This document shows, one piece after another, positions 1 to 64,000 of a stretch of DNA of 64,000 bases; positions within the stretch are counted from its first letter, which is position 1; the number at the start of each line of letters is the position of its first letter. Both the position numbers and the translations under genes were made by a program. The stretch lies in NCBI RefSeq assembly GCF_054482525.1, contig NZ_CM137006.1. One strand, given 5' to 3'. The notes below the pieces were generated by a model. The model was given only the letters and a program-made list of their open reading frames with translations, was not told the DNA's origin and did not search any database.

Positions 1-267
1 CGCCGTTTCCTGTTCGAACTTGAGGCGTTCACGTTCGGACTGATACCAGGCCTTACGGTCATGTGGCTCCATTTCTTCCAGTGATGCCGGAACGGGAAGA
101 TCAAGAAAACAGGTCAGAATGTCAGTCACCCGATAGAGTTTCAGCTTGTCATGCCCTCCGGCTGGCTGGATGTTTTTCAGCCTTGCCGCCGCAGTCTGAC
201 GACATATTCCCGCTATCGCCGCCAGTTGATTAATGTTCAGCATCAGATTTTTCAGTTCTCGATCCAT
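1..267 (-). CDS. Putative terminase small subunit / packaging HTH protein, N-terminal part (gene continues past window start)
   Basis: Manual reverse translation from ATG at 267 gives MDRELKNLMLNINQLAAIAGICRQTAAARLKNIQPAGG..., an HTH-containing N-terminus resembling lambda Nu1-type small terminases. GGAG Shine-Dalgarno lies upstream. Not in the ORF track because it is truncated. Confidence 0.4.
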   Translation of the reverse strand, partial: MDRELKNLMLNINQLAAIAGICRQTAAARLKNIQPAGGHDKLKLYRVTDILTCFLDLPVPASLEEMEPHDRKAWYQSERERLKFEQETA

Positions 268-412
268 ACCCGCTCCAGAATGTTTTAAACATGCATCTTG
301 CGAACAACTTTCAGAAGAGGTCAAAAAATGCGCTATATGTTGAGCATAAAACAAGCAAAATTAACATGCCAAAAATAAAAATACTTAAAATTCAATACAA
401 TATGAAGATGAT

Positions 413-492
413 GATGACGAATGAAAATGCAAAAACTAGCCTTTTTCCGCGCCGCTCCCGCCCCGTGGCAGACCACTCCACCGGGAGGACCC
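413..492 (-). promoter_or_regulatory. Conserved satellite element, copy 1, between the capsid terminator and the terminase-like gene
   Basis: About 72 bp (421-492) roughly 90 percent identical to 2955-3026 and in the same orientation. Contains the inverted repeat CTCCCG...CGGGAG with a nested GTGG...CCAC. Confidence 0.4.
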
Positions 493-517
493 GTAAAAAA
501 GGCGGCTGTCGCCGCCC
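493..517 (-). terminator. Rho-independent terminator after the protease-capsid gene
   Basis: Hairpin GGCGGCTGTCGCCGCC (501-516) followed on the minus strand by a T-run (A-run 495-500 on plus), directly after the capsid stop at 524. Confidence 0.55.
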
Positions 518-523
518 TTGTTG

Positions 524-2437
524 TCATGCTCCACTCGATTTCAGTAATCCGCGATAATCGAGGGCCGCGACACCTGCATCTATGCGCACTTTCCAGGCGA
601 CACCATCAACAGTAAAGCCCACCTGCTCCTCAAGATATGGCGTATCCATACCATCAAGATAAGCGACTTCTATTGTGTCCATCCCCTTAGCTGCGGCTAC
701 ATACCATTCCTTGCTATTGGCCTTATCAAGACGTGGCTCAACAATTACTTCTGCCATATCTTTCACCACGTTAATGATGCCGGGGTTCTGATTGATAGTG
801 CTCTCATCACCAACCGGAAAGACTGATGACGATGACAGAATGGCGCGACGCGCGGCAGATTCCAGCGCGGCAGGGACCAGAACAAAAGCAGGGGTAATAT
901 TCAGTGAGTCGCCGTTAGCATCCTCCTGGAGGCGCATCAGCTTACGGGCTTCATCAAGCCCCACCATGTCCATATCCTTCGCAATAAGATTTTTATGATC
1001 GGCATGGAATAACGCTTTACCATCCGTAAATTTGCCGTTGCTGGTTAACAGAAGATAAACCAGATTACCTACTGTTCTGGCGGCCGCACGCCCCATCGCC
1101 ATGGGGATTGTAGTTAACTGGGTCAGGTCATCGTTGATAATGGCCTGACGGGTAACAGAAAAAATATTACCGTATGTGGCCAGCGCAATAGGTACACCTT
1201 TATCGCTGGTGGTGATGTATTTATATTCCGCACCTTCCGGTACTTTATCCAGCTTTGAAAAACCATTCAGACCAACGCGCTTTGCTTCATGAAAGTTTGA
1301 AAGCGATCCGGTACGCGTCCATTTCTGGAACGTTTCGCCGCTGTCCTGCCAGCCTTTCAGCACTGATTTTTCAGCACCACCAGCCAGAATATGAGAAAAA
1401 TCGCTGCTGCTGTGTGTGAAAGCTGCATTAACGACCTGCGAGCGATTTAAAAAACTGCCAACACTGATACCACGATCAGTTAGTGATGCCTGGGCCATTT
1501 CAAAAAGGCTCATCATCGCGTAAGGATTTCCCCGCTCTGGGCGTTCATACCCAAGACGAGAATAAAGCCCCTGACGAATTGCATCGCCTGTTATGTTCCC
1601 GTTACCGGCATAAATATGAGTCGGGATATTTTTATTGGATGGCGTGGACTCGCGCCCCAGCTCGTTCAACAACTTTTCACGGGCCATCTCCGGTGTACAT
1701 GATGCATCCTCCAGGCACGCCATTTTGATCCCGTCGTAACGACTGCCGAACAGGCTAAACACTTCACTTATTCCGTTGATGCGCTTCTGTTCATTACCAG
1801 CAATATTGGCTGCTCCCTGTGGCGGGGTAATCATTCCTTTAATGGTTTCAGGCATGTGTGAAAAATCTCCTGTGCGTTTCGATTCAATTCGCGCCATTGC
1901 TGTGACAGATGGCAACAATTCATCAGCAAAACCGTGCTTAAGGCATTCTTTCCCGTCCATCCAGGTTTCATCTTCCAGCATGGCGGTAATTTCCTGTGCT
2001 GATTTGCCCGTTTTTCTGGCATAAGCAGGGACTAACACGGTTTCCACCTTATCCAGCAAATCAGCATAATCACGCATATCACCAGCATTTCCGCCAGAGA
2101 TACCCCACGGCTTATGTATCATCATCATGGCGTTTTCCGGCATCACAACACGATCGCCAGCCATTGCGACAACCGAAGCCATTGAAGCCGCAACACCATC
2201 GATATAAACCGTAATTTCTGCCGGATGATTCCGTAACAGGTTATAGATGGCGATGCCTTCAAACACGTCACCACCTGGCGAATGGATCCGCAGGTCGATA
2301 TGTGAGACATCGCCCAGGGCTTTCAGGTCTTCCGCAAACTGCTTCGCGGTAATACCGAAGCCGCCAATTTCTTCATAGATGGATATTTCTGCCGCTCCGC
2401 GAACACCCAGCGCCTTAATGGTGTACCAGTGATTCAT
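524..2437 (-). CDS. Prohead protease (ClpP/S14-like) fused to HK97-fold major capsid protein
   Basis: 637 aa. N-terminal 200 aa carry ClpP-like motifs (GVAASMAS with the catalytic serine context, HKP histidine). The C-terminal ~400 aa resemble HK97-family major capsid proteins. Confidence 0.7.
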   Translation of the reverse strand: MNHWYTIKALGVRGAAEISIYEEIGGFGITAKQFAEDLKALGDVSHIDLRIHSPGGDVFEGIAIYNLLRNHPAEITVYIDGVAASMASVVAMAGDRVVMPENAMMMIHKPWGISGGNAGDMRDYADLLDKVETVLVPAYARKTGKSAQEITAMLEDETWMDGKECLKHGFADELLPSVTAMARIESKRTGDFSHMPETIKGMITPPQGAANIAGNEQKRINGISEVFSLFGSRYDGIKMACLEDASCTPEMAREKLLNELGRESTPSNKNIPTHIYAGNGNITGDAIRQGLYSRLGYERPERGNPYAMMSLFEMAQASLTDRGISVGSFLNRSQVVNAAFTHSSSDFSHILAGGAEKSVLKGWQDSGETFQKWTRTGSLSNFHEAKRVGLNGFSKLDKVPEGAEYKYITTSDKGVPIALATYGNIFSVTRQAIINDDLTQLTTIPMAMGRAAARTVGNLVYLLLTSNGKFTDGKALFHADHKNLIAKDMDMVGLDEARKLMRLQEDANGDSLNITPAFVLVPAALESAARRAILSSSSVFPVGDESTINQNPGIINVVKDMAEVIVEPRLDKANSKEWYVAAAKGMDTIEVAYLDGMDTPYLEEQVGFTVDGVAWKVRIDAGVAALDYRGLLKSSGA

Positions 2438-2643
2438 TGCTCCCCCCCAGATGCAAAACCATTCTTATCAAGCCACGCGTTAACCGCGTGTCTGACAATC
2501 TGCGCCGCACCTGGTAATGGTTGGTCAGGATGATGATTTATGTGGTCGATCCTGTACTGCTTAAGGCGCATAACGGTCTGCGCATCCAGATGAACGGAAC
2601 CACCTTTTACCTCGCCTGTGTTCAGGTCGTTAATACAATTCAC
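2434..2643 (-). CDS. Small hypothetical protein upstream of and overlapping the capsid gene
   Basis: 69-aa ORF with a GTG start preceded by AAGAGGAAG, overlapping the capsid start by 4 nt. Function unknown. Confidence 0.4.
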   Translation of the reverse strand: MNCINDLNTGEVKGGSVHLDAQTVMRLKQYRIDHINHHPDQPLPGAAQIVRHAVNAWLDKNGFASGGEQ

Positions 2644-2743
2644 AGTAACTTCCTCTTACTGACTAAACTGCGCGCATTATTGATCGATAAAAGTGGTAGA
2701 TAAACATATTTCTATCATAAAAATAGATTAATCAGATTCAGAC

Positions 2744-2769
2744 ACAAAAAAGCCGGAGAGAATCCGGCA
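2744..2769 (-). terminator. Rho-independent terminator (minus strand) inside the SSB-capsid intergenic region
   Basis: Hairpin GCCGGAGAGAATCCGGC (2752-2768) followed on the minus strand by TTTTTT. Confidence 0.5.
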
Positions 2770-2954
2770 TAAATATCCCGCCATCTGAACACGTTTTGCA
2801 CAGGCAACTCCATCTGGCAGGTGAAAAACAAATTTATTTATATATTTCAATTAATTGCAAACTGGTCTAATGACAGGGAGAAAAAAATATTGTACAGGTG
2901 AAAACAGAAATAACTTTTAATTATCAATAAATTACTACACATGCTGCCGCCGCC

Positions 2955-3026
2955 ATGAAAATGCAAAAACCAGCCTTTTTCCGCGACGCTCCCGCCCCGT
3001 GGCAGGTCACTACACCGGGAGGACCC
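2955..3026 (-). promoter_or_regulatory. Conserved satellite element, copy 2, between the SSB terminator and the capsid operon
   Basis: Direct repeat of 421-492. The same CTCCCG...CGGGAG dyad is retained. Confidence 0.4.
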
Positions 3027-3052
3027 ATAAAAAAGCCGGATTGCTCCGGCTT
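3027..3052 (-). terminator. Rho-independent terminator after the SSB gene
   Basis: Hairpin AGCCGGATTGCTCCGGCT (3034-3051) followed on the minus strand by a T-run, just 3' of the SSB stop at 3067. Confidence 0.55.
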
Positions 3053-3066
3053 CTGTTACTCGTTGC

Positions 3067-3489
3067 TTAAAACGGTATGTTATCCCCGTACGGATCATCA
3101 TTTCCCGCCTGTTGTTTTGCTCTGCTCAGTGCATCAGTAGCCTGCCCCTGTTGGCCTTTTTTGCCGCCCGGTCGCGCCGTTCTCGCACTGATTACGCTGT
3201 CTGCGATAACCTGCCAGCCCTGCCGCGTCTCCCCGTTCTGTCCGGTCCACTGGCTCACCTGCATGTTACCCGCCACGCTCAGGAGTTCACCCTTGCGGTG
3301 CTTTGCCAGTGCTTCGGCCTGTCTGCCAAACGCCAGGACGGATAACCACATCGTCGCCGTTCCGTCATCTGCCTGGCTGCACGGAAGTGGGACCGCCATA
3401 CTCGCCATCGTCATTTGTGTACCCTTGCTGGTGGTCTTTAACTGCGGGTCAGCCACCAGCCGCCCGTAAGCCGCTATCTGTGCTGTCAT
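3067..3489 (-). CDS. ssb: Single-stranded DNA-binding protein (phage/plasmid type)
   Basis: 140 aa. OB-fold core WLSVLAFGRQAEALAKHRKGELLSVAGNMQVSQWTGQNGETRQGWQVIADSV parallels E. coli SSB [52 protein letters not shown]. Gly/Gln-rich linker and acidic tail DDPYGDNIPF. Confidence 0.75.
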   Translation of the reverse strand: MTAQIAAYGRLVADPQLKTTSKGTQMTMASMAVPLPCSQADDGTATMWLSVLAFGRQAEALAKHRKGELLSVAGNMQVSQWTGQNGETRQGWQVIADSVISARTARPGGKKGQQGQATDALSRAKQQAGNDDPYGDNIPF

Positions 3490-3731
3490 GCTGTCTGCTC
3501 TCCGGTTTTAACGTTGATGGTTGTCACCTGTTCCGCTTCGGCAATCTCCCGTTCTGTCAGCGTGGCAAAGTTTGCAGCTGCCGTTGTCATGAATGAGCTA
3601 ATCAGTTCGGGATGTGCTTTCGCATATCCTTCCCCGGCGTTGCGGTCGATGATTTTTATCGACACCCTTAACCAGTGTTCCGTCAAATCAAGGGCGTGCG
3701 ATTGTGATTTTTTTGTGTGCTTCGCTGTCAT
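3486..3731 (-). CDS. Small hypothetical protein between the origin and ssb
   Basis: 81-aa ORF whose stop overlaps the ssb start (ATGA). No recognisable motif. Confidence 0.4.
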   Translation of the reverse strand: MTAKHTKKSQSHALDLTEHWLRVSIKIIDRNAGEGYAKAHPELISSFMTTAAANFATLTEREIAEAEQVTTINVKTGEQTA

Positions 3732-3782
3732 AGGCTTTATCTCACAGCAGTAAATTAAAATTTTTGCGTTTTAACCCTTCAC

Positions 3783-4005
3783 CTGTTCACCTTTTGATAT
3801 TTTATCTTTTAATTCATAATGTTAAGGGGTGAACAGTTTCACAAAAACTATTCACCAACTGTTCACCACTGTTCACCCTTGAAGCTCAATAAACAATCAA
3901 AAAGGTGAACAGTGAATAGTTTGGTGAACAGTTCATAAATAACTGTTCACCCTATAACATACTGATACAAAAGATATTTATGACAGGGTGAACAGTGGTG
4001 AACAG
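3783..4005. repeat. Iteron array, putative satellite origin of replication
   Basis: Nine copies of GGTGAACAG or its complement CTGTTCACC at 3783, 3828, 3859, 3869, 3904, 3923, 3943, 3987 and 3997, separated by AT-rich spacers, immediately 3' of the replication-protein gene. Confidence 0.7.
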
Positions 4006-4018
4006 TTATTCCATAAGT

Positions 4019-5851
4019 TTAATTTTTGCTATCGTCATTAGTGACCGATACACATGATGGCATCCAGTCTTCTGATTCCTCCGTCAGTGTCACGTTTGAA
4101 CGCAAACCGTGCTTCGTTTTCCGTTTCATATACTCCCTGCCATATTCCGCCATTGCCCCCGGCATATCTTTACCGAAGCGCGTCAGTGTTACAGGTTTAC
4201 CAAACCCATGTGCCCTCATATAAGCCAGATAGGCATGATAGAGATACCTGCGTGGGCTGAATGGCACAATTTCAGCATTACCCACTAACAGGCCATCACA
4301 CATTACCGACGCCATGAGATAGCCGCAGAAGTCCACCAGCGAATCACCTTCACGCTTTATCGCGAGTGCTTCTTCTGATTTCTGCTGCTCATATAAAAGG
4401 CGTCTGGCTTCGTCCTGGTCAGCAAACCGTGTAAGCAGATGGCGAATCACTACCGCCAGCTCACCTTCTATTTTTTCCGCCAGCATTGGATCACGTTCGT
4501 TCTCCGGTACAACTTCCGAAAAATTGAATATCACCCGACGACGTGAGATCCCCCCGCTGCGGTCACTGAATGACATGGCGTTATTGTTAACCGCCAGCAC
4601 TACTGCCGGAATACGCGTTGAGTAGGGGGCTTTGTGTTTCGGGTCAATTGCCACCTTGTCACCGCCTGTAATAGCCTTAATCCCTGCCCCATCACCAGCG
4701 TAGCGGGTCATATCCGGCATGATAATCAGCGAAAAGCCAACCACTAACGCGCGTTCCCTTGCATCTTCCAGCGCCTTCATGCTTGCCGATACTGTGTTGG
4801 CCTTACCCGCCAGCATGGTGCAAATCTCCGCCATCACGCTTTTACCACTTCCCCCTGGACCTGTTACCTCAATGAATAACTGCCAGTCGTACCGGTTCGC
4901 CAGCACCATGAATAATGCAGCCAGTACGCGATCCGCCTTGCGGTCATTCTCAGCCACCGAACGGCGTAACCACTTCCAGAAATTCGGCGCATGTGTTGCC
5001 AGCGTTTCCCCCTCTGCTGGTGGGCTGAAAGGTAATTCACTGGCAATTAACAACCAGTCGTTTTTGTTATGCTCCCGAAAATTACCTGTTCTGGTATCAA
5101 ATACCCCGTTACTGAATCCAATCAGGTTACGGGCTGTATTCCCCATTACAGGCAAACTTAACTTCATGGTATCGACCGCCGATTTAATGGCGTTCTGCGA
5201 ATAGCTGATCTCCGCATCAATGAAAATCTGTGCCATAGCTCGCTGTAATTCTTTATCCTGTACTGGCTCCCATACAACGCCGTTGTAATGGTGAACAGTG
5301 TCAGAGTCAGCATGAATCGCCAGTTCACCGCCATAATGTGCCAGGAGAACTTCGCCGCGTTGACTTGCTCCCATCTGGTTAAGCGCCAGTGATGAAGCGT
5401 TATCGTCTTTTACCCGCTCTTTTTTCTTTACAGGCAGTTCAACTACCTTTTTCTTTTCCGCCAGCTCTGCCCGTTCACGTTCCAGATATTCGCGCCAGTT
5501 CTCCCGTTTCTGGCTGTGCATTCCTTCAGGGTAATAATCAGCATCCCTGACACCTGCCGCTGCCAGTTTCTGCCCGATGGTATTAACAAGCCCCGGACGC
5601 AATAACCCCGCCTGATAGAGACGCACGCGATAGCGTCCGTCCGGTACGATTTGCAGGTTGTCCAGTTCGGCAAGTTGTTGCTCTCCAAGCCAGACAGGTG
5701 GCACGTTATCGCCAGCCAGTCGCCCGTCCTGTTCCTGCCACTGATTCGCATGTGCCCACGCATCACTACCCGCAAAAATGATGACTTCCGTCATTTTGTC
5801 ACGCGGCTGGTGTTTTAAATTTGGCGCTTTTTTCATTTCTGCTCTCTCCAC
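4019..5851 (-). CDS. Replication initiator, P4 alpha-like primase/helicase family (D5_N plus SF3 NTPase)
   Basis: 610 aa with Walker A GPGGSGKS and the general architecture of phage/plasmid primase P4-family C-terminal domains. Sits next to the iteron array. Confidence 0.7.
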   Translation of the reverse strand: MERAEMKKAPNLKHQPRDKMTEVIIFAGSDAWAHANQWQEQDGRLAGDNVPPVWLGEQQLAELDNLQIVPDGRYRVRLYQAGLLRPGLVNTIGQKLAAAGVRDADYYPEGMHSQKRENWREYLERERAELAEKKKVVELPVKKKERVKDDNASSLALNQMGASQRGEVLLAHYGGELAIHADSDTVHHYNGVVWEPVQDKELQRAMAQIFIDAEISYSQNAIKSAVDTMKLSLPVMGNTARNLIGFSNGVFDTRTGNFREHNKNDWLLIASELPFSPPAEGETLATHAPNFWKWLRRSVAENDRKADRVLAALFMVLANRYDWQLFIEVTGPGGSGKSVMAEICTMLAGKANTVSASMKALEDARERALVVGFSLIIMPDMTRYAGDGAGIKAITGGDKVAIDPKHKAPYSTRIPAVVLAVNNNAMSFSDRSGGISRRRVIFNFSEVVPENERDPMLAEKIEGELAVVIRHLLTRFADQDEARRLLYEQQKSEEALAIKREGDSLVDFCGYLMASVMCDGLLVGNAEIVPFSPRRYLYHAYLAYMRAHGFGKPVTLTRFGKDMPGAMAEYGREYMKRKTKHGLRSNVTLTEESEDWMPSCVSVTNDDSKN

Positions 5852-6132
5852 GCGGCAATCATGTTTTTCAGTTCCTGTAGTTTTTTATCAACATCCATAC
5901 ATGACACATGGTTATTTCTGGAAAGCGGGATTTCCCGCCTGAATCTGCTAATAAAGATCTCCACGTTCAGCGAACTATGAAATGAATAGCCATCACGAAT
6001 AAAATACACACGGTCAAACATCAGTTCTTTTACCGTTACTCTGTTACCGTTCTTATCCAGATAAATAGCGCCGGGGATAATTTTGGGGTGTGCATAACCG
6101 CTGGCAGTCAAGCCAGATAAATATGTTCTCAT
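5833..6132 (-). CDS. Small hypothetical protein of the replication operon
   Basis: 99 aa, Shine-Dalgarno GGGGA upstream, 3' end overlaps the start of the replication gene. Confidence 0.45.
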   Translation of the reverse strand: MRTYLSGLTASGYAHPKIIPGAIYLDKNGNRVTVKELMFDRVYFIRDGYSFHSSLNVEIFISRFRREIPLSRNNHVSCMDVDKKLQELKNMIAAWREQK

Positions 6133-6138
6133 GATTAT

Positions 6139-6451
6139 TTATCCCCGATTTGAATCAGTATTCGCTTTCTTTATGGCATTTAATGCATCTGTGGCATTTT
6201 CAATGGTGCACCGTAACGAAATATCAAACTGCCCAAGCATTGCCAGTAACAAACCGATATTACCCATATCAATGCGCATAGCCTTTTCGTCATAGTCCTC
6301 ATTTTCTGACGCATGCCACATCAGGCTACCAATTGACGCAATACCCATTGATATATTGTCAGTAGCCCCATCCGCAGCGGAATAAACCTTTTTAGCAATA
6401 TCATGCTCACAGTTAAAATGCGGATTAATCAGGTACTGGTAATTTGACATA
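6139..6451 (-). CDS. Small hypothetical protein of the replication operon
   Basis: 104 aa starting [15 protein letters not shown]. The ORF-track entry 6139..6894 is longer, but its 5' extension is Pro/Arg/Leu-rich junk. The ATG at 6451 overlaps the TGA of the upstream gene. Confidence 0.45.
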
Positions 6452-6991
6452 TCAGGCATGGCACACCCCCTGGCGAATACGGGCGGCGAATACAGCAACA
6501 CAACCGGACGGGCAGCGGTTACGCGCTTCACGTTCCGTCCAGGCGGTGACGTGGATGATTTGATGGTCTGACGCGCCAAAGATGATAAAGCGCCAGAGAA
6601 AGGCGGTTTGAGAATGTACAAGGGTAGGGATAGTAGCCATGTTGGCAGCCTCCTTTGACAGTGAAGAATTTCCACCGCAGGAAACGCCAATTTCGCTGGC
6701 GGTGGACTGAACGGGGTTGGCGTAACCGGCGTCAAAGGGAACCGGCGCTTCCGAAGAAGCCCCCGCCCAGCCCACCATAACTTTGATGTGAGCGAATGCG
6801 GACGATAAAAAAGACGCTGGCGCGTCATATATCGCCTTTGACATTTCCAGGACGCCAATCCCGGCACCAGATTTTGCTGGTGCGGATAAATCATAGCCCT
6901 GGCTTGCAGTGGCGATCAACTGGTTTTTTACACCCGCTTTATTCAGGTTGTGCGAGTCCCGCCCTTGCGGGTGTGTGGTATGATTTCTCAT
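6452..6991 (-). CDS. Hypothetical protein, first gene of the replication operon
   Basis: 179 aa from ATG at 6991 with GAGG Shine-Dalgarno. This is the 3' part of ORF-track entry 6452..7741, whose upstream part overlaps the operators and the plus-strand regulator gene. Stop overlaps the next start. Ala/Gly/Ser-rich, no recognised motif. Confidence 0.35.
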
Positions 6992-7088
6992 AGCGACCTC
7001 GATACTATCGTTATCGTTGGTGGTTAGAAGCCCCGTTACTGCTCCAACAGTGCGGGGTTTCGTCGTTTCTGCACCTTGCATCAACAAG

Positions 7089-7140
7089 GTGTTGAACACC
7101 AATGTAAACTCAGGTGTTGAACACGTCAAGTGTTGAACAC
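7089..7140. promoter_or_regulatory. Three direct copies of the 11-bp near-palindrome GTGTTGAACAC (operator array) in a divergent promoter region
   Basis: Copies at 7089-7099, 7114-7124 and 7130-7140, between the minus-strand operon start (6991) and the plus-strand small gene (7191). Confidence 0.5.
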
Positions 7141-7190
7141 TTGTTTTTTTTCCTGCATACTGCATTTGTTTTTTGTGAGGGGTACACAAC

Positions 7191-7370
7191 ATGGCGACAA
7201 AAGCAGTAAACGCAAAATCACAAACAGTTGCGGCAAGGGTTCCGCATGAAGTTATGAACAATGTTGAGGCGGTAAAAATGCCTGGTGAAAGTACAGGGCA
7301 ATTTGTAACAGCAGCATTAAAGCGAGAAGTTGAATACCGCCAGCGACGCAAGGCTAAAGAGCAAGAATAA
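7191..7370 (+). CDS. Putative ribbon-helix-helix DNA-binding regulator
   Basis: 59-aa [62 protein letters not shown] found by manual translation; it is below the ORF-track length cutoff. Strand-helix-helix pattern, directly downstream of the operator repeats. Confidence 0.4.
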
Positions 7371-7427
7371 TCACTATCAGCGCTGTGGTGTGAGGTACTC
7401 CGGCGCATTGCTTTACAGGTCGGCACT

Positions 7428-7637
7428 ATGAGCAAAAAATACCTATCCACTGAAGAGATTTTCGCAGAACAACGAAGATTGCTTTTACAGAGCATTGTTG
7501 CACGCCAGAAAGAAAAGGCACACGCTAAACAAATGCCACCAAATACAGAACCAGCGCCTACAAAATTTGCGCTTGATGAGTTTCTCAATAAACAGCCCCG
7601 GGTAATGAAAGCTAACAGGAACCGCCCACCAGGCTGA
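7428..7637 (+). CDS. Small hypothetical protein co-oriented with the RHH gene
   Basis: 69-aa ORF followed by a terminator. Confidence 0.3.
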
Positions 7638-7701
7638 TCACATTGCCCACCAGCCAGCAAATCGCTATGATGGCTGGGCTTATGTTTAGTGTATTCCCAC
7701 T

Positions 7702-7733
7702 GGCGACCTCTGATCCGGGTCGCCTTTGTTTTA
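7702..7733 (+). terminator. Rho-independent terminator, possibly bidirectional between the plus-strand genes and alpA
   Basis: Hairpin GGCGACC-tctgatccg-GGTCGCC followed by TTTGTTTTA. Confidence 0.5.
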
Positions 7734-7751
7734 TGTGTCATATGCCCCCCT

Positions 7752-7961
7752 TTACGCTGCCTTGCCTGAATTAATGCGATCCCGGCTTTTAACCCATTCC
7801 ATAACCTCGGACAGCAGCCAACCTACAGAACGACCGCCCAGATTACGGCGTGACGGGAAATTCCCTTTTTTCTCCAGTTCATAGCGTGTAGTGCGACACA
7901 CTCCAGTTAACTTACGACATTCATCCTCACGGATTACGCGATCTTCATTTATTTCACGCAT
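7752..7961 (-). CDS. alpA: AlpA/Vis-family transcriptional regulator (excision activator)
   Basis: 69 aa. KSVGW...E.EW core motif and size match AlpA of CP4-57 and Vis of P4. Position next to int is typical. Confidence 0.65.
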
Positions 7962-8380
7962 ACAAAAACCTACATAAAAAATTACGTATATAAACTTTTC
8001 TCTTAGCTGTAGATATATGAGATCGGATATTACTTAGATTCTTTTTTCACCTCTTAAATTAAAAACACAACCTTGCTAAAGGCTTTGTTCGCTAAGGTTC
8101 GTAGAAGCTCGTTAGTGTTTAAAATCGTGTCACGAGTTTTTAAGCGATGCAACAAAAAATGTCGTTATTTGGCATTACGCTTGAATTATCTCATTAAAAA
8201 CAAATAGATAAACCATCAAGTGTTGGAACAATCAAGAAACAGAGAATAAAAGTTCAGAAGAAGACATTCCAATTTTTTGATGGTTGACATATATAAAGCG
8301 AAGATATTTGCAGATATTTTCCGATATTCTACGATTTATTCACGGCTGTAATCTCTTAAAGAAAAAACAGCCGTAATTTG

Positions 8381-9619
8381 TCAAGAATTTTGGGTGTAAA
8401 TTCGCGGGGTCATAACAACGATTTTTTTATCATTGTTCTGGAGAAGCTCGAGACGGTCTACCCATAGATTAAGAGCATCACGTTTTGCATCAAGATAACG
8501 GGAGTGGTTATAGACTCGTTGCATCCCCGGCATCTGGTGGGCGGTAAGCTGCTCGACAATATGCGGATCCACGCCTAAATCGTTCAGCATGGTTGTAAAT
8601 GTGTGCCGGATATCGTGTAACGTCCAGGGGGCTTGATTAATTCGTCTGTGCGCTGTTCTTCCGTACTCTGCTACCGAAGATTGTCCTTTCAGTTCACCAA
8701 GCAATAAGCCTGTGTGTCTGTTCTGCTCCACCAGTTGCGTGACGAACGGCAAAATGCTTTCCGGTATTGGCCTGAATATGGCGACCTTCGTTTTGCTGTG
8801 CTCCTTCGGTACTGTCCAGAGCATTTCTTTAAAATCCCACTCCTGCACCTCAGAGCGCCTTAGCTCAGTGGTACGGCATCCAAAAACAATCAGGAGGCGA
8901 ATTAGGGCGCTGTAGTATGGCGGGAATATTTTGTCATCCAGGGCGCGGAGTAATTCCCCAAGCTCCTTATTTGTTAGTACGCGCTCGCTCACTTCTGCTT
9001 TTTTTCCCACATCACCGACAACCATATCATCAAGAACGTTGCTGATTGCGTATCGTCGTTTTCGGCAGTACTTAAGCGCCTGTTTGCATACCTGTAGCAA
9101 AAATCCGGCAGATACTGGGCTTCGCTTTGCCATCTGGTCAAAACATGCCAACCAGTGCCGTAGCTCGCATTTTTCCAACGGCAAAGCGCCAATCTGGCTG
9201 ATTATGTGTTTATTGATCCGGCTTTTCAGTGATTCGTAGTCAGTGCGCTTTTCCTTTGCATACGATTCAAGCCAGTAAGTGAGCGCTTCCTTAACTGTCA
9301 CGGGGGCTAACGCATCCTGTACAGCACGATTAAGCTCATAGCGCGGATTTTTCCCCTCAGCCAGCCAGGCGCGACACTGTGCTGCTTTTTCCCTGGCTGC
9401 TTTCAGGCTCAGATCGGGATAATTGCCCAGTCTCAGACGTTCCGGTGATACCTGCCTACCAGTTCCGGCCCTGTAAGTGAAATACCAGGTTAACAGGCCG
9501 CTGGTGGAATGTCTTACGCTAAGATTGCCACCGTCATTAAAAAAGGCGTTTTTTGTGGTTGGTGATCCGCTTAATTTTCGTAAAAGAGTGTCGCTAAGTC
9601 TATGAATTGCGCTGCTCAT
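8381..9619 (-). CDS. int: Tyrosine site-specific integrase (P4-type)
   Basis: 412 aa. C-terminal catalytic motifs HDIRHTF and RVYNHSRY (tyrosine nucleophile context), N-terminal arm-binding region. Confidence 0.85.
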   Translation of the reverse strand: MSSAIHRLSDTLLRKLSGSPTTKNAFFNDGGNLSVRHSTSGLLTWYFTYRAGTGRQVSPERLRLGNYPDLSLKAAREKAAQCRAWLAEGKNPRYELNRAVQDALAPVTVKEALTYWLESYAKEKRTDYESLKSRINKHIISQIGALPLEKCELRHWLACFDQMAKRSPVSAGFLLQVCKQALKYCRKRRYAISNVLDDMVVGDVGKKAEVSERVLTNKELGELLRALDDKIFPPYYSALIRLLIVFGCRTTELRRSEVQEWDFKEMLWTVPKEHSKTKVAIFRPIPESILPFVTQLVEQNRHTGLLLGELKGQSSVAEYGRTAHRRINQAPWTLHDIRHTFTTMLNDLGVDPHIVEQLTAHQMPGMQRVYNHSRYLDAKRDALNLWVDRLELLQNNDKKIVVMTPRIYTQNS

Positions 9620-10023
9620 GTTTCGCGTTTCCGGTCATCAAAATTAACTACACCATTGACTACACCGTGCATCGTACAAGGGCAAACCGTGACGAACAAG
9701 AGCGAACAAGGAAAACAAAATTTTCCTTTATAATCATAGCGATGAATGCACACAAAACACTACCACGAACACCCGCGAACACTAGATGATAAATAACTAT
9801 CATCTATCGTTGGCATCAGCGACATCTGTCACATTCCTGTCAATAGCGTTAACTGCTTCAAATTTTTGATTCATACCTGCCCCCTGGCCCCTGTCAAATG
9901 CTTGACGGCTCGCCCTAATTCTCTAAATTGTATTTCTAGAGTTGGCGAGGTTTTGAACAGCCCCCTCTCTGACCCCGGTTTATTCCATCTTACTTGTATA
10001 AGATTTGCGAAGGATGTCGAAGC

Positions 10024-10248
10024 ATGGAAAAGGGTACTGTTAAGTGGTTCAACAATGCCAAAGGGTTTGGTTTCATCTGCCCTGAAGGCGGCGGCGAAGA
10101 TATTTTCGCTCATTATTCCACCATTCAGATGGATGGTTACAGAACGCTAAAAGCTGGACAATCCGTTCAGTTTGATGTCCACCAGGGGCCAAAAGGCAAT
10201 CACGCCAGTGTTATTGTGCCCGTCGAAGTAGAAGCGGCAGTCGCATAG
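10024..10248 (+). CDS. cspD: Cold-shock-like protein CspD
   Basis: 74 aa starting MEKGTVKWFNNAKGFGFI with cold-shock domain motifs. ORF-track start trimmed to the conserved start. Confidence 0.85.
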   Translation: MEKGTVKWFNNAKGFGFICPEGGGEDIFAHYSTIQMDGYRTLKAGQSVQFDVHQGPKGNHASVIVPVEVEAAVA

Positions 10249-10320
10249 CTCTTCTGTCTCATTGTGTACATCCTAAAGGCAAAATGCCAGCCCGATCGGC
10301 TGGCATTTTTATCTCAAAAA

Positions 10321-12267
10321 TTACTCTCGTGCCAGAGCATCTACTGGATCCAGTCGTGCCGCATTTCGTGCGGGTAACCAGCCAAATAAAATCCCGGTGA
10401 CCGTCGAGCAGAGAAACGCCAGCAGCAGCGCCAACGGTGAAAAACCAATCTCCCAGCCGGGTAAGAAAAGCTGCAAGGTGAAAGCAATTAACAGTGACAG
10501 TGTTATTCCCAACGCGCCACCGACCAGGCAAACCAGTACGGCTTCGATCAGAAACTGTTGCAAAACATCGCTTGCTCGCGCACCTACAGCCATGCGAATG
10601 CCAATTTCCCGCGTCCGCTCGGTCACTGACACCAGCATAATATTCATTACACCAATACCGCCCACCACCAGTGAAATCACCGCCACCAGCGTCAGAAACA
10701 GTTGTAAAGTACGTGTGGTCTTTTCAACGGTTTTCAAGACGCCGTCCATGTTCCAGGTAAAGAAATCCTTCTTACCGTGGCGCAGTAAAAGTAAACGCGT
10801 GAGTTGCTGTTCCGCCTCAGCGCTGTCAAATCCTTCTTTCACCCTGACAGTAATGGAGTTCAGCCACGACTGGCCCATAACTCGCCCGGACATCGTGCTG
10901 TAAGGTAGCCAGACACGCAGCACTTTACTGCTACCAAACATCGACTGTTTTTCTTCCGCCACACCAATGACTCTGGCGGGCATATTGCCGACCAGAATCA
11001 CCTCGCCAACCACATCTGCTTTATGGGGGAAAAGCTGGCGGCGAGTATTACTGTCGAGAACCACGACCTGCGCACGACCGTTCAGCTGCTCCTGATTAAA
11101 GGTGTTCCCTTCACTGAAGGTCATGCCATAGACATTAAAATAATCGCCGCTCACGCCATTGGCACTGGCAGCCACATCAACATTGTTATAACGCAGGCGC
11201 AGGTTTTGCGAGACGGCAGGTGTGGCTGAGGCGACCCACGGTTGTTTTTGGATGGCGATTAAGTCGTCGTACTTCAGCGCCTGCTGATATTGCGGATCGT
11301 CATCGCCAAAATCTTTCCCGGGATAGACATCAATAGTATTCGTACCAATAGAACGAATATCCGCCAGCACCATTTGTTTGGCGGCGTCGCCCACCACGAC
11401 AATGGAAACCACCGACGCAATACCGATAATAATCCCCAGCATGGTCAGTAAAGTACGCATTTTATTCGCTGCCAGCGCCCGCCATGCCATCGTCAGCGCC
11501 TCGTTAAAACCGCTGACAAACTGCCGCCAGCCAGAGGCCGTGTTGACAACAGGTTCCGTCCCGCCAGTAGCATTCACTTTTTCAACGGCGGGAGGATTGC
11601 GCACAATTTCGCCGTCGCGAATTTCGATCACCCGCTCGGCCTGAGCAGCGACCTGCGGATCGTGGGTAACGATAATCACCGTATGCCCGCGATCGCGCAG
11701 CTGATGCAGGATCGCCATCACCTCTTCGCCAGAATGGCTGTCCAGTGCGCCGGTCGGTTCATCGGCAAGAATTACCTGACCGCCGTTCATCAATGCCCGC
11801 GCGATGCTGACGCGCTGTTGCTGACCACCCGAAAGCTGTGCCGGATAATACTCTGTACGGTCTTCCAGCCCCAGTCGTTGCAGCAACTCCTGGGCGCGAA
11901 GCAGCCGCTGTTTCCGCTCAAGACCAGCATAGACGGCGGGTACTTCAACGTTCTGCTCGGCGGTTAAATGCGAAAGCAAATGGTAACGCTGGAAAATAAA
12001 GCCGAAATGCTCGCGGCGTAGTTGCGCCAGCGCATCGGCGTCCAGCGTGGCAACATCCTGACCGGCGACGCGATAGGTGCCGCTGGTGGCCTTATCCAGG
12101 CAGCCGAGAATATTCATCAGGGTCGATTTACCGGAACCCGAAGCGCCGACAATCGCCACCATCTCACCAGCATAAATATCGAGGGTGATGCCCTTCAGCA
12201 CCTCAACCTGCTCATCACCGGCAGGATAGCTGCGACGAATATCCTTTAATTCGAGCAAGGGCGTCAT
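10321..12267 (-). CDS. macB: Macrolide export ABC transporter ATP-binding/permease MacB
   Basis: 648 aa with Walker [18 protein letters not shown] signature and C-terminal FtsX-like permease. Overlaps macA by 4 nt. Confidence 0.9.
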
Positions 12268-13379
12268 TGTGCAGCTCCTGGTTTGGCCTCACCAATCACC
12301 ACTTCATCGCCCGCTTCCAGCCCTTTGACAATCTCAACATCGGTATCGTTACGTGCGCCAATCGTCACTTCACGCTCGCGTGTTTCACCATTACGCAACA
12401 ATTTGACTTTATAACGATTATCGCCAACCGGATCGCCTAACGCCGACAGAGGGATCGTCAGCACATTTTTCACATCGGTGAGCTGAATATGCACTTGCGC
12501 GGTCATATCCAGCCGCAGCAAACCATTGGGGTTGGGTACTTCAAAACGGGCGTAATAGAAAATAGCGTCGTTAACCTTTTCCGGCGTCGGTAGCACATCC
12601 TTGATTTGCCCCTCATAGCGCGTCAGTGGATCGCCAAGCACCGTAAACCAGGCTTTTTGCCCCGGCTTCAGGTGGATTACATCCGCTTCAGAAACCTGCG
12701 CTTTTACCAGCATGGTGCTCATATCTGCCAGCGTCAGAATGTTCGGTGCTTGTTGTGCGGCAATCACCGTCTGGCCTTGCAGAGTGGTTATTTGCGTGAC
12801 TTCCCCGGCCATCGGGGCAACGATGCGGGTGTAATCGAGATTGGTTTTAGCCGTATCGAGAGAGGCCTGATTGCGCTTGATTTGCGCGTCAATGGTGCCA
12901 ATTTGCGCCTGTTTCACAGCCATCTCCGTCGCGGCGGTATCGAGATCCTGCTGTGAAACCGCCTGCGTTTGTGCAAGACGTTGCTGACGGGAATACGTCA
13001 CCCGCGCCAGTTTCAGCTCCGCTTCCGCCTGCTGCCGCTGCGCGCGTAGCTCCATCAGAGTTGCTTCCACCTCCTTGATCTGGTTTTCAGCCTGTTCAGG
13101 ATCAATAACCCCTAAAAGCTGGTCTTTTTTTACTTTATCGCCAATCGCCACCGACAGCGTTTTCAACTGACCGCTGACCTGCGCGCCCACATCAACCTTA
13201 CGCAGCGCGTCCAGCTTTCCGGTCGCCAGCACGCTTTGCTGTAAATCACCGGGGCGCACAATCAGCGTCTGATAAGTCGGCACGGGTGCGTTAAGAATTC
13301 TCCATAACGTAATCAGCCCGGCGATGACTATCACCAGCGCAATAACGTAACGCTTCTTCACGGTTTTCCGCTTTTTCAT
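12264..13379 (-). CDS. macA: Macrolide efflux membrane fusion protein MacA
   Basis: HlyD-family periplasmic adaptor with coiled-coil region. Start set at MKKRKTVKK (371 aa). Confidence 0.85.
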
Positions 13380-13493
13380 AAATATTCTGAATACTCCATA
13401 TGCCAATCCGGGTCATTAACTTCAACGAAATATCAACAAAACCCTAAAATTTACGTTAGTAATCACACTATTGATGTTTGGTTAAGATACGCA

Positions 13494-14486
13494 ATGGTGA
13501 AATCGACGTCATGTATAACCATTGATTTCATGAATATGTCGCAGCTAACTGAACGGACCTTTACGCCATCTGAATCTCTCAGCAGCCTGTCACTTTTTCT
13601 TAGTCTGGCACGTGGACAGTGTCGGCCGGGTAAATTCTGGCATCGCCGTAGTTTTCGCCAGAAATTTTTGCTGCGCTCGTTGATTATGCCGCGTTTAAGC
13701 GTTGAGTGGATGAACGAACTTTCCCACTGGCCTAATCTCAATGTGTTGTTAACGCGCCAGCCGCGACTGCCTGTGCGTCTGCATCGCCCTTACCTTGCGG
13801 CGAATCTTAGCCGTAAGCAATTGCTGGAGGCGTTACGTTACCATTATGCGTTACTCCGCGGGTGTATGTCGGCGGAAGAATTCAGCTTATATTTGAATAC
13901 CCCCGGGCTGCAACTCGCGAAGCTGGAAGGCAAAAACGGCGAGCAGTTCACACTTGAGCTGACCATGATGATCTCAATGGATAAAGAAGGTGACAGCACA
14001 ATCCTGTTCCGCAACAGCGAAGGTATTCCTCTGGCAGAGATCACGTTTACCCTGTGTGAATATCAGGGGAAAAGAACAATGTTTATTGGCGGACTGCAAG
14101 GCGCAAAATGGGAAATTCCACATCAGGAAATCCAGAATGCGACGAAAGCCTGCCACGGGCTATTTCCCAAACGCCTTGTGATGGAAGCGGCCTGTCTGTT
14201 TGCCCAACGTTTGCAGGTAGAGCAGATTATTGCCGTCAGCAATGAAACGCATATTTACCGCAGCCTGCGTTATCGTGATAAAGAAGGCAAGATCCATGCC
14301 GATTACAACGCGTTCTGGGAGTCGGTTGGCGGCGTATGTGATGCTGAACGCCATTACCGCCTTCCGGCACAGATAGCACGAAAAGAGATTGCCGAAATCG
14401 CCAGTAAAAAACGGGCTGAATACCGTCGGCGCTATGAGATGCTCGACGCTATTCAGCCACAAATGGCCACGATGTTTCGCGGTTAA
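13494..14486 (+). CDS. ybjX: DUF535/VirK-like protein YbjX
   Basis: 330 aa in the conserved position between macA and ybjD. Confidence 0.65.
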   Translation: MVKSTSCITIDFMNMSQLTERTFTPSESLSSLSLFLSLARGQCRPGKFWHRRSFRQKFLLRSLIMPRLSVEWMNELSHWPNLNVLLTRQPRLPVRLHRPYLAANLSRKQLLEALRYHYALLRGCMSAEEFSLYLNTPGLQLAKLEGKNGEQFTLELTMMISMDKEGDSTILFRNSEGIPLAEITFTLCEYQGKRTMFIGGLQGAKWEIPHQEIQNATKACHGLFPKRLVMEAACLFAQRLQVEQIIAVSNETHIYRSLRYRDKEGKIHADYNAFWESVGGVCDAERHYRLPAQIARKEIAEIASKKRAEYRRRYEMLDAIQPQMATMFRG

Positions 14487-16141
14487 TCCGCGCGACCGCG
14501 CGCCAGCCACAGCACGCGTGAGAACATTTTTTTCAGCAGCGTCGGTACGGAGTCCACACCACGACGTCCGGCCTCCATTGCCACTTCAATGGCAAGATCG
14601 GGTTTGGAAGAGCGATGGATCGCTTTCGAGATAATTTTGCGCAGATTCATCGGTACATTTTCCGGGATTTGCGCCACGCGGTGGAACACATCGGAAAATC
14701 CCTGGCGATACATAAAATGTTCCATATCCAGCGCCGGTAACGCCGTTAAATGTTCTCGTTCGGCTTCCCGATCATTATTCAACAGGCTGCGTACCGTAGC
14801 GGCATATTTCTTCCCTGCTTCATCGCCATCGACCAGTACATGCCATTCAATCCCCATTCGCCGGGCAAATTTAACCAGTGGCTTTAGCCCGGACTGGGCA
14901 AACTCAATGACCTTGATCCCTTCGGCATCAAAATGATGTCCGCACTGACGCGCCAGTTCATTGATAACCCAGGTTTCCGTTTCCCCTTCCACCAGCAGCC
15001 AACAACGGGCAAACAGCGATGACGGACGGTTAAAACGAATGTGAAAGGATATGCGTCGGCTATCTTCGGTACTCAAGCCACTCGGTCCCAGACGCCAGGC
15101 GGCAACGCGAGAGGACTCACGTACCAGTCGGCAAACATGCTCTACCGGCGTTAACGAAAGCAACTCTCCCGAGTTGGTAGTAGCGATGCGCTGCAATGGC
15201 AGAAGGTTCAACAGATGCCAGGCAACTGAAAGCATAATGGGGTGTAAACGGGTTTCTGGATCTTCAATCAGCAATAATGGACGGGCGTCTTTATCCAGTC
15301 GCAATGTGCCTTTTGCCTGCAACAAAGTAGCAAACAGGCCGAGCAAAATAACCCGATACGAGCGCCCACCAGGTCGGTCAATCATCCGGTTGATGATATC
15401 CAGATAGCGCCAGCTTCGTTGCTCATTGCTGGCTCGCCGCCGCATTAAACGATATCGCGCCTGTCCGGCCCCCTGCTCAGAGAAATAATGCTCAAGCAGC
15501 TGTACCATTGCGGAAAGTCCCTGACGAATCTGTCCATCAGAGAGATTTTGCGGATGTGAGGACAACTCACGGGCGAGGAAATCGAGCTGGCGCGCGGTGA
15601 CTTCCACATTAGGGACATTTGGCACCGTGCCGTTACGAATACGGCGCATAAAACGGGCATCACGCAAGCGCAGCACCGGCATTAAACGCACCAGATGGCG
15701 TGCCTGATCGTTAATATCCTCGACATCAATCGGATGTCCGTCTTTATCGAGAAAACTGCGCAGTGTCATCACGCTGCCGTCTTCCGCACTCTCCCCTTCC
15801 AGACGATAAAAAATACGGTGATAGCCATCGGTGCATGGCGTCCAGCACGCTTCCAGCGGCCGATAGCGGCGTACCCGATGTCGGCCTGGCAGCGATTCGC
15901 GGAAGGTCAAAATAATATGCAGATGATGTTCTCGCCCGTTGATATCTCCCGGCGGGAACCAGAAATCGTCGCGCTCAAAATGGTAGAGATCTGATTCTGG
16001 CGATAGCAGCAGGGTTAAGGCGTCCAGCAAGCTGGATTTACCCCACGCGTTCTCCCCAATCAGGACGTTGTTTTGTTCCAGCATCAACGACAAACGGTTG
16101 ATACCGCGAAAACCCACAATTTCAACGCGCTCAAGAATCAT
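14483..16141 (-). CDS. ybjD: OLD-family ATP-dependent nuclease-like protein YbjD (AAA ATPase plus Toprim)
   Basis: 552 aa with N-terminal P-loop GENAWGKSSLLDA and conserved synteny. Confidence 0.75.
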   Translation of the reverse strand: MILERVEIVGFRGINRLSLMLEQNNVLIGENAWGKSSLLDALTLLLSPESDLYHFERDDFWFPPGDINGREHHLHIILTFRESLPGRHRVRRYRPLEACWTPCTDGYHRIFYRLEGESAEDGSVMTLRSFLDKDGHPIDVEDINDQARHLVRLMPVLRLRDARFMRRIRNGTVPNVPNVEVTARQLDFLARELSSHPQNLSDGQIRQGLSAMVQLLEHYFSEQGAGQARYRLMRRRASNEQRSWRYLDIINRMIDRPGGRSYRVILLGLFATLLQAKGTLRLDKDARPLLLIEDPETRLHPIMLSVAWHLLNLLPLQRIATTNSGELLSLTPVEHVCRLVRESSRVAAWRLGPSGLSTEDSRRISFHIRFNRPSSLFARCWLLVEGETETWVINELARQCGHHFDAEGIKVIEFAQSGLKPLVKFARRMGIEWHVLVDGDEAGKKYAATVRSLLNNDREAEREHLTALPALDMEHFMYRQGFSDVFHRVAQIPENVPMNLRKIISKAIHRSSKPDLAIEVAMEAGRRGVDSVPTLLKKMFSRVLWLARGRAD

Positions 16142-16566
16142 ATCCCCTCCAGAAATATGTGACTTATCCTTTACGCTGGCAGTATAACGGGAAAGGCCAT
16201 GCTAATACGTGATGACATCACATTTAAGCATGGCAAATGTCTGAAAAATGAGCGAATAATCGCGTTATACTCCCTCTTGCTGATAAGCCTGCAAAAACAA
16301 CAAAATCAAATAATTAGCATGATAAATTATTTTTTATTACGCCTAAAGGATTAAATCTTTTGCTTGCACTACACTGTCAATCAGACAAATGACTATATGG
16401 GGCAACCCGCTGTTGCCCTAAATCAAATTTACTGGATTTATTTATCTGGTGAATGACTCGCCTTCGTTTTTAAAATAGCCGCGCATTATTTCCGTCGTCA
16501 CTTTTTTACGACGACCCTATAAAACGACCATATTTTTCACAGGGTCAATTTTTAATTGAGGTGGAT

Positions 16567-17262
16567 ATGTTCAGAAAATTAGCAGCTGAATGTTTTGGTA
16601 CTTTCTGGCTTGTTTTTGGTGGCTGTGGTAGTGCCGTACTGGCCGCAGGCTTCCCGGAATTAGGCATTGGTTTTGCCGGCGTGGCGTTGGCGTTCGGTCT
16701 GACCGTTCTGACGATGGCCTTTGCTGTTGGTCACATTTCTGGTGGTCATTTTAACCCGGCGGTCACTATTGGTTTATGGGCTGGCGGACGTTTCCCGGCA
16801 AAAGAAGTCGTTGGCTACGTAATTGCCCAGGTTGTCGGCGGTATTGTTGCGGCGGCGCTGCTGTATTTAATTGCCAGTGGTAAAACGGGTTTTGACGCGG
16901 CAGCCAGCGGTTTTGCTTCTAACGGTTATGGCGAGCATTCGCCAGGCGGTTATTCCATGCTTTCCGCGCTGGTAGTTGAACTGGTATTGAGTGCAGGTTT
17001 CCTGCTGGTGATCCACGGCGCAACCGACAAATTCGCTCCTGCTGGTTTTGCGCCGATCGCTATTGGTCTGGCCTTAACCCTGATTCACTTAATCAGTATT
17101 CCGGTGACTAACACTTCTGTTAACCCGGCGCGCAGCACCGCGGTTGCTATCTTCCAGGGCGGCTGGGCATTAGAACAACTATGGTTCTTCTGGGTGGTGC
17201 CAATTGTCGGCGGCATTATCGGTGGTCTGATTTACCGGACTCTACTGGAAAAACGTAATTAA
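16567..17262 (+). CDS. aqpZ: Aquaporin Z
   Basis: 231 aa starting [13 protein letters not shown] with both NPA motifs (HFNPAVT and VNPARS). Confidence 0.9.
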
Positions 17263-17272
17263 TTAACGCAGA

Positions 17273-17300
17273 AGGCCTGGCGCAATGTCAGGCCTTTTTT
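17273..17300 (+). terminator. Rho-independent terminator of aqpZ
   Basis: Hairpin GGCCTG-gcgcaatgtca-GGCC followed by TTTTTT. Confidence 0.6.
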
Positions 17301-17745
17301 AAATATATTGATTCATCTTCCTGTTGCGCTCCTTGATGTGTTAAGCCACATATAGTCACTGGCGCAGGGAGCGCGCAGGGGGCGGCCAATCGCCGCCGCC
17401 CCCTGCACCCCCGGGCTCTGGCGAACAAAATCGCCGCTGCGCGGTGCCCTCGACTTATCCCTTGCGGCTACCGGGTCGGGCGCGAGGTAACATCCCTGTA
17501 AAACGCGCCCTCAGCCCACATCCATGTGGGCTGCCCCGGCCTTCAGGGAACGCCTCGGCGATTTTGACGCCACCAACACCGGTGCGGTTTGTAATTAAAG
17601 CGCAAGAATATCTTTAAATGAAAATGAATACCCTACCGATCCTTATGCATAACATTTCCTTTTAATTGCAACTTTACTCGTCCTTCCGCTTTCAGTAGTG
17701 TGTCATCGCGCATTTCGACTTCATCTTTGCAAGGACTGGGTTTTC

Positions 17746-18645
17746 ATGTTTTCTGGGCTGTTAATCATTCTGGTTCCCCTGATTGTGGGTTACCTCATTC
17801 CGCTTCGCCAAAAAGCTGCATTAAAAGTTATTAATCAGCTCTTAAGCTGGATGGTTTACCTTATTCTCTTTTTTATGGGTATCAGTCTGGCGTTTCTCGA
17901 TAACCTCGCCAGTAACCTGTTGGCAATTCTGCATTATTCCGCCGTCAGCATTACCATTATTTTACTCTGCAATATTATTGCGTTGTTGTGGCTGGAGCGC
18001 GGTCTGCCGTGGCGCAACCACTACCAGCAAGAAAAACTCCCGTCGCGTATTGCGATGGCGCTGGAGTCGCTAAAACTGTGCGGCGTAGTAGTGATTGGTT
18101 TTGCCATTGGCCTGAGTGGACTGGCTTTCTTACAACATGCGACCGAAGCCAGTGAATACACCTTAATTCTGCTACTTTTCCTCGTCGGTATTCAGTTGCG
18201 CAATAATGGCATGACCTTAAAGCAGATTGTCCTTAATCGCCGGGGAATGATTGTCGCCGTGGTGGTGGTTGCCAGTTCATTAATTGGTGGTTTAATTAAC
18301 GCCTTTATTCTTGATCTTCCCATCAATACCGCGCTGGCAATGGCCTCTGGTTTCGGCTGGTATTCTCTTTCCGGTATTTTATTGACCGAATCTTTTGGTC
18401 CGGTAATCGGGAGCGCGGCATTTTTTAATGATCTGGCCCGTGAGCTGATTGCAATTATGTTGATCCCTGGGCTGATTCGCCGCAGCCGCTCTACCGCACT
18501 GGGCTTATGCGGTGCGACGTCGATGGATTTCACCCTGCCCGTTCTTCAACGTACTGGCGGGCTGGATATGGTCCCGGCGGCAATTGTTCACGGTTTTATT
18601 CTTAGCCTGTTAGTGCCGATCCTCATCGCCTTTTTCTCTGCGTAA
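17746..18645 (+). CDS. lysO: Lysine exporter LysO (YbjE)
   Basis: 299-aa polytopic membrane protein starting MFSGLLIILVPLIVGYL. Synteny. Confidence 0.75.
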   Translation: MFSGLLIILVPLIVGYLIPLRQKAALKVINQLLSWMVYLILFFMGISLAFLDNLASNLLAILHYSAVSITIILLCNIIALLWLERGLPWRNHYQQEKLPSRIAMALESLKLCGVVVIGFAIGLSGLAFLQHATEASEYTLILLLFLVGIQLRNNGMTLKQIVLNRRGMIVAVVVVASSLIGGLINAFILDLPINTALAMASGFGWYSLSGILLTESFGPVIGSAAFFNDLARELIAIMLIPGLIRRSRSTALGLCGATSMDFTLPVLQRTGGLDMVPAAIVHGFILSLLVPILIAFFSA

Positions 18646-18788
18646 TACCTCTCTGGCGGTAGATCCCTGCCGCCAAAATTGCGCTAAATCAATCTCCCTT
18701 AAAGTTGCATGAAAAATCCCTTTTATCCCTGCGTTAAGCGTCTTAACCTTAAACATGTATATTAAATATAACTTTAAAAGGTGTGATC

Positions 18789-31367: not shown

Positions 31368-32096
31368 ATGAGTATTCAATTAAACGGCATTAATTGCTTC
31401 TACGGCGCGCATCAGGCGCTGTTCGATATCACGCTGGATTGCCCACAGGGCGAAACGCTGGTGTTACTTGGCCCCAGCGGCGCGGGTAAAAGCTCGCTGC
31501 TGCGTGTACTCAATCTGCTTGAGATGCCGCGCTCCGGTACGCTCAACATTGCAGGCAACCATTTCGATTTCACCAAAACACCCTCTGACAAAGCGATTCG
31601 CGATTTGCGTCGTAACGTTGGCATGGTGTTTCAGCAATACAACCTGTGGCCGCATCTGACCGTGCAGCAAAACCTGATTGAAGCGCCCTGCCGTGTACTG
31701 GGGTTGAGCAAAGATCAGGCGCTGGCCCGTGCAGAAAAACTGCTGGAACGTCTGCGTCTCAAACCTTATAGCGATCGTTACCCGTTGCATCTTTCTGGTG
31801 GTCAGCAGCAGCGTGTTGCTATTGCCCGTGCGTTGATGATGGAACCGCAGGTACTGCTGTTCGATGAACCGACCGCCGCACTGGACCCGGAAATTACGGC
31901 ACAAATCGTCAGCATCATTCGTGAGTTGGCAGAAACGAATATTACCCAGGTGATCGTCACCCACGAAGTTGAAGTGGCGCGTAAAACCGCCAGCCGAGTG
32001 GTGTATATGGAAAACGGTCATATAGTAGAACAAGGCGACGCGAGCTGCTTTACCGAGCCGCAAACCGAAGCATTTAAAAACTATCTCTCTCACTAA
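31368..32096 (+). CDS. artP: Arginine ABC transporter ATP-binding protein ArtP
   Basis: 242 aa starting [13 protein letters not shown]. Walker [10 protein letters not shown] and LSGGQQQR. Confidence 0.9.
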
Positions 32097-32113
32097 TATT
32101 CGGGATAACAACA

Positions 32114-32845
32114 ATGAAAAAAGTTCTGATTGCCGCGTTAATTGCAGGTTTTAGTCTTTCCGCCACAGCTGCCGAAACCATTCGTTTTGCTACCGAAGCC
32201 TCCTATCCTCCGTTTGAATCGATTGATGCAAACAACCAGATCGTTGGTTTTGACGTCGACCTGGCACAGGCGCTGTGTAAAGAGATTGATGCAACCTGTA
32301 CTTTCTCTAACCAGGCGTTTGACAGCCTGATCCCAAGCCTGAAATTCCGTCGCGTAGAAGCAGTGATGGCGGGCATGGATATCACTCCGGAGCGTGAAAA
32401 GCAGGTGCTGTTTACCACGCCGTACTATGACAACTCTGCCCTGTTTGTGGGTCAGCAAGGCAAATACACCAGTGTTGATCAGCTGAAAGGCAAAAAAGTC
32501 GGCGTTCAGAACGGGACGACACACCAGAAGTTCATTATGGATAAGCACCCGGAAATCACCACCGTTCCGTATGACAGCTACCAGAACGCAAAACTGGATC
32601 TGCAAAACGGTCGTATCGACAGCGTATTCGGTGACACCGCAGTGGTCACCGAGTGGCTGAAAGACAACCCGAAACTGGCGGCAGTGGGCGATAAAGTGAC
32701 CGATAAAGATTACTTCGGTACTGGCCTCGGCATCGCAGTACGCCAGGGCAACACTGAACTGCAGCAGAAACTCAACACTGCGCTGGAAAAAGTGAAGAAA
32801 GATGGCACTTACGAAACCATCTACAACAAATGGTTCCAGAAGTAA
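32114..32845 (+). CDS. artI: Arginine-binding periplasmic protein ArtI
   Basis: 243-aa periplasmic binding protein paralogous to artJ. Synteny. Confidence 0.85.
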   Translation: MKKVLIAALIAGFSLSATAAETIRFATEASYPPFESIDANNQIVGFDVDLAQALCKEIDATCTFSNQAFDSLIPSLKFRRVEAVMAGMDITPEREKQVLFTTPYYDNSALFVGQQGKYTSVDQLKGKKVGVQNGTTHQKFIMDKHPEITTVPYDSYQNAKLDLQNGRIDSVFGDTAVVTEWLKDNPKLAAVGDKVTDKDYFGTGLGIAVRQGNTELQQKLNTALEKVKKDGTYETIYNKWFQK

Positions 32846-32851
32846 TTCCTG

Positions 32852-33568
32852 ATGAATGAATTTTTTCCTTTAGCAAGCGCCGCCGGGATGACCGTCGGCC
32901 TTGCCGTTTGTGCATTGATTGTCGGGCTGGCGCTGGCGATGTTCTTTGCGGTATGGGAGTCTGCGAAATGGCGTCCTGTCGCGTGGGCAGGTTCAGCGCT
33001 GGTAACCATTCTGCGTGGCCTGCCAGAAATTCTGGTGGTGCTGTTTATCTATTTTGGCTCCTCGCAGCTGCTGCTGACGCTTTCGGATGGCTTCACCATC
33101 AATCTTGGGTTCGTGCAGATCCCGGTGCAGATGGACATTGAGAACTTCGACGTTAGCCCGTTCCTTTGTGGTGTCATCGCTCTGTCACTGCTGTATGCCG
33201 CCTATGCCTCGCAAACGCTGCGCGGCGCGTTGAAAGCGGTGCCGGTGGGCCAGTGGGAATCTGGTCAGGCGCTGGGGCTGTCGAAATCGGCTATCTTTTT
33301 CCGTCTGGTGATGCCGCAGATGTGGCGTCATGCGCTGCCTGGTCTCGGTAACCAGTGGCTGGTGCTGCTGAAAGATACCGCGCTGGTCAGTTTGATTAGT
33401 GTGAATGATTTAATGCTGCAAACCAAAAGCATCGCTACCCGTACCCAGGAACCGTTTACCTGGTACATTGTGGCGGCGGCGATTTACCTGGTGATCACCC
33501 TGCTCAGTCAGTACATTCTCAAACGCATTGACCTGCGCGCGACACGTTTTGAGCGGAGGCCCAGCTAA
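32852..33568 (+). CDS. artQ: Arginine ABC transporter permease ArtQ
   Basis: 238-aa membrane permease. Synteny. Confidence 0.85.
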
Positions 33569-34236
33569 TGTTTGAGTATTTACCCGAACTGATGAAAGGG
33601 CTGCACACCAGCCTGACGCTAACCGTTGCCTCGCTGATTGTGGCACTGATTCTGGCATTGATTTTTACCATCATCCTGACACTGAAAACGCCGGTACTGG
33701 TGTGGCTGGTGCGGGGTTATATCACGCTGTTTACCGGTACGCCGCTGCTGGTGCAGATCTTCCTGATTTATTACGGGCCGGGCCAGTTCCCGACGTTGCA
33801 GGAGTATCCGGCACTGTGGCATCTGTTGTCAGAACCGTGGTTATGTGCGCTGATTGCGTTATCGCTGAACAGTGCGGCGTATACCACGCAGCTGTTTTAC
33901 GGTGCAATTCGTGCGATCCCGGAAGGTCAGTGGCAGTCCTGTAGCGCCCTGGGAATGAGCAAAAAAGATACGCTAGCGATCCTGCTGCCGTATGCCTTTA
34001 AACGCTCGCTCTCTTCTTATTCCAACGAAGTGGTGCTGGTGTTCAAAAGTACCTCTCTGGCTTACACCATTACGCTGATGGAAGTGATGGGATACAGCCA
34101 GTTGTTGTACGGACGCACCTACGATGTCATGGTGTTCGGTGCGGCAGGGATTATTTACCTGATTGTTAACGGTCTGTTGACGCTGATGATGCGTCTGATC
34201 GAGCGCAAAGCACTGGCATTCGAACGGCGGAATTAA
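33568..34236 (+). CDS. artM: Arginine ABC transporter permease ArtM
   Basis: 222-aa membrane permease. Synteny. Confidence 0.85.
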   Translation: MFEYLPELMKGLHTSLTLTVASLIVALILALIFTIILTLKTPVLVWLVRGYITLFTGTPLLVQIFLIYYGPGQFPTLQEYPALWHLLSEPWLCALIALSLNSAAYTTQLFYGAIRAIPEGQWQSCSALGMSKKDTLAILLPYAFKRSLSSYSNEVVLVFKSTSLAYTITLMEVMGYSQLLYGRTYDVMVFGAAGIIYLIVNGLLTLMMRLIERKALAFERRN

Positions 34237-34302
34237 TGTAGCTGCGTGCTGATGCCGGATGCGTCGTGGACGTCTTACCCGACCTGCATAGTGCATAAAT
34301 TC

Positions 34303-34337
34303 TTATAATGAAGACGGACAACTCACTAAGTTGTCCG
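34303..34337 (+). terminator. Rho-independent terminator of the artPIQM operon
   Basis: Hairpin GACGGACAACTCACTAAGTTGTCCGTC followed by TTTTTTT. Confidence 0.6.
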
Positions 34338-34461
34338 TCTTTTTTTATTTCATTTAAATTATTTAATCATATTTATTGCATATAAATTCACTTGATGGCA
34401 TTGTTATCCCATGCCGCAGACACGGCCAAAAATCATAAGATTGACAGACGGGAGTTCCATC

Positions 34462-35193
34462 ATGAAAAAGTTAGTTCTTGCCGCTTTACTTGCTTCCTTT
34501 ACTTTCGGTGCTTCTGCCGCAGAGAAAATCAATTTTGGCGTTTCAGCCACCTATCCCCCCTTTGAATCTATAGGTGCTAATAATGAGATTGTCGGCTTTG
34601 ATATCGACCTGGCAAAAGCCTTGTGCAAACAAATGCAGGCAGAATGTACTTTTACTAATCACGCGTTCGACAGCCTGATCCCGTCACTGAAATTCAGAAA
34701 ATATGACGCCGTAATCTCCGGTATGGATATCACCCCGGAGCGTAGCAAACAGGTATCGTTTACCACGCCCTACTATGAAAACTCAGCCGTCGTGATTGCC
34801 AAAAAAGATACCTACAAAACGTTTGCCGATCTGAAAGGCAAACGTATTGGGATGGAAAACGGTACTACGCACCAGAAATATATTCAGGATCAGCACCCGG
34901 AAGTGAAAACTGTCTCCTATGACAGTTATCAGAATGCCTTTATCGATCTGAAAAATGGTCGTATTGATGGGGTATTTGGTGACACAGCGGTGGTTAATGA
35001 ATGGCTGAAAACCAACCCGCAACTGGGCGTTGCGACTGAAAAAGTGACCGATCCGCAATACTTCGGCACCGGCCTGGGTATCGCTGTACGTCCGGATAAC
35101 AAAGCTCTGCTGGAAAAACTGAATAACGCGCTGGCAGCAATTAAAGCTGACGGTACATATCAGAAAATCAATGACCAGTGGTTCCCACAGTAA
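34462..35193 (+). CDS. artJ: Arginine-binding periplasmic protein ArtJ
   Basis: 243 aa from MKKLVLAALLASF. Periplasmic binding protein. Confidence 0.85.
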   Translation: MKKLVLAALLASFTFGASAAEKINFGVSATYPPFESIGANNEIVGFDIDLAKALCKQMQAECTFTNHAFDSLIPSLKFRKYDAVISGMDITPERSKQVSFTTPYYENSAVVIAKKDTYKTFADLKGKRIGMENGTTHQKYIQDQHPEVKTVSYDSYQNAFIDLKNGRIDGVFGDTAVVNEWLKTNPQLGVATEKVTDPQYFGTGLGIAVRPDNKALLEKLNNALAAIKADGTYQKINDQWFPQ

Positions 35194-35221
35194 GATTCAG
35201 AAAGCCGCACCTGCGGCTTTT

Positions 35222-36349
35222 TTATTGCTTCACCAGCAGCGTCAGCACTTCATAGTGCGCGGTGTGCGGGAACATATCAAAAAGCTGTACCCGTTCGATG
35301 CGGTAACCTGGCAGTTCGCGGATATCTTTCGCCATGGTTTGGGCGTTACAGCTGGAGTAGATAATAAAACGCGGTGCCATCGTTGAGAGATAATCACACA
35401 GCGGTTTACCAATGCCGCGGCGCGGCGGGTTAACCAGCACCAGCTCCGGCACTTCCCCCTGGGCGGTGGCAAACTGAGTGGAGTCCAGCGCCTGAAATTG
35501 CAAACGCGTTAAGCCCAGTTCAGCAGCTGACTGATTCGCACAGGCAATGGCCTCTGGTGCAATTTCGATCCCGGTTAACTGCATGTCAAGCGTCGCGCAG
35601 TGTAAACCAAAGCCCCCCACGCCGCAGAAGAGATCCCACATATGGTTTACCGGTAGTTGCCGCACCCAGTCGCGCGCGGTAGCGTAAAGCTGGCTGGCGA
35701 CCGCCGGATTGGTCTGGAAGAAACTTTGCGGACGGATCCACAGCGGTACGTCGTTAAAACGCTCTGCCAGCGCCTGTTGTTCGGTCAGGTAGATCTCCGT
35801 CTCCCCTTCCATGATCGCCATATGTACCGGCTGAATATTGACGGTAATAACTTTTAGCTGCGGCAGTTGTTCCTGTAACCACGGCAGCGCCTTACGCAGT
35901 TGCGCCAGTTTGGTTTCAGAACGCAGTACAAAGCGCAGCATCATACCGCCATCGCTCTGGCTTTCGGTCAGCAGAATGTATTTCAGTTCGCCACGCTTAC
36001 GCGCCACGTTGTAGGGCGTTAACCCCGCTCGGGCGATAAACGGTTTTAGCGCCGCAAAAACGGGCGCAAATGAGGCAGGATAAAGCGGGCAGTCACAAAG
36101 GTCTTCTGGTGTGCCGTCTCGATGCAGCATACCGAGCAGTGGTTTTTCAACGCTACCACTCACCACCATTTTGGCTTTATTACGAAACCCTTGTTCCGGG
36201 CCTGACACCGGCGCGCACCATTCCTCAACCGGAAAGTCGGCGAGCAGATTTTTAAGATCGGCGGTTTTAGCGGAGAGTTGCTCTGGAATCGGCTGCGTTA
36301 TCCACTGACAGGAACGACAGCGACCCGCGTCGTAAAGTGCGCACTGCAT
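35222..36349 (-). CDS. rlmC: 23S rRNA (uracil747-C5)-methyltransferase RlmC
   Basis: 375 aa with N-terminal Cys cluster [12 protein letters not shown]. Synteny. Confidence 0.8.
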
Positions 36350-36389
36350 ACATTGACCTTCACATCATCAGGGGCGACGATTATACACA

Positions 36390-36878
36390 TTATTGCAACT
36401 GGAAGAACCGCCGACTGGTCGAGGGAACGAACAGCAGCATCAGGATGAGCATATCCGGCAGCTTCTGCAGCATCAGGCTATGGAAGATTTCACGTTTTGA
36501 TTCACCGGGAATGCTGAACAGCTCCGGATAACCATACCCCAGCGAAGCCGCCCACAAGTAACTTGCGGCCGTGATTTGTGTCAACAGATACAGCCAGCGC
36601 GCCCAGCGACGCCCTTTCACCAGTGAAAACGCACACCAGATCTCAATAAAAACCAACACCAGACTGCTTAAAAAGACCAGCGTTAAACTCCAGGTTTGTA
36701 CGCTGCGATGAATGAACTCGCCAATACCGCGCACGCCCAGCGTATTGAAAATCATCAGCACGTCGAGGCCACGGATCATAATAATGGCGAGCGCCGCCAC
36801 CTGCACCAGCGCAGGCACATTCAGGCGAGCATGAGATGAAGATGTTTTCTTAAAAAATCCCAACGTTTCGTCTTCCAT
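36390..36878 (-). CDS. ybjO: Inner membrane protein YbjO
   Basis: 162-aa membrane protein. Synteny. Confidence 0.7.
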   Translation of the reverse strand: MEDETLGFFKKTSSSHARLNVPALVQVAALAIIMIRGLDVLMIFNTLGVRGIGEFIHRSVQTWSLTLVFLSSLVLVFIEIWCAFSLVKGRRWARWLYLLTQITAASYLWAASLGYGYPELFSIPGESKREIFHSLMLQKLPDMLILMLLFVPSTSRRFFQLQ

Positions 36879-36937
36879 GAAAACAATGCCGCGACATGCG
36901 CGGCATTATGTAGCCAGGTTGGCAAATTTTAGTGTCT

Positions 36938-37783
36938 TCAGCCACGTCTTGCACGCTGGATGTCGCGTATCCGCTGTTTTTCTGCGCGCGCCATCAGATA
37001 CCAGGCGATAAATCCGACAATTCCGACCGCGCCGAGGATCAATGTTGCCAGGGCGTTGATTTCCGGATTCACCCCCATCCGCACGCTGGAAAAGACCAGC
37101 ATCGGTAACGTGGTGGCTCCCGGCCCGGAAACAAAGCTGGCGATCACCAGATCATCAAGCGACAAAGTAAAAGCCAGTAACCAGCCAGAAATGATCGCGG
37201 GCATGATCATCGGTAGCGTAATGACAAAAAACACTTTCAGTGGCGTCGCACCGAGATCCATCGCTGCTTCTTCTATCGAGCTATCCAGTTCCCGCAGACG
37301 CGACGAAATAACGACTGCCACATAAGCCGTACAGAAAGTGACATGCGCCAGCCAGATGGTGAGCATCCCGCGGTCCGCAGGCCAGCCAATGGCATGAGCA
37401 AGCGCGACGAATAACAACAATAGCGACAAGCCCGTGATGACATCTGGCATCACCAGCGGCGCGGTGATCATAAAGGCAAAACCATTTGATCCGCGAAACC
37501 TGCCAAAGCGCACCAGCACGACCGCCGCAATCGTCCCGAGGATCGCCGCCGCCGTCGCCGCACAGGCCGCAATTGTCAGGCTTAAACCAACCGCACTCAT
37601 CATTGCGTCATCGCGCAATAACTCACCATACCAGCGTGTTGACCAGCCGGCCCACACCGTCACCAGCTTCGAGCTGTTGAATGAATAGATCACCAGCATC
37701 AGCATTGGCGCGTAGAGAAAGGTGAAGCCCAGCAGCAAAATCACAATCCGCCAGGGCGAACGAACTACCGGTAAATTATTCAT
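36938..37783 (-). CDS. potI: Putrescine ABC transporter permease PotI
   Basis: 281 aa from MNNLPVVRSPW. Overlaps potH. Confidence 0.85.
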   Translation of the reverse strand: MNNLPVVRSPWRIVILLLGFTFLYAPMLMLVIYSFNSSKLVTVWAGWSTRWYGELLRDDAMMSAVGLSLTIAACAATAAAILGTIAAVVLVRFGRFRGSNGFAFMITAPLVMPDVITGLSLLLLFVALAHAIGWPADRGMLTIWLAHVTFCTAYVAVVISSRLRELDSSIEEAAMDLGATPLKVFFVITLPMIMPAIISGWLLAFTLSLDDLVIASFVSGPGATTLPMLVFSSVRMGVNPEINALATLILGAVGIVGFIAWYLMARAEKQRIRDIQRARRG

Positions 37784-38724
37784 CCGTGTTCTCCCACGCT
37801 TTTTTGCTGATGCTTGTGGAACCACATTATCGGCACAATTAGCAGCAGCAACATGATGATCGCTACCGCTGAGGCCACCGGCCAGTCGCGATTGTTAAAG
37901 AACTCCTGCCATAGCACGCGCCCGATCATGATGCTGTCCGGGCCACCGAGCAGTTCAGGGATCACAAACTCGCCCACAGCCGGGATAAACACCAGCATCG
38001 ATCCGGCAATAATCCCGCCTTTGGTCAGCGGCACGATCACAGTAAAGAACGTTTTCAGCGGTCTTGCACCGAGATCCAGTGCCGCTTCCACCAGCGAATA
38101 ATCAATACGAATCAACGCGGTATAAATCGGCAGCACCATAAACGGCACATAGGCGTAAACAATGCCAATATAAACGGCCAGATTGGTATGCAGAATGGTC
38201 AGAGGTTGATCGATAACCCCCAGCCACAGCAGAAAATTATTCAGCACGCCGTTATTTTTTAATATTCCCATCCAGGCATAAACGCGGATCAGAAACGAGG
38301 TCCACGACGGCAGGATCACCAGTAGTAATAAGATATTACGGGTCGAGGGCTTACTGTGCGCCACCGCCCACGCCAGCGGATAGCCGATCAGTAAACAGCA
38401 AATAGTCGAAATCGCCGCCACCTGTAGCGACTGGAGATAAGCATCGAAATAGAGCGGATCGTCGGTCAGTTGCAGGAAATTACCGAGATTAAGAGTGATG
38501 GAAAGTTGCCCGTCAGCCCACTCCATCAGTTCGGTATAAGGTGGAATGGCGCGCGCCATCTCCGCCAGGCTTATTTTAAAAACGATCAGAAATGGCAGCA
38601 GAAACAGCAGGATTAGCCAGATATAGGGCAGCGCAATCACCAGTTTTCGCCCATGCTTCATTTGCAACTGCGACAGCCACAGCTTAAAGGGTTTTGGCTG
38701 GGCAGCAGGTTCAAGTGTACTCAT
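37780..38724 (-). CDS. potH: Putrescine ABC transporter permease PotH
   Basis: 314-aa membrane permease. Synteny. Confidence 0.85.
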   Translation of the reverse strand: MSTLEPAAQPKPFKLWLSQLQMKHGRKLVIALPYIWLILLFLLPFLIVFKISLAEMARAIPPYTELMEWADGQLSITLNLGNFLQLTDDPLYFDAYLQSLQVAAISTICCLLIGYPLAWAVAHSKPSTRNILLLLVILPSWTSFLIRVYAWMGILKNNGVLNNFLLWLGVIDQPLTILHTNLAVYIGIVYAYVPFMVLPIYTALIRIDYSLVEAALDLGARPLKTFFTVIVPLTKGGIIAGSMLVFIPAVGEFVIPELLGGPDSIMIGRVLWQEFFNNRDWPVASAVAIIMLLLLIVPIMWFHKHQQKSVGEHG

Positions 38725-38733
38725 CTTTGCTCC

Positions 38734-39867
38734 TTAAACCGTCAGCACCACACAGCTGTCCACTTCCCAGCACAAACGCACTTCGTCGCCCCAGGTCGGT
38801 AACCCTTTACGATGACGATGGGCGTTTTGTAGCTGGGCGCTAATCATCTGCCCACTTTTCAGACGAACGTGATACACCGAAAGATCGCCGAGATAGGCAA
38901 TGTGTATCACCTCCCCCACCGCGAAGTTACAACCATTGGCGGGCGGCTCTTCGCAAAGCATGATTTTTTCCGGACGCAGCGCTACGTGTACCGGCACGTT
39001 ATCAACCACTGAAGCATCTGCATCGACTTTCAGTGGGTGCACCAGTCCCGGCGAATAAAGCACCAGACCATCTTCCTGACGCTCTTTGAGTACACCTTCA
39101 AAGACATTAACCGAACCGATAAATTCAGCGCTATAGCGGGTGGTCGGATGCTCATAGATCTCTTCCGGTTCGCCAATCTGGACAAATTTCCCGCGATTCA
39201 TAATGGCGATACGCCCCGCCATGGTCATCGCCTCTTCCTGATCGTGAGTAACCATCACGCAGGTCACACCGACGCGCTCCAGAATATCCACCACTTCAAG
39301 CTGCATCCGGTCACGCAGCTTTTTATCCAGTGCGCCCATCGGCTCATCGAGCAGTAATAGTTTCGGGCGCTTGGCAAGGCTTCGGGCCAGTGCCACACGC
39401 TGTCGCTGACCGCCGGAAAGCTGATGCGGTTTGCGTTTGGCGAACTCCTGCATATGCACCAGCCCGAGCATCTCATTGACCCGGCTGGCAATTTCCGCTT
39501 TCGGCAATTTGTCCTGTTTCAGGCCAAAAGCGATATTCTGTTCCACGGTCATATGCGGAAACAGCGCGTAAGACTGAAACATCATATTGATGGGGCGCAG
39601 GTAAGGCGGTACCTGTGACAAATCGACGCCATCGAGCATAATCTGCCCGACAGAAGGTTGTTCGAAACCTGCCAGCATACGCAGCAGCGTGGACTTGCCA
39701 CAGCCGGATGCGCCCAGCAGCGCGAAGATTTCACCTTTGTAGATGGTCAGGCTGACATCATCCACCGCATGTTGACCATCGTAGGATTTGGTGAGGTTGC
39801 GGATTTCTAATAGCGGCGTCAGCGCCTTACGGGTTTTCGCCTGCGGGCGAGGGATAGCGTCATTCAC
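38734..39867 (-). CDS. potG: Putrescine ABC transporter ATP-binding protein PotG
   Basis: 377 aa. Walker A GASGCGKST and LSGGQRQR. Confidence 0.9.
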   Translation of the reverse strand: MNDAIPRPQAKTRKALTPLLEIRNLTKSYDGQHAVDDVSLTIYKGEIFALLGASGCGKSTLLRMLAGFEQPSVGQIMLDGVDLSQVPPYLRPINMMFQSYALFPHMTVEQNIAFGLKQDKLPKAEIASRVNEMLGLVHMQEFAKRKPHQLSGGQRQRVALARSLAKRPKLLLLDEPMGALDKKLRDRMQLEVVDILERVGVTCVMVTHDQEEAMTMAGRIAIMNRGKFVQIGEPEEIYEHPTTRYSAEFIGSVNVFEGVLKERQEDGLVLYSPGLVHPLKVDADASVVDNVPVHVALRPEKIMLCEEPPANGCNFAVGEVIHIAYLGDLSVYHVRLKSGQMISAQLQNAHRHRKGLPTWGDEVRLCWEVDSCVVLTV

Positions 39868-39998
39868 GGCTGCTCTCCGGCATTGAATGTGTGCAAGCGC
39901 ACCATAATGGTGCGAATTGCCGGCGGGTGTGGTGCGCCTGTCCGGCAGATTAATTTGTCGCAGAACGTCTATTGCTGGCTATCTGTAGGCTGGAACCA

Positions 39999-40040
39999 TC
40001 CCCTCTCCCCTTTGGGGAGAGGGTTAGGGTGAGGGGAAGC
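39999..40040. repeat. Intergenic dyad repeat (boxC-like) between potG and potF
   Basis: CCCCTCTCCCCTTTGGGGAGAGGGTTAGGGTGAGGGG, with internal dyad symmetry. Confidence 0.4.
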
Positions 40041-40071
40041 CCCGTCATACCTGTTCAGCAATCTGAACTGA

Positions 40072-41184
40072 TTATTTTCCGCTCTTCACTTTGGTCCACG
40101 CGCGGGTGCGCACACGGTCTATTTTTGGATCCTGCACTTTCAGAGTGAACAACTTCGCACGAACGTCCGCCGGAGGATAAATCCCTGGATTATCACGCAC
40201 TTCCGCGCTTACCAGCGGCGTAGCTTCTTTGTTCGCGTTGGCATAGAACACATGGTCGGAAATATGCGCCACCACATCCGGGCGCAGCAGGTAATTCAGG
40301 AATTGATAGGCTTCGTCTTTATTTTTGGCATCCGCAGGCATGGCGAAGACATCAAAGAACGCCATCGCCCCTTCTTTCGGAATCGAGAACGAGACATTAA
40401 CGCCATTCTTCGCTTCCTTCGCGCGGTTTGACGCCTGCCAGACATCGCCCGCCCAGCCAATAGCGACGCAGATATCGCCGTTTGCCAGGTCGTTAATGTA
40501 TTGAGATGAATGGAAATAACGAATGTTCGGGCGCAGCTTTAACAGCAGATCGGTTGCCGGTCCGGTGTAATCATCTGCTTTAGTGCTGTTGGGATCTTTA
40601 CCGAGATAATTCAGCACGGTAGCAAACACTTCTTCCGGTGCATCAAGGAAAGAGACACCGCAGCTTTTCAGTTTTTCCAGATTTTCAGGTTTGAGGATCA
40701 AGTCCCAGCTATCGACGGGCGCGTTTTCGCCCAGCACCGCTTTGACTTTATCGACGTTATAGCCAATCCCGGTTGTCGCCCACATATAGGGCATAGCAAA
40801 TTTATTATCCGGGTCGTGTTTGGCAACCAACTTCAGCAGTTCCGGGTCGAGATTCTTCCACTCCGGCAATTTGCTTTTGTCCAGCGGCTGGAAAACTCCC
40901 GCAGTCAACTGGCGTTCAAGAAAGCTTGCTGACGGCACCACCAGGTCAAAGCCGGTGCTACCCGCCATTAATTTGCCTTCCAGTACTTCGTTAGAGTCGA
41001 AAACATCGTAGACGACTTTAATACCGGTTTCTTTTTCAAAATTGGCCACCGTGTCCGGGGCGATATAATCAGACCAGTTATAAATGTGGAGTGTTTTTTG
41101 TTCAGCCGCGAGCGTACCGACAGAGACGGCCATCAGAGCACCCGCAACCAGACCCGATAGCCATTTTTTATTTAAGGCGGTCAT
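40072..41184 (-). CDS. potF: Putrescine-binding periplasmic protein PotF
   Basis: 370 aa from MTALNKKWLSGLVAG. The ORF-track N-terminal extension was trimmed. Confidence 0.85.
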   Translation of the reverse strand: MTALNKKWLSGLVAGALMAVSVGTLAAEQKTLHIYNWSDYIAPDTVANFEKETGIKVVYDVFDSNEVLEGKLMAGSTGFDLVVPSASFLERQLTAGVFQPLDKSKLPEWKNLDPELLKLVAKHDPDNKFAMPYMWATTGIGYNVDKVKAVLGENAPVDSWDLILKPENLEKLKSCGVSFLDAPEEVFATVLNYLGKDPNSTKADDYTGPATDLLLKLRPNIRYFHSSQYINDLANGDICVAIGWAGDVWQASNRAKEAKNGVNVSFSIPKEGAMAFFDVFAMPADAKNKDEAYQFLNYLLRPDVVAHISDHVFYANANKEATPLVSAEVRDNPGIYPPADVRAKLFTLKVQDPKIDRVRTRAWTKVKSGK

Positions 41185-41534
41185 ATCTCTTTCCTTCTGA
41201 AAGTTCGTTAACAAACGAACAAAAGTTGTCACACTGAAAGATATGCAATAAACGTGCATATTTTTTATCGGCGCGGTGTAAGAAAAGAGAACTCTCTCCC
41301 GGCCAGCACTGCTCGCTATATAAAAGCATCGCAAGAATAACTTTAGCCAGGGTTTGAGACTATAGCTCGGATTAAAAAACGGTATTTAACAAATTTTTAT
41401 GCGTATTTGCTCTATGTGATAAAGCCAAATCGGCACAAGAGAAGTGAAATAATCTTTAAGAAAAGGTTAAAAACAGCAGATAATTTTGCAGCACGCAGTC
41501 ACTGCGGCAGCGACTGCGTACTCGAAAGGAGTTA

Positions 41535-42011
41535 TCAGTGGAGGAAATAGTTTTCGGTAACGTTGTTTTGCCCTTCATCGTCAGTCGGTAACAGCAGTTG
41601 ATGGGCATTAGCTTCAAGAATGACCATCGAAATCTGCTCTTCGCTCTGACGCACGAACCATGCAAACTGCTCATAGGTTACGCCCTGCATAACGGATAAA
41701 GACTGGCAAACCACCAGCTTTGGCAGATTATCATCCTGCATATCAAGAAATGCTTTCACGGTCAGCGAACTGGCATTGATGGCTGATAAATCCGCCGCCA
41801 GCGGCAATACGGCTGAAGGTCGGACTTCCGCCATGGCAGAAAACAGGATCGTGTTATCGATCAGATCGATTTTGGCATCAAAGACACCGTCGAAATTCTG
41901 CATATGGGGCAGATGCAGAGCCTGACAGTTATCACATTCAAAAAAACTCATCCCCAGGTCATCGAGCCATTGACGCAACGTATCCAGACCAGGAACGACC
42001 AGCGATGTCAT
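41535..42011 (-). CDS. ybjN: YbjN (putative sensory transduction regulator family)
   Basis: 158 aa from MTSLVVPGLDTLRQWL. Synteny. Confidence 0.75.
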   Translation of the reverse strand: MTSLVVPGLDTLRQWLDDLGMSFFECDNCQALHLPHMQNFDGVFDAKIDLIDNTILFSAMAEVRPSAVLPLAADLSAINASSLTVKAFLDMQDDNLPKLVVCQSLSVMQGVTYEQFAWFVRQSEEQISMVILEANAHQLLLPTDDEGQNNVTENYFLH

Positions 42012-42098
42012 AATTTTGTACAACCTCTTTCGATAAAAAGACCGGCACAGCTTACGCAAAAAGCGCAGGCAAAACCATGATCAGTAATGTGATTGCGA

Positions 42099-43001
42099 CT
42101 AACCACCCGTTTTCAGGCAATATTCGGTCGTAGCGTGGCGTTCGATCCAGCGGATCATTTTACCCGCGATGTCGATACCGGTGGTTTTTTCTATTCCTTC
42201 CAGCCCCGGCGACGCATTCACCTCCATCACCAATGGCCCGCGATTAGCACGCAGAATATCCACACCAGCAACGTCCAGCGCCATCGTTCGCGCGGCTTTT
42301 ATCGCGATTTCACGCTCCTGTGGTGTGATACTGGCGACGCTTGCCGCGCCGCCACGATGCAAATTGGAACGAAAATCGCCCTCTTTCGCCCGCCGTTCAA
42401 TCGCCGCGACCACTTCATCCCCAACAACCAGGCAGCGGATATCGCACCCTTGCGCCTCTTTGATATATTCCTGCACCAGAATATGCGCGTTCAGACCGCG
42501 AAAGGCGTCAATCACGCTTTCCGCCGCCTGACGCGTCTCCGCCAGCACGACACCAATTCCCTGCGTACCTTCAACCAGCTTAACCACCAGCGGCGCACCA
42601 CCGACCATGTCGATTAAATCGCTGGTATCATCCGGCGAATGCGCAATGCCCGTGACAGGCAGGTCGATGCCCTGACGCGCCAGCAGTTGCATGGAACGCA
42701 ATTTGTCACGCGCCCGGGCAATGGCGACCGACTCATTGAGCGGATAGCTCCCCAGCATCTCGAACTGGCGCAGTGCCGCCGTCCCATAAAAGGTAATGGC
42801 GGTGCCAATACGCGGGATCACAGCGTCAAAATGGGGTAACTTGCGGCCTTTGTAGTGAATAGAAGACGCCGCAGGATTTATGTTCATGTAGCAAGAAAGC
42901 GGATCAAGAATTTCAACCAGGTGACCGCGCTGTATAGCGGCTTCACGCAGCCGCTTACACGAATAGAGCGTTCCATCCCGGGACAATATGGCAATTTTCA
43001 C
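42099..43001 (-). CDS. rimK: Ribosomal protein S6 glutamate ligase RimK
   Basis: 300-aa ATP-grasp protein starting [18 protein letters not shown]. Confidence 0.85.
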
Positions 43002-43061
43002 CCTGCACCTCTCTGTCAGACCTGGTCAAAAGCCCGCGTATCATACATCGGCGTGGCGGTT

Positions 43062-43784
43062 TTAGCGCGTCGCCCAACCCTGTTTGTGCAAATAATCCAG
43101 TATAAATGGGCGGCTTTCTTTAATGATTGTTCGGCGGATATGATCGCTCCAGGTATCCCGGCGATTATTGCTGCCACGTGTGAGGTAATATTCCGCCAGT
43201 TGTTCGTCATACTGCGCCAGTGCGTCTTTATCCAGCGGTTGATAGTTGTTTTCATGCACCAAAATGGAGGCCGGTAAACGCGGCTTAAGATCCGGATTAT
43301 CCGCAGGCCAGCCAAGGCACAGCCCAAACAGCGGCAGAACATGCTGCGGTAATTTCAGCAGTTCCGTCACCGCTTCAATATTATTGCGCAGGCCGCCGAT
43401 ATATACCCCGCCCAATCCCAGCGATTCCGCTGCGGTTAACGCATTCTGCGCCATCATTGCTGTATCAACGACACCGAGCAACAGTTGCTCCGCCAGGCCA
43501 AGTTGTGCATCCGGACAGATCTGTAAATGGCGGTTAAAGTCGGCACAGAACACCCAGAACTCCGCCGCTTGCGCTACGTGTTTTTGCCCGCCGGTCAGCG
43601 TCACCAGTTCATCACGTAACGCTTTGTCGGTAATGCGAATAATGCTACTGCACTGCAAAAAACTGGAACTGGACGTCGCACGGGCGCTGTTAATAATCGC
43701 CTCACGCTGCGCTTCGGAAATGGGTTCATCAGTGAAATGGCGAATGGAGCGATGGCCACAAATAAGTTCAATGGTTGGCGTCAT
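43062..43784 (-). CDS. nfsA: Oxygen-insensitive NADPH nitroreductase NfsA
   Basis: 240 aa starting MTPTIELICGHRSIRHFTDEPI. Confidence 0.85.
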   Translation of the reverse strand: MTPTIELICGHRSIRHFTDEPISEAQREAIINSARATSSSSFLQCSSIIRITDKALRDELVTLTGGQKHVAQAAEFWVFCADFNRHLQICPDAQLGLAEQLLLGVVDTAMMAQNALTAAESLGLGGVYIGGLRNNIEAVTELLKLPQHVLPLFGLCLGWPADNPDLKPRLPASILVHENNYQPLDKDALAQYDEQLAEYYLTRGSNNRRDTWSDHIRRTIIKESRPFILDYLHKQGWATR

Positions 43785-44055
43785 TATCTTTTTCTCTTTC
43801 TGAACGTGAATATTGCGGTGGACGGTTCATCAGCTGTGGGGCAAGACGTTTTGCCACCTGAAGAATAACCACCACCGCAGCGGGAAGCATGAGCAAAACA
43901 CCGAGAAAAATCATCAGAATCTGCACTTCTGGCCGAGAAAATGGCTCAGGCAGCGACAGGGAGCCGCTTACCGACAGCAGCGCCACCGCCAGCAACATCA
44001 TTCCGATAAATTCCAGTATCAACACGCTTGTAGGCAATTTACCGATCGCGCGCAT
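43768..44055 (-). CDS. ybjC: Membrane protein YbjC
   Basis: 95 aa, overlapping upstream of nfsA. Confidence 0.7.
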   Translation of the reverse strand: MRAIGKLPTSVLILEFIGMMLLAVALLSVSGSLSLPEPFSRPEVQILMIFLGVLLMLPAAVVVILQVAKRLAPQLMNRPPQYSRSEREKDNDANH

Positions 44056-44214
44056 ACGCTTCCCTCTGCAAAGTGAGCCTTCAGTCTAAAACTTTTCACT
44101 GTATTGTGTTTAACAGTTATAGCTTTTAGCAATTAATGCAACAGGTTAAACCTACTTTCAGCGAATACATTTTAGCGTGATCATTACAGGCATAAATCTA
44201 TGAGGAGAGAAATA

Positions 44215-44472
44215 ATGCAAACCGTTATTTTTGGTCGTCCGGGTTGCCCTTACTGTGTGCGTGCAAAAGATCTGGCTGAGAAATTGAGCAATGAACGCGA
44301 TAATTTTCAGTATCAGTATGTTGATATTCGTGCGGAAGGGATCACTAAAGAAGATCTACAACAAAAGGCAGGTAAACCCGTAGAAACCGTGCCGCAGATT
44401 TTTGTCGATCAGCAACATATCGGCGGCTATACCGATTTTGCTGCATGGGTGAAAGAGAATCTGGACGCCTGA
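44215..44472 (+). CDS. grxA: Glutaredoxin 1
   Basis: 85 aa from MQTVIFGRPGCPYCVRAK with CPYC active site. Confidence 0.9.
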   Translation: MQTVIFGRPGCPYCVRAKDLAEKLSNERDNFQYQYVDIRAEGITKEDLQQKAGKPVETVPQIFVDQQHIGGYTDFAAWVKENLDA

Positions 44473-44501
44473 TCGTCTGACAAGCCCTCGCGTTGAGGGC
44501 T

Positions 44502-44879
44502 TTATTGATTTTTTCTGTGCTGTGGTTTAAACAAACTACTGATAAATAAGAAACACAGTGCCCCCAGCGCACACCAGAACACCGCACTCAATAACCATGC
44601 CAGCTCTTGCCAGAATGAGCGCGTCGGTGAAAAAAACAGCCGCATAATAAGCATTGAACAGGGTGCCGCCAGCATTGCGCCAAACAGAGGTTTCAGGACT
44701 TCTCTACGCTGTGAAAAGAAGCTGGCAACTGCTCCAGGAAGAATGAAAAACAGCAAGCCGATTTCAGGATGCCCGGCAGCCCGAAAAGCGCCTTTCATGT
44801 GCGTCGCCAGAAAAAGGCACACCACAATGAAGAGGACAAAACAGCAGATTGCCCCCGCCCAACGTTGTTTATGTTTCAC
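44502..44879 (-). CDS. ybjM: Inner membrane protein YbjM
   Basis: 125-aa membrane protein. Synteny. Confidence 0.7.
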   Translation of the reverse strand: MKHKQRWAGAICCFVLFIVVCLFLATHMKGAFRAAGHPEIGLLFFILPGAVASFFSQRREVLKPLFGAMLAAPCSMLIMRLFFSPTRSFWQELAWLLSAVFWCALGALCFLFISSLFKPQHRKNQ

Positions 44880-45148
44880 TCGTTCCTCCTGACACTGCGT
44901 CTATCGAACACATTTTTCGCCAGTGTGGCGTTCAGTAAGATAAAGCCGCTTCGCATTCCATGCTAATATAGGCCAACGCAATTCATATAGCCGTTGATAC
45001 CTAATGTGATTACACTAGTAAAATATATTGTTACTTTACTATCGTTTAGGTGCGCTGAATGAATCTGCGCCCTGAATTCTGGTAAAAAACATTATCGTAA
45101 ATTACCATTTCTTTCAACAGCTTACTAGTAAACAAGAAGTTAGCCTCC

Positions 45149-46834
45149 GTGAATATAAACGTCGCCGAATTGTTAAATGGGAATTACATTCTGTTATTAT
45201 TTGTGGTCCTCGCGCTTGGGCTATGTCTCGGAAAGTTACGACTTGGTTCGATCCAACTGGGTAATTCCATTGGCGTTTTAGTCGTATCGCTGTTATTAGG
45301 CCAACAACATTTCAGCATTAACACCGACGCGCTTAATCTTGGCTTTATGCTGTTTATTTTCTGCGTCGGGGTCGAAGCCGGACCGAACTTTTTTTCCATT
45401 TTTTTTCGCGATGGGAAAAATTATCTAATGTTAGCACTGGTGATGGTTGGCAGTGCGCTGGTCATCGCCTTAGGGTTAGGTAAGCTGTTTGGCTGGGATA
45501 TTGGCCTGACGGCCGGTATGTTAGCAGGATCTATGACGTCAACACCGGTTCTGGTCGGTGCTGGCGATACACTGCGTCATTCCGGCATGGAAAGCAGGCA
45601 GCTCTCACTGGCACTGGATAATCTGAGCCTCGGGTATGCCTTAACCTATTTAATCGGTCTGGTGAGTTTGATTGTTGGTGCGCGTTACTTGCCGAAATTG
45701 CAGCATCAGGACTTACAGACCAGCGCCCAGCAAATCGCCCGCGAACGTGGCCTGGACACAGATGCCAACCGTAAGGTTTATTTGCCGGTGATCCGCGCCT
45801 ACCGCGTCGGCCCGGAGCTGGTAGCCTGGACCGACGGCAAAAATCTGCGTGAACTGGGTATTTATCGACAAACCGGCTGCTACATTGAACGTATTCGACG
45901 TAACGGGATTCTGGCAAATCCAGACGGTGATGCCGTGCTACAAATGGGCGATGAAATAGCGTTGGTAGGCTACCCCGACGCCCACGCCCGACTCGATCCC
46001 AGCTTCCGTAACGGCAAAGAAGTTTTCGATCGTGACCTTCTCGACATGCGTATCGTCACTGAAGAAGTGGTCGTTAAAAACCATAACGCTGTTGGCAAAC
46101 GCCTGGCACAACTGAAGTTGACCGATCACGGTTGCTTCCTTAACCGCGTCATTCGTAGCCAGATTGAGATGCCGATAGATGACAACGTCGTGCTTAACAA
46201 AGGTGACGTTTTACAAGTCAGCGGCGATGCCCGTCGCGTAAAAACCATCGCCGATCGCATCGGCTTTATCTCGATTCACAGCCAGGTCACTGACTTGCTG
46301 GCATTCTGCGCCTTCTTTGTTATTGGGCTGATGATCGGGATGATCACCTTCCAGTTCAGCACATTCAGTTTCGGCATGGGGAACGCTGCCGGGTTGTTAT
46401 TCGCCGGAATTATGCTGGGCTTTATGCGTGCTAACCACCCGACCTTCGGTTACATTCCGCAAGGTGCATTAAGCATGGTGAAAGAGTTCGGCTTGATGGT
46501 GTTTATGGCAGGCGTTGGTCTGAGCGCCGGTAGCGGTATTAATAACGGCCTGGGCGCGATTGGCGGTCAGATGTTGATTGCCGGATTGATTGTCAGTCTG
46601 GTGCCCGTGGTTATCTGCTTCTTGTTCGGTGCTTATGTATTGCGAATGAACCGCGCACTGTTGTTTGGCGCAATGATGGGCGCACGCACCTGCGCGCCGG
46701 CAATGGAGATCATCAGTGATACAGCTCGCAGTAACATCCCGGCGCTGGGCTATGCGGGCACCTACGCAATCGCCAACGTCCTGCTGACGCTGGCAGGGAC
46801 AATCATCGTCATGGTATGGCCAGGATTAGGATAA
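45149..46834 (+). CDS. ybjL: Putative transporter YbjL (AAE family with TrkA-C domains)
   Basis: 561-aa polytopic membrane protein. Synteny. Confidence 0.8.
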
Positions 46835-46878
46835 AACTGAAGTTGCCCTGAAAATGAAATTTTTTTTTGCACAACCGC

Positions 46879-46912
46879 AGAACTTTTCCGCAGGGCATCA
46901 GTCTTAATTAGT
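46879..46912 (+). promoter_or_regulatory. Putative sigmaE promoter of rybB
   Basis: GAACTT (-35 like) and TCTTA (-10 like) with sigmaE-type spacing, directly upstream of the RybB 5' end. Confidence 0.5.
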
Positions 46913-46991
46913 GCCACTGCTTTTCTTTGATGTCCCCATTTTGTGGAGCCCATCAACCCCGCCATTTTGGTTCAAGGTTGGTGGGTTTTTT
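46913..46991 (+). ncRNA. rybB: sigmaE-dependent small RNA RybB
   Basis: GCCACTGCTTTTCTTTGATGTCCCCATTTTGTGGAGCCCATCAACCCCGCC...GGGTTTTTT matches the RybB sequence as I recall it, in its known position between ybjL and rcdA. Ends in a terminator hairpin plus T-run. Confidence 0.8.
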
Positions 46992-47010
46992 GTTGCCTGA
47001 AATTTATCTA

Positions 47011-47547
47011 CTACCCTGCAACCCTCTCAACCATCCTCAAAATCTCCTCGCGCGATAGCGGCTTACGGTCGGTGACAAAATGCAGCGTCATCCCCTCAAT
47101 AAACGCATCAAGCGCGCGTGCGGTTCCGGGTTCAAACCATTGTTCGAGCGTTTGCTGACTGCGCTGCATCCAGTTTTGCATTACCGTTTTTAATAGCGGT
47201 TTTCGGCTAGCCAGCGCGTAGAGCTGGTACATCAGCTCCATGTTATCCGGCGTTGCAACCTGTGAGCTGTATATCATATCGGTGATAGCCTGGCATGCGC
47301 CCGTAGCATCACTAACATCGCTAAAAAATGCCTGATATTGCCGGGACATGATCTCAGTAAAACTGCTGAACGCCTCCAGCAATAACTCATCAATTCCTGA
47401 AAAATAGTAGGTCATCGACCCCAACGGTACCCCGGCAAGGGTAGCAATTTTGCGGTGCGTAACAGCATGTATTCCATAAAGTTTCACCGCCTCCAGCGTG
47501 GCCTGGATAATTTTTTCTCGCCGTTGCGGATCGTTAGCGCGACGCAT
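47011..47547 (-). CDS. rcdA: TetR-family regulator RcdA (YbjK)
   Basis: 178 aa from [14 protein letters not shown] with TetR-type HTH. Confidence 0.8.
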
Positions 47548-47630
47548 GTCATTTCCTCTCTCTGCAATTGTGTACAAATGTACACAACCTTGCTAATGTT
47601 GTCTTCCCTCTCCTTATTTTGACGTGATCT

Positions 47631-48839
47631 ATGACCGTAAATTCTTCACGTAATGCATTGAAACGCCGAACCTGGGCGCTGTTTATGTTCTTCTTTTTGC
47701 CGGGCCTGTTAATGGCGTCCTGGGCAACCCGTACGCCTGCTATCCGCGATATTCTTTCTGTTTCGATCGCTGAAATGGGCGGAGTCCTCTTTGGTCTGTC
47801 GATCGGTTCAATGAGCGGTATTCTCTGCTCGGCGTGGTTAGTGAAACGCTTTGGCACGCGTAATGTCATCCTGGTCACGATGTCCTGCGCATTGATCGGG
47901 ATGATGATACTAAGTCTGGCACTCTGGCTGACATCGCCCCTGCTCTTCGCGGTTGGTCTCGGCGTCTTTGGGGCAAGTTTTGGTTCTGCGGAAGTGGCGA
48001 TAAACGTTGAAGGTGCTGCCGTTGAGCGAGAAATGAATAAGACGGTTTTGCCGATGATGCACGGTTTTTATAGCCTGGGCACGCTGGCAGGCGCTGGTGT
48101 CGGGATGGCACTGACGGCCTTTGGCGTTCCGGCAACGGTGCACATTTTATTGGCGGCGCTGGTAGGTATCGCGCCTATTTATATCGCCATTCAGGCAATC
48201 CCTGACGGTACGGGCAAAAATGCTGCCGATGGCACCCAGCATGGCGAAAAAGGCGTTCCTTTTTATCGCGATATCCAGTTGCTGCTGATTGGTGTTGTGG
48301 TGCTGGCGATGGCCTTTGCCGAAGGTTCTGCCAACGACTGGTTACCCTTATTAATGGTTGACGGTCACGGTTTTAGCCCTACTTCCGGCTCGCTGATTTA
48401 TGCCGGTTTTACCCTGGGGATGACCGTTGGACGCTTCACTGGCGGTTGGTTCATCGACCGTTACAGTCGCGTTGCCGTGGTTCGGGCCAGTGCACTAATG
48501 GGGGCGTTGGGTATTGGGCTGATTATTTTTGTCGATAGCGCCTGGGTCGCTGGGGTGTCTGTTGTACTCTGGGGACTGGGTGCCTCGCTGGGCTTCCCGC
48601 TGACCATTTCTGCCGCCAGCGATACCGGCCCCGATGCACCAACCCGCGTCAGTGTGGTAGCAACGACCGGTTATCTGGCTTTCCTCGTCGGGCCGCCGCT
48701 GCTGGGCTATCTCGGCGAACATTATGGATTACGTAGTGCAATGCTGGTTGTACTGGCGCTGGTTATTCTCGCGGCTATTGTCGCGAAAGCCGTCGCCAAA
48801 CCCGATACCAAAACGCAGACGGCGATGGAGAATAGTTGA
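47631..48839 (+). CDS. ybjJ: MFS transporter YbjJ
   Basis: 402 aa, 12-TM-like. Synteny. Confidence 0.8.
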
Positions 48840-49654
48840 TGAGCATTAAATTAATTGCGGTAGACATGGATGGTACTTTCTTAAGCGATCAAAAAACCTA
48901 TAACCGTGAGCGGTTTATGGCTCAGTATCAGCAAATGAAAGCACAAGGCATTCGCTTTGTGGTCGCCAGCGGGAATCAATATTATCAGTTGATCTCTTTC
49001 TTTCCGGAAATTGCTAATGAAATAGCCTTTGTGGCTGAAAACGGCGGCTGGGTAGTGAGCGAAGGCAAAGATGTTTTTAATGGCGAGCTGTCGAAGGATG
49101 CGTTTGCTACTGTCGTGGAACATTTGCTGACGCGCCCGGAAGTGGAAATTATTGCCTGCGGAAAAAATAGCGCCTATACCCTCAAAAAATATGACGATGC
49201 CATGAAAACGGTGGCGGAAATGTATTATCACCGTCTGGAATACGTCGATAACTTTGACAACGTAGAAGATATCTTCTTTAAGTTTGGTCTGAATCTTTCC
49301 GATGAACTGATTCCACAAGTACAAAAAGCATTACATGAGGCCATCGGCGATATTATGGTGCCGGTCCACACCGGCAACGGCAGCATCGATCTGATTATCC
49401 CCGGCGTACACAAAGCCAATGGCCTTCGCCAACTGCAGAAATTATGGGGAATAGACGACAGCGAAGTGGTGGTCTTTGGCGATGGCGGTAACGATATTGA
49501 GATGCTGCGTCAGGCAGGCTTTAGTTTTGCAATGGAAAATGCCGGCAGCGCGGTCGTCGCAGCGGCAAAATACCGGGCAGGCTCCAATAACCGTGAAGGC
49601 GTACTGGATGTGATCGATAAAGTTCTTAAACACGAAGCGCCATTTAACCAATAA
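48839..49654 (+). CDS. ybjI: HAD-superfamily phosphatase YbjI
   Basis: 271 aa with Cof-type motifs (DMDGT near the N-terminus, GDGGND near the C-terminus). Confidence 0.8.
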   Translation: MSIKLIAVDMDGTFLSDQKTYNRERFMAQYQQMKAQGIRFVVASGNQYYQLISFFPEIANEIAFVAENGGWVVSEGKDVFNGELSKDAFATVVEHLLTRPEVEIIACGKNSAYTLKKYDDAMKTVAEMYYHRLEYVDNFDNVEDIFFKFGLNLSDELIPQVQKALHEAIGDIMVPVHTGNGSIDLIIPGVHKANGLRQLQKLWGIDDSEVVVFGDGGNDIEMLRQAGFSFAMENAGSAVVAAAKYRAGSNNREGVLDVIDKVLKHEAPFNQ

Positions 49655-49739
49655 AAACGGCAGCACGCCCGGCAACACAATGCCTGAATGAAGGCTGCAT
49701 AATTCGCGGAAATTAACCCGCTGCATTATTTCAGGCGAA

Positions 49740-50024
49740 ATGATTATGAAAAATTGTCTACTGTTGGGCGCGCTTTTAATGGGCTTTACTGGTGTGGCGA
49801 TGGCGCAAAGTGTCACCGTCGATGTGCCGAGTGGATACAAAGTGGTTGTGGTTCCTGATTCAGTCAGCGTTCCACAAGCGGTCAGCGTCGCGACTGTGCC
49901 GCAAACCGTCTATGTGGCTCCTGCGCCAGCTCCGGCTTACCGCCCGCATCCTTATGTTCGCCATCTTGCCAGCGTCGGTGAAGGGATGGTTATCGAACAC
50001 CAGATTGACGACCATCACCATTAA
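49740..50024 (+). CDS. ybjH: Small secreted protein YbjH
   Basis: 94 aa with signal peptide. Synteny. Confidence 0.65.
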   Translation: MIMKNCLLLGALLMGFTGVAMAQSVTVDVPSGYKVVVVPDSVSVPQAVSVATVPQTVYVAPAPAPAYRPHPYVRHLASVGEGMVIEHQIDDHHH

Positions 50025-50064
50025 TTCGAGAATGCCTGATCGCACAAAGCAATCAGGCATTTTT

Positions 50065-51297
50065 TTACCCTTCGTGCGAATTTCCCATCTGTTTATCTTT
50101 TAAAAAGATAACCATCAGCAACAGCCACAAAATTCCGTTGACAAGGTTGAAGAGATTAAACAGTCCGTTGCCCCCGTTCAGCCAGGCATGTTTGCTGATT
50201 TCAATACCGACGGTAAAGATCAGCATTTGCAGCATCCCCATCGCCGCAGAAACCGTACCTTTACTCATATCGCTGGCAAACAAGGTTAATCGCACCAGTC
50301 CCGCATTCGCCAGACCAATACCGAAAGCATAAATACTTAACCCGGCGGTCATCCATAAATACGCGTGCGATGAGATAACCGTTGCCGCAGCAGCGACCAA
50401 CAGACCAATCATAATCGGCCAGCCGCCCATAATAATCAGCGAACGTACGGTGCGACGCGAGGTCAGACGCGCTAACAGCAAGTTACCCGCAATTAACGCC
50501 CCGAAAATAGGCACTTGCAGCAAGCCATATTCATAGCTGCTCAACTGCTCACCGGTAATGATGATAATCGGCGACTGAGCGATCCACGCCAGCAACGGCA
50601 GGCTAACGAATCCCAGCGCCAGCGCCCCCGCAACAAAGCGACCGTTCTTCAGCACCAGCTTATAGTCACGACCGAGTTCTTTCAGCGACAGTTTCTCGCC
50701 TATACGCGTGGCGGTTTCAGGCATGGCTCGTTGCAGACCGAAAAAGGAGATCGCTGCCAATGCGGCAAACAAGACAAACATCCCTTCCCAGGGCAGCACA
50801 TGGATCCACGCCGCGCCCACCAGCGGGCCAAGTAGTGGAGCAATCAGCGCCACGTTCGCCATCAGCGCGGTGATCTTGATACAAACCGCCTCTTCGAAGG
50901 ATTCCTGAATTGCGGCGTATCCCACAGCGCCAATGAAACAGAGGCTTATGCCCTGCAAGAAGCGCAACAGGGTGAATTGTTCAATGTTTTGCGCCAGTAA
51001 TATTGCCAGACAGGTGATGATAAACCACACCACCCCCGCCAGCATCACCGGACGGCGACCAATACGATCCGACAGCGGCCCCAGGAGCCATTGTAAAAAC
51101 ATCCCGCCCGCCAGATACGCGGTCATCGAAGTAGGAACCCAATCAATGCCCGCCTGATATTGTTCCACCACGGCCAACATACCGGGTTGAATCATATCGT
51201 TGCCGATATAGGTTGAAAATTCGTAAAGCACCAGACAGAGAGGGAAAAGTAACGCCTGACGTCCAAGCCTGGCACCGGAAGCTAATTTATTTTGCAT
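50065..51297 (-). CDS. mdfA: Multidrug efflux MFS transporter MdfA (Cmr)
   Basis: 410 aa from [27 protein letters not shown]. Confidence 0.9.
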
Positions 51298-51581
51298 GCA
51301 ATTTCTTCGCCAATAATAATCGCGCAAAGTTTAATAAAAGCGCAGCTAACGAGAAAGCGAATTTTGTAGCTGAAACCACGGTTAAGCACATTCTTACATT
51401 ATCGCGAGTATAGCTACGCTTTCTTTAAGTTTTATTTAACCTATGCCCGTTACAATCACCCACCGTAAACAGGCCGCTTGAGGGAAATAAGACGATGCCG
51501 CTTTACCCAGTTTAACCTGCACTTTATTCTCAACGACTTGCCTGTATTGGCTCCCTTTTAATCACTTTGCGTCGGGAAGTT

Positions 51582-52178
51582 ATGCTGGAAAATTTGAATC
51601 TCTCTCTATTCTCTCTTATTAACGCGACGCCAGACTCTGCGCCGTGGATGATCTCGTTGGCGATTTTTATTGCTAAAGATTTGATTACCGTGGTGCCGTT
51701 GCTGGCCGCGGTACTTTGGCTGTGGGGGCTTACAGCACAACGGCAACTGGTGATAAAAATCGCTATCGCGCTGGCGGTCAGCCTGTTTGTGTCCTGGACG
51801 ATGGGGCATCTTTTTCCGCACGACCGACCCTTTGTCGAAAATATCGGCTATAACTTCCTGCATCATGCGGCGGATGACTCATTCCCGAGCGATCACGGTA
51901 CGGTGATTTTCACCTTTGCACTGGCATTTTTATGCTGGCATCGCCTGTGGTCCGGCTCACTTTTAATGGTGCTGGCCGTCGTCATTGCCTGGTCGCGCGT
52001 TTATCTTGGCGTCCACTGGCCGCTGGATATGCTCGGTGGATTGCTGGCAGGTATGATTGGCTGCCTTAGCGCCCAGATTATCTGGCAAGCGATGGGGCAT
52101 AAACTCTATCAACGTCTGCAATCGTGGTATCGCTTCTGTTTTGCATTACCGATCCGCAAAGGCTGGGTGCGTGACTGA
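51582..52178 (+). CDS. ybjG: Undecaprenyl-pyrophosphate phosphatase YbjG (PAP2 family)
   Basis: 198 aa from MLENLNLSLF with PAP2 motifs (PSDHG, SRVYLGVH). Confidence 0.8.
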   Translation: MLENLNLSLFSLINATPDSAPWMISLAIFIAKDLITVVPLLAAVLWLWGLTAQRQLVIKIAIALAVSLFVSWTMGHLFPHDRPFVENIGYNFLHHAADDSFPSDHGTVIFTFALAFLCWHRLWSGSLLMVLAVVIAWSRVYLGVHWPLDMLGGLLAGMIGCLSAQIIWQAMGHKLYQRLQSWYRFCFALPIRKGWVRD

Positions 52179-52235
52179 TCTCTGCTAAAAAGTGTAGTAT
52201 TGAGCGGCTCGCTTCAATAACTATTCAGAGGGATT

Positions 52236-52994
52236 ATGGAAACACGTCGCGAAGAGCGTATCGGGCAGCTGCTGCAAGAATTAAAACGCAGCGATAAGTT
52301 ACATCTTAAAGACGCCGCCGCCCTGCTTGGGGTTTCGGAGATGACGATTCGTCGCGATCTGAACAACCACAGTGCGCCCGTCGTTTTGCTCGGCGGCTAT
52401 ATTGTTCTGGAACCGCGCAGCGCCAGCCATTACCTGTTAAGCGATCAAAAATCCCGCCTGGTGGAAGAAAAACGCCGGGCGGCAAAACTGGCTGCGACGC
52501 TGGTAGAACCCGATCAGACCCTCTTTTTTGACTGTGGCACCACCACGCCGTGGATTATTGAAGCGATTGATAATGAAATCCCTTTCACCGCCGTTTGTTA
52601 TTCGCTAAATACCTTTCTGGCACTGAAAGAGAAACCCCATTGCCGCGCGTTTCTTTGCGGTGGTGAATTTCACGCCAGCAACGCCATTTTCAAACCCATC
52701 GATTTTCAGCAAACGCTGAATAATTTTTGCCCGGATATCGCTTTTTATTCCGCTGCGGGCGTGCATGTCAGTAAAGGCGCTACCTGCTTTAATCTTGAAG
52801 AGTTGCCGGTAAAACACTGGGCCATGTCGATGGCGCAAAAGCATGTGCTGGTTGTCGACCACAGTAAATTTGGCAAGGTGCGTCCGGCGCGCATGGGTGA
52901 CCTGAAACGCTTTGATATTGTTGTGAGCGATTGTTGCCCGGAAGATGAGTATGTGAAGTACGCGCAGACGCAGCGTATTAAGTTGATGTATTAA
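52236..52994 (+). CDS. deoR: Deoxyribose operon repressor DeoR
   Basis: 252-aa DeoR-family HTH protein. Synteny. Confidence 0.85.
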   Translation: METRREERIGQLLQELKRSDKLHLKDAAALLGVSEMTIRRDLNNHSAPVVLLGGYIVLEPRSASHYLLSDQKSRLVEEKRRAAKLAATLVEPDQTLFFDCGTTTPWIIEAIDNEIPFTAVCYSLNTFLALKEKPHCRAFLCGGEFHASNAIFKPIDFQQTLNNFCPDIAFYSAAGVHVSKGATCFNLEELPVKHWAMSMAQKHVLVVDHSKFGKVRPARMGDLKRFDIVVSDCCPEDEYVKYAQTQRIKLMY

Positions 52995-53044
52995 CAACGA
53001 ATAAATATCCTCCGGCATAGCCGGAGGTTTTTCAAATGCGCCTA

Positions 53045-53750
53045 TAAGGCTCTCTTACCAGCCGCGCCCTAACAGGCGCACACGATCTGACATTTGCATC
53101 CAACTTCGTTACTTACGGCCCGTAAACGGGCTGCCCGGATAGGGAATCGATAACTGCTCTCCCATTTTATCCTCTTCAAGCTGGTGCTTTATGTAATCCT
53201 GTATCTTCGCCGTGTTCTTACCCACCGTATCGACGTAGTACCCTCTGCACCAGAACTCCCTGTTCCTGTATTTGAATTTCAAATCACCAAACTGCTCGTA
53301 AAGCATCAGACTGCTTTTCCCTTTCAGATATCCCATAAAGCCGGATACGCTCATTTTGGGCGGGATCTCCACAAGCATATGGATATGATCTGCACAGCAT
53401 TCAGCTTCCAGAATCCGTACACTTTTCCACTCACACAGCTTTCTCAAAATACTGCCTATTGCTCTACGCTTCTCTCTGTAGAACACCTGTCTTCGGTATT
53501 TTGGCGCAAAAACTATGTGATATTTACAGTTCCATCGGGTGTGCGCTAAGCTCTTTTCGTTCCCCATTGGGACCCCCTTTTGATTTCTTGTTTGACACTT
53601 GCAGTTGCCAGACCGCAAGGTGTTTTAACAAATCAAAAGGGGTTTTAATAACTGGCTTAAAGCTGAAAGCTTTCCGGAACCCCCAGCCTAGCTGGGGGTT
53701 TTCTGTGCACAATAACCGGATGACGTTTCGCGCCATCCGGCTATCAGAAG
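53045..53750 (-). mobile_element. IS200 (IS200/IS605 family) insertion between deoR and dacC
   Basis: Complete Y1 HUH transposase gene flanked by about 60-180 bp of structured DNA, including the hairpin AACCCCCAGCCTAGCTGGGGGTT upstream of tnpA. Element ends are approximate. Confidence 0.65.
53109..53567 (-). CDS. tnpA: IS200 transposase TnpA (Y1 HUH)
   Basis: 152 aa from MGNEKSLAHTRWNCKYHIVFAPKYRR with HxH motif ADHIHML and C-terminal catalytic tyrosine region. Near-identical to IS200 TnpA as I recall it. Confidence 0.85.
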   Translation of the reverse strand: MGNEKSLAHTRWNCKYHIVFAPKYRRQVFYREKRRAIGSILRKLCEWKSVRILEAECCADHIHMLVEIPPKMSVSGFMGYLKGKSSLMLYEQFGDLKFKYRNREFWCRGYYVDTVGKNTAKIQDYIKHQLEEDKMGEQLSIPYPGSPFTGRK

Positions 53751-53751
53751 A

Positions 53752-54954
53752 TTAAGAGAACCAGCTGCCGAACCACTGATGGAATTTCATCATCACGAAA
53801 TCCCACATCCGACCAAAGAATCCGCCCTCTTCCACATTTTCCATCACGATTAGCGGACGCTGCTCAATGGATTTACCGTTAAGCTGGAAATCAATGGTGC
53901 CAACAACCTGACCTTTTTTCAGCGGTGCGGTAAGCTGCGGTTCCGTTAACGTGTAGCTCGCTTTCAGGTTTTTCAGCTGCCCACGCGGTATGGTCACTGA
54001 TCCCGCTTCGCCTGCCCCGAGATTCACTTCGCTCTTATCACCAAACCAGACGCGCTGAGTCACAAAGGTGGCATCAGGTTTAATTGGCGTCACGGTTTCA
54101 AAGAAGCGGAAACCCCAGGTCAATAATTTCTCAGACTCATTAAAACGGATACGGTCAGTTTTCGCACCCAGTACTACGGAGATCAAACGCATATCGCCCT
54201 GGGTAGCCGAAGCAACCAGATTATATCCCGCGCCTGCCGTGGTTCCTGTCTTCATGCCATCAACATTCAGATTGCTGCTCCACAGCAGACGGTTACGGTT
54301 AGGCTGACGAATTTTGTTGAAGGTGAACTCTTTCTCTTTATGAATGGCATACTCTTCCGGCACATCGTGGATCAATGCTTTACCCAGCAATGCCATATCG
54401 CGCGCGGTACTGAACTGCCCCGGCGCATCCAGACCGTGCACCGTCTGGAAGGTAGTGTTGGTCAGACCCAGTTTTTTGGCATAACCATTCATCAGACCAA
54501 TAAATGACTCCTGGCTCCCGGCAACGTAATCGGCCAGCGCAATACAGGCGTCATTACCGGACTGGATAATCACACCTTTGTTCAAGTCTGCCACCGAAAC
54601 CTGATCGCCCGGTTTGAGGAACATTACCGATGAACCACGCAGTGCCGGATTTCCCGTCGCCCAGGCATCTTTACCGACCGTCACCATATCGGTGAGTTTA
54701 ATCTTATCGGCCTTAAGCGCCTGCCCAACCACATAGCTGGTCATGATTTTAGTCAGGCTCGCGGGGTCCAGTTTCTCATCCGCATTGCCTTCTGCCAGCA
54801 CTTTACCGCTGGCGTAATCCATTAAAATCCATGCACGCGCATCCACGCTCGGCGCTTCAACGGTTTGTTCCGCCGCGAATGCCGTTGGGGCAAAAAGGAA
54901 TAAAAATGCAGAACCCGCTGCAAGACCACGAAGGAGAGAGGAGTATTGCGTCAT
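53752..54954 (-). CDS. dacC: D-alanyl-D-alanine carboxypeptidase DacC (PBP6)
   Basis: 400 aa from [17 protein letters not shown] with SxxK (SLTK) and SGN motifs. Confidence 0.85.

Positions 54955-64000: not shown

Follow-up and report, generated by a model that had tools for sequence, protein, structure and literature searches.

Genes and repeated element at the locus

The window analysed here is a 64,000-nucleotide stretch of DNA whose beginning carries a series of minus-strand genes. Read in the direction of transcription, the SSB gene (3067-3489; phrog_44), the last of a replication module, ends in an intrinsic terminator (3027-3050; RNAfold -15.4 kcal/mol plus U6) that abuts the second copy of a conserved element (2955-3026). 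Downstream of this copy are a further intrinsic terminator (2744-2769; RNAfold -14.8 kcal/mol), the small conserved gene orf69 (2434-2643; phrog_4934, E=5e-30) and, overlapped at its start by orf69, a gene for a ClpP-like prohead protease/major capsid protein fusion (524-2437; from the RefSeq annotation of the matching island). The capsid gene in turn ends in an intrinsic terminator (493-520; RNAfold -16.2 kcal/mol plus U6) that abuts the first copy of the element (421-492). Beyond it begins a gene for a small-terminase (TerS) homologue (DUF1441, phrog_141; 161 aa in full), of which the 5' part (1-268) is present before the gene runs off the window. Iterons were found at 3783-4016. At locus L002 the island lies between tRNA-Ile and nfeF and carries int, HTH, Icd-like, DUF4222, primase and SSB genes. 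Its gene order is that of EcCICFT073, and it fits the plan of Gram-negative cos-type PICIs, islands of about 10-15 kb at a fixed att site with int, alpA, primase/ori and unidirectional genes. The capsid fusion protein is 57% identical to its helper-type phage counterpart. The identification of orf69 as the helper's gpW-like adaptor was rejected, as no BLASTP match was found, and the capsid module therefore did not arise from the phage head operon by simple deletion.

The sequence-only reading had described the two copies as direct repeats of about 90% identity. Its coordinates are right, and alignment of the copies gave 67 shared bases out of 72 (93%). A longer direct repeat (421-514 and 2955-3048; 94 nt) is 88% identical, and the 64-kb window holds exactly two occurrences of the 40-nt core pattern, while 100 shuffles gave none. 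The placement of each copy directly 3' of a minus-strand terminator was confirmed by a hairpin and U-tract at both, as was the existence of the third terminator at 2744-2769; a simple terminator scan listed only this last one on the minus strand, and the other two were seen by RNAfold folding. The late-type gene context was also correctly described, copy 1 being upstream of the terS-like DUF1441 gene and copy 2 upstream of orf69 and the capsid fusion. The dyad ascribed to the element was recovered in part: CTCCCG...CGGGAG is found in both copies, and the nested GTGG...CCAC is intact in copy 1 only, as copy 2 reads GTGT...CCAC.

The element as a probable lambda-type cos core

Three roles had been proposed for the element, namely helper-activated late promoter, antisense-RNA target and packaging signal, and of these only the packaging signal is supported. 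cos is the DNA signal where lambda-type terminase cuts concatemers, starting or ending packaging. On the minus strand the core opens with cosQ (GGGTCCT); a spacer of 22 nt leads to cosN, whose 12-nt cohesive end has CG on either side, and an I2-like segment follows. In copy 1 (cos-1) these parts occupy 492-486, 485-464, 463-452 (cohesive end GGGCGGGAGCGG) and 451-421; in copy 2 (cos-2) they occupy 3026-3020, 3019-2998, 2997-2986 (cohesive end GGGCGGGAGCGT) and 2985-2955. Alignment to the lambda junction revealed that GGGTCCT, the spacer length, the CG preceding GGGCGG and the following CGCGG are all kept, and in both copies cosQ lies 22 nt ahead of the predicted nick, the same as in lambda and the CFT073 prophages. 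The cosN pattern is CG-GGGCGGGAGCG(G/T)-CG, in which positions 1-6 of the end are as in lambda and differences fall within 7-12 only; the consensus of the predicted 12-nt 5' cohesive end of the island type is GGGCGGGAGCGK. Natural cohesive-end variation occurs at these same positions, 7-12, and the 7-bp cosQ is highly conserved (PMC4669245). Terminase is predicted to cut the minus strand after 464 and after 2998, with the nick on the other strand at cos-1 placed 12 nt away by the lambda alignment. The first base of the GenBank records of cdtI and Tritos corresponds to window position 2997, at the predicted nick, the cdtI record being circular with a start that was its depositors' choice.

The 72-bp core is also present in the phages cdtI, HannyBb and mEp460 and in 120 IMG/VR loci. 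Moreover, window positions 2795-3026 are about 92% identical to DNA just upstream of DUF1441 terS in lambdoid prophages, which is the place of cos in lambda, and 2191 of 5426 complete E. coli genomes contain a full or partial match to this segment. A literature search on the cohesive-end string and on DUF1441 returned nothing relevant. Like lambda cos, the island sites have the 7-bp cosQ, a spacer of 22-23 nt and a CG-flanked 12-nt end starting GGGCGG, about 185-195 bp upstream of terS. They differ from it in cohesive-end positions 7, 8, 9 and 11 (in cos-1 also 12), in a cosB without sequence relation to that of lambda, in a TerS of the DUF1441 rather than the Nu1 family, and in the terminator that precedes cosQ. 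The element is read as a packaging site because of the lambda cos alignment, the termini of phage records, the thousands of prophages in which it stands upstream of terS, and the published cos sites of EcCICFT073. Judged by this homology, the 72-bp element is the cosB-independent cosQ-cosN-I2 core of a lambda-like cos, and both copies are very probably (at about 0.88) lambda-type cos sites of an EcCICFT073-type PICI of about 10.7 kb in E. coli.

Transcriptional control of the capsid and terminase genes, through a late promoter that the helper activates or through antitermination at the element, is improbable. Each copy does stand after a terminator and ahead of a late-type gene, and one promoter-like site was found in the cosB of cos-1 (372 to 343, minus strand). 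However, the conserved 72 bp are homologous to lambda cosQ-cosN and to no promoter. No sigma-70-like site was found in the core, and the promoter-like sites of the region are not above chance (3 observed against 6.6 expected). At cos-2 a terminator separates the element from the capsid operon, and the same element occurs in phages without a preceding terminator. The activator-site consensus of Ogr and Delta, found upstream of promoters, is TGT-N12-ACA; it does not occur in 1-5000, the nearest sites being at 5259 and 5876, so the suggested activation by P2 Ogr or P4 Delta gained no support. A promoter within the variable cosB flanks is possible. The region from which a non-coding transcript of about 280 nt had been envisaged, downstream of the start of copy 2, is instead cos-2 with its phage-type cosB.

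An RNA feature is very improbable, whether as an antisense-RNA target like P4 seqA/seqC or as a structured non-coding RNA formed around the CTCCCG/CGGGAG dyad. In its favor, a comparison of 29 distinct cos variants has the dyad kept in 91% of cells, and elsewhere in the island there is a C4 antisense RNA gene (Rfam; 6695-6782), which has its own a1/b1 target at 6844-6896. The covariation analysis that had been suggested found the dyad well kept but gave no independent support for a hairpin, the right arm being, for most of the sequences, a fixed part of the pattern used to find them. That arm falls within the cohesive end, whose conservation serves terminase; changes on both sides of the dyad come almost all from one split, between lambda-type and cdtI-type sites; and the functional cos1 and cos2 of EcCICFT073 break two of the four inner dyad pairs. 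An Rfam scan of 1-9000 (E<=5) had no match on the element, and no complementary sequence involving 421-492 or 2955-3026 was found among the longest inverted repeats of 1-11500. The island itself is a PICI and no satellite of the P4 type. A small protein was considered as well, as plus-strand ORFs start MKMQK in both copies; it was rejected, since all five differences in the 72 nt alter an amino acid.

One core with different cosB flanks

Further analysis covered 120 IMG/VR viral contigs or loci with 140 cos sites. In this survey cosQ is GGGTCCT in 134 sites and the spacer is 22 nt long in 121, and the same core is joined to four cosB types (A-D), each with its own TerS N-terminus. Up to about +43 the consensuses of the types agree; their divergence beyond that point begins exactly where the originally described repeat ends. 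The diverged flank, cosB, is where packaging specificity sits, and the 72 bp are the specificity-independent part. In type A the cosB has a two-copy TTTTCACCTG set, 77 bp apart, and cosB type co-varies with the TerS N-terminus. In phages no terminator stands ahead of the element, and the one at cos-1 is conserved in satellite copies.

The cosB of cos-1 (269-420, minus strand) belongs to type C, which departs from the other types from +44 on, has MDRELKNLMLNINQLAAIAGICRQTAAARLKNIQ as the TerS N-terminus in every case and accounts for only one of about 90 phage-context sites. It is presumed to be the binding region of the island's own TerS homologue, which starts 196 bp after the cos-1 nick (166-186 bp in phage types A-D). 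This protein matches the PHROG terminase small subunit (E=4e-56), is 66% identical over its full length to mEp460 TerS, and is alignable to type-A phage TerS over residues 66-140 only, at 47% identity. With a central and C-terminal portion 47-66% identical to phage TerS, it would be expected to work with a helper's large terminase (TerL). The core of cos-1, the terS-proximal end of its cosB and the TerS resemble mEp460-like phages, whereas the central ~100 bp of the cosB are unlike the type B cosB of mEp460. Searches of PDB and NCBIfam with the island TerS gave no match, RppC included, and no RppC link was found.

The cosB of cos-2 (2795-2954, minus strand) is of the phage-type A, with two TTTTCACCTG repeats (repeat family D5); in cdtI-like phages and prophages the DNA preceding DUF1441 terS matches it at 92-94% identity. 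The whole cdtI-type cos is shared at this level, and the phages differ in that terS follows it. At cos-2 the phage homology stops at the terS ribosome-binding site, and the terminator at 2744-2769 takes the place of the gene. By this comparison, cos-2 is an orphan copy, 94% identical and without terS, of the entire type-A cos found in a common lineage of E. coli lambdoid prophages. Among satellites, 17 of 18 type-A sites lack a following terS, and a type-A cos-2 accompanies cos-1 in 14 of the 20 satellites that have the latter; order and orientation do not vary, and the distance between the two is mostly 2535 bp. Members of the family inside a type-B prophage have A and C sites only, so reliance on that helper's TerS is not possible for them.

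It is unlikely that cos-1 alone works in packaging. In that view cos-2 would be a passenger, left over from the recombination with a type-A phage by which the capsid module came in; it would persist because it is recent, and have no role or a mildly harmful one. The expected terS is missing after cos-2, and cos-2 itself is absent in about five of the 20 satellites, as well as in E. coli VL40 (L013); with about a quarter of satellites lacking it, cos-2 is dispensable. EcCICFT073 was transferred more by lambda and phi80 once its cos2 had been deleted (PMC6092414), which suggests that a second site may be neutral or costly with some helpers. On the other hand, cosQ, cosN, I2 and a non-coding cosB of 172 bp are all retained in cos-2, with 94% identity to the phage sites and 97% from satellite to satellite. 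The neighbouring capsid protein shares only 57% identity with that of the phage, so the capsid and cos-2 were not gained jointly in the recent past. Across 14 independent loci cos-2 also keeps one position and one orientation. Furthermore, cos2 of EcCICFT073 is functional by experiment (PMC6092414).

Proposed packaging scheme and relation to known satellites

In EcCICFT073 both cos1 and cos2 were found to be functional, and cos1 adjoins the specificity gene rppA (PMC6092414, PMC6739421). Two functional cos sites per PICI are thus already known, and the arrangement is not new. Both sites were located in the EcCICFT073 sequence in the present analysis. The two islands share a plan of int, alpA-type HTH, YnfO, Icd-like, DUF4222, primase, SSB, small ORF, capsid homologue, specificity gene and 93-aa ORF, with identities of 71% for SSB, 49% for primase and 72% for the 93-aa ORF. 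They also share two cos sites each, a cosQ and cosN resembling those of helper phages next to a different cosB, a main cos directly upstream of the packaging-specificity gene, and a terminator hairpin abutting cosQ, the one after the SSB gene of the island being near-identical to that at cos1 of EcCICFT073. In contrast, the cohesive end of the island described here is of the GGGCGGGAGCGK type and not lambda's GGGCGGCGACCT, and its capsid protein is a ClpP-protease/MCP fusion and not of the lambda E/D types. Its cos sites are direct, 2.5 kb apart and flank the capsid gene, whereas those of EcCICFT073 are inverted and ~0.8 kb apart. At the rpp position it has a true TerS homologue (DUF1441, phrog_141), for which BLASTP gave no meaningful match to RppA.

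Sequence homology, position, cosB/TerS co-variation and conservation of the cos pair support the following scheme. The island TerS, whose DNA-binding domain at the N-terminus matches the type C cosB, would recruit the helper's large terminase to cos-1, which could then serve as the start of island packaging regardless of the helper's cosB type. Nicking of cosN would leave the 12-nt 5' cohesive end, and cosQ is needed for termination. cos-2 may offer a type-A helper terminase a direct starting point on the island, and may also act as a termination site for any of these terminases, because termination needs only cosQ-cosN-I2. One island would then combine two strategies: a private channel, consisting of its own TerS and a cosB type rare in phages, and an orphan, near-exact copy of the type-A cos that the commonest lambdoid prophage lineage of E. 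coli carries. That this frees the island from dependence on the helper's cosB type, and that packaging from cos-1 to cos-2 gives units of 8.2 kb, is a possible but tentative account.

Each strategy has a counterpart, by functional analogy only, in Gram-positive satellites: the SaPI TerS-S with its SaPI pac site redirects the helper TerL to a satellite-specific site, and SaPIbov5 carries its helper's own packaging site (cos mimicry). These pac or HNH-cos systems are unrelated in sequence to the island; in the latter, SaPI-like strategies of both kinds would appear to occur together. Under the packaging reading, an unexplained repeat becomes a pair of predicted terminase cut sites, and the island joins the EcCICFT073 group of cos-packaged PICIs. 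The current understanding of PICI packaging is unchanged. What would be new is modest: a branch of this group with a genuine small-terminase homologue instead of Rpp, two cos sites in one island that differ in specificity and are each phage-matched, and, in E. coli lambdoid phages, a universal cosQ-cosN-I2 core combined with at least four cosB/TerS specificity pairs. The latter could be used in predicting which islands can be mobilised by which prophages. If the tentative two-site scheme is true, the 8.2 kb cos-1-to-cos-2 units would re-circularise into capsid-less derivatives with a hybrid cos. The structure of locus L110 is exactly that of such a derivative; it also indicates that the interval between the repeats can be lost, as the view of cos-2 as a passenger would have it.

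A duplicated cos-like element

The sequence-only reading had described a ~72-bp direct repeat lying directly after terminators, and the repeat was found where it had been placed, with the copies at 421-492 (copy 1, cos-1) and 2955-3026 (copy 2, cos-2) identical at 67 of 72 positions. In a repeat search of the window the similarity extended over 94 nt (421-514 and 2955-3048, 88% identity), and a 40-nt core occurred twice in the window and in none of 100 shuffles. The local genes are all on the minus strand, and each copy does directly follow a minus-strand terminator: a hairpin and U-tract lie 3' of the SSB gene just before copy 2 (-15.4 kcal/mol) and 3' of the capsid gene just before copy 1 (-16.2 kcal/mol). 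The third terminator, at 2744-2769, is also present (-14.8 kcal/mol). The dyad ascribed to both copies held for its outer CTCCCG/CGGGAG arms, and the nested GTGG/CCAC is whole in copy 1 only. Plus-strand ORFs starting with MKMQK (421-615 and 2955-3140) are probably non-coding, as all five differences inside the 72 bp alter an amino acid.

Three roles had been suggested for the element, of which packaging signal was retained and late promoter and P4 seqA/seqC-like antisense target were not. Promoter-like sites were not enriched in the region and no TGT-N12-ACA was found near the element; no Rfam family matched it, and among the longest inverted repeats of the island none was complementary to it. 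An RNA or hairpin role gained no support from covariation. The dyad is 91% paired across 29 cos variants; changes on both sides come mainly from the split between lambda-type and cdtI-type sequences, and the functional sites of EcCICFT073, the model Gram-negative phage-inducible chromosomal island (PICI), do not pair at two of the four inner positions.

Homology to lambda cos and position upstream of terS indicate, at the level of sequence, that the repeated elements are packaging signals (cos). Positions 2795-3026 are ~92% identical to the DNA immediately 5' of the DUF1441 terS in lambdoid prophages, and a full or partial match is found in 2191 of 5426 complete E. coli genomes. In lambda, cos occupies the same place upstream of terS (Nu1 starts at bp 191). 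The cdtI and Tritos records of the phage collection have as first base the exact equivalent of window 2997. Both copies, read on the minus strand, can be aligned to the lambda junction, GGGTCCTTTCCGGTGATCCGACAGGTTACG / GGGCGGCGACCT / CGCGG, copy 2 reading GGGTCC-TCCCGGTGTAGTGACCTGCCACG / GGGCGGGAGCGT / CGCGG. This yields GGGTCCT, a 22-nt spacer, the nick-flanking CG, the cohesive end and a second CG. We take GGGTCCT to be cosQ, following the sequence and lambda coordinates of Wieczorek and Feiss; the identity is supported by its recurrence at 134 of 140 sites examined (the 22-nt spacer recurs in 121). The cohesive end's left half, GGGCGG, is the same as in lambda and the differences are confined to positions 7-12. 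Variation at bp 7-12 is common among lambda-like phages, which conserve both the 7-bp cosQ and the flanking CG pairs (PMC4669245). At 23373-23409 (minus strand) the cosQ...CGGGGCGG pattern is matched loosely, with one mismatch per half and a 22-nt spacer; the remainder of the core is missing, and the match is probably due to chance.

One core and four cosB types

Scanning IMG/VR with the core gave 120 loci, in which four different sequences, designated cosB types A to D, follow one and the same core. The four consensuses are alike to about +43 from the nick, save a few positions, and diverge beyond. As +43 corresponds to window 421 and 2955, the ends of the repeat, the repeated 72 bp therefore comprise cosQ, cosN and an I2-like segment, the stretch of cos that does not depend on cosB. 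In phages lambda, 21 and N15 the cosQ-cosN-I2 portion is needed for termination and is not specificity-dependent (PMC4669245). The TerS N-terminus was found to be specific to the cosB type (MSNVSGIGDAYYW in A, MDRELKNLTLNISQLAALSGVHRQTAAARLQ in B, MDRELKNLMLNINQLAAIAGICRQTAAARLK in C and MDHELKNLVLNINQLAALSGLHRQTVVARLK in D), as would be predicted were cosB the region that TerS binds.

Cos-1 (421-492 plus 269-420, minus strand) is type C and lies upstream of the island's own type-C TerS, which is 66% identical over its full length to mEp460 TerS (type B) and alignable to type-A TerS over residues 66-140 only (47%). Satellite contexts account for 20 occurrences of type C and a phage context for only one (L075, which has terL, portal and capsid and is a real phage). 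Cos-2 (2955-3026 plus 2795-2954, minus strand) is type A and 94% identical to phage type-A cos across 172 non-coding bases; the capsid protein beside it shares only 57% identity with its phage counterpart. The phage homology extends as far as the terS ribosome-binding site and then gives way to a terminator, and terS is absent from 17 of 18 satellite type-A sites.

A type-A cos-2 accompanies cos-1 in 14 of the 20 satellites, in constant order and orientation and mostly at a spacing of 2535 bp; one of the others has an unclassified site at this position and five have no cos-2, which is also missing from E. coli VL40. In one island variant (L014, 5289-5989) a gene for tail assembly and a fragment of a tail protein lie between a frameshifted capsid gene and cos-1, and cos spacing reaches ~3.3 kb. 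All 24 type-A phage sites have T at cohesive-end position 12; among satellites, 18 of 20 cos-1 sites have G there and the cos-2 sites are mixed, thus the window's two cohesive ends differ by one base. Lambda tolerates mismatches at positions 9 and 12 at a roughly fourfold cost (PMC4669245).

The island and its relation to EcCICFT073

E. coli WCHEC035148 has a near-identical island, sited between tRNA-Ile and nfeF, with the order int, a hypothetical gene, HTH, YnfO, Icd-like, DUF4222, primase, a small gene, SSB, copy 2, orf69, a ClpP-protease/major-capsid fusion, copy 1, DUF1441 and a 93-aa ORF. The window starts within the DUF1441 gene, whose product matches phrog_141, a PHROG family named "terminase small subunit" (E=4e-56). 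PICIs with a CLP_protease gene, located in tRNA-Ile2, have been mentioned (PMC10111431), and the window island appears to belong to this family. In the stretch that separates primase from the following small gene (3783-4016), GGTGAACAGT recurs about ten times, in both orientations; these copies are probably the island's replication-origin iterons. A P1/P7-type c4-icd module within the PICI is marked by three Rfam matches upstream of the Icd-like gene (6695-6896, minus strand): C4 antisense RNA (82 bits), isrK (75 bits) and, slightly below gathering, the c4 a1/b1 target (43.8 bits).

The cos pair is of a kind already known from EcCICFT073, which was located in CFT073 (L015) at 32931-43655 and has the same gene order as the window island (SSB 71%, primase 49% and terminal 93-aa ORF 72% identical). 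Both of its cos sites are functional, with lambda-like cosQ and cosN and a non-lambda cosB; cos1 is recognised via the island's RppA bound to helper TerS, and deletion of cos2 increases transfer (Fillol-Salom et al.; PMC6092414, PMC6739421). In L015, cos1 was found on the plus strand at 42529-42564, upstream of the gene for RppA (144 aa), and cos2 on the minus strand at 43339-43304. Although the cos types differ, EcCICFT073 cos1 (42490-42564) and window cos-2 (3020-3050) share a near-identical hairpin, GCCGGAG(A/C)AATCCGGC, with a T-run abutting cosQ; in the core-bearing phage loci compared, no terminator precedes cosQ.

The two islands differ in their cohesive ends and in the arrangement of the sites, which are direct and flank the capsid gene in the window island but are inverted in EcCICFT073. 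The former has a protease-capsid fusion, the latter lambda E/D homologues. Where EcCICFT073 has Rpp, the window island has a TerS homologue, which showed no similarity to RppA and no sequence match in PDB. By eye, the cosB of EcCICFT073 cos2 resembles the cos of a CFT073 lambdoid prophage (L015 3504-3670); the published comparison of cos2 is with lambda and phi80 only. A 258-bp stretch of 90% identity at the cos position has been reported between a PICI and its helper (PMC10111431).

A possible division of labour between the sites

Lambda cos homology, the place upstream of terS, cosB-TerS co-variation and conservation of the pair, all shown in sequence comparisons, are the basis for a proposed mechanism. 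Island TerS would bind cosB-C and bring the helper large terminase to cos-1; the TerL proteins of type-A and type-B phages are 87% identical. A type-A helper terminase could start directly on the island at cos-2, and cos-2 may also be usable as a termination site for any of these terminases.

A natural derivative, L110, with primase 99.7% and SSB 100% identical to the window's, exactly lacks orf69 and the capsid gene. At 5884-7338 one hybrid cos, with the terminator and spacer of cos-2 fused to the cosB of cos-1, stands between SSB and TerS. This structure is the product expected of a packaged unit running from cos-1 to cos-2 and then re-circularised, and fits the proposed mechanism; recombination between the repeats would give the same product. 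The same satellite family was also observed inside terL of an mEp460-like prophage (L084, 1-11983; L095, 8431-13940), with terL residues 1-333 preceding the island in L084 and residues 325-405 following it in L095, the helper-embedded arrangement described for PICIs (PMC10111431). Here the helper cos is type B and the island sites are A and C only. In that setting these islands would be unable to use helper TerS specificity, which fits the proposed mechanism.

Follow-up and report, generated by a model that had tools for sequence, protein, structure and literature searches.

By its sequence, the region appears to belong to an ordinary E. coli phage satellite, a Gram-negative PICI of the EcCICFT073 family, and to form its early/replication operon. 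The best overall explanation, to which we assign a probability of roughly 0.7, is a PICI early operon that contains a P4 Eta-like/immI-type RNA switch and three small proteins. The approximately 10 kb element occupies positions 1–9700 of the window (the whole stretch of 64,000 nucleotides analysed) and is inserted between clpS and cspD. It is 100% identical to the copy in E. coli APEC E16002, where PGAP calls Icd-like, DUF4222, primase and SSB products, and its gene order matches that of EcCICFT073. On the minus strand, alpA is followed by a long leader ORF, the RNA switch, an icd/kil-like gene, the 106-aa gene, an rgdR-like gene, pri-rep, the ori, the 81-aa gene and ssb. A sequence-only reading had singled out four small ORFs of 179, 104, 99 and 81 aa as unknown proteins. 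All four exist on the minus strand, at the proposed positions or close to them, but the 104-aa protein is really 106 aa long and the 179-codon ORF is no discrete gene, and only the 106-aa and 81-aa products appear truly uncharacterised. A C4/isrK layout of the P4 eta/kil-cI (P1 immI) type has already been noted for Gram-negative PICIs (PMC10111431).

The antisense RNA module and the long open frame

The upstream half of the operon contains the following features.

7752–7961, minus strand: alpA (Phage_AlpA; Pfam PF05930, 2.9e-16), PICI master activator, role from PMC6092414
6452–7741, minus strand: 429-codon open frame (Eta-like), starting 11 nt after the alpA stop and ending at the Icd-like stop
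7191–7370, plus strand: YlcI/YnfO-family 59-aa gene (NF041551, 2e-16), antisense inside the long ORF, third codon positions shared
7089–7140, minus strand: promoter-like site inside the long ORF (−35 at 7129–7124, −10 at 7106–7101)
6890–6919, minus strand: internal promoter-like site (TTGATC, 18 nt spacer, TATGAT), equivalent to P4 PLE
6807–6896, minus strand: IsrK/c4-a1b1 element, upstream C4 targets (Rfam RF01394, 75.1 bits; gathering score 50)
6695–6782, minus strand: C4/P4-CI-type antisense immunity RNA (Rfam RF01695, 82 bits; gathering score 45)
6641–6694, minus strand: leader with the downstream C4 targets, b2 = UUGGCGU (6690–6684) and a2 = GUCAAAGG (6659–6652)
6452–6640, minus strand: 62-aa Icd/Kil-like ORF (NF033153, 59.2 bits, cut-off 25; PGAP WP_230139126)

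The 179-codon ORF (6452–6991, minus strand) is the last part of the 429-codon frame. It had been regarded as lacking any recognisable motif and as the positional equivalent of P4 Epsilon. Neither view held, since it matches Pfam Phage_ASH (1e-18) and the NCBIfam Icd-like family (3e-15), aligns with P4 eta at 2e-9, and corresponds to an immunity region of the P4 eta/kil-cI type. It also contains a promoter-like site, an intrinsic terminator and matches to two Rfam RNA families that exceed the gathering scores. The start predicted from the 6890–6919 site, near 6883, coincides with the 5′-end of the IsrK match, and the −10 region of this site aligns with those of P4 and phage relatives. The IsrK element, which also scores 43.8 bits with RF03163 (c4-a1b1), just under the gathering score of 46.7, carries b1 = UUGGCGU (6858–6852) and a1 = GUCAAAGG (6842–6835), and the terminator scan located the intrinsic terminator at 6826–6813 with a U-run to 6807. 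The C4 sites a′ = CCUUUGAC (6738–6731) and b′ = ACGCCAA (6723–6717) show exact 8-nt and 7-nt complementarity to both target pairs, and a2 overlaps the Shine–Dalgarno sequence AAGGAGG (6655–6649) of the 62-aa ORF. This ORF is the first translated gene past the RNA switch; it aligns with the Kil end of P4 Eta and its RNA is C-rich (C/G 1.38). In the C4 fold, 11 of the 27 base pairs showed compensatory changes among 11 sequences, and C4 and its target sites covary three-way over at least eight specificities, including those of P4, SfV, Stx phages, P27 and other PICIs. With otherwise unrelated phages, the element shares DNA similarity only in 6620–6902, that is, in the RNA module. The 179-codon ORF is thus best described, as judged from these matches, as the 3′-end of an Eta-like ORF housing an antisense-RNA switch and an Icd/Kil-like leader gene. 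Its interpretation as a protein of unknown function was rejected on the basis of the RNA families, the Icd-like match and the missing codon periodicity.

An alternative is that the 179-aa (or 429-aa) ORF encodes a genuine "Ash"/Bro-network regulatory protein whose coding region the RNA matches merely overlap. Besides the Phage_ASH match, several PHROGs named "transcriptional regulator" match the ORF, no stop interrupts the frame within the module in this element or in SfV, Stx1_699 and P27, and the N-terminus of the EcCICFT073 long ORF gives weak partial matches to Ant PHROGs. The module also forms an in-frame insertion: the 66-aa Icd-like gene of EcCICFT073 equals the first 18 plus the C-terminal approximately 50 codons of the 179-codon ORF, therefore the RNA module is a 109-codon in-frame insertion here. 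However, the Phage_ASH match spans exactly the RNA module, a promoter-like site and a terminator are located within the ORF, and variable sites in the Ash frame are distributed as 34/25/30 over the three codon positions (approximately 85 sites each), without the third-position bias seen in real ORFs (13/5/25 for the 81-aa gene, 20/11/28 for the 106-aa gene, and also 25/22/44). Moreover, the changes in the stems restore RNA pairing while altering the encoded amino acids, and in phages F004, phi419 and Tyrion all three frames contain stops although the RNAs reach full scores. An Ash protein is therefore very unlikely.

The long frame begins directly at alpA, where the TAA stop is followed by AGGGGGG-CAT-ATG, and this arrangement of Shine–Dalgarno sequence and ATG 3′ of the alpA stop is conserved. 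The 429-codon frame contains no stops, the other two frames 22 and 16. It runs antisense to two plus-strand genes, including the YlcI-like one, and outside its Ash and Icd parts PHROG and Pfam searches found no match. Alternatively, the frame from alpA to icd could be open as a by-product of the genes on the opposite strand (a shadow ORF) and of the GC-rich RNA, and play no role in expression. When the YlcI-like genes were resampled with synonymous codons, the antisense frame stayed open in 11–42% of the trials per gene, and 16 of the 44 loci lack a frame continuous back to alpA. On the other hand, the frame is open in the remaining 28 loci and in 15 of the 22 sequence-distinct mosaic interval types (655–1339 nt), with 0–1 stops versus approximately 20 in each other frame (the background stop density of the same antisense frame is 0.035 per codon), although annotated genes cover less than half of each interval. 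The conserved start signals and the P4 precedent, where eta translation prevents termination (PMC10111431), also argue against a by-product, which we consider unlikely. Pairwise differences in the YlcI-like frame (1742/1112/2726 at codon positions 1/2/3) showed that substitutions track this frame, and amino-acid selection acts on it, not on the long ORF. By analogy with P4, we read the long frame as an Eta-like ORF that would be kept open only to be translated, without amino-acid constraint.

The YlcI-like protein is read here, from its sequence, as ribbon-helix-helix-like and as a candidate repressor. Three copies of the palindrome GTGTTCAACAC (7140–7130, 7124–7114 and 7099–7089) bracket the promoter-like site at 7089–7140, whereas EcCICFT073 has two copies of a different palindrome, GTGGGCCACAC, adjoining its 61%-identical YlcI allele.

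The replication module and its small proteins

The downstream half of the operon contains the replication genes.

6139–6459, minus strand: 106-aa uncharacterised protein (phrog_15327, 1e-71, 1–106/106)
5833–6132, minus strand: 99-aa DUF4222/RgdR-family protein (PF13973, 61.1 bits, cut-off 27, 7e-17)
4019–5836, minus strand: Pri-Rep primase-helicase (D5_N, DUF5906, Pox_D5)
3775–4011, no strand assigned: origin of replication with iterons CTGTTCACC, layout as for E. coli PICIs in PMC6092414
3486–3731, minus strand: 81-aa uncharacterised protein (phrog_1231, 8e-49), stop overlapping the ssb start
3067–3489, minus strand: single-stranded DNA-binding protein (ssb), last gene of the module (PF00436, 7e-16; PGAP)

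In the origin, at least 12 copies of CTGTTCACC in both orientations surround AT-rich DNA between the primase and 81-aa genes. The earlier assignment of the ORFs to a satellite replication operon, flanking the primase gene and ori, was correct. The tight coupling described there was likewise borne out: the stop of the Icd-like ORF overlaps the start of the 106-aa gene (ATGCCTGA), 6 nt lie between the stop of the latter and the start of the 99-aa gene, ATGA overlaps join the rgdR-like 99-aa gene to pri-rep and the 81-aa gene to ssb, and a Shine–Dalgarno-like purine run precedes every start of the operon ORFs. PICIs can replicate with pri-rep and ori alone (PMC6092414), which makes the small ORFs accessory, as had been assumed.

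The 99-aa ORF, supposed to be without a motif, encodes an RgdR-family regulator by its DUF4222 match (7e-17). RgdR/DUF4222 is present in all E. coli PICIs analysed by Fillol-Salom et al. (PMC6092414, PMC3378721). The product aligns over its full length with the tested CFT073 C1493 (35% identity) and resembles RgdR (ECs1581/C1493), which is encoded by a prophage and activates the LEE type III secretion system, in its length of 99 aa, in the DUF4222 core and in the position of the gene, which directly precedes and overlaps pri-rep in the PICI (PMC3378721). It differs at residues 20–22, where the RGD tripeptide is replaced by PGA, and the 100%-identical element copy sits in an APEC O1:K1:H7 strain, not in EHEC.

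For the 106-aa and 81-aa proteins the absence of recognisable motifs stood. Start 6459 of the 106-aa gene is backed by PGAP and phrog_15327, while the 104-aa version counts from the second ATG at 6450. The ORF looks coding; Pfam and NCBIfam searches with its product gave no match, its 19 homologues are confined to E. coli-group satellites, and a two-helix hairpin is predicted with low confidence (AF2 pLDDT 62). The 81-aa ORF also looks coding and its product is modelled as helical, again with low confidence (AF2 pLDDT 64). All of its 159 homologues are named hypothetical, and there are 702 remote representatives. The EcCICFT073 counterpart (85 aa, 86% identity) occupies the same position adjoining ssb.

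The first description had considered all four ORFs to be new small proteins manipulating the helper, by derepression or packaging interference, or acting against phages. For the 179-aa and 99-aa ORFs this was contradicted by the RNA switch with its Icd-like leader and by the RgdR/DUF4222 family. The 106-aa and 81-aa proteins match no known family and are missing, or nearly so, from deposited phage genomes, and the content of the icd-like-to-rgdR slot varies (four unrelated small ORFs in EcCICFT073 versus the 106-aa gene here), a variability typical of conflict genes. In contrast, the 106-aa gene does not vary independently but is co-inherited with this rgdR/pri allele, being found in 77 of the 77 loci with this RgdR allele. 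Searches of the two proteins for families, defence functions (PADLOC models) and folds (structural search) were without a match, and neither resembled P4 Epsilon, Orf151 or Cnr. Considering all four ORFs, helper manipulation or anti-phage action is quite improbable; the 106-aa and 81-aa proteins may have a helper-interaction role, but nothing found here supports it.

Our best guess is that these two proteins are accessories of the island's own replication/early programme rather than anti-phage effectors, as suggested by their position, coupling and co-inheritance. A more specific and tentative possibility, less probable than even, is that all three small proteins (RgdR-like, 106-aa and 81-aa) serve replication as dedicated accessories, the first two modulating Pri-Rep like P4 Cnr and the third being a partner of SSB or the origin. 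Overlaps of start and stop codons link their genes to pri-rep and ssb; rgdR, the 106-aa gene and the first approximately 140 aa of Pri are inherited together, also where the remainder of Pri switches allele; the 81-aa gene keeps its place beside ssb in EcCICFT073; one of its remote homologues sits between alpA and a DUF927 primase-helicase gene; and purified RgdR bound DNA in gel-shift assays, the control fragment included (PMC3378721). Nevertheless, pri-rep and ori drive replication alone, similarity to Cnr is lacking at the sequence level, and the contexts of the other remote 81-aa homologues were uninformative.

Related systems and a proposed mechanism

The closest relative of the switch is the P4 region (eta/kil, cI RNA, seqA/seqC targets, PLE/PLL; PMC10111431). 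Both have an internal constitutive promoter, an isrK/seqA-type target and a C4/CI-type RNA in the same order within a long ORF that starts beside an alpA/vis homologue. In each case the ribosome-binding site of a short in-frame ORF with the N-terminus MAT... (65 aa in Kil, 62 aa here) carries a second target, and the controlled operon ends in a primase-helicase gene. Unlike P4, this element lacks sid, delta, psu and epsilon, has two opposite-strand genes and a second, operator-flanked promoter inside the long ORF, and shows a different pairing specificity and an isrK-to-C4 spacer of approximately 24 nt versus approximately 107 nt. In the immI locus of P1/P7 (c4-icd-ant; PMC8198154), C4 antisense RNA is cut from the leader of the operon under its control, as is predicted here from the sequence, a′/b′ pair with a1/b1 and a2/b2, and the first ORF is Icd-like; there, however, the downstream cargo is the Ant antirepressor and the host a plasmid prophage, here a replication module and an integrated satellite. 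The Salmonella Gifsy-1 IsrK locus produces a terminated 77-nt sRNA and a read-through mRNA isoform with downstream ORFs (PMC4825925), as is predicted here, but its cargo is orf45-anrP feeding into the AntQ antiterminator instead of Icd-like and replication genes.

EcCICFT073 and other Gram-negative PICIs (Fillol-Salom et al. 2018) share int, alpA, a divergent ylcI-like gene, icd-like, small ORFs, rgdR (DUF4222), pri-rep, the iteron origin, an approximately 85-aa ORF and ssb, although RgdR and Pri of EcCICFT073 are only 35% and 49% identical to those here. The experimentally studied EcCICFT073 has no C4 or isrK match, therefore the RNA switch is optional in this satellite family.

The mechanism that we propose follows P4 and P1, from which we infer that the long ORF is translated, that C4 is processed and that termination depends on Rho. 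From the internal promoter-like site (approximately 6890–6919), transcription would begin where the IsrK match has its 5′-end, giving an IsrK/seqA-like RNA with the decoy sites b1 and a1 and then the C4/CI-like RNA. C4 would pair with b2/a2 and block translation of the Icd/Kil-like leader, and the untranslated C-rich leader RNA would then be terminated by Rho, so that in the quiescent island the coupled 106-aa, rgdR-like and pri-rep genes may be kept off. AlpA is the helper-induced activator of PICIs (PMC6092414). After induction of alpA by a helper phage, transcripts started upstream would be translated through the entire 429-codon frame, as in P4 Eta, and this translation may override the terminator, the C4 block and Rho, thereby switching replication on.

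The island and its replication operon

The stretch has a 100% identical counterpart in E. coli O1:K1:H7 APEC E16002, where the element is approximately 10 kb long, lies between clpS and yljB/cspD (roughly 5000–15700 of locus L001) and carries, in this order, int, alpA, the Icd-like gene, a hypothetical gene, DUF4222, primase, a second hypothetical gene, SSB, a ClpP-protease/capsid fusion and DUF1441. From int to ssb this is also the order in EcCICFT073 (locus L009), the prototype Gram-negative PICI. The int and alpA genes are co-oriented with the operon, pri-rep is followed by an iteron origin, and the size falls into the approximately 10–15 kb class of EcCICFT073-type PICIs. P4-like satellite identity was considered and ruled out by this gene order and by the lack of sid, delta, psu and epsilon, none of which is present in the annotation of the element; a BLASTP comparison of the small ORFs with P4 Epsilon, Orf151, Cnr and Kil gave no match. 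Thus, the element is a PICI of the EcCICFT073 family; both this satellite family and the type of RNA switch are known, and the element is an ordinary representative. Of 5426 complete E. coli genomes, 2275 contain parts of the 4.8-kb query, a count that refers to such parts and not to the RNA module described below, which is carried by a minority of the 77-locus sample.

The sequence-only reading had listed four small ORFs coupled around the replication gene and the origin. All of them exist at or near the positions it gave and on the minus strand, except that the 179-codon ORF proved to be the tail of a 429-codon frame (6452–7741).

Features of the replication operon
3486–3731, minus strand: 81-aa ORF
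3775–4011: origin with at least 12 CTGTTCACC iterons in both orientations, flanking AT-rich DNA
5833–6132, minus strand: 99-aa ORF
6139–6459, minus strand: 106-aa ORF, its first ATG backed by PGAP and phrog_15327 (aligned 1–106 of 106)
6452–6991, minus strand: 179-codon ORF

The 106-aa protein had been taken as 104 aa by counting from the second ATG at 6450, while PGAP and phrog_15327 favour the longer form. The proposed tight coupling was borne out at the junctions: the Icd-like stop codon overlaps the 106-aa start in ATGCCTGA, the 106-aa stop and the 99-aa start lie six bases apart, ATGA overlaps occur at the 99-aa/primase and 81-aa/ssb junctions, and a Shine-Dalgarno-like run precedes every one of these starts. 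The suggested origin was likewise found, as the iteron-bearing 287-bp gap beyond the primase gene. It shows two iteron sets around AT-rich DNA, arranged as in the origins depicted for E. coli PICIs (PMC6092414).

The late module (window 524–2437 and, left of the window, L001 5498–6267) consists of a ClpP-like prohead protease/major capsid fusion (637 aa), a DUF1441 protein and a 92-aa ORF; portal and large terminase genes are not present in it. In the sister island L002, this module is replaced by a separate capsid gene accompanied by genes for a decoration protein and a small terminase. Morphogenesis cargo is swapped among otherwise near-identical islands. A 94-nt direct repeat (88% identical) is found at window 421–514 and 2955–3048, its copies lying, on the minus strand, just 3′ of the stop codons of the capsid-fusion gene (524) and ssb (3067). 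Each copy contains a terminator-like hairpin with a U-run and then a second GC-rich hairpin (z-scores −3.0 and −1.8). The repeat matched no Rfam family and is possibly a recurring terminator or regulatory unit that punctuates the late genes. Just outside the integrase end, at window 9919–10312, a sub-threshold Rfam match to the cspA thermoregulator (41.6 bits, against a gathering score of 78) overlaps cspD and probably reflects merely the similarity of the cold-shock gene family.

The 99-, 106- and 81-aa proteins

The sequence-only reading had found no recognisable motif in the four ORFs, which holds for the 106- and 81-aa proteins, but not for the 99-aa protein (DUF4222) or the 179-codon ORF (Phage_ASH, Icd-like). 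Its proposal of helper-interaction or anti-phage factors gave way, for these latter two, to an RgdR/DUF4222 family member and to an RNA switch with an Icd-like ORF, respectively.

The 99-aa protein matches Pfam PF13973 (DUF4222) over residues 16–67 with 61.1 bits against a cut-off of 27 (7e-17). The characterised member, RgdR (ECs1581), also of 99 aa, is an activator of LEE1 and type III secretion and a repressor of motility; the purified protein bound DNA in gel-shift assays, the control fragment being bound as well (PMC3378721). The ORF has the length and placement of RgdR, with an ATGA overlap with the primase start arranged as at c1493, and shares 35% identity along its whole length with C1493 of CFT073, which has been functionally tested. 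The RGD tripeptide at residues 20–22 of RgdR is conserved in EHEC, and residue 20 affects activity (PMC3378721); in the 99-aa ORF, these residues are PGA. A word-index search returned near-identical DUF4222 proteins alone, and a sequence search against PDB chains gave chance-level matches only. Judged by its sequence, the ORF is a divergent allele of the RgdR family.

The 106-aa protein has no Pfam, NCBIfam or PADLOC match, and a PADLOC-DB search with nine small ORFs detected no defence-system family at E ≤ 0.01. Nineteen homologues were found, the named ones all from E. coli (the copy in locus L081 is 66% identical), and tblastn found none in 50,697 phage genomes. The slot is variable, and EcCICFT073 has four unrelated 73–77-aa ORFs where the window has the 106-aa gene, which is present in all 77 loci with this rgdR allele. 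These include loci that switch to another primase allele after the first ~140 residues (L028, L029, L030, L033, L042, L055, L057, L063, L065, L067, L069, L070 and L071). The switching loci retain the first ~140 primase residues (76–95% identical) along with the 106-aa and rgdR-like genes; their recombination boundary lies inside pri-rep.

The 81-aa ORF has a counterpart of 85 aa, 86% identical, at the same position in EcCICFT073, and BLASTP against all small ORFs of that island gave only the expected 85-aa and RgdR matches. All 159 close homologues are named hypothetical. An exhaustive HMM search extended the family to 702 remote representatives (50% clustering) sharing the core motif ID..FGEGYAK.HPEL(I/V)..FM.TAA; the remote relatives tested match no Pfam family and are all assigned to phrog_1231 (unknown function). 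The protein is a member of a large unnamed family. Four genome contexts of remote relatives were inspected, mostly on short contigs, and the single informative one has the order alpA, family member, DUF927, where the member (L088 5001–5321) overlaps the alpA stop codon upstream of a DUF927 primase-helicase gene. Another family member, P0222 (within the protein set P0140–P0288), is fused to an extra N-terminal region. Against the 50,697 phage genomes, tblastn gave one weak Pseudomonas phage match only.

Remote-homology and structure prediction, the check suggested along with the sequence-only reading, pointed to no known family or fold for the 106- and 81-aa proteins. AlphaFold2 built from shallow alignments a low-confidence two-helix hairpin for the former (pLDDT 62.3) and a low-confidence helical hairpin for the latter (pLDDT 63.9); the best Foldseek matches in PDB for the two models had E = 1.6 and 5.8. 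Sequence searches of PDB chains with the 106-aa protein, the 81-aa protein and the 46-sequence family profile of the latter gave chance-level matches only.

An RNA module inside the 179-codon ORF

Pfam PF10554 (Phage_ASH) matches residues 34–127 of the 179-codon ORF, that is, nt 6892–6611, which coincides with the span of an a1b1/IsrK, C4 and a2b2 RNA module.

Features of the RNA module
6919–6890, minus strand: internal promoter-like site (TTGATC, 18 nt, TATGAT)
6807–6883, minus strand: isrK (RF01394), 75.1 bits, gathering score 50
6826–6813, then U7, minus strand: intrinsic terminator, ending the isrK match
6695–6782, minus strand: C4 antisense RNA (RF01695), 82 bits, gathering score 45, full length 1–87
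6738–6731, minus strand: a′, CCUUUGAC, in the C4 loop
6723–6717, minus strand: b′, ACGCCAA, in a single strand of C4

RNAs of the C4 class are cut from a leader transcript by RNase P and repress in trans. The isrK match exceeds its gathering score and ends in an intrinsic terminator, while the c4-a1b1 family (RF03163) overlapping it scored 43.8 bits, just under its gathering score of 46.7. Transcription from the internal promoter-like site would start at the 5′-end of the isrK match. The a′ and b′ sites are exactly complementary (8 nt and 7 nt) to an upstream pair, b1 at 6858–6852 and a1 at 6842–6835, and also to a downstream pair, b2 at 6690–6684 and a2 at 6659–6652, of which a2 overlaps the Shine-Dalgarno sequence AAGGAGG located 9 nt before the ATG at 6640. 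In an alignment of thirteen sequences (P4, SfV, two Stx phages, P27, phi419, Tyrion and PICI variants), all three pairing sites covary over at least eight pairing specificities. The C4 fold, a long closing stem with two internal hairpins, comprises 27 pairs in 11 sequences, 11 of them with compensatory double changes and with one broken cell. The energies calculated by RNAduplex for whole-molecule C4 and its targets were just marginally better than those of shuffled sequences because the method ignores intramolecular structure; the case for the targets was consequently built on site-level complementarity and covariation.

Several observations bear on whether the Ash frame encodes a protein. 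Among the window, SfV, Stx1_699 and P27, its variable sites are distributed 34/25/30 over codon positions 1/2/3, as compared with 25/22/44 in the 99-aa ORF, 20/11/28 in the 106-aa ORF and 13/5/25 in the 81-aa ORF, a clear coding signature. Stem substitutions compensate each other in RNA pairing and would be non-synonymous in the putative protein. In phages F004, phi419 and Tyrion, isrK and C4 score in full, yet all three frames contain stop codons. Taken together, the lack of codon periodicity, the compensatory stems and the stops in relatives indicate that conservation acts at the RNA level; the Phage_ASH “protein family”, where it matches here, looks from these comparisons like a translated RNA element. 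It can be argued, at the same time, that the open Ash frame in the window is no accident. Annotation of this region by PGAP varies among near-identical genomes, one having an “ash family protein” pseudogene with a short Icd-like gene and another a single 246-aa “Icd-like protein”, and the annotation of the genome identical to the window has no entry for the C4 or the IsrK RNA.

At the DNA level, phages that are otherwise unrelated resemble this region only in 6620–6902, which is the RNA module. EcCICFT073 gave no C4 or isrK match, even at E ≤ 10. Its 66-aa Icd-like protein joins the equivalents of two parts of the 179-aa ORF, the first 18 residues (17/18 identical) and the ~50 C-terminal ones (49% identical), and since both ends are matched, the RNA module is an in-frame 109-codon insertion in the window island, which brings its own Shine-Dalgarno sequence and MATIPTL... 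start. Other carriers (loci L031, L058 and L083) differ in pairing specificity. Some PICIs have a P4/P1-type RNA immunity switch before their replication genes, in several pairing specificities, whereas EcCICFT073 lacks it. The presence and specificity of the switch might account for differing quiescence, or for co-resident satellites excluding one another.

The DNA of the first 18 codons of the 179-codon ORF (6937–6991) is nearly invariant across otherwise mosaic islands, as is the leader ahead of them up to about 7060 (L009 3780–3910). This stretch holds GC-rich hairpins, CCCGCAAGGGCGGG and, upstream, CCCCG...CGGGG, and the whole of 6937 to ~7060 may be a further RNA or protein-binding element.

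In the P4 eta/kil type of organisation, translation of the ORFs blocks Rho-dependent termination and the short product is toxic. The same nesting is seen here, the frame 6452–7741 being open and containing, in frame, the internal ATG at 6640 with a strong Shine-Dalgarno sequence. The 62-aa Icd-like ORF starting there matches NCBIfam NF033153 over residues 14–57 (59.2 bits, cut-off 25), and its RNA is C-rich, with a C/G ratio of 1.38 as compared with about 0.7 in the rest of the operon, which suits a Rho loading site. The eta ORF of P4 (L010, 8168–8812) contains isrK, a1b1 and C4 matches in the same order as the window, and its terminal part, Kil (MATTLTPSH...), can be aligned with the end of the 179-aa ORF (2e-9). 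Icd of P1 inhibits host cell division (PMC8198154). In P4, an internal promoter that is constitutive gives rise to the CI RNA and to terminated transcripts, with Kil as the first translated gene, while full-length Eta comes solely from the upstream promoter, its translation being coupled to that of the alpA homologue and preventing termination (PMC10111431). The same work states that the Rfam C4 and isrK models match several Gram-negative PICIs (PMC10111431), so the identity of the 179-codon ORF is already in the literature, in passing.

The frame from alpA to the Icd-like stop codon

The most interesting residue of the analysis is the long, stop-free, sequence-unconstrained frame that leads from alpA to the replication operon. 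Its ATG directly follows the alpA stop codon (TAA-AGGGGGG-CAT-ATG), and the equivalent frame of EcCICFT073 has 428 codons. It runs antisense to two genes.

Features opposite or within the upstream part of the frame
7129–7101: second promoter-like site, bracketed by three GTGTTCAACAC palindromes and facing the YlcI-like gene (region 7089–7370)
7191–7370, plus strand: YlcI/YnfO-family gene, antisense to the long frame
7428–7637, plus strand: 69-aa ORF, antisense to the long frame

Conservation of the frame was examined in 77 IMG/VR loci with this rgdR allele, 44 of which extend as far as alpA. In 28 of these 44, the frame that terminates at the Icd-like stop codon reaches back to the alpA stop, and these 28 loci have 0–1 stops over about 1 kb in this frame as against about 20 in each other frame. 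The intervals are mosaic, falling into 22 types (90% identity, 80% coverage), and open-frame loci occur in 15 of them. Openness might be a by-product of the opposite-strand genes, with which the long frame has third codon positions in common. The equivalent antisense frame of ordinary window genes has a stop density of 0.035 per codon. When the YlcI-like and neighbour proteins were held fixed and their synonymous codons resampled, the antisense frame stayed open in 11–89% of the trials, depending on the gene, the product over nine genes being 7e-5, and over half of each interval lies outside the resampled genes. Pairwise differences in the YlcI frame amount to 1742/1112/2726 at codon positions 1/2/3: amino-acid selection acts on this frame and not on the long ORF, which gave no protein-family match upstream of 6991. 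A Bro-N domain considered at the N-terminus of the EcCICFT073 long ORF is given no support by Pfam, and only ~30-residue partial matches to Ant PHROGs (about 1e-5) were found there. In our reading, the frame is held stop-free for being translated and not for its product.

We give a probability of about 0.4 to the following generalisation as a whole: in this E. coli satellite family, a “translation-only” ORF of 220–765 codons would join alpA to the replication operon, starting with a Shine-Dalgarno sequence and an ATG directly after the alpA stop codon, running antisense through the YlcI-like gene and across the promoter/operator region, crossing the C4/IsrK module too in some islands, and ending in an Icd/Kil-like protein; its amino acids would be unconstrained, with stops excluded over mosaic, unrelated cassettes.

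The sequence itself shows the RNAs with their targets, the promoter-like sites, the terminator, the nested ORFs and the conserved open frame; by analogy with P4, a switch can be proposed. In the quiescent state, IsrK-like and C4 RNAs would be made from the internal promoter, C4 would mask the Icd-like ribosome-binding site, the untranslated leader would be terminated, and the coupled 106-aa, rgdR-like and pri-rep genes would stay off. The alpA gene is induced by helper infection (PMC6092414). In the induced state, ribosomes coupled from alpA would read the long frame past the terminator, C4 and a2, and expression of the operon would follow translation of the frame.

A further layer, a protein repressor, is probably provided by the YlcI/YnfO-family gene, whose 59-aa product we read from its sequence as ribbon-helix-helix-like. 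The gene diverges from the GTGTTCAACAC-bracketed promoter, and in EcCICFT073 (L009 3474–3760) a 61% identical YlcI allele adjoins two GTGGGCCACAC palindromes, different from those of the window, so that gene and palindromes resemble a repressor/operator pair.

If the generalisation is true, the mechanism of P4 Eta would extend to the translation-only ORFs of PICIs, the transcript of the long ORF would also be antisense to the mRNA of the candidate repressor, and the “activation” of PICI genes by AlpA would largely consist in ribosome-coupled protection of a long leader both from Rho and from control by the antisense RNA. The long translation-only ORF, if confirmed, would offer a concrete, testable mechanism by which helper-induced AlpA turns on PICI replication, a question left open in the PICI literature.

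Follow-up and report, generated by a model that had tools for sequence, protein, structure and literature searches.

P4-type iterons immediately downstream of rep form the probable replication origin of an E. coli PICI inserted between cspD and clpS

The analyzed stretch of DNA (64,000 nt of contig NZ_CM137006.1, referred to below as the window) contains nine exact copies of the 9-mer GGTGAACAG at positions 3783-4005, between a replication gene (rep) and a gene encoding an 81-aa protein (Table 1). The stop codon of rep (ORF 4019-5851, minus strand) is 13 bp away from the array, whose other end lies ~45 bp short of the next same-strand gene start (3731). Degenerate copies bring the number of iteron sites to 11-12 within ~230 bp, and together with these copies and the flanks the functional unit occupies about 3765-4013. 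The recount agrees with the original prediction of nine copies in both orientations separated by AT-rich gaps, with five copies on the plus strand, four on the minus strand, and spacers of 73-83% AT.

The clustering is specific to this locus. An exact match search of the 64-kb window yielded a single further copy of GGTGAACAG, at position 5290 within rep. The 8-mer GGTGAACA was found ten times, compared to 2.0 expected occurrences, and none of 100 shuffled sequences had as many. A scan of the whole window with the 6-mer core produced one cluster with nine matches per 250 bp, the runner-up having three; thus, neither the exact nor the 6-mer core scan revealed a second iteron cluster elsewhere in the 64-kb window.

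Table 1. Coordinates of the iteron array, the rep gene and neighboring features in the window
Feature	Position	Strand	Remarks
Iteron array	3783..4005		9 exact GGTGAACAG
Exact GGTGAACAG, plus strand	3828, 3904, 3923, 3987, 3997	+	
Exact GGTGAACAG, minus strand	3783, 3859, 3869, 3943	-	
Degenerate iteron CCCTTCACC	3775-3783		GGTGAAGGG read on the minus strand (3783-3775); distal module
Degenerate iteron CTATTCACC	3848-3856		Minus-strand reading; distal module
Degenerate iteron AGTGAATAG	3911-3919		Proximal module
Distal ori1-like module	3765..3886	-	Alignment A1, 67% identity to P4 ori1
Proximal ori1-like module	3892..4013	+	Alignment A1, 61% identity to P4 ori1
AT-rich spacer between inverted iterons, candidate DNA-unwinding element	3792..3827		36 bp, 83% AT
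AT-rich spacer between inverted iterons, second candidate unwinding element	3952..3986		35 bp, 74% AT
Island-encoded SSB	3067..3489	-	TIGR00621 above cutoff; phrog_44
81-aa gene directly downstream of the array	3486..3731	-	phrog_1231
rep, P4 alpha-like initiator/helicase	4019..5851	-	610-aa ORF
C-terminal winged-helix origin-binding domain of Rep, aa 502-598	4058..4348	-	PDB 1KA8, E=1.8e-24; Pfam Pox_D5
Beta-hairpin "wing" of Rep, aa 576-585, KRKTKHGLRS	4097..4126	-	Model strands 576-579, 582-585
D5_N + SF3 helicase core of Rep, aa 150-500	4352..5404	-	Pfam D5_N, DUF5906, PPV_E1_C
N-terminal domain of Rep, aa 6-149	5405..5836	-	Replaces the P4 primase region
DUF4222 gene directly upstream of rep, overlapping the rep start	5833..6132	-	Same arrangement in EcCICFT073
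PICI integrase	8381..9619	-	410/412 aa identical to the EcCIIHE3034 integrase
att core ATAACTATCAT	9793-9803		Island right end; Table S1, PMC6092414

Instead of being a plain series of repeats, the array is a pseudo-palindrome composed of two inverted ~120-bp modules (inverted repeat I1), 69% identical to each other in alignment A1. The distal module, read on the minus strand, starts with direct iterons at 3877-3869, 3867-3859 and 3856-3848 (the last one degenerate), followed by an inverted iteron at 3828-3836, a 36-bp AT-rich spacer, an iteron at 3791-3783, and the degenerate GGTGAAGGG at 3783-3775. The proximal module has iterons at 3904, 3911 (degenerate) and 3923, an inverted iteron at 3943-3951, a 35-bp AT-rich spacer, and iterons at 3987 and 3997.

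The AT content of the segment 3878-3903 is 73%, the GC content of the whole window being 49.7%. When all 30-bp segments of the island are ranked from the least stable duplex upward, the spacer 3792-3827 comes fifth and the other N35 spacer eighth; the instability of 3792-3827 is ~3 SD above the island mean, with some other AT-rich island segments being as unstable as the array spacers, or more so. Among possible host-factor sites, no IHF consensus and no GATC were found in the region 3600-4100, and no DnaA box with at most one mismatch within the array. The scan of positions 3400-4300 detected neither a sigma-70-like promoter nor a terminator-like site, and hence the 81-aa gene and ssb are probably transcribed through the array.

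Two other features of the locus were considered and set aside. The entire array folds into a single long hairpin (z=-9.1), but a structured RNA was rejected: the Rfam matches were far below threshold and corresponded to eukaryotic miRNA hairpins, as they reflect the palindromic nature of the array. The inverted pair GGTGAACTG-N22-CTGTTCACC at 5290-5329 inside rep was considered as an internal origin comparable to P4 ori2, and was likewise rejected. This pair encodes GEL...TVHH, stays constant in a related locus with switched iterons (L064, see below), and is missing from other Rep families; judging from these sequences, it is probably a coincidence.

The true start of Rep is probably Met6 (ATG 5836), which yields a protein of 605 aa, in agreement with homologues and with RefSeq, where the product is named "DNA primase family protein". 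Residues 150-600 of Rep align with residues 320-771 of P4 alpha with 51% identity over 452 aa and one single-residue gap. The P-loop region (DUF5906) contains the Walker A motif GPGGSGKS, and the NCBIfam model TIGR01613 ("phage/plasmid primase, P4 family") matches Rep with a score under the cutoff. The AF2 model of the C-terminal domain has pLDDT 77. The match to the staphylococcal primase chain 7OLA is restricted to the helicase core of Rep (E=2.7e-10). The Pfam PPV_E1_C match reflects a helicase core related to those of SV40 large T antigen and papillomavirus E1, two SF3 helicases whose origin-binding domain is likewise separate and which act at dyad origins with AT-rich elements; still, this is a mechanistic analogy alone, as the origin-binding domains and origin sequences are unrelated.

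The N-terminal part of the protein is different. P4 alpha has a zinc-finger/TOPRIM primase region that is absent from Rep, and residues 1-319 of alpha have no counterpart there. The N-terminal ~150 aa of Rep match no Pfam or NCBIfam family; the model of this domain has an alpha/beta fold of ~130 aa with weak TOPRIM-fold similarity, and the catalytic motif is absent. The domain is rare, being present in 92 clusters among 1.84 billion representatives. Hence, two further parts of the original prediction hold: the neighbor of the array is an initiator of the P4 alpha type, as shown by the 452-aa alignment and by the match of its C-terminus to 1KA8, and the canonical primase is missing from it, since alpha 1-319 is unmatched and the N-terminal domain belongs to no Pfam or NCBIfam family.

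P4 alpha binds type I iterons at ori and crr, and the minimal region of P4 ori1 is 123 bp. The P4 GenBank record labels TGTTCACC as "ori type 1 repeat" at both sites, with six repeats of this type in the origin (9310-9413) and ten in crr (4291-4590), the latter lying directly 3' of the alpha gene. This annotated record bears out the proposal that GGTGAACAG contains the P4 type I iteron. The iteron of P4 ori1 recurs in each module of the array (GGTGAACAG / TGTTCACC), and so does the ori1 layout of three direct iterons, one inverted iteron, an AT-rich spacer of ~35 bp, and two direct iterons. The start-to-start spacings are 10/11/22/43/10 in P4 ori1, compared to 10/11/21/44/8 in the distal and 7/12/21/43/10 in the proximal module. 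Moreover, the helicase and origin-binding domains of the two initiators are homologous.

The five-way alignment A1 comprises both array modules, the P4 ori1 region (L001 9300-9425) and two crr repeats. The crr repeats share only the right two-thirds of the module; P4 ori1 and each of the crr repeats contain an equivalent of the N35 spacer. Identity in the non-iteron columns is 39-58% overall and 39-47% in comparison with P4 ori1, in AT-rich DNA. As most of the identity comes from the iterons, the shared architecture is a firm statement, while common descent of the spacers is a weaker one.

The arrangement of these sites in the two replicons differs. P4 ori1 is one module, situated ~2.3 kb upstream of alpha and working with crr, whereas here two inverted modules abut 3' of rep; accordingly, the ori1 and crr clusters of P4 are kilobases apart, while the window has a single cluster with adjacent modules. 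Similarly to the array, P4 crr is made up of a pair of ~120-bp units, which carry type I iterons and the motif TGTTCACC-N35-GGTGAA, but the crr units are direct repeats 60 bp apart with many degenerate iterons, in contrast to the inverted units and mostly perfect iterons of the array. Each crr unit has five iterons, (+)(-)(-)N35(+)(+), and lacks the three direct iterons of the array modules. There is a terminator between crr and alpha, and no terminator-like site at the array. Upstream of alpha P4 has the Cnr gene (DUF5375), while the island has DUF4222 in this place and, according to the annotation only, no DUF5375. At its outer edge, P4 crr also has a sequence identical to the DnaA-box consensus, TTATCCACA (L001:4281-4289), with no equivalent near the window array. 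A literature search with TGTTCACC returned only unrelated papers, apparently through incidental sequence matches.

The proposed relation to P4 ori and crr is supported, with refinements. In layout and sequence the array resembles ori1, but its position is that of crr and not of ori, since crr, like the array, lies directly 3' of the initiator gene. Replication of the P4 type, which had also been proposed, is retained for the initiator and the iteron, both of which are P4-type, but not for the element as a whole, which is to be classed as a PICI rather than with the P4-like satellites.

The element hosting the array is a PICI (phage-inducible chromosomal island), a small phage parasite of ~10 kb located between cspD and clpS in E. 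coli. A 99.8%-identical copy of the island, also of ~10 kb and between clpS and cspD, is present in E. coli EC13, where its genes encode an integrase, an HTH regulator, an Icd-like protein, an ash-family pseudogene, DUF4222 and Rep, and past rep there follow the array, a small ORF, ssb, a ClpP-protease/major-capsid fusion, and DUF1441. The EC13 annotation and the att match show the context characteristic of PICIs: an integrase, an alpA-type regulator, unidirectional transcription, an att site, and a size of ~10 kb. Positions 1-9803 of the window correspond to the island minus ~0.7 kb of its left end; in EC13 two genes are annotated in the missing part, one of the DUF1441 family and one for a hypothetical protein, with no repeat annotation.

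The core components of P4-like satellites, as defined by SatelliteFinder, are int, alpA, epsilon/ash, alpha, psu, delta, and sid. The island annotation contains no psu-delta-sid capsid-hijacking operon, and has the ClpP-protease/major-capsid fusion and DUF1441 instead. The fusion gene (524-2437, minus strand) encodes a 637-aa protein combining a ClpP-like prohead protease with a major capsid protein (NF045540, 904 bits) and adjoins DUF1441; the island has no portal, separate terminase or head-tail genes. In the region 6139-7741 (minus strand), two long overlapping ORFs (251 and 429 aa) are probably spurious; the RefSeq genes annotated there are a hypothetical protein, Icd-like, an ash-family pseudogene, and YlcI/YnfO. 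Both ash and Icd are P4-associated gene families.

Read on the opposite strand, the att core ATAACTATCAT corresponds to the one given for the cspD-clpS site of EcCIIHE3034 and EcCI18098, and the former is among the PICIs that the listing of integration sites assigns to cspD-clpS (Fillol-Salom et al. 2018, PMC6092414). EcCIIHE3034 has the same att site and a near-identical integrase, but separate capsid, decoration protein and terS genes and a different rep-ori. As the EcCIIHE3034 integrase and att accompany a different rep-ori module, the window island is a mosaic, and the difference in gene content between the two islands implies that modules are exchanged between PICIs. The arrangement of the 81-aa gene is repeated both in EcCICFT073 and in EcCIIHE3034.

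The rep-ori of the window type was found in 593 of 5,426 complete E. coli genomes (~11%), also at other integration sites and with other integrases. In the same set, the EcCICFT073-type ori is present in 556 genomes, and P4 ori1 in 1,005 (18.5%). The capsid-forming island vB_KppS-Ant has a Rep with 74% identity and the same array layout.

The closest studied system is EcCICFT073, whose Rep is 49% identical to that of the window over its full length (596 aligned positions), including the N-terminal domain. The genes follow one another as in the window island, namely DUF4222, rep, the small ORF and ssb; in EcCICFT073, a gap of 288 bp separates rep from the small ORF and contains ~12 iterons in two inverted sets, as in the array. 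The differences are in the iteron, which is GGTAGACA/GGTAGATA and not GGTGAACAG, in the wing (ITRKVKGVTQTN), and in the packaging and morphogenesis genes, which are unlike those of the window island. According to the plasmid experiments described for EcCICFT073, a plasmid with its rep and ori persists at the restrictive temperature (Fillol-Salom 2018, PMC6092414); in this assay, deletion of rep leaves no colonies, whereas deletion of ori leaves significantly fewer colonies but not zero (PMC6092414). As the equivalent region of EcCICFT073 supports plasmid maintenance, the array belongs to a known kind of origin. In particular, it shows the features of a Gram-negative PICI replicon: the ori is directly 3' of the initiator gene, inverted iteron sets flank AT-rich DNA, and Rep is homologous to a characterized Pri-Rep. 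Rep-dependent autonomous replication and induction by a helper phage are known from EcCICFT073 only.

Variation of the array was analyzed in 80 related loci from IMG/VR with Rep proteins 88-100% identical, which yielded 57 distinct array sequences. Iteron positions are essentially invariant across these loci. Common polymorphisms (present in at least three of the 57 sequences) affect 3 of 97 iteron columns, compared to 28 of 126 spacer columns (Fisher p=2e-5). The low polymorphism of iterons among related sequences is evidence for selection, supportive rather than decisive, since part of the conservation is due to the shared ancestry of 80 close relatives.

The concerted changes of the iteron itself seen in several loci weigh more as evidence. 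In L064 (L064:4694-4950, IMG/VR UViG 2784132061_000002) all site positions are kept, but the iteron is AATGAACAG and all sites read (A/T)ATGAACAG. Its Rep is otherwise 95% identical, with the substitutions R577K, K578R, K580T, H581A and L583V in the wing, and the C-terminal differences reach also residues 592-608. No array of the L064 type was found in the 5,426 complete E. coli genomes, the query matching only the standard type with 80% identity. In L103 the iteron is GGTAGACA, (G/A)GTAGACA, and the same hairpin segment has a five-residue insertion. P4-like loci with the wing KRRKNQG instead of KRHTKQG have the iteron AGTGAACAG. In L112, on the other hand, iterons drift to GGTGAATAC, mixed with GGTGAACAC, while the wing is unchanged, and hence the wing is not the sole determinant of specificity. 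Given the structural model and these few independent switches, the beta-hairpin wing is a candidate for setting the iteron specificity at least in part, and may be the reader of the iteron 5' GG.

Taken together, these observations suggest, with a probability of about 0.85, that the array is the cis-acting, Rep-dependent replication origin of the PICI inserted between cspD and clpS. A likely cis-acting origin had been predicted originally, and this assignment is reinforced by EcCICFT073, where a region of the same architecture and position is functional in the plasmid-maintenance assay.

The same nucleotides could be read in another way, as a crr-like auxiliary site, that is, an enhancer or a copy-number control element acting via looping or handcuffing by Rep, with the strands opened elsewhere. 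The array does occupy the position of P4 crr, crr repeats do match the right two-thirds of the module, and P4 crr itself is required in cis without being the start site. Still, we consider such a role unlikely, as the window has no second iteron cluster, the pair at 5290-5329 is neither conserved nor co-switched in L064, and the left ~0.7 kb of the island, as annotated in EC13, consists of two genes without a repeat feature. Moreover, both modules match the full ori1 layout, including the three direct iterons missing in crr, and the fragment with EcCICFT073 rep and ori is, as described for that plasmid, sufficient for maintenance.

It is very unlikely that the array has no origin function and is just a transcriptional operator, bound by Rep or by another island protein, for rep or for the 81-aa and ssb genes. 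Plasmid iterons often serve also in autoregulation, and the array is situated between co-oriented genes in an interval without a terminator-like site; however, no sigma-70-like promoter was detected at 3400-4300, the array is at the 3' end of rep and not at its promoter, and its architecture is that of P4 ori1 and of the tested PICI ori. Besides, the operator and origin roles are not mutually exclusive. Hardly credible is a decayed relic, such as the remnant of a captured P4-like element: the mosaic island, with the EcCIIHE3034 integrase and att next to a different rep-ori, would allow for it, but nine copies are perfect, the Rep ORF is intact, the architecture recurs at several integration sites, being kept in 593 of the 5,426 complete E. 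coli genomes, and iterons have fewer common polymorphisms than spacers. The concerted iteron switches also imply selection, and thus argue against a relic.

If the array is the origin, initiation could proceed as follows. After induction and excision, the C-terminal winged-helix domain of Rep would bind the 11-12 iterons; neighboring iterons are 10-11 bp apart and therefore lie on one helix face. At the inverted iteron pair around each ~35-bp AT-rich spacer, Rep would oligomerize, melt the spacer, and load as a hexameric helicase. Due to the two-fold symmetry, two helicases could be loaded in opposite directions, which would result in bidirectional replication. The unwound strands would be coated by the island SSB, encoded two genes downstream. 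As Rep has no recognizable primase, priming by host DnaG is probable, being the simplest candidate, with an uncharacterized activity of the N-terminal domain as the other option. In this scheme we infer Rep binding, spacer melting, double-hexamer loading and the primer source alike.

P4 replication depends on a pair of distinct sites, crr and either ori1 or ori2, and on alpha acting as a primase. Since the island has a single site and no recognizable primase, the P4 mechanism cannot carry over unchanged. In particular, P4 replication was reportedly found by Tocchetti and colleagues in 1999 to depend on the alpha primase and not on DnaG, and so the PICI would differ from it at the priming step.

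The location of a PICI origin 3' of rep and the P4 type I iterons were known beforehand. The features that appear to be new are a PICI class with the exact P4 iteron, the colinearity of the array halves with ori1, the co-variation of the wing and the iteron, and a weak fold assignment for the N-terminal domain. The string GGTGAAC is absent from the supplements of Fillol-Salom 2018 (PMC6092414), but this iteron class may have been already drawn in Fig. 2a of that paper. A survey of 2023 suggested that the primase-replicases of satellite families are analogues and not homologues; contrary to this, the sequence comparison of both the protein and the cis-site argues that the replication modules of P4 and of E. 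coli PICIs are homologous.

A broader proposal is possible, if doubtful: E. coli PICI origins could be dyad fusions of two P4-ori1-type modules in homologous replicons, at which two SF3 hexamers would be loaded head to head, taking over in cis the part that looping between ori1 and crr plays in P4, with cross-firing between P4 and PICIs and with the wing as a portable specificity cassette. As the iteron is the same and the wing near-identical (KRKTKHG compared to KRHTKQG), P4 alpha and PICI Rep could fire or titrate each other's origins, and the shared iteron predicts cross-talk between P4-like satellites and this PICI class. If true, this would mean cross-activation or incompatibility at the level of replication between satellite families with different helper phages, the wing keeping co-resident satellites orthogonal. 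The probable origin and the likely specificity determinant are now located for a class of PICI replicons present in ~11% of complete E. coli genomes. The cloned array together with Rep may constitute a minimal replicon, and the natural iteron/wing variants (GGTGAACAG, AATGAACAG, GGTAGACA, AGTGAACAG) are ready material for swaps in studies of winged-helix DNA recognition.

Some related loci have additional features near the origin. In L112, a second copy of the array start appears 315 bp downstream with its sites in unchanged order, six of them within the analyzed 450 bp past the rep stop, and the sequence suggests a tandem origin duplication. In L117 and L119, approximately ten tandem decamers CATCTCACTG follow right after the origin array, 300-400 bp past the rep stop. 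The distal spacer of EcCICFT073 (L248:12160-12200) is rich in GC, with a perfect hairpin of 8 bp, TTACTGGC...GCCAGTAA, so that an AT-rich spacer is present in the rep-proximal module only. Finally, in strain CREC-629, six places match the window-type ori query.

Follow-up and report, generated by a model that had tools for sequence, protein, structure and literature searches.

An island with two divergent operons

The region described here belongs to an island inserted between cspD and clpS, within a window (the whole stretch of DNA analysed) of 64,000 nucleotides. To class the element as a phage-inducible chromosomal island (PICI) we looked for int, alpA, a primase-type replication gene, origin iterons and a dedicated chromosomal site, together with the lack of a full phage gene set, and found all of these. 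The island is a Gram-negative PICI or a capsid-forming PICI; its left end lies outside the window, and either subtype fits. Its relevant genes are:

524-2437, − strand: gene for a ClpP-protease/major-capsid fusion
after the primase gene in leftward order, − strand: gene for a single-stranded DNA-binding protein (SSB)
4019-5851, − strand: gene for a P4-family primase
between the Icd-like ORF and the primase gene in leftward order, − strand: DUF4222-type small ORF
6452-6991, − strand: first leftward ORF, Icd-like, 179 amino acids (NF033153, 56 bits, cut-off 25, residues 131-174)
7191-7370, + strand: gene for a 59-amino-acid YlcI/YnfO-family protein, the proposed repressor, predicted to bind DNA through a ribbon-helix-helix (RHH) fold (NCBIfam match and dimer model)
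7428-7637, + strand: accessory 69-amino-acid ORF, predicted to be co-transcribed with the 59-aa gene
7702-7734, + strand: intrinsic terminator of the 59-aa/69-aa operon, facing alpA (8-bp stem, 6 GC pairs)
7752-7961, − strand: alpA (phrog_2790 ‘excisionase and transcriptional regulator’, E 2.7e-17)
8381-9619, − strand: int, a tyrosine integrase gene

Read leftwards from int, genes in Gram-negative PICIs follow this order. The alpA gene runs in the same direction as int and the leftward operon and faces the 59-aa/69-aa operon in convergent orientation; its homologues in related loci are annotated with PF05930 (Phage_AlpA). The first-pass annotation had a replication operon starting at 6992. A leftward operon does stand opposite the 59-aa gene, with its first ATG at 6991 rather than 6992 and an Icd-like gene in first place. 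The 69-aa ORF and the terminator facing alpA were both found as described there, the latter as a stem at 7702-7724 followed by a T-run (TTTGTTTT; TTTGTTTTAT). Read on the − strand, this hairpin is not followed by a U-run, and neither are the hairpins downstream of alpA. Origin iterons are present as nine copies of GGTGAACAG at 3784-4004, directly downstream of the primase gene; GGTGAACA is the octamer of the P4 origin iterons. PADLOC returned no defence-system match. Two longer reading frames were rejected as over-extended: a 429-aa − strand ORF at 6452-7741, which would set a gene over the operators described below, and a 246-aa ‘Icd-like’ coding sequence called by PGAP, which reaches 7192 across the whole switch.

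A small protein with a predicted ribbon-helix-helix fold

Over residues 9-50 the 59-aa protein matches NCBIfam NF041551 (‘YlcI/YnfO family’) with 59.7 bits against a cut-off of 30; PGAP gives it the same name, and it is assigned to phrog_949 (function unknown). Because the strand forms only in the dimer, we modelled two copies fused by an artificial linker. The resulting model is an RHH dimer, with intertwined strand–helix–helix protomers and a two-stranded antiparallel sheet. The RHH fold is well supported by this prediction, in which the dimer is imposed by the fusion. Among 41 homologues, residues M1, T3, N7, S10, R16, H19, G32, E33, S34, Q37, F38, E46 and R50 are invariant, and residues 11-15 are variable. 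The G-x-S/T/N turn between the two helices, which directs the N terminus of helix B at the DNA backbone, is present in the same set, with G32, E33 and S34 invariant and T35 nearly so. The strand–helix–helix pattern noticed at first pass is borne out by the predicted dimer, although a Pfam search found no RHH family and no other match.

Other sequence and structure comparisons were negative. A sequence search of the PDB returned nothing beyond noise from DNA polymerase beta, Foldseek found no match at E below 1, and no RHH protein, for the monomer model, and hhalign comparisons with Mnt (0.1% probability) and Arc (5%) were not significant. As tblastn found no homologue in 50,697 phage records, the family is not detectably phage-borne at the sensitivity of that search. 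It is also small: a profile search of 1.84 billion proteins yielded 80 representatives at 50% identity. A literature search on YlcI, YnfO and DUF3950, and on PICI repressors, found no functional study.

Candidate operators on two predicted divergent promoters

Three exact copies of GTGTTGAACAC stand upstream of the 59-aa gene, at the positions claimed for them in the first pass (7089, 7114 and 7130), and there is no fourth on either strand of the window. The motif is a perfect 5+1+5 inverted repeat (GTGTT-G-AACAC). Since about 0.03 occurrences of an exact 11-mer are expected by chance in 128 kb (both strands), three copies within 52 bp are not a chance finding. Their arrangement relative to the predicted promoters is:

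7089-7099, palindromic: O1, candidate operator, over the predicted leftward start site and 1-11 bp downstream of the − strand −10 (7106-7101)
7101-7129, − strand: P_L, predicted leftward promoter, TTGACG (7129-7124), 17 bp, TACATT (7106-7101), from a promoter scan
7114-7124, palindromic: O2, candidate operator, filling the 17-bp −35/−10 spacer of P_L
7130-7140, palindromic: O3, candidate operator, over the −35 (TTGAAC) of the 59-aa gene’s own promoter
7133-7161, + strand: P_R, predicted promoter of the 59-aa gene, TTGAAC (7133-7138), 17 bp, CATACT (7156-7161), read from the sequence

The leftward start point is predicted near 7094 and would be covered by O1. P_R falls below the threshold used for scanning promoters, and relatives show little conservation of its −35.

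We fetched homologous loci from at least ten genera, including E. coli, Klebsiella, Xenorhabdus, Pectobacterium and Edwardsiella. Synteny is kept across them: int, alpA and the convergent 59-aa gene are followed by divergent small ORFs, by DUF4222 and by a gene for a primase or helicase. An 11-bp motif is found three times within the 135 bp upstream of the 59-aa gene in almost every locus, at fixed distances of 102, 77 and 32 bp from the ATG. O1 corresponds to the first of these (site A, 102 bp) and O2 to the second (site B, 77 bp); the bases after site B are nearly always GTCAA, complementary to TTGAC in the −35. Relatives in Edwardsiella, Klebsiella and Kosakonia have a site where O3 lies; most other classes have their third site directly after the −10 instead, 32 bp upstream of the ATG. 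At either position it lies on the 59-aa protein’s own promoter. Read by eye, P_L in the relatives keeps its −35, which is separated by 17 bp from a −10-like hexamer, and the −10 of P_R is found in the same place as TATACT, TATAAT, TACAAT or TATATT. Exceptions are L022 and L023, which have one site only in another context, L012 and L039, in which the switch region carries deletions, and L031, in which site A is missing.

Because two sites lie on the leftward promoter and one on the protein’s own, an autoregulated repressor is the best reading; we infer both the binding by the 59-aa protein and the direction of regulation from the sequence. Mnt of phage P22 represses one promoter and stimulates the divergent one, and offers a precedent for a protein that would activate the leftward promoter instead; a roadblock or insulator between the convergent and divergent units is a related idea. 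We consider either role unlikely, as sites in the −35/−10 spacer and on the start point together form the arrangement that is classic for repression, and the spacer is 17 bp and not over-long, as it is for MerR-type spacer-binding activators.

The 59-aa and 69-aa ORFs could also be taken for a type II toxin–antitoxin pair, in which an RHH antitoxin regulates only itself and the overlap with the leftward promoter is incidental. The 69-aa ORF matches no toxin family, and indeed nothing, in Pfam, NCBIfam, PHROGs or PADLOC. Its close relatives fall in 3 clusters only, and it shares a weak PxxFAL[DE]xFL motif with its E. coli counterparts. The second ORF is absent from the Xenorhabdus loci and unrelated in Klebsiella, so that there is no conserved cognate toxin. 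Two of the three sites are on the divergent promoter, at positions conserved across genera. A toxin–antitoxin pair is, in our judgement, improbable, and we retain the autoregulated repressor.

Operator sequence and protein covary across islands

Among related islands there are at least ten different repeat sequences, each with its own variant of the N-terminal strand, and the repeat sequence tracks residues 10-19 of the protein. The repeats share the frame GTGT-N4-CAC and vary at the centre. Seven of the strand/repeat types (residues 10-19, repeat, loci) are given here; three further types were seen.

SQT[VIL]AARVPH, with GTGTTGAACAC: the window, Edwardsiella, Kosakonia, Klebsiella, Pectobacterium
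S[KR]KLE[AT]RVPH, with GTGTCAGCCAC: E. coli, about ten Xenorhabdus species, Pectobacterium
SKRFDVRVPH, with GTGTCGGACAC: L016, L035
SQSLKSRVPH or SQALKARVPH, with GTGTGG[CT]CCAC: L014, L025, EcCICFT073
SQSVTARIAH, with GTGTAAGACAC, one site inverted: L018, L019
SQKLQ[AT]RAPH, with GTGGACTCCAC: L029, L042
SQKMSARVPH, with CTGGCACCCA: L038, L040, L043

From the covariation of residues 11-15 with the repeat centre, we infer that the 59-aa protein reads the repeats. The weak, non-significant hhalign register with Arc places T12, A14 and R16 opposite Arc Q9, N11 and R13, which are base-contacting residues in Arc. This register would fit a correspondence of variable residues 12 and 14 with the variable site centre, and of invariant R16 with the constant flanks.

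Natural mosaics separate the parts of the region. L018 is an island that occupies the same cspD site in E. coli. From 7316 rightwards its sequence matches the window at 100% identity, which takes in the 3′ half of the 59-aa gene together with the 69-aa ORF, terminator, alpA and int; its operators and the 5′ half of the gene are different. In L019 the left flank (6858-7058) is at least 94% identical to that of the window, and the 3′ end of the gene is shared as well; the operators and N terminus are of the L018 type, and alpA and int are unrelated. In L020, from Edwardsiella, only 6933-7382 is common with the window and the island is otherwise unrelated; its operators (one copy off by one base) and protein are as in the window. 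These three mosaics indicate that the co-inherited unit consists of the operators and the N-terminal half of the 59-aa protein. The repeat type is not linked in them to alpA, the 69-aa ORF or the replication genes.

The mosaics also bear on whether AlpA or another island protein binds the repeats. Published work makes AlpA the master regulator of these islands and an activator of downstream genes (PMC6092414), and its gene lies 600 bp away. L018, however, has an identical alpA, int and 69-aa ORF yet different repeats, and L020 has an unrelated alpA and unrelated leftward genes yet the same repeats, which rules out AlpA as the repeat-binding protein. The 59-aa gene is the sole complete gene within the co-inherited segment 6933-7382, and we regard a different island protein in this role as highly improbable.

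A further proposal would make the repeats origin iterons or a cos/pac-like packaging site, with the 59-aa protein as an accessory DNA-handling factor. In K-12, ylcI and nohD point away from each other on either side of the cos region, and the reverse complement of the operator is one base off an origin iteron (TGTTCAAC compared with TGTTCACC). The island nevertheless has its actual iteron array at 3784-4004, with a different sequence, downstream of the primase gene where PICI origins have been described (PMC6092414), and this rules out the repeats as origin iterons. The repeat type is independent of the replication protein, and in every class the sites keep a fixed position relative to promoter hexamers. 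An iteron or packaging function has very little probability in our view. The repressor/operator arrangement suggested at first pass is instead supported by the RHH dimer model, by repeats on both divergent promoters and by the covariation of repeat and strand.

A conserved, predicted antisense RNA opposite the leftward leader

The first-pass annotation placed the three repeats in the 200 bp between the leftward operon and the 59-aa ORF. The repeats are indeed there, and the left half of this gap (about 6991-7072) holds the sequence of a conserved, structured + strand RNA.

6976-7075, + strand: predicted antisense small RNA, conserved, with an extended −10 TGgTATGAT (6976-6984), two hairpins and a T-run terminator

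The first leftward gene has its Shine–Dalgarno sequence and AUG opposite hairpin 1 (6993-7024); hairpin 2 (7027-7061) is followed by the T-run. In all loci a −10-like hexamer (TATGAT, TAGACT, TATGCT or TATCAT) stands 7-8 nt before hairpin 1. We aligned 29 loci and examined 22 base pairs. Read on the + strand, 96.5% of their cells are paired and 86 are G-U; read on the − strand, 83.5% are paired and 4 would be G-U. Compensatory changes occur in 15 of the pairs in these 29 sequences. None of 500 column shuffles matched the observed values, and sliding the partners by 1-3 columns brings pairing down to 36-47%. The minimum free energy of the window copy is −33.5 kcal/mol (z −4.6) on the + strand and −22.8 (z −2.1) on the − strand. 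A covariance model (R1) detects a single copy in each switch, in every case on the same strand as the 59-aa gene; in Rfam, no family matches the two-hairpin + strand RNA. In our reading the element specifies an RNA of about 80 nt (about 6991-7072), presumably expressed, that would act in cis as an antisense RNA to the leader of the leftward mRNA.

An optional RNA immunity cassette within the Icd-like frame

Residues 1-18 and 126-176 of the Icd-like ORF match a 66-aa Icd-like protein of EcCICFT073, and an in-frame insert of about 107 residues contains an RNA cassette, about 200-400 bp further down the same leftward transcript:

6695-6919, − strand: RNA immunity cassette, identified with Rfam, with a predicted promoter TTGATC-18-TATGAT (6919-6890) from the promoter scan
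6896-6844, − strand: c4-a1b1 target (Rfam 43.8 bits, just under the gathering score of 46.7)
6883-6807, − strand: isrK (Rfam 75.1 bits, gathering score 50)
6826-6813, − strand: isrK terminator, from a scan
6782-6695, − strand: C4 antisense RNA (Rfam 82 bits, gathering score 45)

The features of P1 c4 and P4 cI RNA immunity are thus found in the cassette at 6695-6896 and not in the operator/RHH module. An earlier remark that the region is not the cI-RNA immunity of P4 holds for the protein/operator module, which is distinct, and is misleading for the island as a whole, given isrK at 75 bits and C4 at 82 bits. Matches to C4 and isrK in Gram-negative PICIs have already been noted (PMC10111431). 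As isrK and C4 lie downstream on the leftward transcript, the protein switch appears to be layered on an RNA module of the P1-c4/P4-cI type. The cassette is optional, being absent from EcCICFT073 and L018.

Comparison with known switches

By analogy, the immunity I region of phage P22 (Mnt, Arc, sar RNA and ant) is closest in logic; there, two protein repressors and an antisense RNA control ant (PMC2629481). Both regions would have a small RHH repressor divergent from the operon that it controls, with operators on overlapping back-to-back promoters, and a short antisense RNA opposite the ribosome-binding site of a gene in that operon, each of these being predicted for the island. Antirepressor-like genes (Bro-N, KilA-N or AntA) also occur near relatives of the island. 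In contrast to P22, there is no homology to Mnt or Arc detectable by hhalign, there are three 11-bp sites rather than one Mnt and one Arc operator, and the island operon has no Arc-like second repressor. The island is moreover a satellite and not a phage, and its operon opens with an Icd-like gene and runs into replication genes.

The immI regions of P1 and P7 (c4-icd-ant) and the cI region of P4 resemble the island in its C4 and isrK/seqA-like RNAs followed by an Icd-like frame. The difference is that here the RNA cassette is optional, whereas the module of RHH protein, operators and antisense RNA is present in both EcCICFT073 and L018, which lack the cassette.

Stl, the repressor of the SaPIs, is a much larger, helix-turn-helix protein, and the 59-aa protein is not of the Stl/LexA type, in agreement with the first impression. 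Like Stl and the Rpr of Gram-positive PICIs, its gene is divergent from an excision–replication operon and near int (PMC6092414); unlike theirs, the product is a 59-aa protein with a predicted RHH fold, and the gene is convergent with alpA and not co-oriented with int.

The K-12 proteins YlcI (DLP12) and YnfO (Qin), also labelled DUF3950, belong to the same NCBIfam family, NF041551. They are distant from the 59-aa protein, lacking its start sequence and having an NFSAWV helix, and their genes lie beside cos and nohD of lambdoid prophages. The triad of sites is not present in the region upstream of K-12 ylcI.

A proposed layered control switch

We consider it probable that the region is a PICI control switch in which a dimer of the 59-aa RHH protein represses the leftward operon and itself through the 11-bp sites, with two RNA brakes in addition. 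The dimer would bind sites of the form GTGT-N4-CAC, reading the variable centre with strand residues about 11-15, chiefly 12 and 14, and the constant flanks with the invariant N7, K9, S10, R16 and H19. Bound to O1 (the start) and O2 (the −35/−10 spacer), it would turn off the Icd-like/replication operon; bound to O3, on its own −35, it would exert negative autoregulation. A second brake could be the constitutive + strand antisense RNA, pairing with the ribosome-binding site of the leftward mRNA; a third, in this island only, would be the isrK/C4 cassette, which is of the P1-immI/P4-cI type and lies on that mRNA.

The most likely route of derepression would be AlpA. Because alpA points through the convergent operon, and there is no obvious − strand terminator, AlpA-driven read-through or antitermination could silence the repressor and at the same time bypass P_L. 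A Pseudomonas AlpA is described as an antiterminator (PMC9998450). AlpA is a helper-phage-induced activator, and its over-expression alone, without a helper, induces EcCICFT073 (Fillol-Salom et al. 2018, PMC6092414); existing data therefore do not strictly require a repressor.

PICIs move virulence, defence and resistance genes. Control is understood for the Gram-positive islands, in which a helper-phage protein lifts a master repressor. For Gram-negative elements the global repressor has been termed ‘unclear’ and the difference between the two groups ‘a mystery’ (PMC6092414); later papers retain the AlpA model, and one of them terms the neighbour gene of alpA ‘of unknown function’. The switch described here is real, conserved and modular. 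Its protein belongs to an uncharacterised family, it has at least ten specificities and an undescribed, predicted antisense RNA, and its regulation is predicted from comparative sequence analysis. The 59-aa protein is probably an overlooked repressor that silences such islands of E. coli and its relatives. More tentatively, and as a possibility that we would not yet favour, the YlcI-like RHH proteins could be the missing master repressors of Gram-negative PICIs and capsid-forming PICIs, missed by annotation, with ten or more exchangeable operator/N-terminal-half specificities, an undescribed family of antisense RNAs as partners, and helper-phage induction through AlpA that works by transcription across the module, silencing and bypassing it. 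If so, an RHH repressor in the prototype EcCICFT073 would fill the Gram-negative repressor gap, and the family would provide about ten small orthogonal repressor/operator pairs and a new antisense RNA family.

Distribution of the module

The switch module is also present in the prototype EcCICFT073 of strain CFT073, for which none of the papers searched describes it, and in an O157:H7 island inserted in the terminase gene of an Stx1 prophage. The CFT073 locus tags of the 59-aa gene and its small neighbour are new-style ones (C_RS30120 and C_RS30800), which suggests that both were missing from the original annotation. Of 5426 complete E. coli genomes, 1248 match at least part of 6900-7760. Within this region, it is the segment around 6938-7092 that E. 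coli genomes share most often, a distribution that the switch, if it operates as proposed, would explain.

A predicted antisense RNA in the switch

The switch of the island, comprising the gene for the 59-amino-acid YlcI/YnfO-family protein and its three operators, also includes a conserved predicted RNA.

Features in and beside the switch
6976-7075, + strand: conserved RNA of two hairpins that has a -10 of its own and ends in a T-run terminator
6452-7741, - strand: 429-amino-acid open frame, antisense to the whole switch
6695-6919, - strand: RNA cassette of isrK, c4-a1b1 and C4 antisense RNA, with its own promoter and terminator

The G-U pairs of the two-hairpin RNA show the + strand to be the one on which it is read. 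It is predicted to be antisense to the start codon and ribosome site of the first leftward gene. An Rfam search with this RNA returned no matching family; a covariance model of it gave 26 hits, with one copy per switch.

Reading frames across and beside the switch

In strain CREC-629, which is identical to the window in this region, PGAP annotates a 246-amino-acid 'Icd-like' coding sequence (L001, 7553-8293) with a start that corresponds to window position 7192. This call covers both the operators and the antisense RNA, and is probably over-extended. The isrK/c4-a1b1/C4 cassette adds about 107 codons, in frame, to the Icd-like open reading frame in which it is inserted. Of this frame, residues 1-18 and 126-176 are matched by the 66-amino-acid Icd-like protein of EcCICFT073, the prototype island of E. 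coli CFT073.

Downstream of the 59-amino-acid gene, the E. coli islands carry small open reading frames that have a PxxFAL[DE]xFL...R motif in common and are otherwise little alike.

Small open reading frames downstream of the 59-amino-acid gene in E. coli islands
Window, 7428-7637, + strand
L050, 25243-25416
L002, 4238-4465

No family assignment was found for these frames, and they are absent in the Xenorhabdus loci.

Spread and variants of the switch

In Edwardsiella hoshinae (L020, 3743-4192), the 59-amino-acid protein is identical to that of the E. coli window over 58 residues and the operators are the same, yet just approximately 450 bp are common to the two islands. The switch is thus a cassette that moves between genera.

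Two Xenorhabdus budapestensis assemblies differ at 3900-4000, where 45 bp between operator sites B and C, present in L013, are missing in L012. The gap looks like a deletion between two direct GTCAGCCAC repeats, and removes the -35 of the predicted leftward promoter (P_L) together with the whole of the gene's own predicted promoter (P_R); judged by these predictions, L012 is a natural variant without promoters.

L002 and L006 have a second switch remnant in tandem (4466-5125). It contains a further antisense RNA copy (4533-4633), a palindrome, AATGTGTATATACACATAAACACATT, and, ahead of another small open reading frame with the FAL/FL motif, a small RHH-like gene of a different kind (VSTHKNERRGNPPFQFRLDPDLREKMEK...).

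L022 and L023 (3700-4180) are an exception to the pattern: a homologue with the strand SQTLAARVPH lies in a different gene context, a single site-like sequence, CTGTCGAACAG, follows the -10, and the antisense RNA is absent at these loci.

The family's name-giver, ylcI of prophage DLP12 in K-12 MG1655 (L051, 8252-8834), and nohD are transcribed away from each other, with the cos region between them. Upstream of ylcI lie CCACGTCAA and two CATCTAC repeats; the island-type site triad is absent there.

In E. coli O157:H7 ECP19-198, an Stx1a prophage has a related island inserted in its gene for the large terminase subunit. This island is a helper-embedded satellite, a type described in PMC10111431.

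Related island in the Stx1a prophage
L052, 5299-14647: int, alpA, Bro-N, YlcI-like, Icd-like, primase, SSB and ClpP/capsid fusion

Candidate replication origin

Directly downstream of the primase gene, GGTGAACA(G) occurs nine times in both orientations within window positions 3784-4004, against a whole-window expectation of 2.0. This array is likely to be the replication origin of the island; the octamer GGTGAACA is identical to the iteron of the satellite P4 origin.

Follow-up and report, generated by a model that had tools for sequence, protein, structure and literature searches.

Site-specific integration of a PICI-like satellite at a probable non-tRNA attachment site between clpS and cspD in Escherichia coli

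The stretch of DNA analyzed here (64,000 nucleotides of contig NZ_CM137006.1, referred to below as the window) carries most of a satellite element immediately to the left of the chromosomal gene cspD. Between the start of a tyrosine integrase gene (9619, minus strand) and that of cspD (10024, plus strand) lie 404 bp (9620-10023), in agreement with the distance of about 400 bp given in an earlier note on this DNA. The satellite totals ~10,990 bp between two copies of a short core sequence, and the window holds its positions 1-9785, with genes on the minus strand almost throughout. Position 1 is already inside the element, and the left end with the distal core is ~1.2 kb beyond it. This distal end was read from strain EC13, which is 100% identical to window positions 1-9800, and from strain 266917_2. 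On the chromosome, the small open reading frame (ORF) yljB and cspD adjoin the integrase side of the element, and clpS and clpA adjoin its distal side; the minus strand encodes yljB, the integrase, and nearly all the satellite genes as well as clpS and clpA (Table 1).

Table 1 Features of the element, its junctions, and the flanking chromosome. Positions refer to the window unless a locus is named; L003 covers the distal end of the element and L002 is the uninterrupted K-12 locus.
Feature	Position	Strand	Remarks
terS-like DUF1441 gene, 5' part	within 1-9785		matches terminase small subunits
ClpP-protease/major-capsid fusion	524-2437
ssb	3067-3489
D5_N/Pox_D5 primase	4019-5851
DUF4222 and Icd-like genes	within 1-9785		Pfam, PHROGs, RefSeq annotation of the EC13 element
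AlpA-family regulator	7752-7961	minus	PF05930, E = 2.9e-16; phrog_2790 "excisionase and transcriptional regulator"
Tyrosine integrase, 412 aa	8381-9619	minus	N-terminal arm-binding domain and catalytic domain
Integrase-proximal arm (P arm), element DNA	9620-9785		no counterpart in empty-site genomes
Tandem ACTACACC repeats	9647-9654 and 9659-9666	plus	candidate arm-type integrase binding sites
CGAACAA, two copies	9693 and 9703 (9693-9709)	plus	10-bp period
CGAACAC, two copies	9766 and 9776 (9766-9782)	plus	10-bp period; end 3 bp before the core
att core	9786-9803		18-bp direct repeat ATGATAAATAACTATCAT
Integrase-side junction	9786-9803		actag ATGATAAATAACTATCAT ctatcg
Proposed recombination site C/O/B'	9788-9808		GATAAAT-AACTATC-ATCTATC; 7-bp overlap at 9795-9801
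OxyR-consensus match, candidate clpS-clpA operator	9793-9829		37 bp, 15/20; starts at the crossover block
yljB, 24-codon small ORF	9800-9874	minus	RefSeq annotation and translation
CRP-consensus-like sites	9818-9833 (8/10) and 9847-9862 (7/10)		inside yljB, upstream of the cspD promoter, native DNA
Predicted cspD core promoter	9902-9929	plus	TTGACG 9902-9907, 16-bp spacer, TAAATT 9924-9929
cspD coding sequence	10024-10248	plus	RefSeq annotation
Element in L003	L003 4814-15785
Distal core copy	L003 4796-4813		ATGATAGATAACTATCAT, one mismatch
clpS-side junction			ccac ATGATAGATAACTATCAT ttatat
ACTACACC pair of the other arm	L003 4889-4908 (starts 4889 and 4901)
CGAACAA, three copies in the other arm	L003 4915, 4925, and 4935
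Single attB copy, K-12	L002 3001-3018		ccac ATGATAGATAACTATCAT ctatcg

The integrase combines an Arm-DNA-bind_3 (DUF4102) domain (PF13356, E = 1.4e-16, residues 8-96) with a Phage_integrase domain (PF00589, E = 2.6e-18), both found with Pfam, and its catalytic residues R249, H335-x-x-R338, H361, and Y370 are invariant among five aligned integrases. Given these domains and residues, "P4-type", the term used in the earlier note, is a fair label for its architecture. The AlpA-family regulator encoded nearby is probably the excisionase or directionality factor, judging from the role of its family.

The limits of the element can be read directly from aligned genomes. When window positions 9400-10400 were compared with 5426 complete E. 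coli genomes, those free of the element matched from query position 387 (= 9786) onward, which puts the satellite-chromosome junction inside the 404-bp interval, where the earlier note had expected it. The whole query, and with it this integrase junction, was matched in 364 of the 5426 genomes; the element is carried by 6.7% of them (about 7%), and clpS-cspD is uninterrupted in 5057 (~93%). Comparison with the uninterrupted K-12 region, which the note had proposed as a way of finding the breakpoint, located it at an 18-bp core (9786-9803): in the ~367 genomes that split a K-12 clpS-cspD query, 364 of them with this integrase junction, the two halves overlap at query positions 282-299. A matching direct repeat at the far end of the element, also called for in the note, was found outside the window, ~1.2 kb beyond position 1, with one mismatch. 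In empty genomes, a single copy of the core is found 85 bp upstream of clpS, where it overlaps the yljB stop codon. The core sequence is printed in no paper that we found, nor did the literature searched describe an integration site at cspD or clpS, and the satellite papers examined do not discuss an insertion between yljB and clpS. The attB/attP pair is newly delimited, and the event is ordinary site-specific integration.

The same comparisons limit the position of the crossover. In all five elements that share the core, core position 7 is a G beside the bacterial flank and an A beside the element flank, and the base following the core is a C on the bacterial side and a T on the element side. 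Since both polymorphic bases follow their flanks, the crossover falls within ATAACTATCAT (9793-9803, 11 bp). The attB reads GATAGAT-AACTATC-ATCTATC, with inverted 7-mers that agree at 7/7 positions around a 7-bp spacer, and the reconstructed attP reads GATAAAT-AACTATC-ATTTATA, with an inverted-repeat symmetry of 6/7. This symmetry suggests AACTATC as the probable overlap, within the 11 bp to which the comparison of flanks confines the crossover. Read in the same 7-7-7 way, the relative found beside pntB (locus L013) shows only a poor inverted repeat.

The element DNA between the integrase and the core is conserved in five diverged elements and aligns with the corresponding arm of an island located between phoQ and roxA, discussed below. 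Both arms of the element contain the same repeats in the same order, namely, two copies of ACTACACC and three to four copies of CGAACAA/C in each arm. ACTACACC occurs only four times in 128 kb (both strands), two of the occurrences being those at 9647-9666. These repeats are invariant across the five elements, and variants of them are found in relatives whose integrases are 53-82% identical. From this repetition and conservation, ACTACACC and CGAACAA/C are likely to be the sites bound by the arm-binding domain of the integrase and by accessory proteins. At 9778-9763, a weak terminator-like hairpin falls on the CGAACAC repeats; it probably reflects chance.

P4-architecture integrases often target tRNA or tmRNA genes, and the earlier note, which saw no such gene in the interval and placed the attachment core in intergenic DNA, regarded its absence as unusual. 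In the complete 64-kb window, and likewise in the loci covering the distal end of the element, ARAGORN detected neither tRNA nor tmRNA genes. A search of 9300-10400 with Rfam returned no RNA gene; its sole match, which was below threshold, was cspA-like, coincided with the cspD mRNA, and began at 9919. The core is therefore intergenic and not derived from a tRNA, as the note had proposed. One could still imagine that the site is a degenerate tRNA-derived att site or, as the note itself allowed, that the true attB is a tRNA at the distal end, since serW (tRNA-Ser), which ARAGORN detected as a positive control in locus L006, lies in the neighborhood beyond clpA. However, ~3 kb, including clpA and clpS, separate serW from the distal core, no tRNA was found at the distal junction, and the same 18-bp core fully accounts for that junction. 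We give a tRNA origin next to no probability.

The relatives of the integrase argue in the same direction. Their genomic context, obtained by a protein search and contig look-ups, places one relative beside pntB in E. coli (82% identity to the window integrase), others in the rcnR/rcnB region of E. coli and Salmonella (62-67%), and one beside a yhdJ-like methylase in Citrobacter (53%). Across the sampled relatives (53-82% amino-acid identity), no tRNA occurs within 2.5 kb of the integrase, so the absence of a tRNA is to be expected for this integrase lineage. The premise of the earlier note is thus borne out for the architecture of the protein but not for the supposed oddity of a site that lacks a tRNA. 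Among deposited phages, the best integrase match is 47% identical. Neither the single protein nor an alignment of five sequences retrieved a relative from species-representative genomes, and direct evidence for use of the site is therefore limited to E. coli. The integrases of satellite P4 and prophage CP4-57, the classic examples of this architecture, recombine in the 3' ends of tRNA-Leu (leuX) and tmRNA (ssrA). The present system resembles theirs in having Arm-DNA-bind_3 (DUF4102) and tyrosine-recombinase domains, an AlpA-family partner, and an element of satellite size, but its target is not an RNA gene.

The note had also raised the possibility that the cspD promoter had partly been replaced or displaced by the insertion, in which case cspD expression would differ between strains with and without the element. 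The junction does lie in the upstream region of this stationary-phase toxin-like gene, 220-238 bp from its ATG, the right edge of the core (9803) being 220 bp upstream. All 238 bp from the start of the core (9786) to the start of cspD are nevertheless native DNA. Compared with the empty-site genome CFSAN061771, positions 9786-10400 contain a single difference, the element-derived base of the core at 9792. Two further differences from K-12 within 9786-10025 (240 bp), at 9884 and 9887, are shared with CFSAN061771 and are therefore lineage polymorphisms. The only promoter-like site starts 98 bp to the right of the core, and both of its hexamers are conserved in seven genera. The two CRP-like sites lie within blocks conserved across genera. 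Their spacing agrees with that of the CRP sites reportedly described for cspD by Uppal et al. in 2014, and on this basis they are tentatively assigned to the regulation of cspD.

The predicted −35 and −10 hexamers, both CRP-like sites, and all of the blocks between yljB and cspD that are conserved in seven genera are thus found on the native side of the junction. Damage to the cspD promoter is not supported, and by these alignments cspD appears to keep its full native control region. An effect on cspD could still arise in another way: the element arm is now only 14 bp from the distal CRP-like site (9818-9833), and DNA bending or transcription out of or into the arm could act from there. We nonetheless consider it very unlikely that cspD has lost promoter sequences and is expressed differently for that reason. 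The ORF on the other strand of this region is preserved as well. yljB was found by ribosome profiling and is among the small ORFs validated by western blot (PMC10117436; PMC8921622). Its stop codon corresponds to core positions 15-17 and its last 4 nt lie in the core, and the ORF is intact after integration.

It is on the opposite side that the neighborhood changes. The end of yljB and clpS are separated by 98 nt in empty genomes and have 11 kb between them in carriers. Since the clpS-proximal 85 bp of the intergenic region are moved 11 kb away by the insertion, the upstream context is altered for clpS (and clpA) and not for cspD. An outward-facing promoter-like site near the left end of the element (L003 4874-4847, TTGACG-16-CATAAT) was considered as a replacement clpS promoter, but its −10 hexamer is poorly conserved among the elements and this role is speculation.

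The DNA under the core also resembles a regulatory site. We scanned the whole 64-kb window with the classical Toledano consensus for OxyR, ATAGnTnnnAnCTAT-n7-ATAGnTnnnAnCTAT, which has 20 specified positions. The best match (17/20), at 44119-44155, lies 57 bp upstream of grxA, a textbook OxyR target, and provides an internal positive control; the second best is the match that starts at the crossover block (9793-9829, 15/20). Its strong half-site, ATAACTATCATCTAT (9793-9807, 9/10), straddles the crossover, and only this locus and that of grxA reach a half-site score of at least 9/10 in the window. Among 5000 shuffles of the native 238 bp, six reached 15/20. In orthologous clpS regions, which were obtained through ClpS homologs, the half-site scores 9/10 in Salmonella, 9/10 in Klebsiella, and 8/10 in Pluralibacter, although the surroundings have diverged; a weaker version occurs in Cronobacter and none in Erwinia or Serratia. 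A Fur box was rejected as the identity of the palindrome, the match (10/19) being at background level.

clpSA has been listed as induced by OxyR, 4.1-fold in a scavenger-deficient strain (PMC10751367; see also PMC8115020), and H2O2 raises the signal of a PclpS reporter (PMC7617757). Once the element is integrated, the integrase side holds the full match, and the clpS side is reduced to 12/20. It is therefore conceivable that the integrase targets an OxyR operator of clpS-clpA and that integration splits it, thereby altering the peroxide induction of ClpS and ClpA or bringing the integrase under OxyR influence. The second half of the 37-mer is weak (6/10), however, and by eye the sequence that follows the site on the integrase side offers no good −10. 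In an alternative register in which the strong half-site is the distal one, the clpS-side junction falls only from 13 to 12 of 20: the ATTTAT of attP mimics the ATCTAT of the host, and the clpS side keeps nearly all of the match. We consider it about as likely as not that the core covers a real OxyR operator. That integration splits such an operator with either of the above consequences is a tentative idea, which we think is probably not correct. We judge as unlikely the proposal that the integrase cuts this operator through its strongest half-site, with the peroxide response of carriers either altered or preserved through mimicry by attP. For a measurable regulatory change in carriers, we see about one chance in four.

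As for its gene content, the element, at ~11 kb, fits the broad description of phage-inducible chromosomal island (PICI)-like satellites: an island of about 10-15 kb with int, alpA, a primase/replication module, packaging-related genes, and flanking att repeats. It does not have the complete gene set of the capsid-forming cf-PICIs, which are defined by their own capsid, protease, portal, head-tail connector/adaptor, HNH, and small and large terminase genes and which have no tail genes. Of this set, only the protease-capsid fusion and the terS-like DUF1441 gene are present; no portal, large terminase, HNH, connector, or head-tail adaptor gene is annotated in the element (L003 4814-15785). "PICI-like satellite", the name of a loosely defined class, is the safest label. 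The element also carries an "ash family" pseudogene. The integrases of the five elements that share the core are 87-100% identical at the nucleotide level, and the cargo and replication modules of these elements differ. Three of the five, with integrases 87-92% identical in nucleotide sequence, carry PerC-family regulators, antiterminator Q, and ProQ/FinO as cargo and have a DUF927 primase and a RepA helicase as replication genes.

Whether such an element still moves can be approached through its attP. When the reconstructed attP was compared with viral-metagenome contigs in IMG/VR, there was one match, a contig of 10,780 bp (L020). At one point of this contig, a core with G links the clpS flank to the left end of the element (attL). 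Some 10.5 kb later, a core with A links the integrase-side arm to the left end of the element, which is exactly the predicted attP; the contig ends 112 bp past this junction. The sequence data thus show that an attP junction exists. The same junction is present in none of the 5426 complete E. coli genomes, which makes a common tandem array unlikely as its source and an excised circle or replicating form more likely. A tandem duplication in that one metagenomic strain could also have produced it.

It might be proposed instead that the element is a defective remnant that is inherited vertically and no longer moves by site-specific recombination. The lack of annotated portal, large terminase, and head-tail adaptor genes, the "ash family" pseudogene, and the presence of the element in only 6.7% of genomes would be compatible with this proposal. 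On the other hand, neither the integrase ORF nor the AlpA ORF is disrupted, and conservation extends to both arms and both cores. Strains from varied hosts and sources also harbor very different satellites at this one site, which points to repeated acquisition or the exchange of modules, and the attP junction appears in a viral-metagenome contig while being absent from all of the complete genomes searched. We therefore regard a fossil as quite unlikely.

The most informative relative is a cf-PICI-type island between phoQ and roxA, found in O157:H7, with a full capsid and packaging set; we take it to be EcCIEDL933. Its integrase belongs to the nearest other E. coli integrase class (79% nucleotide and 76% amino-acid identity; ~700 genomes). 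Its integrase-proximal arm shows homology throughout to that of the window element, with the ACTACACC pair, the GAACAAG repeats, and TTTATAATCA in common; the two align up to ...AACACTAAnTGATAAA and then diverge at the overlap. Homology to empty-site genomes starts in this island at the core AAATATGTCC, which begins in the phoQ stop codon, and the comparison indicates that its integrase recombines at the 3' end of phoQ. The attP of this island, GATAAAA-TATGTCC-TTTTATC, has inverted 7-mers that agree at 7/7 positions, a perfect 7-7-7 arrangement. The two systems share the proposed core layout, an attB that is not a tRNA and abuts a stop codon, and a similar module order (int-alpA-...-DUF4222-primase-ssb). 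They differ in the overlap (TATGTCC versus AACTATC) and in the target (phoQ/roxA versus yljB/clpS intergenic DNA). The phoQ-roxA island also encodes capsid, protease, portal, head closure, connector, HNH, and small and large terminase proteins, whereas the window element has only the protease-capsid fusion and the terS-like gene.

More distant comparisons place the site in a known framework. As with phage lambda, there is a direct repeat of the core at both ends of the element (here with one mismatch) and a single copy at the empty site, and the proposed arrangement includes a short overlap, inverted core-type sites, long arms with repeated arm-type sites, and a small candidate directionality factor. 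The sequences are unrelated to those of lambda, and the overlap and the assignment of proteins to sites are deduced here from symmetry and conservation. Upon integration of e14 and phage 21 in icd, and of the SaPIs at the end of guaA, the 3' end of the target gene is rebuilt. Integration at the end of a protein gene whose end is restored is a well-known pattern, and by analogy the site at yljB seems to follow it: the core overlaps the last bases of the ORF, and the element supplies an equivalent end that leaves the gene intact. Unlike in those cases, the gene here is an ORF of only 24 codons with just 4 nt in the core, and what is conserved beneath the core may be a regulatory palindrome and not the end of the coding sequence.

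Taken as a whole, the interval 9620-10023 is best explained as the attR of an ~11-kb PICI-like satellite that occupies a unique, non-tRNA attB in the clpS-cspD intergenic region, a reading of site-specific integration to which we assign a probability of roughly 0.88. A tyrosine integrase of P4 architecture would recombine a predicted 21-bp site, with the 7-bp overlap AACTATC between inverted 7-mers. AlpA would likely act as the excision factor, and the arm repeats would serve the arm domain of the integrase together with accessory proteins. The breakpoints, the duplicated core, the bounds of the crossover, the occupancy of the site among genomes, and the attP junction come directly from the sequences; the exact 7-bp overlap, the ligands of the arm repeats, and the role of AlpA are deduced. 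In this model, integration rebuilds the end of yljB, leaves both yljB and the whole cspD promoter region native, and inserts 11 kb of satellite genes, in the same orientation, between yljB and clpS-clpA.

From a biological perspective, the expected consequence of the insertion is corrected: the control region of cspD is native, and it is the upstream context of clpS-clpA that is altered. The precise attB/attP pair belongs to a set of E. coli satellites that have swapped cargo around one integration module, and it should aid the annotation of such islands. Landing sites elsewhere may also be predictable, as the site is nearly identical in Klebsiella and the OxyR-like half-site is conserved in Salmonella. 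The integrases of the window element and of the phoQ-roxA island, 76% identical and flanked by homologous arms but acting on different 7-bp overlaps and targets, offer a compact natural case of a shift in specificity. If the overlap with an OxyR operator is real, carriage of the satellite would be tied to the oxidative-stress regulon. If, beyond that, integration does alter the operator, ~7% of sequenced E. coli would differ in the peroxide induction of ClpS and ClpA and, through it, in Dps turnover and iron handling.

The 26-nt block at 9847-9872, AAAATTTGAAGCAGTTAACGCTATTG, lies inside yljB, the small ORF between clpS and cspD, and shows no variation across seven genera (columns 272-300 of the cross-genus alignment A4). 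Judging from this alignment, the constraint on the block looks to be exerted at the level of DNA rather than protein, because the yljB frame is shifted in Klebsiella, Pluralibacter, Erwinia, and Serratia by a 1-nt deletion immediately ahead of the block, although the block itself is invariant. In Klebsiella, a second indel brings the frame back, and the same TGA ends the ORF. The block coincides with a putative CRP-like site for cspD.

Elsewhere in the window, the CRP consensus TGTGA-n6-TCACA is matched twice at 9/10, at 21520-21535, directly upstream of the poxB ORF (21554), and at 3828-3843, a position in the satellite that is flanked by the primase gene and the ssb-side genes. The consensus scan of the 64-kb window for OxyR returned as its top match (17/20) the sequence at 44119-44155, 57 bp upstream of grxA (CDS 44212-44472); this match, presumably the known grxA operator, was the positive control of the scan.

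On the cspD side of yljB, the Rfam cspA thermoregulator model gave a sub-threshold match at 9919-10312, which scores 41.6 bits (E 4.6e-9) where the gathering score is 78, spans the full length of the model, and takes in both the 5′ UTR and the coding sequence of cspD. It probably reflects CspA-family homology and not a common thermosensor. On the clpS side, the 5′ leader contains a hairpin, CGGCAG...CTGCCG, located outside the window (minus strand, about 2940-2960 of L002, the K-12 clpS-cspD region). The hairpin is kept in Salmonella and carries compensatory changes in Klebsiella (CGACAG...CTGTTG), which suggests that the leader RNA is structured and that clpS transcription starts upstream of the hairpin.

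The left end of the satellite, beyond the window, was read in the identical element of strain EC13, where a terminator-like hairpin and a promoter-like site were found (see table); in a comparison among elements, the -35 of this promoter-like site was conserved and the -10 was variable. The DNA directly past clpA varies between EC13, 266917_2, and Ec-042, and serW was not found by ARAGORN in this region of strain 266917_2.

Features at the left end of the satellite and in the region beyond clpA
Feature	Locus and coordinates	Strand	Strain	Position
Promoter-like site, TTGACG-16-CATAAT	L003 4874-4847	minus	EC13	directed out of the element toward clpS
Terminator-like hairpin, strong, 11-bp stem	L003 5307-5282	minus	EC13	follows the last satellite gene, upstream of the promoter-like site
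Type I-F cas1/cas3 and CRISPR array	L003 1-1871		EC13	beyond clpA
Second integrase and two annotated 'RtT sRNA' repeats	L001 4849-6583		266917_2	beyond clpA
Ordinary serW-infA arrangement	L006 4473-4560		Ec-042	beyond clpA

Within the satellite, a mechanical ORF list places two long ORFs in 6139-7741, at 6452-7741 (429 aa) and 6139-6894 (251 aa). Neither is annotated as a gene by RefSeq in the EC13 element, where this interval is instead given to small genes, Icd-like and hypothetical, along with a YlcI/YnfO gene and a pseudogene of the 'ash family'. Finally, the viral-metagenome contig L020 (IMG/VR UViG_3300019373_000108, 10,780 bp) extends from within clpS via attL and an entire satellite to the attP junction. 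Its middle, the capsid region at about 1140-4190 in reverse complement, has no match to the element of the window, which points to the satellite of L020 being another cargo variant.

Follow-up and report, generated by a model that had tools for sequence, protein, structure and literature searches.

The open reading frame on the minus strand at positions 14483–16141 of the window, the stretch of 64,000 nucleotides analysed here, encodes a 552-aa protein that matches the annotated YbjD of PCN033 at 100%, and its identification as ybjD (oldB), a stand-alone ATPase-nuclease of the OLD family, is about as secure as such an assignment can be, in both identity and architecture. Within the Enterobacterales, ybjD is a core gene, inherited vertically and kept in synteny, an evolutionary pattern that favours a conserved cellular function over that of a classic mobile defence gene. 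The sequence-only reading had described it as not being a new system, and this holds: publications already cover the gene and its first phenotypes as well as its family and class, YbjD having been named a Class 1 OLD in 2019 (Schiltz et al., PMC6755086) and characterised in a May 2026 micropublication that proposed the name oldB (Atahualpa et al., PMC13261556). As a discovery the finding is correct but ordinary, and its residual value lies in a sharpened question about native function.

Domain architecture and predicted active site

The features of the locus are given below, with the evidence for each in brackets.

14483..16141, minus strand: ybjD (proposed name oldB) coding sequence, 552 codons plus stop (open reading frame list, translation, PCN033 match)
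15662..16141, minus strand: N-terminal lobe of the ABC-type ATPase, residues 1–160, with Walker A GENAWGKSS (K35) (Pfam and alignment)
15302..15661, minus strand: helical insertion in the ATPase, residues ~161–280, presumed dimerisation domain (AF2 model)
15011..15301, minus strand: C-terminal lobe of the ABC ATPase, residues 281–377, with Walker B E293, D-loop H300 and H-loop N323 (hhalign)
14762..15010, minus strand: Toprim nuclease core, residues 378–460, with E385, E389, D438 and D440 (Pfam OLD-like_TOPRIM)
14486..14761, minus strand: C-terminal helical region, residues 461–552, with D472 and E474 (presumed metal B) and K513
14483..14486, no strand: convergent 3' ends of ybjD and ybjX, overlapping by 4 bp; genomic context, not a functional partner (open reading frame coordinates)
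16142..16566, no strand: divergent aqpZ–ybjD intergenic region, with the ybjD ribosome-binding site GGAGG at 16146–16150 and a presumed promoter (read from the sequence)

In YbjD a single polypeptide joins a full-length ABC-type ATPase of the DUF2813 family to an OLD-like Toprim nuclease domain, and domain profiles, fold and alignment with P2 Old agree with the earlier description of an OLD-family ATPase joined to a Toprim domain. The sequence features by which the family is recognised, namely an ABC-type ATPase with its Walker A, Walker B and D-loop motifs and a Toprim domain with its acidic residues, are all present. At the N-terminus, the Pfam families AAA_15, AAA_21 and SMC_N match residues 1–60, the AriA profile covers only residues 1–51, and K35 aligns with K37 of P2 Old, at a position occupied by K or R in 111 of 115 family sequences. 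The motifs of the second ATPase lobe were placed by hhalign against P2 Old (E293 with D299, H300 with H306, N323 with H332); the Walker B position is E or D in 111/115 sequences, the D-loop position is H in 113/115 and the H-loop position is variable (N in 72, H in 18, Q in 13 and Y in 9). Whether the His-to-Asn change at the H-loop betrays an inactive ATPase was considered; the idea was rejected, as the literature describes the change as frequent among Class 1 proteins and family members differ at this position. Between the lobes, the AF2 model places four to five helices between strands 156–159 and 289–293, with lower pLDDT, and this insertion is the least conserved region of the protein (family mean 15% identity to YbjD); by its position it would be the counterpart of the four-helix domain through which Thermus OLD dimerises (PMC7049728).

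In the Toprim core, E385, E389, D438 and D440 are invariant or nearly so in the 115 sequences and equate to E398, E402, D453 and D455 of P2 Old. Together with residues of the C-terminal region they make up a complete predicted two-metal site, comprising E385/D438/D440 and E389/D472/E474, plus K513, and each of these seven predicted catalytic residues is 96–100% conserved (115 sequences, 114 of them divergent relatives). The overall fold resembles those of solved full-length OLD proteins, the closest being GajA, Thermus OLD and the retron-Eco8 OLD. Most Class 1 homologs have purified poorly (PMC6755086).

YbjD is probably an ATP-gated two-metal nuclease. Judging from the relatives of YbjD, the helical insertion would mediate its assembly into dimers or higher oligomers, and ATP binding in the head may hold it in a restrained state, a step that fits the published higher toxicity of the K35A variant. 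A nucleic-acid or protein cue would then release the Toprim domain to cut nucleic acid, the cut perhaps being a DNA nick or 5'–3' exonucleolytic degradation, as for the Thermus and Vibrio OLDs, or tRNA cleavage, as for P2 Old.

Inheritance, selection and genomic partners

Full-length ybjD is found in 5424 of 5426 complete E. coli genomes at 96–100% nucleotide identity, bearing out its earlier description as a conserved chromosomal gene. The block hcp-lysO-(aqpZ)-ybjD-(ybjX)-macAB is the same in the best 80 species-level loci, all of them from Enterobacterales, and the Yersinia locus is fully syntenic. Amino-acid identity declines along the taxonomy, from about 90% in Salmonella and Citrobacter to 86% in Klebsiella, 65% in Yersinia, 56% in Proteus, 45% in Aeromonas and 43% in Vibrio, with full-length relatives present in the Vibrionaceae and Aeromonas. 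There are also longer relatives of 1,000–1,900 aa, in which DUF2813 and Toprim are accompanied by inserts in the ATPase and by C-terminal extensions that have no Pfam match; one of these long proteins is encoded beside polA. A Rosetta-stone clue was considered for these relatives and rejected, there being no fusion to a known partner.

Purifying selection on ybjD is strong, and strongest on the nuclease domain. Values of dN/dS range from 0.014 to 0.04 (0.014 against E. albertii and 0.034 against the cryptic clade; those against Salmonella and Citrobacter are approximate because dS is saturated), and the Toprim core differs from that of E. albertii by 0 nonsynonymous and 28 synonymous changes. 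With Salmonella as the comparison, dN is 0.064 for the whole of ybjD and 0.013 within the Toprim; the corresponding values are 0.11 for macAB and 0.37 for ybjX.

No full-length relative was found among 50,697 phage records; the sole match, a 98-residue N-terminal fragment, is in a 2-kb record filed as phage, and a phage origin was rejected on this basis. Among the plasmid records listed, true plasmids carry only relatives at about 30% identity or less, and the two inspected are Gabija-type pairs of OLD and helicase, one of them beside an integrase. None of the neighbours of ybjD matches a PADLOC defence model. The gene had been said to sit next to two horizontally acquired regions, but 'next to' was an overstatement: between ybjD and the end of the satellite-like element, at about 9790, lie 4.7 kb and five core genes, the low-GC gene at 28221–30020 is 12 kb away, and both regions are unrelated to ybjD. 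Genomes that have neither region carry ybjD at the same place, so the proximity is incidental. A low-GC stretch at 59–63 kb was considered as a third island and rejected, since its genes are ordinary ones for GGDEF/EAL, permease and radical-SAM proteins.

YbjD is a Class 1 OLD, the class being set by genomic context. The gene is flanked by aqpZ (divergent) and ybjX (convergent), and the identified neighbours include no helicase, retron, reverse transcriptase or split nuclease. Both aqpZ and ybjX are missing in some species, so ybjD qualifies as the single gene of a Class 1 OLD, and with ybjX dispensable across species the sequence-only reading was right to see no obvious partner gene. A hidden RNA partner or retron, as in Class 3 OLDs, was also rejected: an Rfam scan of positions 9000–19000 returned the cspD leader alone and no retron ncRNA, and there is no reverse transcriptase nearby.

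The best PADLOC match of YbjD is to the GajA profile (7e-80), far better than that to the Old profile (2e-24), as would be expected of an orphaned Gabija-type (Class 2) GajA left behind as a remnant, without function or in decay, once the GajB helicase was lost. Class 2 OLDs are nested within Class 1 diversity (PMC12796447), which makes it plausible that YbjD and some GajA lineage have a common origin. Set against a remnant, however, no adjacent helicase was found in any of the 80 orthologous loci, in the Vibrio context or at three distant DUF2813 loci on short contigs, any loss of GajB would predate the Enterobacterales, and strong purifying selection together with invariant catalytic residues excludes decay; we give this explanation next to no credence.

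A two-gene unit of ybjD and ybjX (VirK/DUF535), whether the two work as a pair or as an excludon switch in which each excludes the other, is suggested by the 4-bp overlap, which recurs in Salmonella, by 3' ends lying no more than about 25 bp apart in most species that have ybjX, and by the listing of the two genes as a convergent excludon from RNA-seq (PMC12288877). Against this, ybjD is kept without ybjX in K. pneumoniae and in at least 12 of the 80 species, where macA directly follows, and the Vibrio context, which is unrelated to the enterobacterial one, also lacks ybjX. The gene has no PADLOC match of its own, and relative to Salmonella it has 57% amino-acid identity and the high dN given above, whereas YbjD has 90%. 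Repeated losses of ybjX and its very different pace of evolution led to its rejection as a partner; a two-gene unit is very improbable and an obligate pair is largely refuted, antisense regulation being possible where both genes occur.

No match to the sigma-70 consensus was found in the aqpZ–ybjD intergenic region, nor was a LexA box (CTGT-N8-ACAG, at most one mismatch) found upstream of ybjD, the count of such boxes across the window being that of chance. SOS regulation was rejected for lack of an upstream box.

Published phenotypes and native role

The phage challenge of deletion and overexpression strains that the sequence-only reading had suggested as a check has been published, with a divided outcome (PMC13261556). 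Deletion, which is viable in the Keio collection and marks ybjD as non-essential, left the phage phenotype unchanged across 68 BASEL phages. Overexpression at a non-toxic inducer level reduced plaquing of Bas18 and Bas20 and gave smaller plaques of Bas64–68, and higher induction was toxic; the effect was weak and independent of both the Toprim domain and RecBC, and the K35A variant was more toxic while keeping the anti-phage phenotype (PMC13261556). We propose that this is an effect of the ATPase domain and not a readout of native function. The nuclease is dispensable for the only phenotype reported yet is the most conserved part of an order-wide syntenic gene, which suggests that the assays miss the native function.

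That function may be a conserved, cell-intrinsic surveillance or processing of nucleic acids for which the nuclease is required and which may have anti-phage effects as a by-product, outside the arms race of mobile defence, an interpretation to which we assign even chances. Such a role is supported by the archaeal Cran1, an earlier case of an OLD that is inherited vertically and apparently does not act in defence (PMC12796447). Several points count against it: no housekeeping phenotype of ybjD is known, the gene is non-essential, no LexA box or other regulatory clue ties it to DNA repair, and overexpression does act on Bas18, Bas20 and Bas64–68. Moreover, all bacterial OLD proteins characterised so far act, to our knowledge, in phage defence, and core genes may be antiviral too, as are RecBCD and the dGTPase Dgt. 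The sequence-only reading was to be given up if there were no defence phenotype and a clear housekeeping role in DNA repair; the published work bears out half of this, the deletion having no defence phenotype and overexpression alone giving a weak, Toprim-independent one.

In a more specific form, which we put forward tentatively, YbjD would be a domesticated OLD ATPase-nuclease, the bacterial counterpart of Cran1, fixed in the ancestor of the Enterobacterales in the service of a nucleic-acid transaction of the host, for example to resolve aberrant DNA structures or process an RNA; the invariant Toprim would serve that task and the anti-phage effect would be a side-effect of overexpressing the ATPase head.

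It is alternatively possible, at something short of an even chance, that YbjD is a real stand-alone anti-phage gene that has become fixed in the core genome, its ATPase sensing a phage cue so that infection is aborted or slowed, with the phages or conditions that would reveal this at native expression still to come. Family membership, the profile matches to GajA and Old and the kinship in fold with GajA, Thermus OLD and the retron-Eco8 OLD all fit such a gene, as does the action of overexpressed YbjD on Bas18, Bas20 and Bas64–68, with toxicity at higher induction; P2 Old and Vibrio cholerae Vc OLD, also Class 1, defend alone, and an intact, highly conserved predicted nuclease is what an effector would need. 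Yet deletion is silent across the BASEL collection, the nuclease is unnecessary for the only anti-phage phenotype seen, and order-wide synteny, near-universal presence and a dN/dS of 0.014–0.04 are unlike those of accessory, fast-turnover defence genes. The gene also lies outside defence islands and, among the true plasmids listed and on phages, has no close relative.

Where an anti-phage system is taken operationally to be patchy, carried on islands or mobile elements and protective at native expression, ybjD is core and syntenic, and its loss has no phage phenotype. Class 1 OLDs are counted by DefenseFinder in only 0.45% of genomes (PMC12392090), and a gene that is core to a whole order is therefore evidently not counted there as a defence system. 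The case of ybjD cautions that family membership alone is not evidence of a defence system.

YbjD among characterised OLD proteins

The gene in the window is the same as E. coli K-12 ybjD (b0876, OldB), sharing its 552 aa, its neighbours aqpZ and ybjX and all motifs including K35, with no substantive difference; the window strain has in addition, 4.7 kb from ybjD, the satellite-like element. Class 1 has its structural archetype in Thermus scotoductus OLD (PDB 6P74), which is only 21% identical to YbjD with a weak sequence match (E 1.7e-3); unlike it, YbjD has an ATPase of the DUF2813 subfamily. P2 Old, the founding Class 1 member and a tRNase activated in RecBCD-compromised cells, shares the domain order of YbjD and the aligned ATPase and Toprim residues given above, but is distant from it (28% identity over 198 aa) and matches only about 90 DUF2813 positions. 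It is prophage-borne where YbjD is core chromosomal, kills recBC(ts) cells where YbjD does not, requires both domains where the YbjD overexpression phenotype has no need of the Toprim, and has His at the H-loop where YbjD has Asn.

[quoted passage not shown] In PARIS (Class 4, AriA-AriB), the ATPase and Toprim are two proteins, as opposed to the one polypeptide of YbjD. Vc OLD, a Class 1 DNA nickase countered by ICP1 Oad1, is stand-alone and RecBCD-independent like YbjD, but it occurs sporadically and defends strongly, in a way that depends on its ATP-binding residues, whereas YbjD is core, its deletion is silent and K35A keeps the phenotype.

Cran1 of Saccharolobus, which acts in cell-cycle progression and is apparently uninvolved in antiviral defence, belongs to a taxonomically homogeneous, vertically inherited clade with conserved active sites (PMC12796447). 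This archaeal protein is essential and its Toprim domain carries a helical insertion, whereas YbjD is non-essential and linked to Cran1 by superfamily only. YbjD is nonetheless a reasonable test case for non-defence roles of OLD proteins in bacteria, as Cran1 is in archaea.

Identity and architecture of the ybjD product

The locus comprises the following features:

14483-16141, minus strand: ybjD, a 552-aa open reading frame with an ATG start (ORF list and translation)
minus strand, 4 nt upstream of that start codon: ribosome-binding GGAGG (sequence inspection)
13530-14486, plus strand: ybjX (VirK/DUF535), convergent with ybjD with a 4-bp overlap
flanking ybjD: aqpZ, divergent

The identity and architecture of YbjD are secure. 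In Pfam searches, residues 1-375 match the DUF2813 profile along its entire length (E 2e-160) and are followed by an OLD-like Toprim at residues 376-440 (E 4e-16), with weaker P-loop matches (AAA_15, AAA_21 and SMC_N) restricted to the Walker A region. NCBIfam gave P-loop matches only, all sub-threshold, while the top PADLOC profiles were GajA (7e-80) and Old (2e-24), and an E. coli PCN033 gene annotated as 'ybjD: ATP-dependent endonuclease' is 100% identical at the DNA level. The sequence-only reading, which had named an OLD-family ATPase plus Toprim gene here, is thus borne out and was correct overall.

A YbjD-family profile built from 64 diverse relatives aligned with P2 Old, the founding OLD protein of phage P2, over 415 columns with 98% probability. 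P2 Old residues K37, D299, H306 and H332, established by mutagenesis as Walker A, Walker B, D-loop and H-loop (PMC7049728), correspond in this alignment to YbjD K35, E293, H300 and N323, and the Toprim residues E398, E402, D453 and D455 to E385, E389, D438 and D440. The alignment ends short of the second metal site of YbjD, for which motif order and near-invariance point to D472, E474 and K513 as putative residues. A dead ATPase was considered from the H-loop Asn and dropped, because Asn is a frequent variant at this position in Class 1 (stand-alone) OLD proteins according to the literature and the residue varies within the family (N72, H18, Q13 and Y9 among 115 sequences). AlphaFold, run on the family alignment, gave a confident model (pLDDT 88, pTM 0.87) in which the helical insertion at about 161-280 is the sole less certain part; the predicted fold confirms OLD membership and does not discriminate between Class 1 and Class 2 (Gabija GajA with its GajB helicase), a distinction that is decided by gene context.

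Gene neighbourhood and acquired regions

That context agrees with the earlier statement that ybjD has no obvious partner: its neighbours are aqpZ and ybjX, and the locus in the window encodes neither a helicase nor a reverse transcriptase nor a separate nuclease. Further out, macA, macB and cspD follow on the ybjX side and lysO, hcp, hcr and poxB on the aqpZ side, and PADLOC gave no match for ybjX or the low-GC genes tested. An Rfam scan of 9-19 kb found only the cspD leader, where the cspA thermoregulator model matches leader and gene at 9919-10312 (plus strand) with 41.6 bits (E 4e-8), below the gathering score of 78 bits.

In species that have ybjX, the 3' ends of the two genes overlap or almost touch, which leaves no space for separate terminators. 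The pair is among the convergent 'excludons' recognized by RNA-seq (PMC12288877); K. pneumoniae keeps ybjD without ybjX, and macA directly follows ybjD, with ybjX lost, in at least 12 further Enterobacterales species besides Klebsiella. A functional unit linking ybjD to ybjX is accordingly given a small probability.

The gene had also been placed next to two horizontally acquired regions. Both regions are real; the adjacency is wrong, as they lie 4.7 kb and 12 kb away. The nearer is a mobile element at 1-9790, inserted between yljB/cspD and the site that clpS occupies in PCN033, with its left end outside the window and its right junction at about 9785-9793, 4.7 kb from ybjD:

8381-9619, minus strand: integrase
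6452-7741, minus strand: Ash-family protein
4019-5851, minus strand: D5-type primase/helicase
3067-3489, minus strand: SSB
524-2437, minus strand: ClpP-like prohead protease/major capsid fusion
28221-30020, minus strand (the second region): pentapeptide-repeat gene, 599 aa, GC 0.33, between ybjQ and ybjP, 12 kb from ybjD

The first five genes resemble the gene set of a capsid-encoding phage satellite. Of 5426 complete E. coli genomes, just 50 contain 80% or more of the 1-10,300 stretch used as query, and PCN033 carries an identical ybjD without the element. The pentapeptide-repeat gene is intact in the window, whereas the PCN033 annotation lists it as a truncated pseudogene; its product has no PADLOC match. 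The 59000-63000 interval was rejected as a mobile island despite a GC content of 0.40-0.44, as its genes are ordinary chromosomal ones (a GAPES2-GGDEF cyclase, a CHASE9-EAL phosphodiesterase and a peptide-transport permease).

Inheritance and selection

As the sequence-only reading had it, ybjD is a conserved chromosomal gene: of 5426 complete E. coli genomes, 5424 carry it at full length, with nucleotide identities of 96-100%. A one-genome-per-species scan confirmed more than 500 relatives, the best 80 of which are all from Enterobacterales (about 40 genera) except for one Chryseobacterium-labelled record. Throughout these 80 loci, tblastn of the E. coli neighbours recovers the order hcp-lysO-(aqpZ)-ybjD-(ybjX)-macAB, with partial patterns coming mostly from truncated loci and full synteny in Yersinia. 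Identity drops with taxonomic distance, from about 90% in Salmonella and Citrobacter to 86% in Klebsiella, 65% in Yersinia, 56% in Proteus, 45% in Aeromonas and 43% in Vibrio, where the ortholog stands alone amid unrelated genes.

Across 50,697 phage records ybjD is essentially absent, the sole match being an N-terminal fragment of 98 residues from a 2-kb record. This 2,060-bp entry (OR845570.1, filed as 'Escherichia phage ECO95 1-6-1') carries the first 98 codons of ybjD and therefore contains host DNA; it looks mislabelled, as does CACSKA010000002.1 (locus L032, assembly 'Chryseobacterium sp. 18061'), a 647-kb contig whose ybjD is enterobacterial, with 86% identity and full synteny. Full-length matches outside Escherichia among the plasmid records listed come from entries of 500 kb or more, which probably are chromosomes or chromids filed wrongly; several multi-megabase PLSDB 'plasmid' records with ybjD are evidently chromosomes. 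The listed plasmid records also include four E. coli entries of 42-88 kb, each with a nearly identical copy, and a Serratia conjugative plasmid whose 64%-identical ybjD lacks the first 51 residues and adjoins ybjX and macA. Other true plasmids among them hold no relative above 30% identity, and the two relatives at or below 30% that were inspected are both OLD plus helicase (Gabija-type) pairs; one of them adjoins an integrase gene and is carried by an E. coli IncF/IncN plasmid.

Giant relatives of 1,000-1,900 aa also occur in sequencing-run assemblies of bacteria (proteins P0149, P0162, P0163, P0165, P0175 and P0206; loci L091/L092). They combine DUF2813 and Toprim with large insertions that follow the Walker A region, where SMC and Rad50 have their coiled coils, and with C-terminal extensions of 400-1,100 aa that have no Pfam match; one lies near polA, with an unannotated 1,020-aa ORF in between.

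Selection on ybjD is strongly purifying. Comparison with E. albertii gives a dN/dS of 0.014 (dS 0.82), all 28 differences in the Toprim core being synonymous; with a cryptic Escherichia clade the ratio is 0.034 (dS 0.16), no higher than for macA, macB, lysO and ybjX. Against Salmonella dS is saturated and dN values remain comparable: 0.064 for ybjD (90% amino-acid identity; Toprim 0.013), 0.066 for lysO and hcr, 0.114 for macA, 0.106 for macB and 0.374 for ybjX, which, at 57% identity, diverges much more rapidly than any neighbouring gene. Among 114 family representatives below 50% pairwise identity, the Toprim segment 378-460 is the most conserved (mean identity to YbjD 55%) and the helical insertion the least (15%), with E385, E389, D438, D440, D472, E474 and K513 conserved at 96-100%. 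An origin of ybjD as an orphaned Gabija remnant is improbable, and these selection data exclude its 'decaying remnant' version.

Biological role and comparison with known OLD proteins

ybjD has been described before, and its literature upholds the earlier judgement that it is not a new system. YbjD was the query for the OLD homolog collection of Schiltz et al. (2019), which assigned E. coli and Salmonella ybjD to Class 1 as single isolated genes (PMC6755086), and a May 2026 micropublication that put forward the name oldB reported the phage challenge proposed earlier (PMC13261556), with a divided outcome. The Keio ΔybjD strain was unchanged in susceptibility to 68 BASEL phages; arabinose-induced YbjD reduced plaquing of Bas18 and Bas20 and plaque size for Bas64-68. 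These overexpression phenotypes remained when the Toprim was removed, were abolished without the ATPase domain and were kept by K35A, which raised toxicity (PMC13261556). The domain dispensable for the published phenotype is thus the most constrained one. Two further papers refer to ybjD solely as a positional marker when building strains; in other work, its transcript is modestly induced in UPEC exposed to a cathelicidin-derived peptide, and the protein appears in a Salmonella proteomic dataset.

By analogy with Thermus OLD, GajA and P2 Old, and with the K35A result, the nucleotide state of an oligomeric ABC head may control a Toprim nuclease of the two-metal type. That YbjD serves mainly a cell-intrinsic role, perhaps with antiviral effects as a by-product, is an evenly balanced proposition, favoured by near-universal presence, order-wide synteny and vertical descent, purifying selection at the level of housekeeping genes, the gene's absence from mobile elements and from defence islands, the unaltered phage susceptibility of the deletion strain, and the mismatch between a conserved nuclease and a Toprim-independent phenotype. 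That ybjD is instead a bona fide resident immune gene, as OLD membership and the overexpression data would suggest, is a tentative reading of lesser probability. The main addition here to published work is the evolutionary mode of ybjD, and the residual interest, which is modest, concerns the task of the invariant nuclease at native expression.

DefenseFinder-based counts place Class 1 OLDs in only 0.45% of genomes (PMC12392090), so the order-wide ybjD is evidently uncounted as a defence system. Like reasoning on taxonomically homogeneous OLD clades preceded the demonstration of a cell-cycle role for Cran1, an archaeal OLD-family ATPase (PMC12796447), and YbjD differs from P2 Old in that recBC(ts) cells are killed by P2 Old but not by YbjD (PMC13261556).

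What the first reader, a model, noticed from the sequence alone, without database searches (positions are those of the whole stretch)
17301..17700. GC-rich, highly structured intergenic block between aqpZ and lysO
A ~300-bp stretch downstream of the aqpZ terminator is unusually GC-rich, with several long dyads (for example GGGGGCGGCCAATCGCCGCCGCCCCC and GCCCACATCCATGTGGGC). It does not match the canonical REP consensus as I remember it. It lies in the 5' region of lysO and could be a BIME-like repeat cluster or a structured leader or sRNA.
Basis: seen in the sequence. Interest (0 to 1): 0.3.

Follow-up and report, generated by a model that had tools for sequence, protein, structure and literature searches.

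The report
Known E. coli replication-risk repeat (RRS-lysO)
The GC-rich, hairpin-laden block between aqpZ and lysO is the already described TRIP1a repeat, now called RRS-lysO, a DNA element shown experimentally to stall lagging-strand synthesis and leave short single-stranded gaps each time the chromosome is copied; it is not a REP/BIME cluster and there is no evidence that it is an RNA leader.

Summary
Window 17322-17595 is the most GC-rich 273-nt block in the window (64.8% against 49.7%), holds perfect dyads, and folds far better than shuffles on both strands.

It is a known element: TRIP1a (Rudd 1999; Li 2024), also called RRS-lysO (Pham 2023, 2024; Kusi-Appauh 2026).
- By the published definition (168-389 bp upstream of lysO) it lies at 17357-17578.
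- It is 220/222 identical to K-12.
- The published G-quadruplex motif is exact at 17393-17412 on the minus strand. GC skew and synteny make that strand the lagging-strand template, as in K-12.

The published function is to fold during replication, block Okazaki synthesis and leave gaps of up to about 2 kb. It is not REP/BIME, and no RNA role is supported.

New here:
- 14 stem pairs show compensatory changes across genera.
- The inner domain weakly resembles the TwoAYGGAY RNA motif, but scores below Rfam's threshold.
- Many E. coli carry the element inverted; O157:H7 has both copies inverted.
- In Pseudocitrobacter and Kluyvera the core sits inside a roughly 633-bp element. That element has IS4-like terminal inverted repeats, a 13-bp target duplication and a true TwoAYGGAY module, which points to a mobile origin.

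The parts
16567..17262 (+). aqpZ coding sequence (left neighbour)
   Evidence: ORF. The same gene is annotated aqpZ in K-12 and other E. coli.
17272..17300 (+). aqpZ intrinsic-terminator-like hairpin with T-run; not part of the repeat
   Evidence: Inverted repeat I17, AAGGCCTG/CAGGCCTT followed by TTTTTT. [quoted passage not shown]
17322..17595 (.). TRIP1a repeat unit, the full extent of homology among copies
   Evidence: Boundaries come from alignments of copies at other loci and of the inverted O157 allele. There is a single copy in the window.
17357..17578 (.). RRS-lysO as defined experimentally (168-389 bp upstream of the lysO ATG)
   Evidence: Definition in PMC11194060. 220/222 identical to the K-12 segment.
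17326..17374 (.). Hairpin A (GCGCTCC ... GGAGCGC)
   Evidence: Helix 1 is 98% paired across 27 copies, with one compensatory pair (C-G to T-A in Enterobacter sp. ENT03).
17375..17406 (.). Perfect 12-bp hairpin GCAGGGGGCGGC-CAATCGCC-GCCGCCCCCTGC
   Evidence: I2. Helix 2 is 100% paired, with two compensatory C-G to A-T pairs in dusC-type copies.
17393..17412 (-). G-quadruplex-forming motif GGGGGTGCAGGGGGCGGCGG (RRS-G4 strand)
   Evidence: Exact and unique match in the window. The motif and its polymerase-blocking activity are in PMC11194060.
17426..17566 (.). Inner multi-hairpin domain closed by the long-range stem CAAAATCGCCG/CGGCGATTTTG. It corresponds closely to the roughly 125-bp segment missing from short forms (TRIP1b, MP1), a deletion bounded by direct repeats at 17409-17426 and 17534-17551.
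   Evidence: (I1, D2). Weak full-length TwoAYGGAY hit on the minus strand at 17428-17567, 29.8 bits.
17478..17510 (.). Hairpin GGGCGCG...CGCGCCC with the inner loop motif ACATCCCTGT (ACAGGGAUGU on the minus strand)
   Evidence: D5; helices 8 and 9, with compensatory pairs.
17512..17533 (.). Hairpin CAGCCCACAT-CC-ATGTGGGCTG (loop AUGGAU on the minus strand)
   Evidence: (I11). Helix 10 has three compensatory pairs.
17646..17745 (+). lysO-proximal upstream region, essentially unchanged in all locus alleles whatever the repeat's orientation; probable lysO regulatory region (inferred)
   Evidence: Alignment of five alleles.
17746..18645 (+). lysO (ybjE) coding sequence (right neighbour)

Best explanation
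The block is RRS-lysO, also called TRIP1a. It is one of the two Replication Risk Sequences that lie about 650 kb either side of dif in E. coli.

It acts as DNA, not as a gene product. When the fork passes, here moving from high to low window coordinates, the minus strand becomes the transiently single-stranded lagging-strand template. On that strand the G-quadruplex (17393-17412) and the surrounding GC-rich hairpins fold. Okazaki-fragment synthesis is blocked, and a post-replication gap of up to about 2 kb is left. SSB and RecA load into the gap and it is filled later. The discoverers propose that such transient gaps act as swivels, or topological relief valves, at the edges of the Ter macrodomain.

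Shown here: the identity, position, G4 motif, strand orientation and evolutionarily conserved fold.
Shown by others in K-12 and in vitro: polymerase block, gap formation, conditional essentiality of having at least one RRS, and effects on supercoiling.
Inferred: that this strain's copy behaves the same, that the gap extends toward lysO, and the topological role itself.
For: Identity and position:
- 220/222 identity to the experimentally defined K-12 RRS-lysO, at the same distance from lysO.
- The published G4 motif is exact and unique in the window, on the minus strand.
- The window plus strand has GC skew -0.045, negative in 7 of 8 blocks, and the gene order is the reverse of K-12's right replichore. 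The minus strand is therefore the lagging-strand template, as published for K-12.

Structure:
- Strong predicted structure on both strands.
- The fold is maintained across 27 copies from Escherichia, Kluyvera, Pseudocitrobacter and Enterobacter. 97% of cells are paired. 14 pairs carry compensatory changes, against 6.1 +/- 1.6 in shuffles (0 of 500 reach 14) and 0-3 in the slid controls.

Literature:
- TRIP1a lies 31 bp downstream of the aqpZ terminator (PMC10888264).
- RecA/SSB ssGap-seq peaks at lysO and dusC disappear when the RRS is deleted (PMC10287960).
- The G4 strand blocks Pol I, II and IV. Ectopic RRS copies create new gaps. The double deletion is viable only with amplification of the insH7-8 region. 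Supercoiling is altered (PMC11194060).
- Single-molecule work shows gaps at nearly every encounter when the G4 strand is the lagging template, and at about 66% of encounters when inverted (bioRxiv 10.64898/2026.06.16.732529).
Against:
- The topological relief valve role is the authors' hypothesis.
- Natural variation sits uneasily with a strict requirement for orientation. About 26% of complete E. coli genomes have the lysO copy inverted or shortened, and about 39% have the dusC copy inverted (compare PMC10888264). O157:H7 has both copies inverted. ST131-type strains have lost about 70 bp of the inner domain.
- Outside Escherichia the copies found are not next to aqpZ, lysO, dusC or putP homologues. 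There they form part of a transposon-like composite. Conservation may therefore partly reflect mobility rather than host function.
Confidence: 0.85

Rival explanations
1. The element is mainly a relic of a mobile element: the cargo of an IS4-type non-autonomous transposon. Its gap-forming behaviour is a side-effect of carrying very stable GC-rich structure. Its near-identity across genera reflects recent spread rather than selection for a chromosome-topology role.
For: - In Pseudocitrobacter vendiensis the core lies inside a 633-bp unit (L062 5273-5905). The unit is bounded by perfect 18-bp inverted repeats, TAATGCTGGTCAGTTAAG, which are 16/18 identical to both ends of K-12 IS4.
- That unit is flanked by a perfect 13-bp direct repeat, TCCCTTACGGGGG. 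Removing the element and one repeat copy restores a perfect terminator.
- IS4 itself shows a 12-bp duplication in K-12.
- P. faecalis has the same unit at a different locus, with 1-2 mismatches in its inverted repeats.
- Kluyvera copies carry degenerate IS4-like ends at the expected positions. They are multi-copy, and 8 of 9 hits in K. genomosp. 1 lie at contig ends.
- Non-Escherichia copies are not next to aqpZ, lysO, dusC or putP homologues.
- In E. coli there are variants in orientation, deletion variants and short forms.
Against: - E. coli flanks show no significant similarity to the composite's ends, and the second module is absent from 5425 of 5426 E. coli genomes. Descent of the E. coli copies from the composite is therefore inferred, not shown.
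- Nearly all complete E. coli genomes keep a copy at both lysO and dusC.
- In K-12 at least one copy is conditionally essential (PMC11194060).
- A mobile origin and later domestication are compatible with the best explanation.
Confidence: 0.45
2. The block encodes a structured RNA on the minus strand. This would be a TwoAYGGAY-like RNA whose two GGA-containing hairpin loops bind a dimeric protein such as CsrA. Alternatively it acts as a structured leader of lysO on the plus strand.
For: - Full-length alignment (model positions 1-168) to Rfam TwoAYGGAY RF01731 on the minus strand at 17428-17567: 29.8 bits, E = 0.065.
- The same place and strand are hit in other copies, at 26-31 bits.
- The loops read AUGGAU and AGGGAU. 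The TCC/GGA core is invariant in all copies that retain the hairpins, and the stems covary.
- TwoAYGGAY was proposed to be a CsrA-binding sRNA (PMC4333381).
- The loop contexts resemble the CsrA SELEX consensus RUACARGGAUGU. This rests on my own recollection and was not tested.
- A TwoAYGGAY core above Rfam's threshold (49.2 bits) sits next to the core in Pseudocitrobacter.
Against: - The score is below Rfam's gathering threshold of 43 bits.
- Hits in homologous copies are not independent evidence.
- Sequence similarity between the inner domain and the genuine TwoAYGGAY module is not significant.
- No promoter-like or terminator-like sites on either strand, and no transcript data were found.
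- Orientation relative to neighbouring genes varies between strains.
- The ST131 allele lacks both hairpins.
- Compensatory changes are Watson-Crick to Watson-Crick, so they fit folded ssDNA equally well.
- lysO's unchanged proximal 100 bp make a far-upstream leader unlikely.
Confidence: 0.1
3. The block is a REP/BIME (or RIP) cluster.
For: It is intergenic, lies downstream of a terminator, is GC-rich with dyads, and is repeated in the genome.
Against: - No match to the REP consensus with up to 3 mismatches anywhere in the window.
- No naRNA4/REP model hit in 16000-19000 at E <= 10, although the same model scores 69-75 bits on real REP arrays in L066.
- No repeat_region is annotated here in K-12.
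- The unit is a single roughly 270-bp sequence with 2-5 copies per genome, not tandem 35-bp palindromic units (PMC10888264).
Confidence: 0.01

Closest known systems
RRS-lysO / TRIP1a of E. coli K-12 (Rudd 1999; Pham et al. 2023, 2024; Li et al. 2024)
   Same: Same locus, same orientation, 220/222 identical, identical G4 motif, same distance from lysO and aqpZ.
   Different: Two substitutions within the 222-bp core. The left flank is 10-11 bp shorter than in K-12. No functional data exist for this strain.
RRS-dusC / TRIP1c, plus TRIP1b, TRIP1d and TRIP1e (paralogous copies)
   Same: Same roughly 270-bp unit and same predicted fold, at 89-94% identity. All lie just downstream of a gene's 3' end (PMC10888264).
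   Different: They sit at other loci. TRIP1b and the MP1-type allele lack the 125-bp inner domain and the full G4 motif. Some dusC-type copies (O157-type) carry compensatory A-T pairs in the G4 hairpin.
pilE-associated G-quadruplex of Neisseria gonorrhoeae
   Same: According to PMC11194060 and the 2026 preprint, this is the only other bacterial sequence element reported to trigger programmed gap formation through a G4.
   Different: It is a short G4 motif tied to pilin antigenic variation. It is not a 270-bp multi-hairpin repeat flanking the terminus, and it has no sequence relationship to the RRS. This comparison rests on the literature and was not tested here.
REP/BIME elements
   Same: Intergenic, GC-rich, palindromic, repeated and often 3' of genes. 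BIME-2 elements are also linked to topology, as gyrase targets (PMC11194060).
   Different: The RRS has no REP consensus, is a single long unit and is present in only a few copies.
TwoAYGGAY RNA motif (Rfam RF01731; Weinberg 2010)
   Same: Two adjacent hairpins with A-N-GGA-Y loops enclosed by a long closing stem. The motif is also a multi-copy repeat in a gammaproteobacterium, Psychromonas. A canonical copy sits next to the RRS core in Pseudocitrobacter and Kluyvera.
   Different: The RRS inner domain scores 26-31 bits against a threshold of 43. One loop is AGGGAU rather than AYGGAY. No transcript is known.
IS4 and IS4-derived non-autonomous elements (MITEs)
   Same: In Pseudocitrobacter and Kluyvera the unit that contains the RRS core has IS4-like 18-bp terminal inverted repeats (16/18 identical). 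It also has a 13-bp target duplication, close to the 12-bp one seen for IS4 in K-12.
   Different: The window copy has no recognisable inverted repeats or duplication. There is no transposase gene and no internal similarity to IS4.

Membership tests
RRS / TRIP1 repeat | Sequence homology to the 222-bp K-12 RRS (266-273-bp TRIP1 unit) | tested here: met
   220/222 identical to the K-12 segment 168-389 bp upstream of lysO. 95.5% identical over 289 nt including the edges.
RRS / TRIP1 repeat | Locus: between aqpZ and lysO, just past the aqpZ terminator and about 168 bp upstream of the lysO ATG | tested here: met
   Core at 17357-17578, lysO ATG at 17746, aqpZ stop at 17262, terminator at 17272-17300. 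This matches PMC10888264 and PMC11194060.
RRS / TRIP1 repeat | Single G4-forming sequence 5'-GGGGGTGCAGGGGGCGGCGG-3' on one strand | tested here: met
   Exact match at 17393-17412 on the minus strand, unique in the window, with 0 expected by chance.
RRS / TRIP1 repeat | The G4 strand is the lagging-strand template (native K-12 configuration) | tested here: met
   Inferred from plus-strand GC skew of -0.045 and from synteny reversed relative to K-12's right replichore, where the G4 lies on the top strand. This is not a direct measurement of fork direction.
RRS / TRIP1 repeat | High GC (62-69%) and very stable secondary structure | tested here: met
   64.8% GC over the unit and 68.9% over the 222-bp core. 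Folding z-scores are -5.2 and -5.4.
RRS / TRIP1 repeat | Triggers lagging-strand ssDNA gaps with RecA/SSB loading, and blocks DNA polymerases | not testable with these tools
   Shown for the K-12 sequence in PMC10287960, PMC11194060 and bioRxiv 10.64898/2026.06.16.732529.
RRS / TRIP1 repeat | An inverted partner copy near dusC, about 1.3 Mb away and symmetric about dif | not testable with these tools
   The partner lies outside the 64-kb window, which holds only one copy. Genomes identical to the window at this locus have 3-5 matching places.
REP / BIME | One or more roughly 35-bp REP palindromic units matching the REP consensus | tested here: not met
   No match with up to 3 mismatches (the consensus was recalled from memory). 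No naRNA4 hit here, whereas the positive control in L066 scores 69-75 bits. No K-12 repeat_region feature.
TwoAYGGAY RNA (Rfam RF01731) | Covariance-model score at or above the gathering threshold (43 bits) | tested here: not met
   29.8 bits, E = 0.065, minus strand, 17428-17567. Other RRS copies score 26-31 bits.
TwoAYGGAY RNA (Rfam RF01731) | Two terminal loops reading AYGGAY, enclosed by a long P1 stem | tested here: inconclusive
   On the minus strand the loops read AUGGAU (fits the motif) and AGGGAU (second position is G, not Y). P1 is 16 bp and 88% complementary.
IS4-type non-autonomous transposon (MITE) | IS4-like terminal inverted repeats at both ends | tested here: not met
   None within 4 mismatches anywhere in the window. 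E. coli flanks are no more similar to the composite's ends than shuffled sequence. The feature is met in related loci: L062 (0 mismatches), L026 (1-2 mismatches) and several Kluyvera copies (3-4 mismatches).
IS4-type non-autonomous transposon (MITE) | Target-site duplication of 11-13 bp | tested here: not met
   No direct repeat flanks the window copy. Met in L062, with a perfect 13-bp duplication.
Cis-regulatory leader or riboswitch of lysO | Lies within the lysO transcript in a fixed orientation, with a match to a known leader family | tested here: inconclusive
   No Rfam family passes and no promoter-like site was found. Orientation varies between strains while the proximal 100 bp stay constant. 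The lysO transcription start could not be retrieved.

The most novel reading that the evidence does not exclude
The RRS/TRIP1 core is, or descends from, the cargo of an IS4-family non-autonomous transposable element that also carries a genuine TwoAYGGAY structured module. On this reading, three things reflect transposition and horizontal spread followed by possible domestication in E. coli, rather than an ancient dedicated chromosome-architecture sequence:
- near-identity between genera;
- multi-copy distribution at variable loci in Kluyvera, Pseudocitrobacter and Enterobacter;
- either-orientation alleles in E. coli.

The RRS papers read here do not mention transposons, IS4 or TwoAYGGAY, and one states that the repeat fits no known repeat category.
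Probability: 0.5. Interest if true: 0.6.

Novelty: already known. Interest (0 to 1): 0.3.

Why it matters
As a finding in this window it is a re-discovery. The block is the published RRS-lysO/TRIP1a element, and its role in programmed post-replication gap formation has been studied since 2023.

The element itself is important. It is one of only two bacterial sequences reported to programme ssDNA gaps, and it is a candidate determinant of the Ter-macrodomain boundary.

The side results bear on how that literature is read:
- If the core travels inside an IS4-like transposon in neighbouring genera, then sequence conservation across enterobacteria is weaker evidence for host function than has been assumed.
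- Frequent natural inversions, with both copies inverted in O157:H7, are natural versions of the engineered inverted strains and could be phenotyped directly.
- Compensatory substitutions show that the whole multi-hairpin fold is under selection, not only the G4.

Tried and rejected
- REP/BIME identity: rejected.
- Known RNA family: only a sub-threshold TwoAYGGAY hit, with nothing else in 16000-19000 at E <= 10.
- Promoter and terminator scan of 17150-17800: nothing on either strand.
- Simple local flip between flanking inverted repeats, to explain the inverted O157 allele: rejected. The flanks of the two alleles are unrelated and the predicted junctions do not match.
- IS4-like inverted-repeat remnants in E. 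coli flanks: by-eye resemblances, such as TAATGTCATCAGGTCCG at K-12 dusC, did not survive a shuffle test, so they are not claimed.
- Homology between the RRS inner domain and the adjacent TwoAYGGAY module: local alignment not significant, 121 of 1000 shuffles scoring as well.
- Empty-site allele for TRIP1d at alx-sstT: K-12 carries a different GC-rich repeat at that spot, so there is no clean empty site.
- Empty site for the P. vendiensis insertion, looked up by exact PntB protein: only the same genome was returned.
- Module 2 in E. coli: absent, apart from a partial hit inside foreign DNA in strain CT29.
- lysO transcription start site: the relevant paper is not held, and the LysO topology paper gives no information on it.
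- CsrA CLIP-seq literature mentioning aqpZ: no papers found.

Full report
**1. The observation**

The window is E. coli, with the gene order ybjD(-), aqpZ(+), lysO(+), hcp(+). The same order is annotated in K-12 in the reverse direction.

The aqpZ terminator hairpin lies at 17272-17300. Downstream of it, GC content rises to 0.73 in the 100-nt window 17350-17449. Over 17323-17595 it is 64.8%, against 49.7% for the whole window. Only one of 6373 sliding 273-nt windows, itself overlapping the block, matches or exceeds that.

There is also a 16-nt long-range stem. Either strand folds far better than its dinucleotide shuffles, with z = -5.2 and -5.4 and 0 of 200 shuffles as stable.

**2. What it is**

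A megablast of the intergenic region found matches in 5425 of 5426 complete E. coli genomes, with a median of 3 places per genome. The other places lie downstream of dusC and downstream of putP.

Aligning the copies defines a unit of about 270 bp, at window 17322-17595. There is also a short form lacking 125 internal bp, a deletion bounded by a direct repeat.

K-12 has the same sequence at the same place, but no feature is annotated there. A full-text search identified it as TRIP1a, from the TRIP1 family of Rudd (1999) that Li et al. re-surveyed in 2024 (PMC10888264). [quoted passage not shown] Both descriptions match what I had derived independently.

A second search showed that the same repeats were renamed Replication Risk Sequences, RRS-lysO and RRS-dusC, by Pham, Cox, Goodman and colleagues (PMC10287960, PMC11194060). 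There is also a 2026 single-molecule preprint (10.64898/2026.06.16.732529).

**3. Membership tests for RRS-lysO**

- The papers define RRS-lysO as the segment 168-389 bp upstream of lysO. In the window that is 17357-17578.
- This segment is 220/222 identical to the K-12 segment.
- The published G4-forming sequence GGGGGTGCAGGGGGCGGCGG occurs once, exactly, at 17393-17412 on the minus strand.
- The plus strand has a negative GC skew (-0.045, negative in 7 of 8 blocks), and the locus is reversed relative to K-12's right replichore. So the fork runs from high to low window coordinates, and the minus strand is the lagging-strand template. This is the native K-12 configuration.
- There is only one copy in the window.

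**4. How it works (from the literature)**

- ssGap-seq shows focused RecA and SSB peaks on the lagging strand at lysO and dusC. They extend 1.4-2.5 kb and vanish when the respective RRS is deleted (PMC10287960).
- The G4 strand blocks Pol I, II and IV in vitro. It also lowers M13 yield when it is on the template strand.
- RRS copies moved elsewhere create new peaks.
- Both copies can be deleted only if a 200-kb region is amplified, or if ectopic or inverted copies are present.
- The double deletion or double inversion changes psoralen-measured supercoiling (PMC11194060).
- In single-molecule replication, gaps form at nearly every encounter when the G4 strand is the lagging template. They form at about 66% of encounters when the complementary strand is (2026 preprint).

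I infer, but cannot show, that the window copy behaves the same way. I also infer that the gap would extend from the element toward lysO, because Okazaki synthesis here runs toward increasing coordinates.

**5. Rejected or unsupported readings**

REP/BIME is rejected:
- There is no REP consensus match.
- There is no naRNA4 hit here, although that model scores 69-75 bits on real REP arrays in L066.

A lysO leader or an sRNA is unsupported:
- No consensus promoter or terminator was found.
- No Rfam family passes its threshold.
- The element's orientation relative to lysO differs among strains, while the 100 bp next to lysO are essentially unchanged.

I could not retrieve the lysO transcription start.

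**6. New observations: structure**

A pattern scan of one genome per species returned homologues in four genera: Escherichia species, Kluyvera, Pseudocitrobacter and an Enterobacter species.

In an alignment of 27 copies, a 63-pair structure is 97% paired. Fourteen pairs carry compensatory double changes, against 6.1 +/- 1.6 in column shuffles (0 of 500 reach 14) and 0-3 in the slid controls.

Three points follow:
- The whole multi-hairpin fold appears to be under selection, not just the G-tracts.
- The changes are Watson-Crick to Watson-Crick, so they do not say which strand folds, or whether it folds as DNA or RNA.
- Many of the changes come from a few lineages, so they represent few independent events.

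**7. New observations: TwoAYGGAY**

The only Rfam signal is a full-length but sub-threshold match of the inner domain, on the minus strand, to TwoAYGGAY: 29.8 bits against a threshold of 43, E = 0.065. The two loops read AUGGAU and AGGGAU. The GGA core is invariant in all copies that retain the hairpins.

TwoAYGGAY was proposed as a CsrA-binding RNA (PMC4333381). In Weinberg's own alignment it is a multi-copy repeat in Psychromonas.

By Rfam's criterion the RRS is not a member of this family. I list the RNA reading as a low-probability rival.

**8. New observations: a transposon-like composite**

In Kluyvera, Pseudocitrobacter and Enterobacter sp. ENT03, every full copy examined is followed by a second GC-rich module of about 230 bp. 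That module is absent from E. coli. It contains a TwoAYGGAY core that scores 49.2 bits in L026, above Rfam's threshold, and 41.9 and 39.4 bits in Kluyvera, just below it. It ends with a terminator-like hairpin.

In P. vendiensis the whole 633-bp unit has these features:
- It is bounded by perfect 18-bp inverted repeats, TAATGCTGGTCAGTTAAG.
- Those repeats are 16/18 identical to both ends of K-12 IS4.
- It is flanked by a perfect 13-bp direct repeat.
- Removing the element and one repeat copy restores a perfect terminator downstream of pntB.

K-12 IS4 itself shows a 12-bp duplication. P. faecalis carries the unit at a different locus. Kluyvera copies have degenerate IS4-like ends at the expected positions, are multi-copy, and break assemblies. 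None of these copies is next to aqpZ, lysO, dusC or putP homologues.

E. coli flanks retain no significant trace of these ends. That the E. coli RRS descends from such an element is therefore an inference.

None of the four RRS/TRIP1 papers I read mentions IS4, MITEs or TwoAYGGAY. PMC11194060 says the repeat does not fit the known repeat categories, transposons among them.

**9. New observations: natural variation in E. coli**

At lysO, 4027 of 5425 genomes have the K-12/window orientation. This count includes an ST131-type allele that has lost about 70 bp, including both GGA hairpins. The rest carry an inverted full or short form.

At dusC, 3313 of 5425 genomes have the K-12 orientation.

O157:H7 has both copies inverted relative to K-12, with the flanking genes intact. 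This agrees with the counts of Li et al.

The mechanism of these local flips is unexplained. The sequences between the element and the conserved gene-proximal DNA differ between the alleles.

**10. Verdict**

The feature is real and already known. The best explanation is the published one, with high confidence in the identity and good confidence in the mechanism. Interest as a window finding is low to moderate. The link to mobile elements and the natural inversions are the parts worth passing on.

Noticed in passing
L005 (O157:H7 aqpZ-lysO) and L002 (O157:H7 dusC-yohP), compared with L001 and L074 (K-12): O157:H7 carries both RRS copies inverted relative to K-12, with the flanking genes intact. 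The G4 strand would therefore be the leading-strand template at both loci. This is a natural counterpart of the engineered double-inverted strain.
   Followed up: partly
L007 364-777 (ST131 aqpZ-lysO intergenic region): The ST131-type allele has an internal deletion of about 70 bp in RRS-lysO. It removes both GGA-loop hairpins but keeps the G4 hairpin. Strain 439 combines this allele with an inverted dusC copy (H70, H108).
   Followed up: partly
L006 364-683 (E. coli MP1): The aqpZ-lysO locus holds an inverted short form that lacks the 125-bp inner domain, like TRIP1b at putP-efeU. It seems to have been missed as TRIP1a in the published survey because its coverage falls below 80%.
   Followed up: partly
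L062 5273-5905 (Pseudocitrobacter vendiensis, between pntB and a uspE-like gene): A 633-bp unit made of the RRS core plus a TwoAYGGAY module. It has perfect IS4-like 18-bp terminal inverted repeats and a 13-bp target duplication that splits a terminator hairpin.
   Followed up: yes
L042 about 1250-1300 (Kluyvera cryocrescens copy): The G4 region is expanded by tandem TGCACCCC repeats (CCCCCTGCACCCCTGCACCCCTGCACCCCTGCACCCCC). This adds G-tracts on the complementary strand.
   Followed up: no
L077 1554-2168 compared with L078 3047-3444 (alx-sstT intergenic region): Where some E. coli carry TRIP1d, K-12 carries a different GC-rich palindromic repeat at the same spot. The locus therefore swaps repeat types rather than showing an empty site.
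   Followed up: partly
L057 (583-bp contig labelled Bacillus sp., coverage 0.7): This contig encodes the C-terminus of E. coli-type PutP followed by a full-length TRIP1 copy. It is probably enterobacterial contamination. It shows that a long form exists at the putP locus in some strain.
   Followed up: no
window 17698-17745: The longest lysO ORF starts at a GTG at 17698, 16 codons upstream of the annotated ATG at 17746. RefSeq records use the ATG.
   Followed up: no
window about 3130-3470: This is the second most GC-rich 273-nt stretch in the window, at about 0.63 GC. It was not examined.
   Followed up: no
L075 1501-1582 (E. coli CT29): This is the only E. coli hit to the TwoAYGGAY-bearing module 2. 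It is a partial copy inside apparently foreign DNA next to an IS66 fragment, not at an RRS locus.
   Followed up: partly
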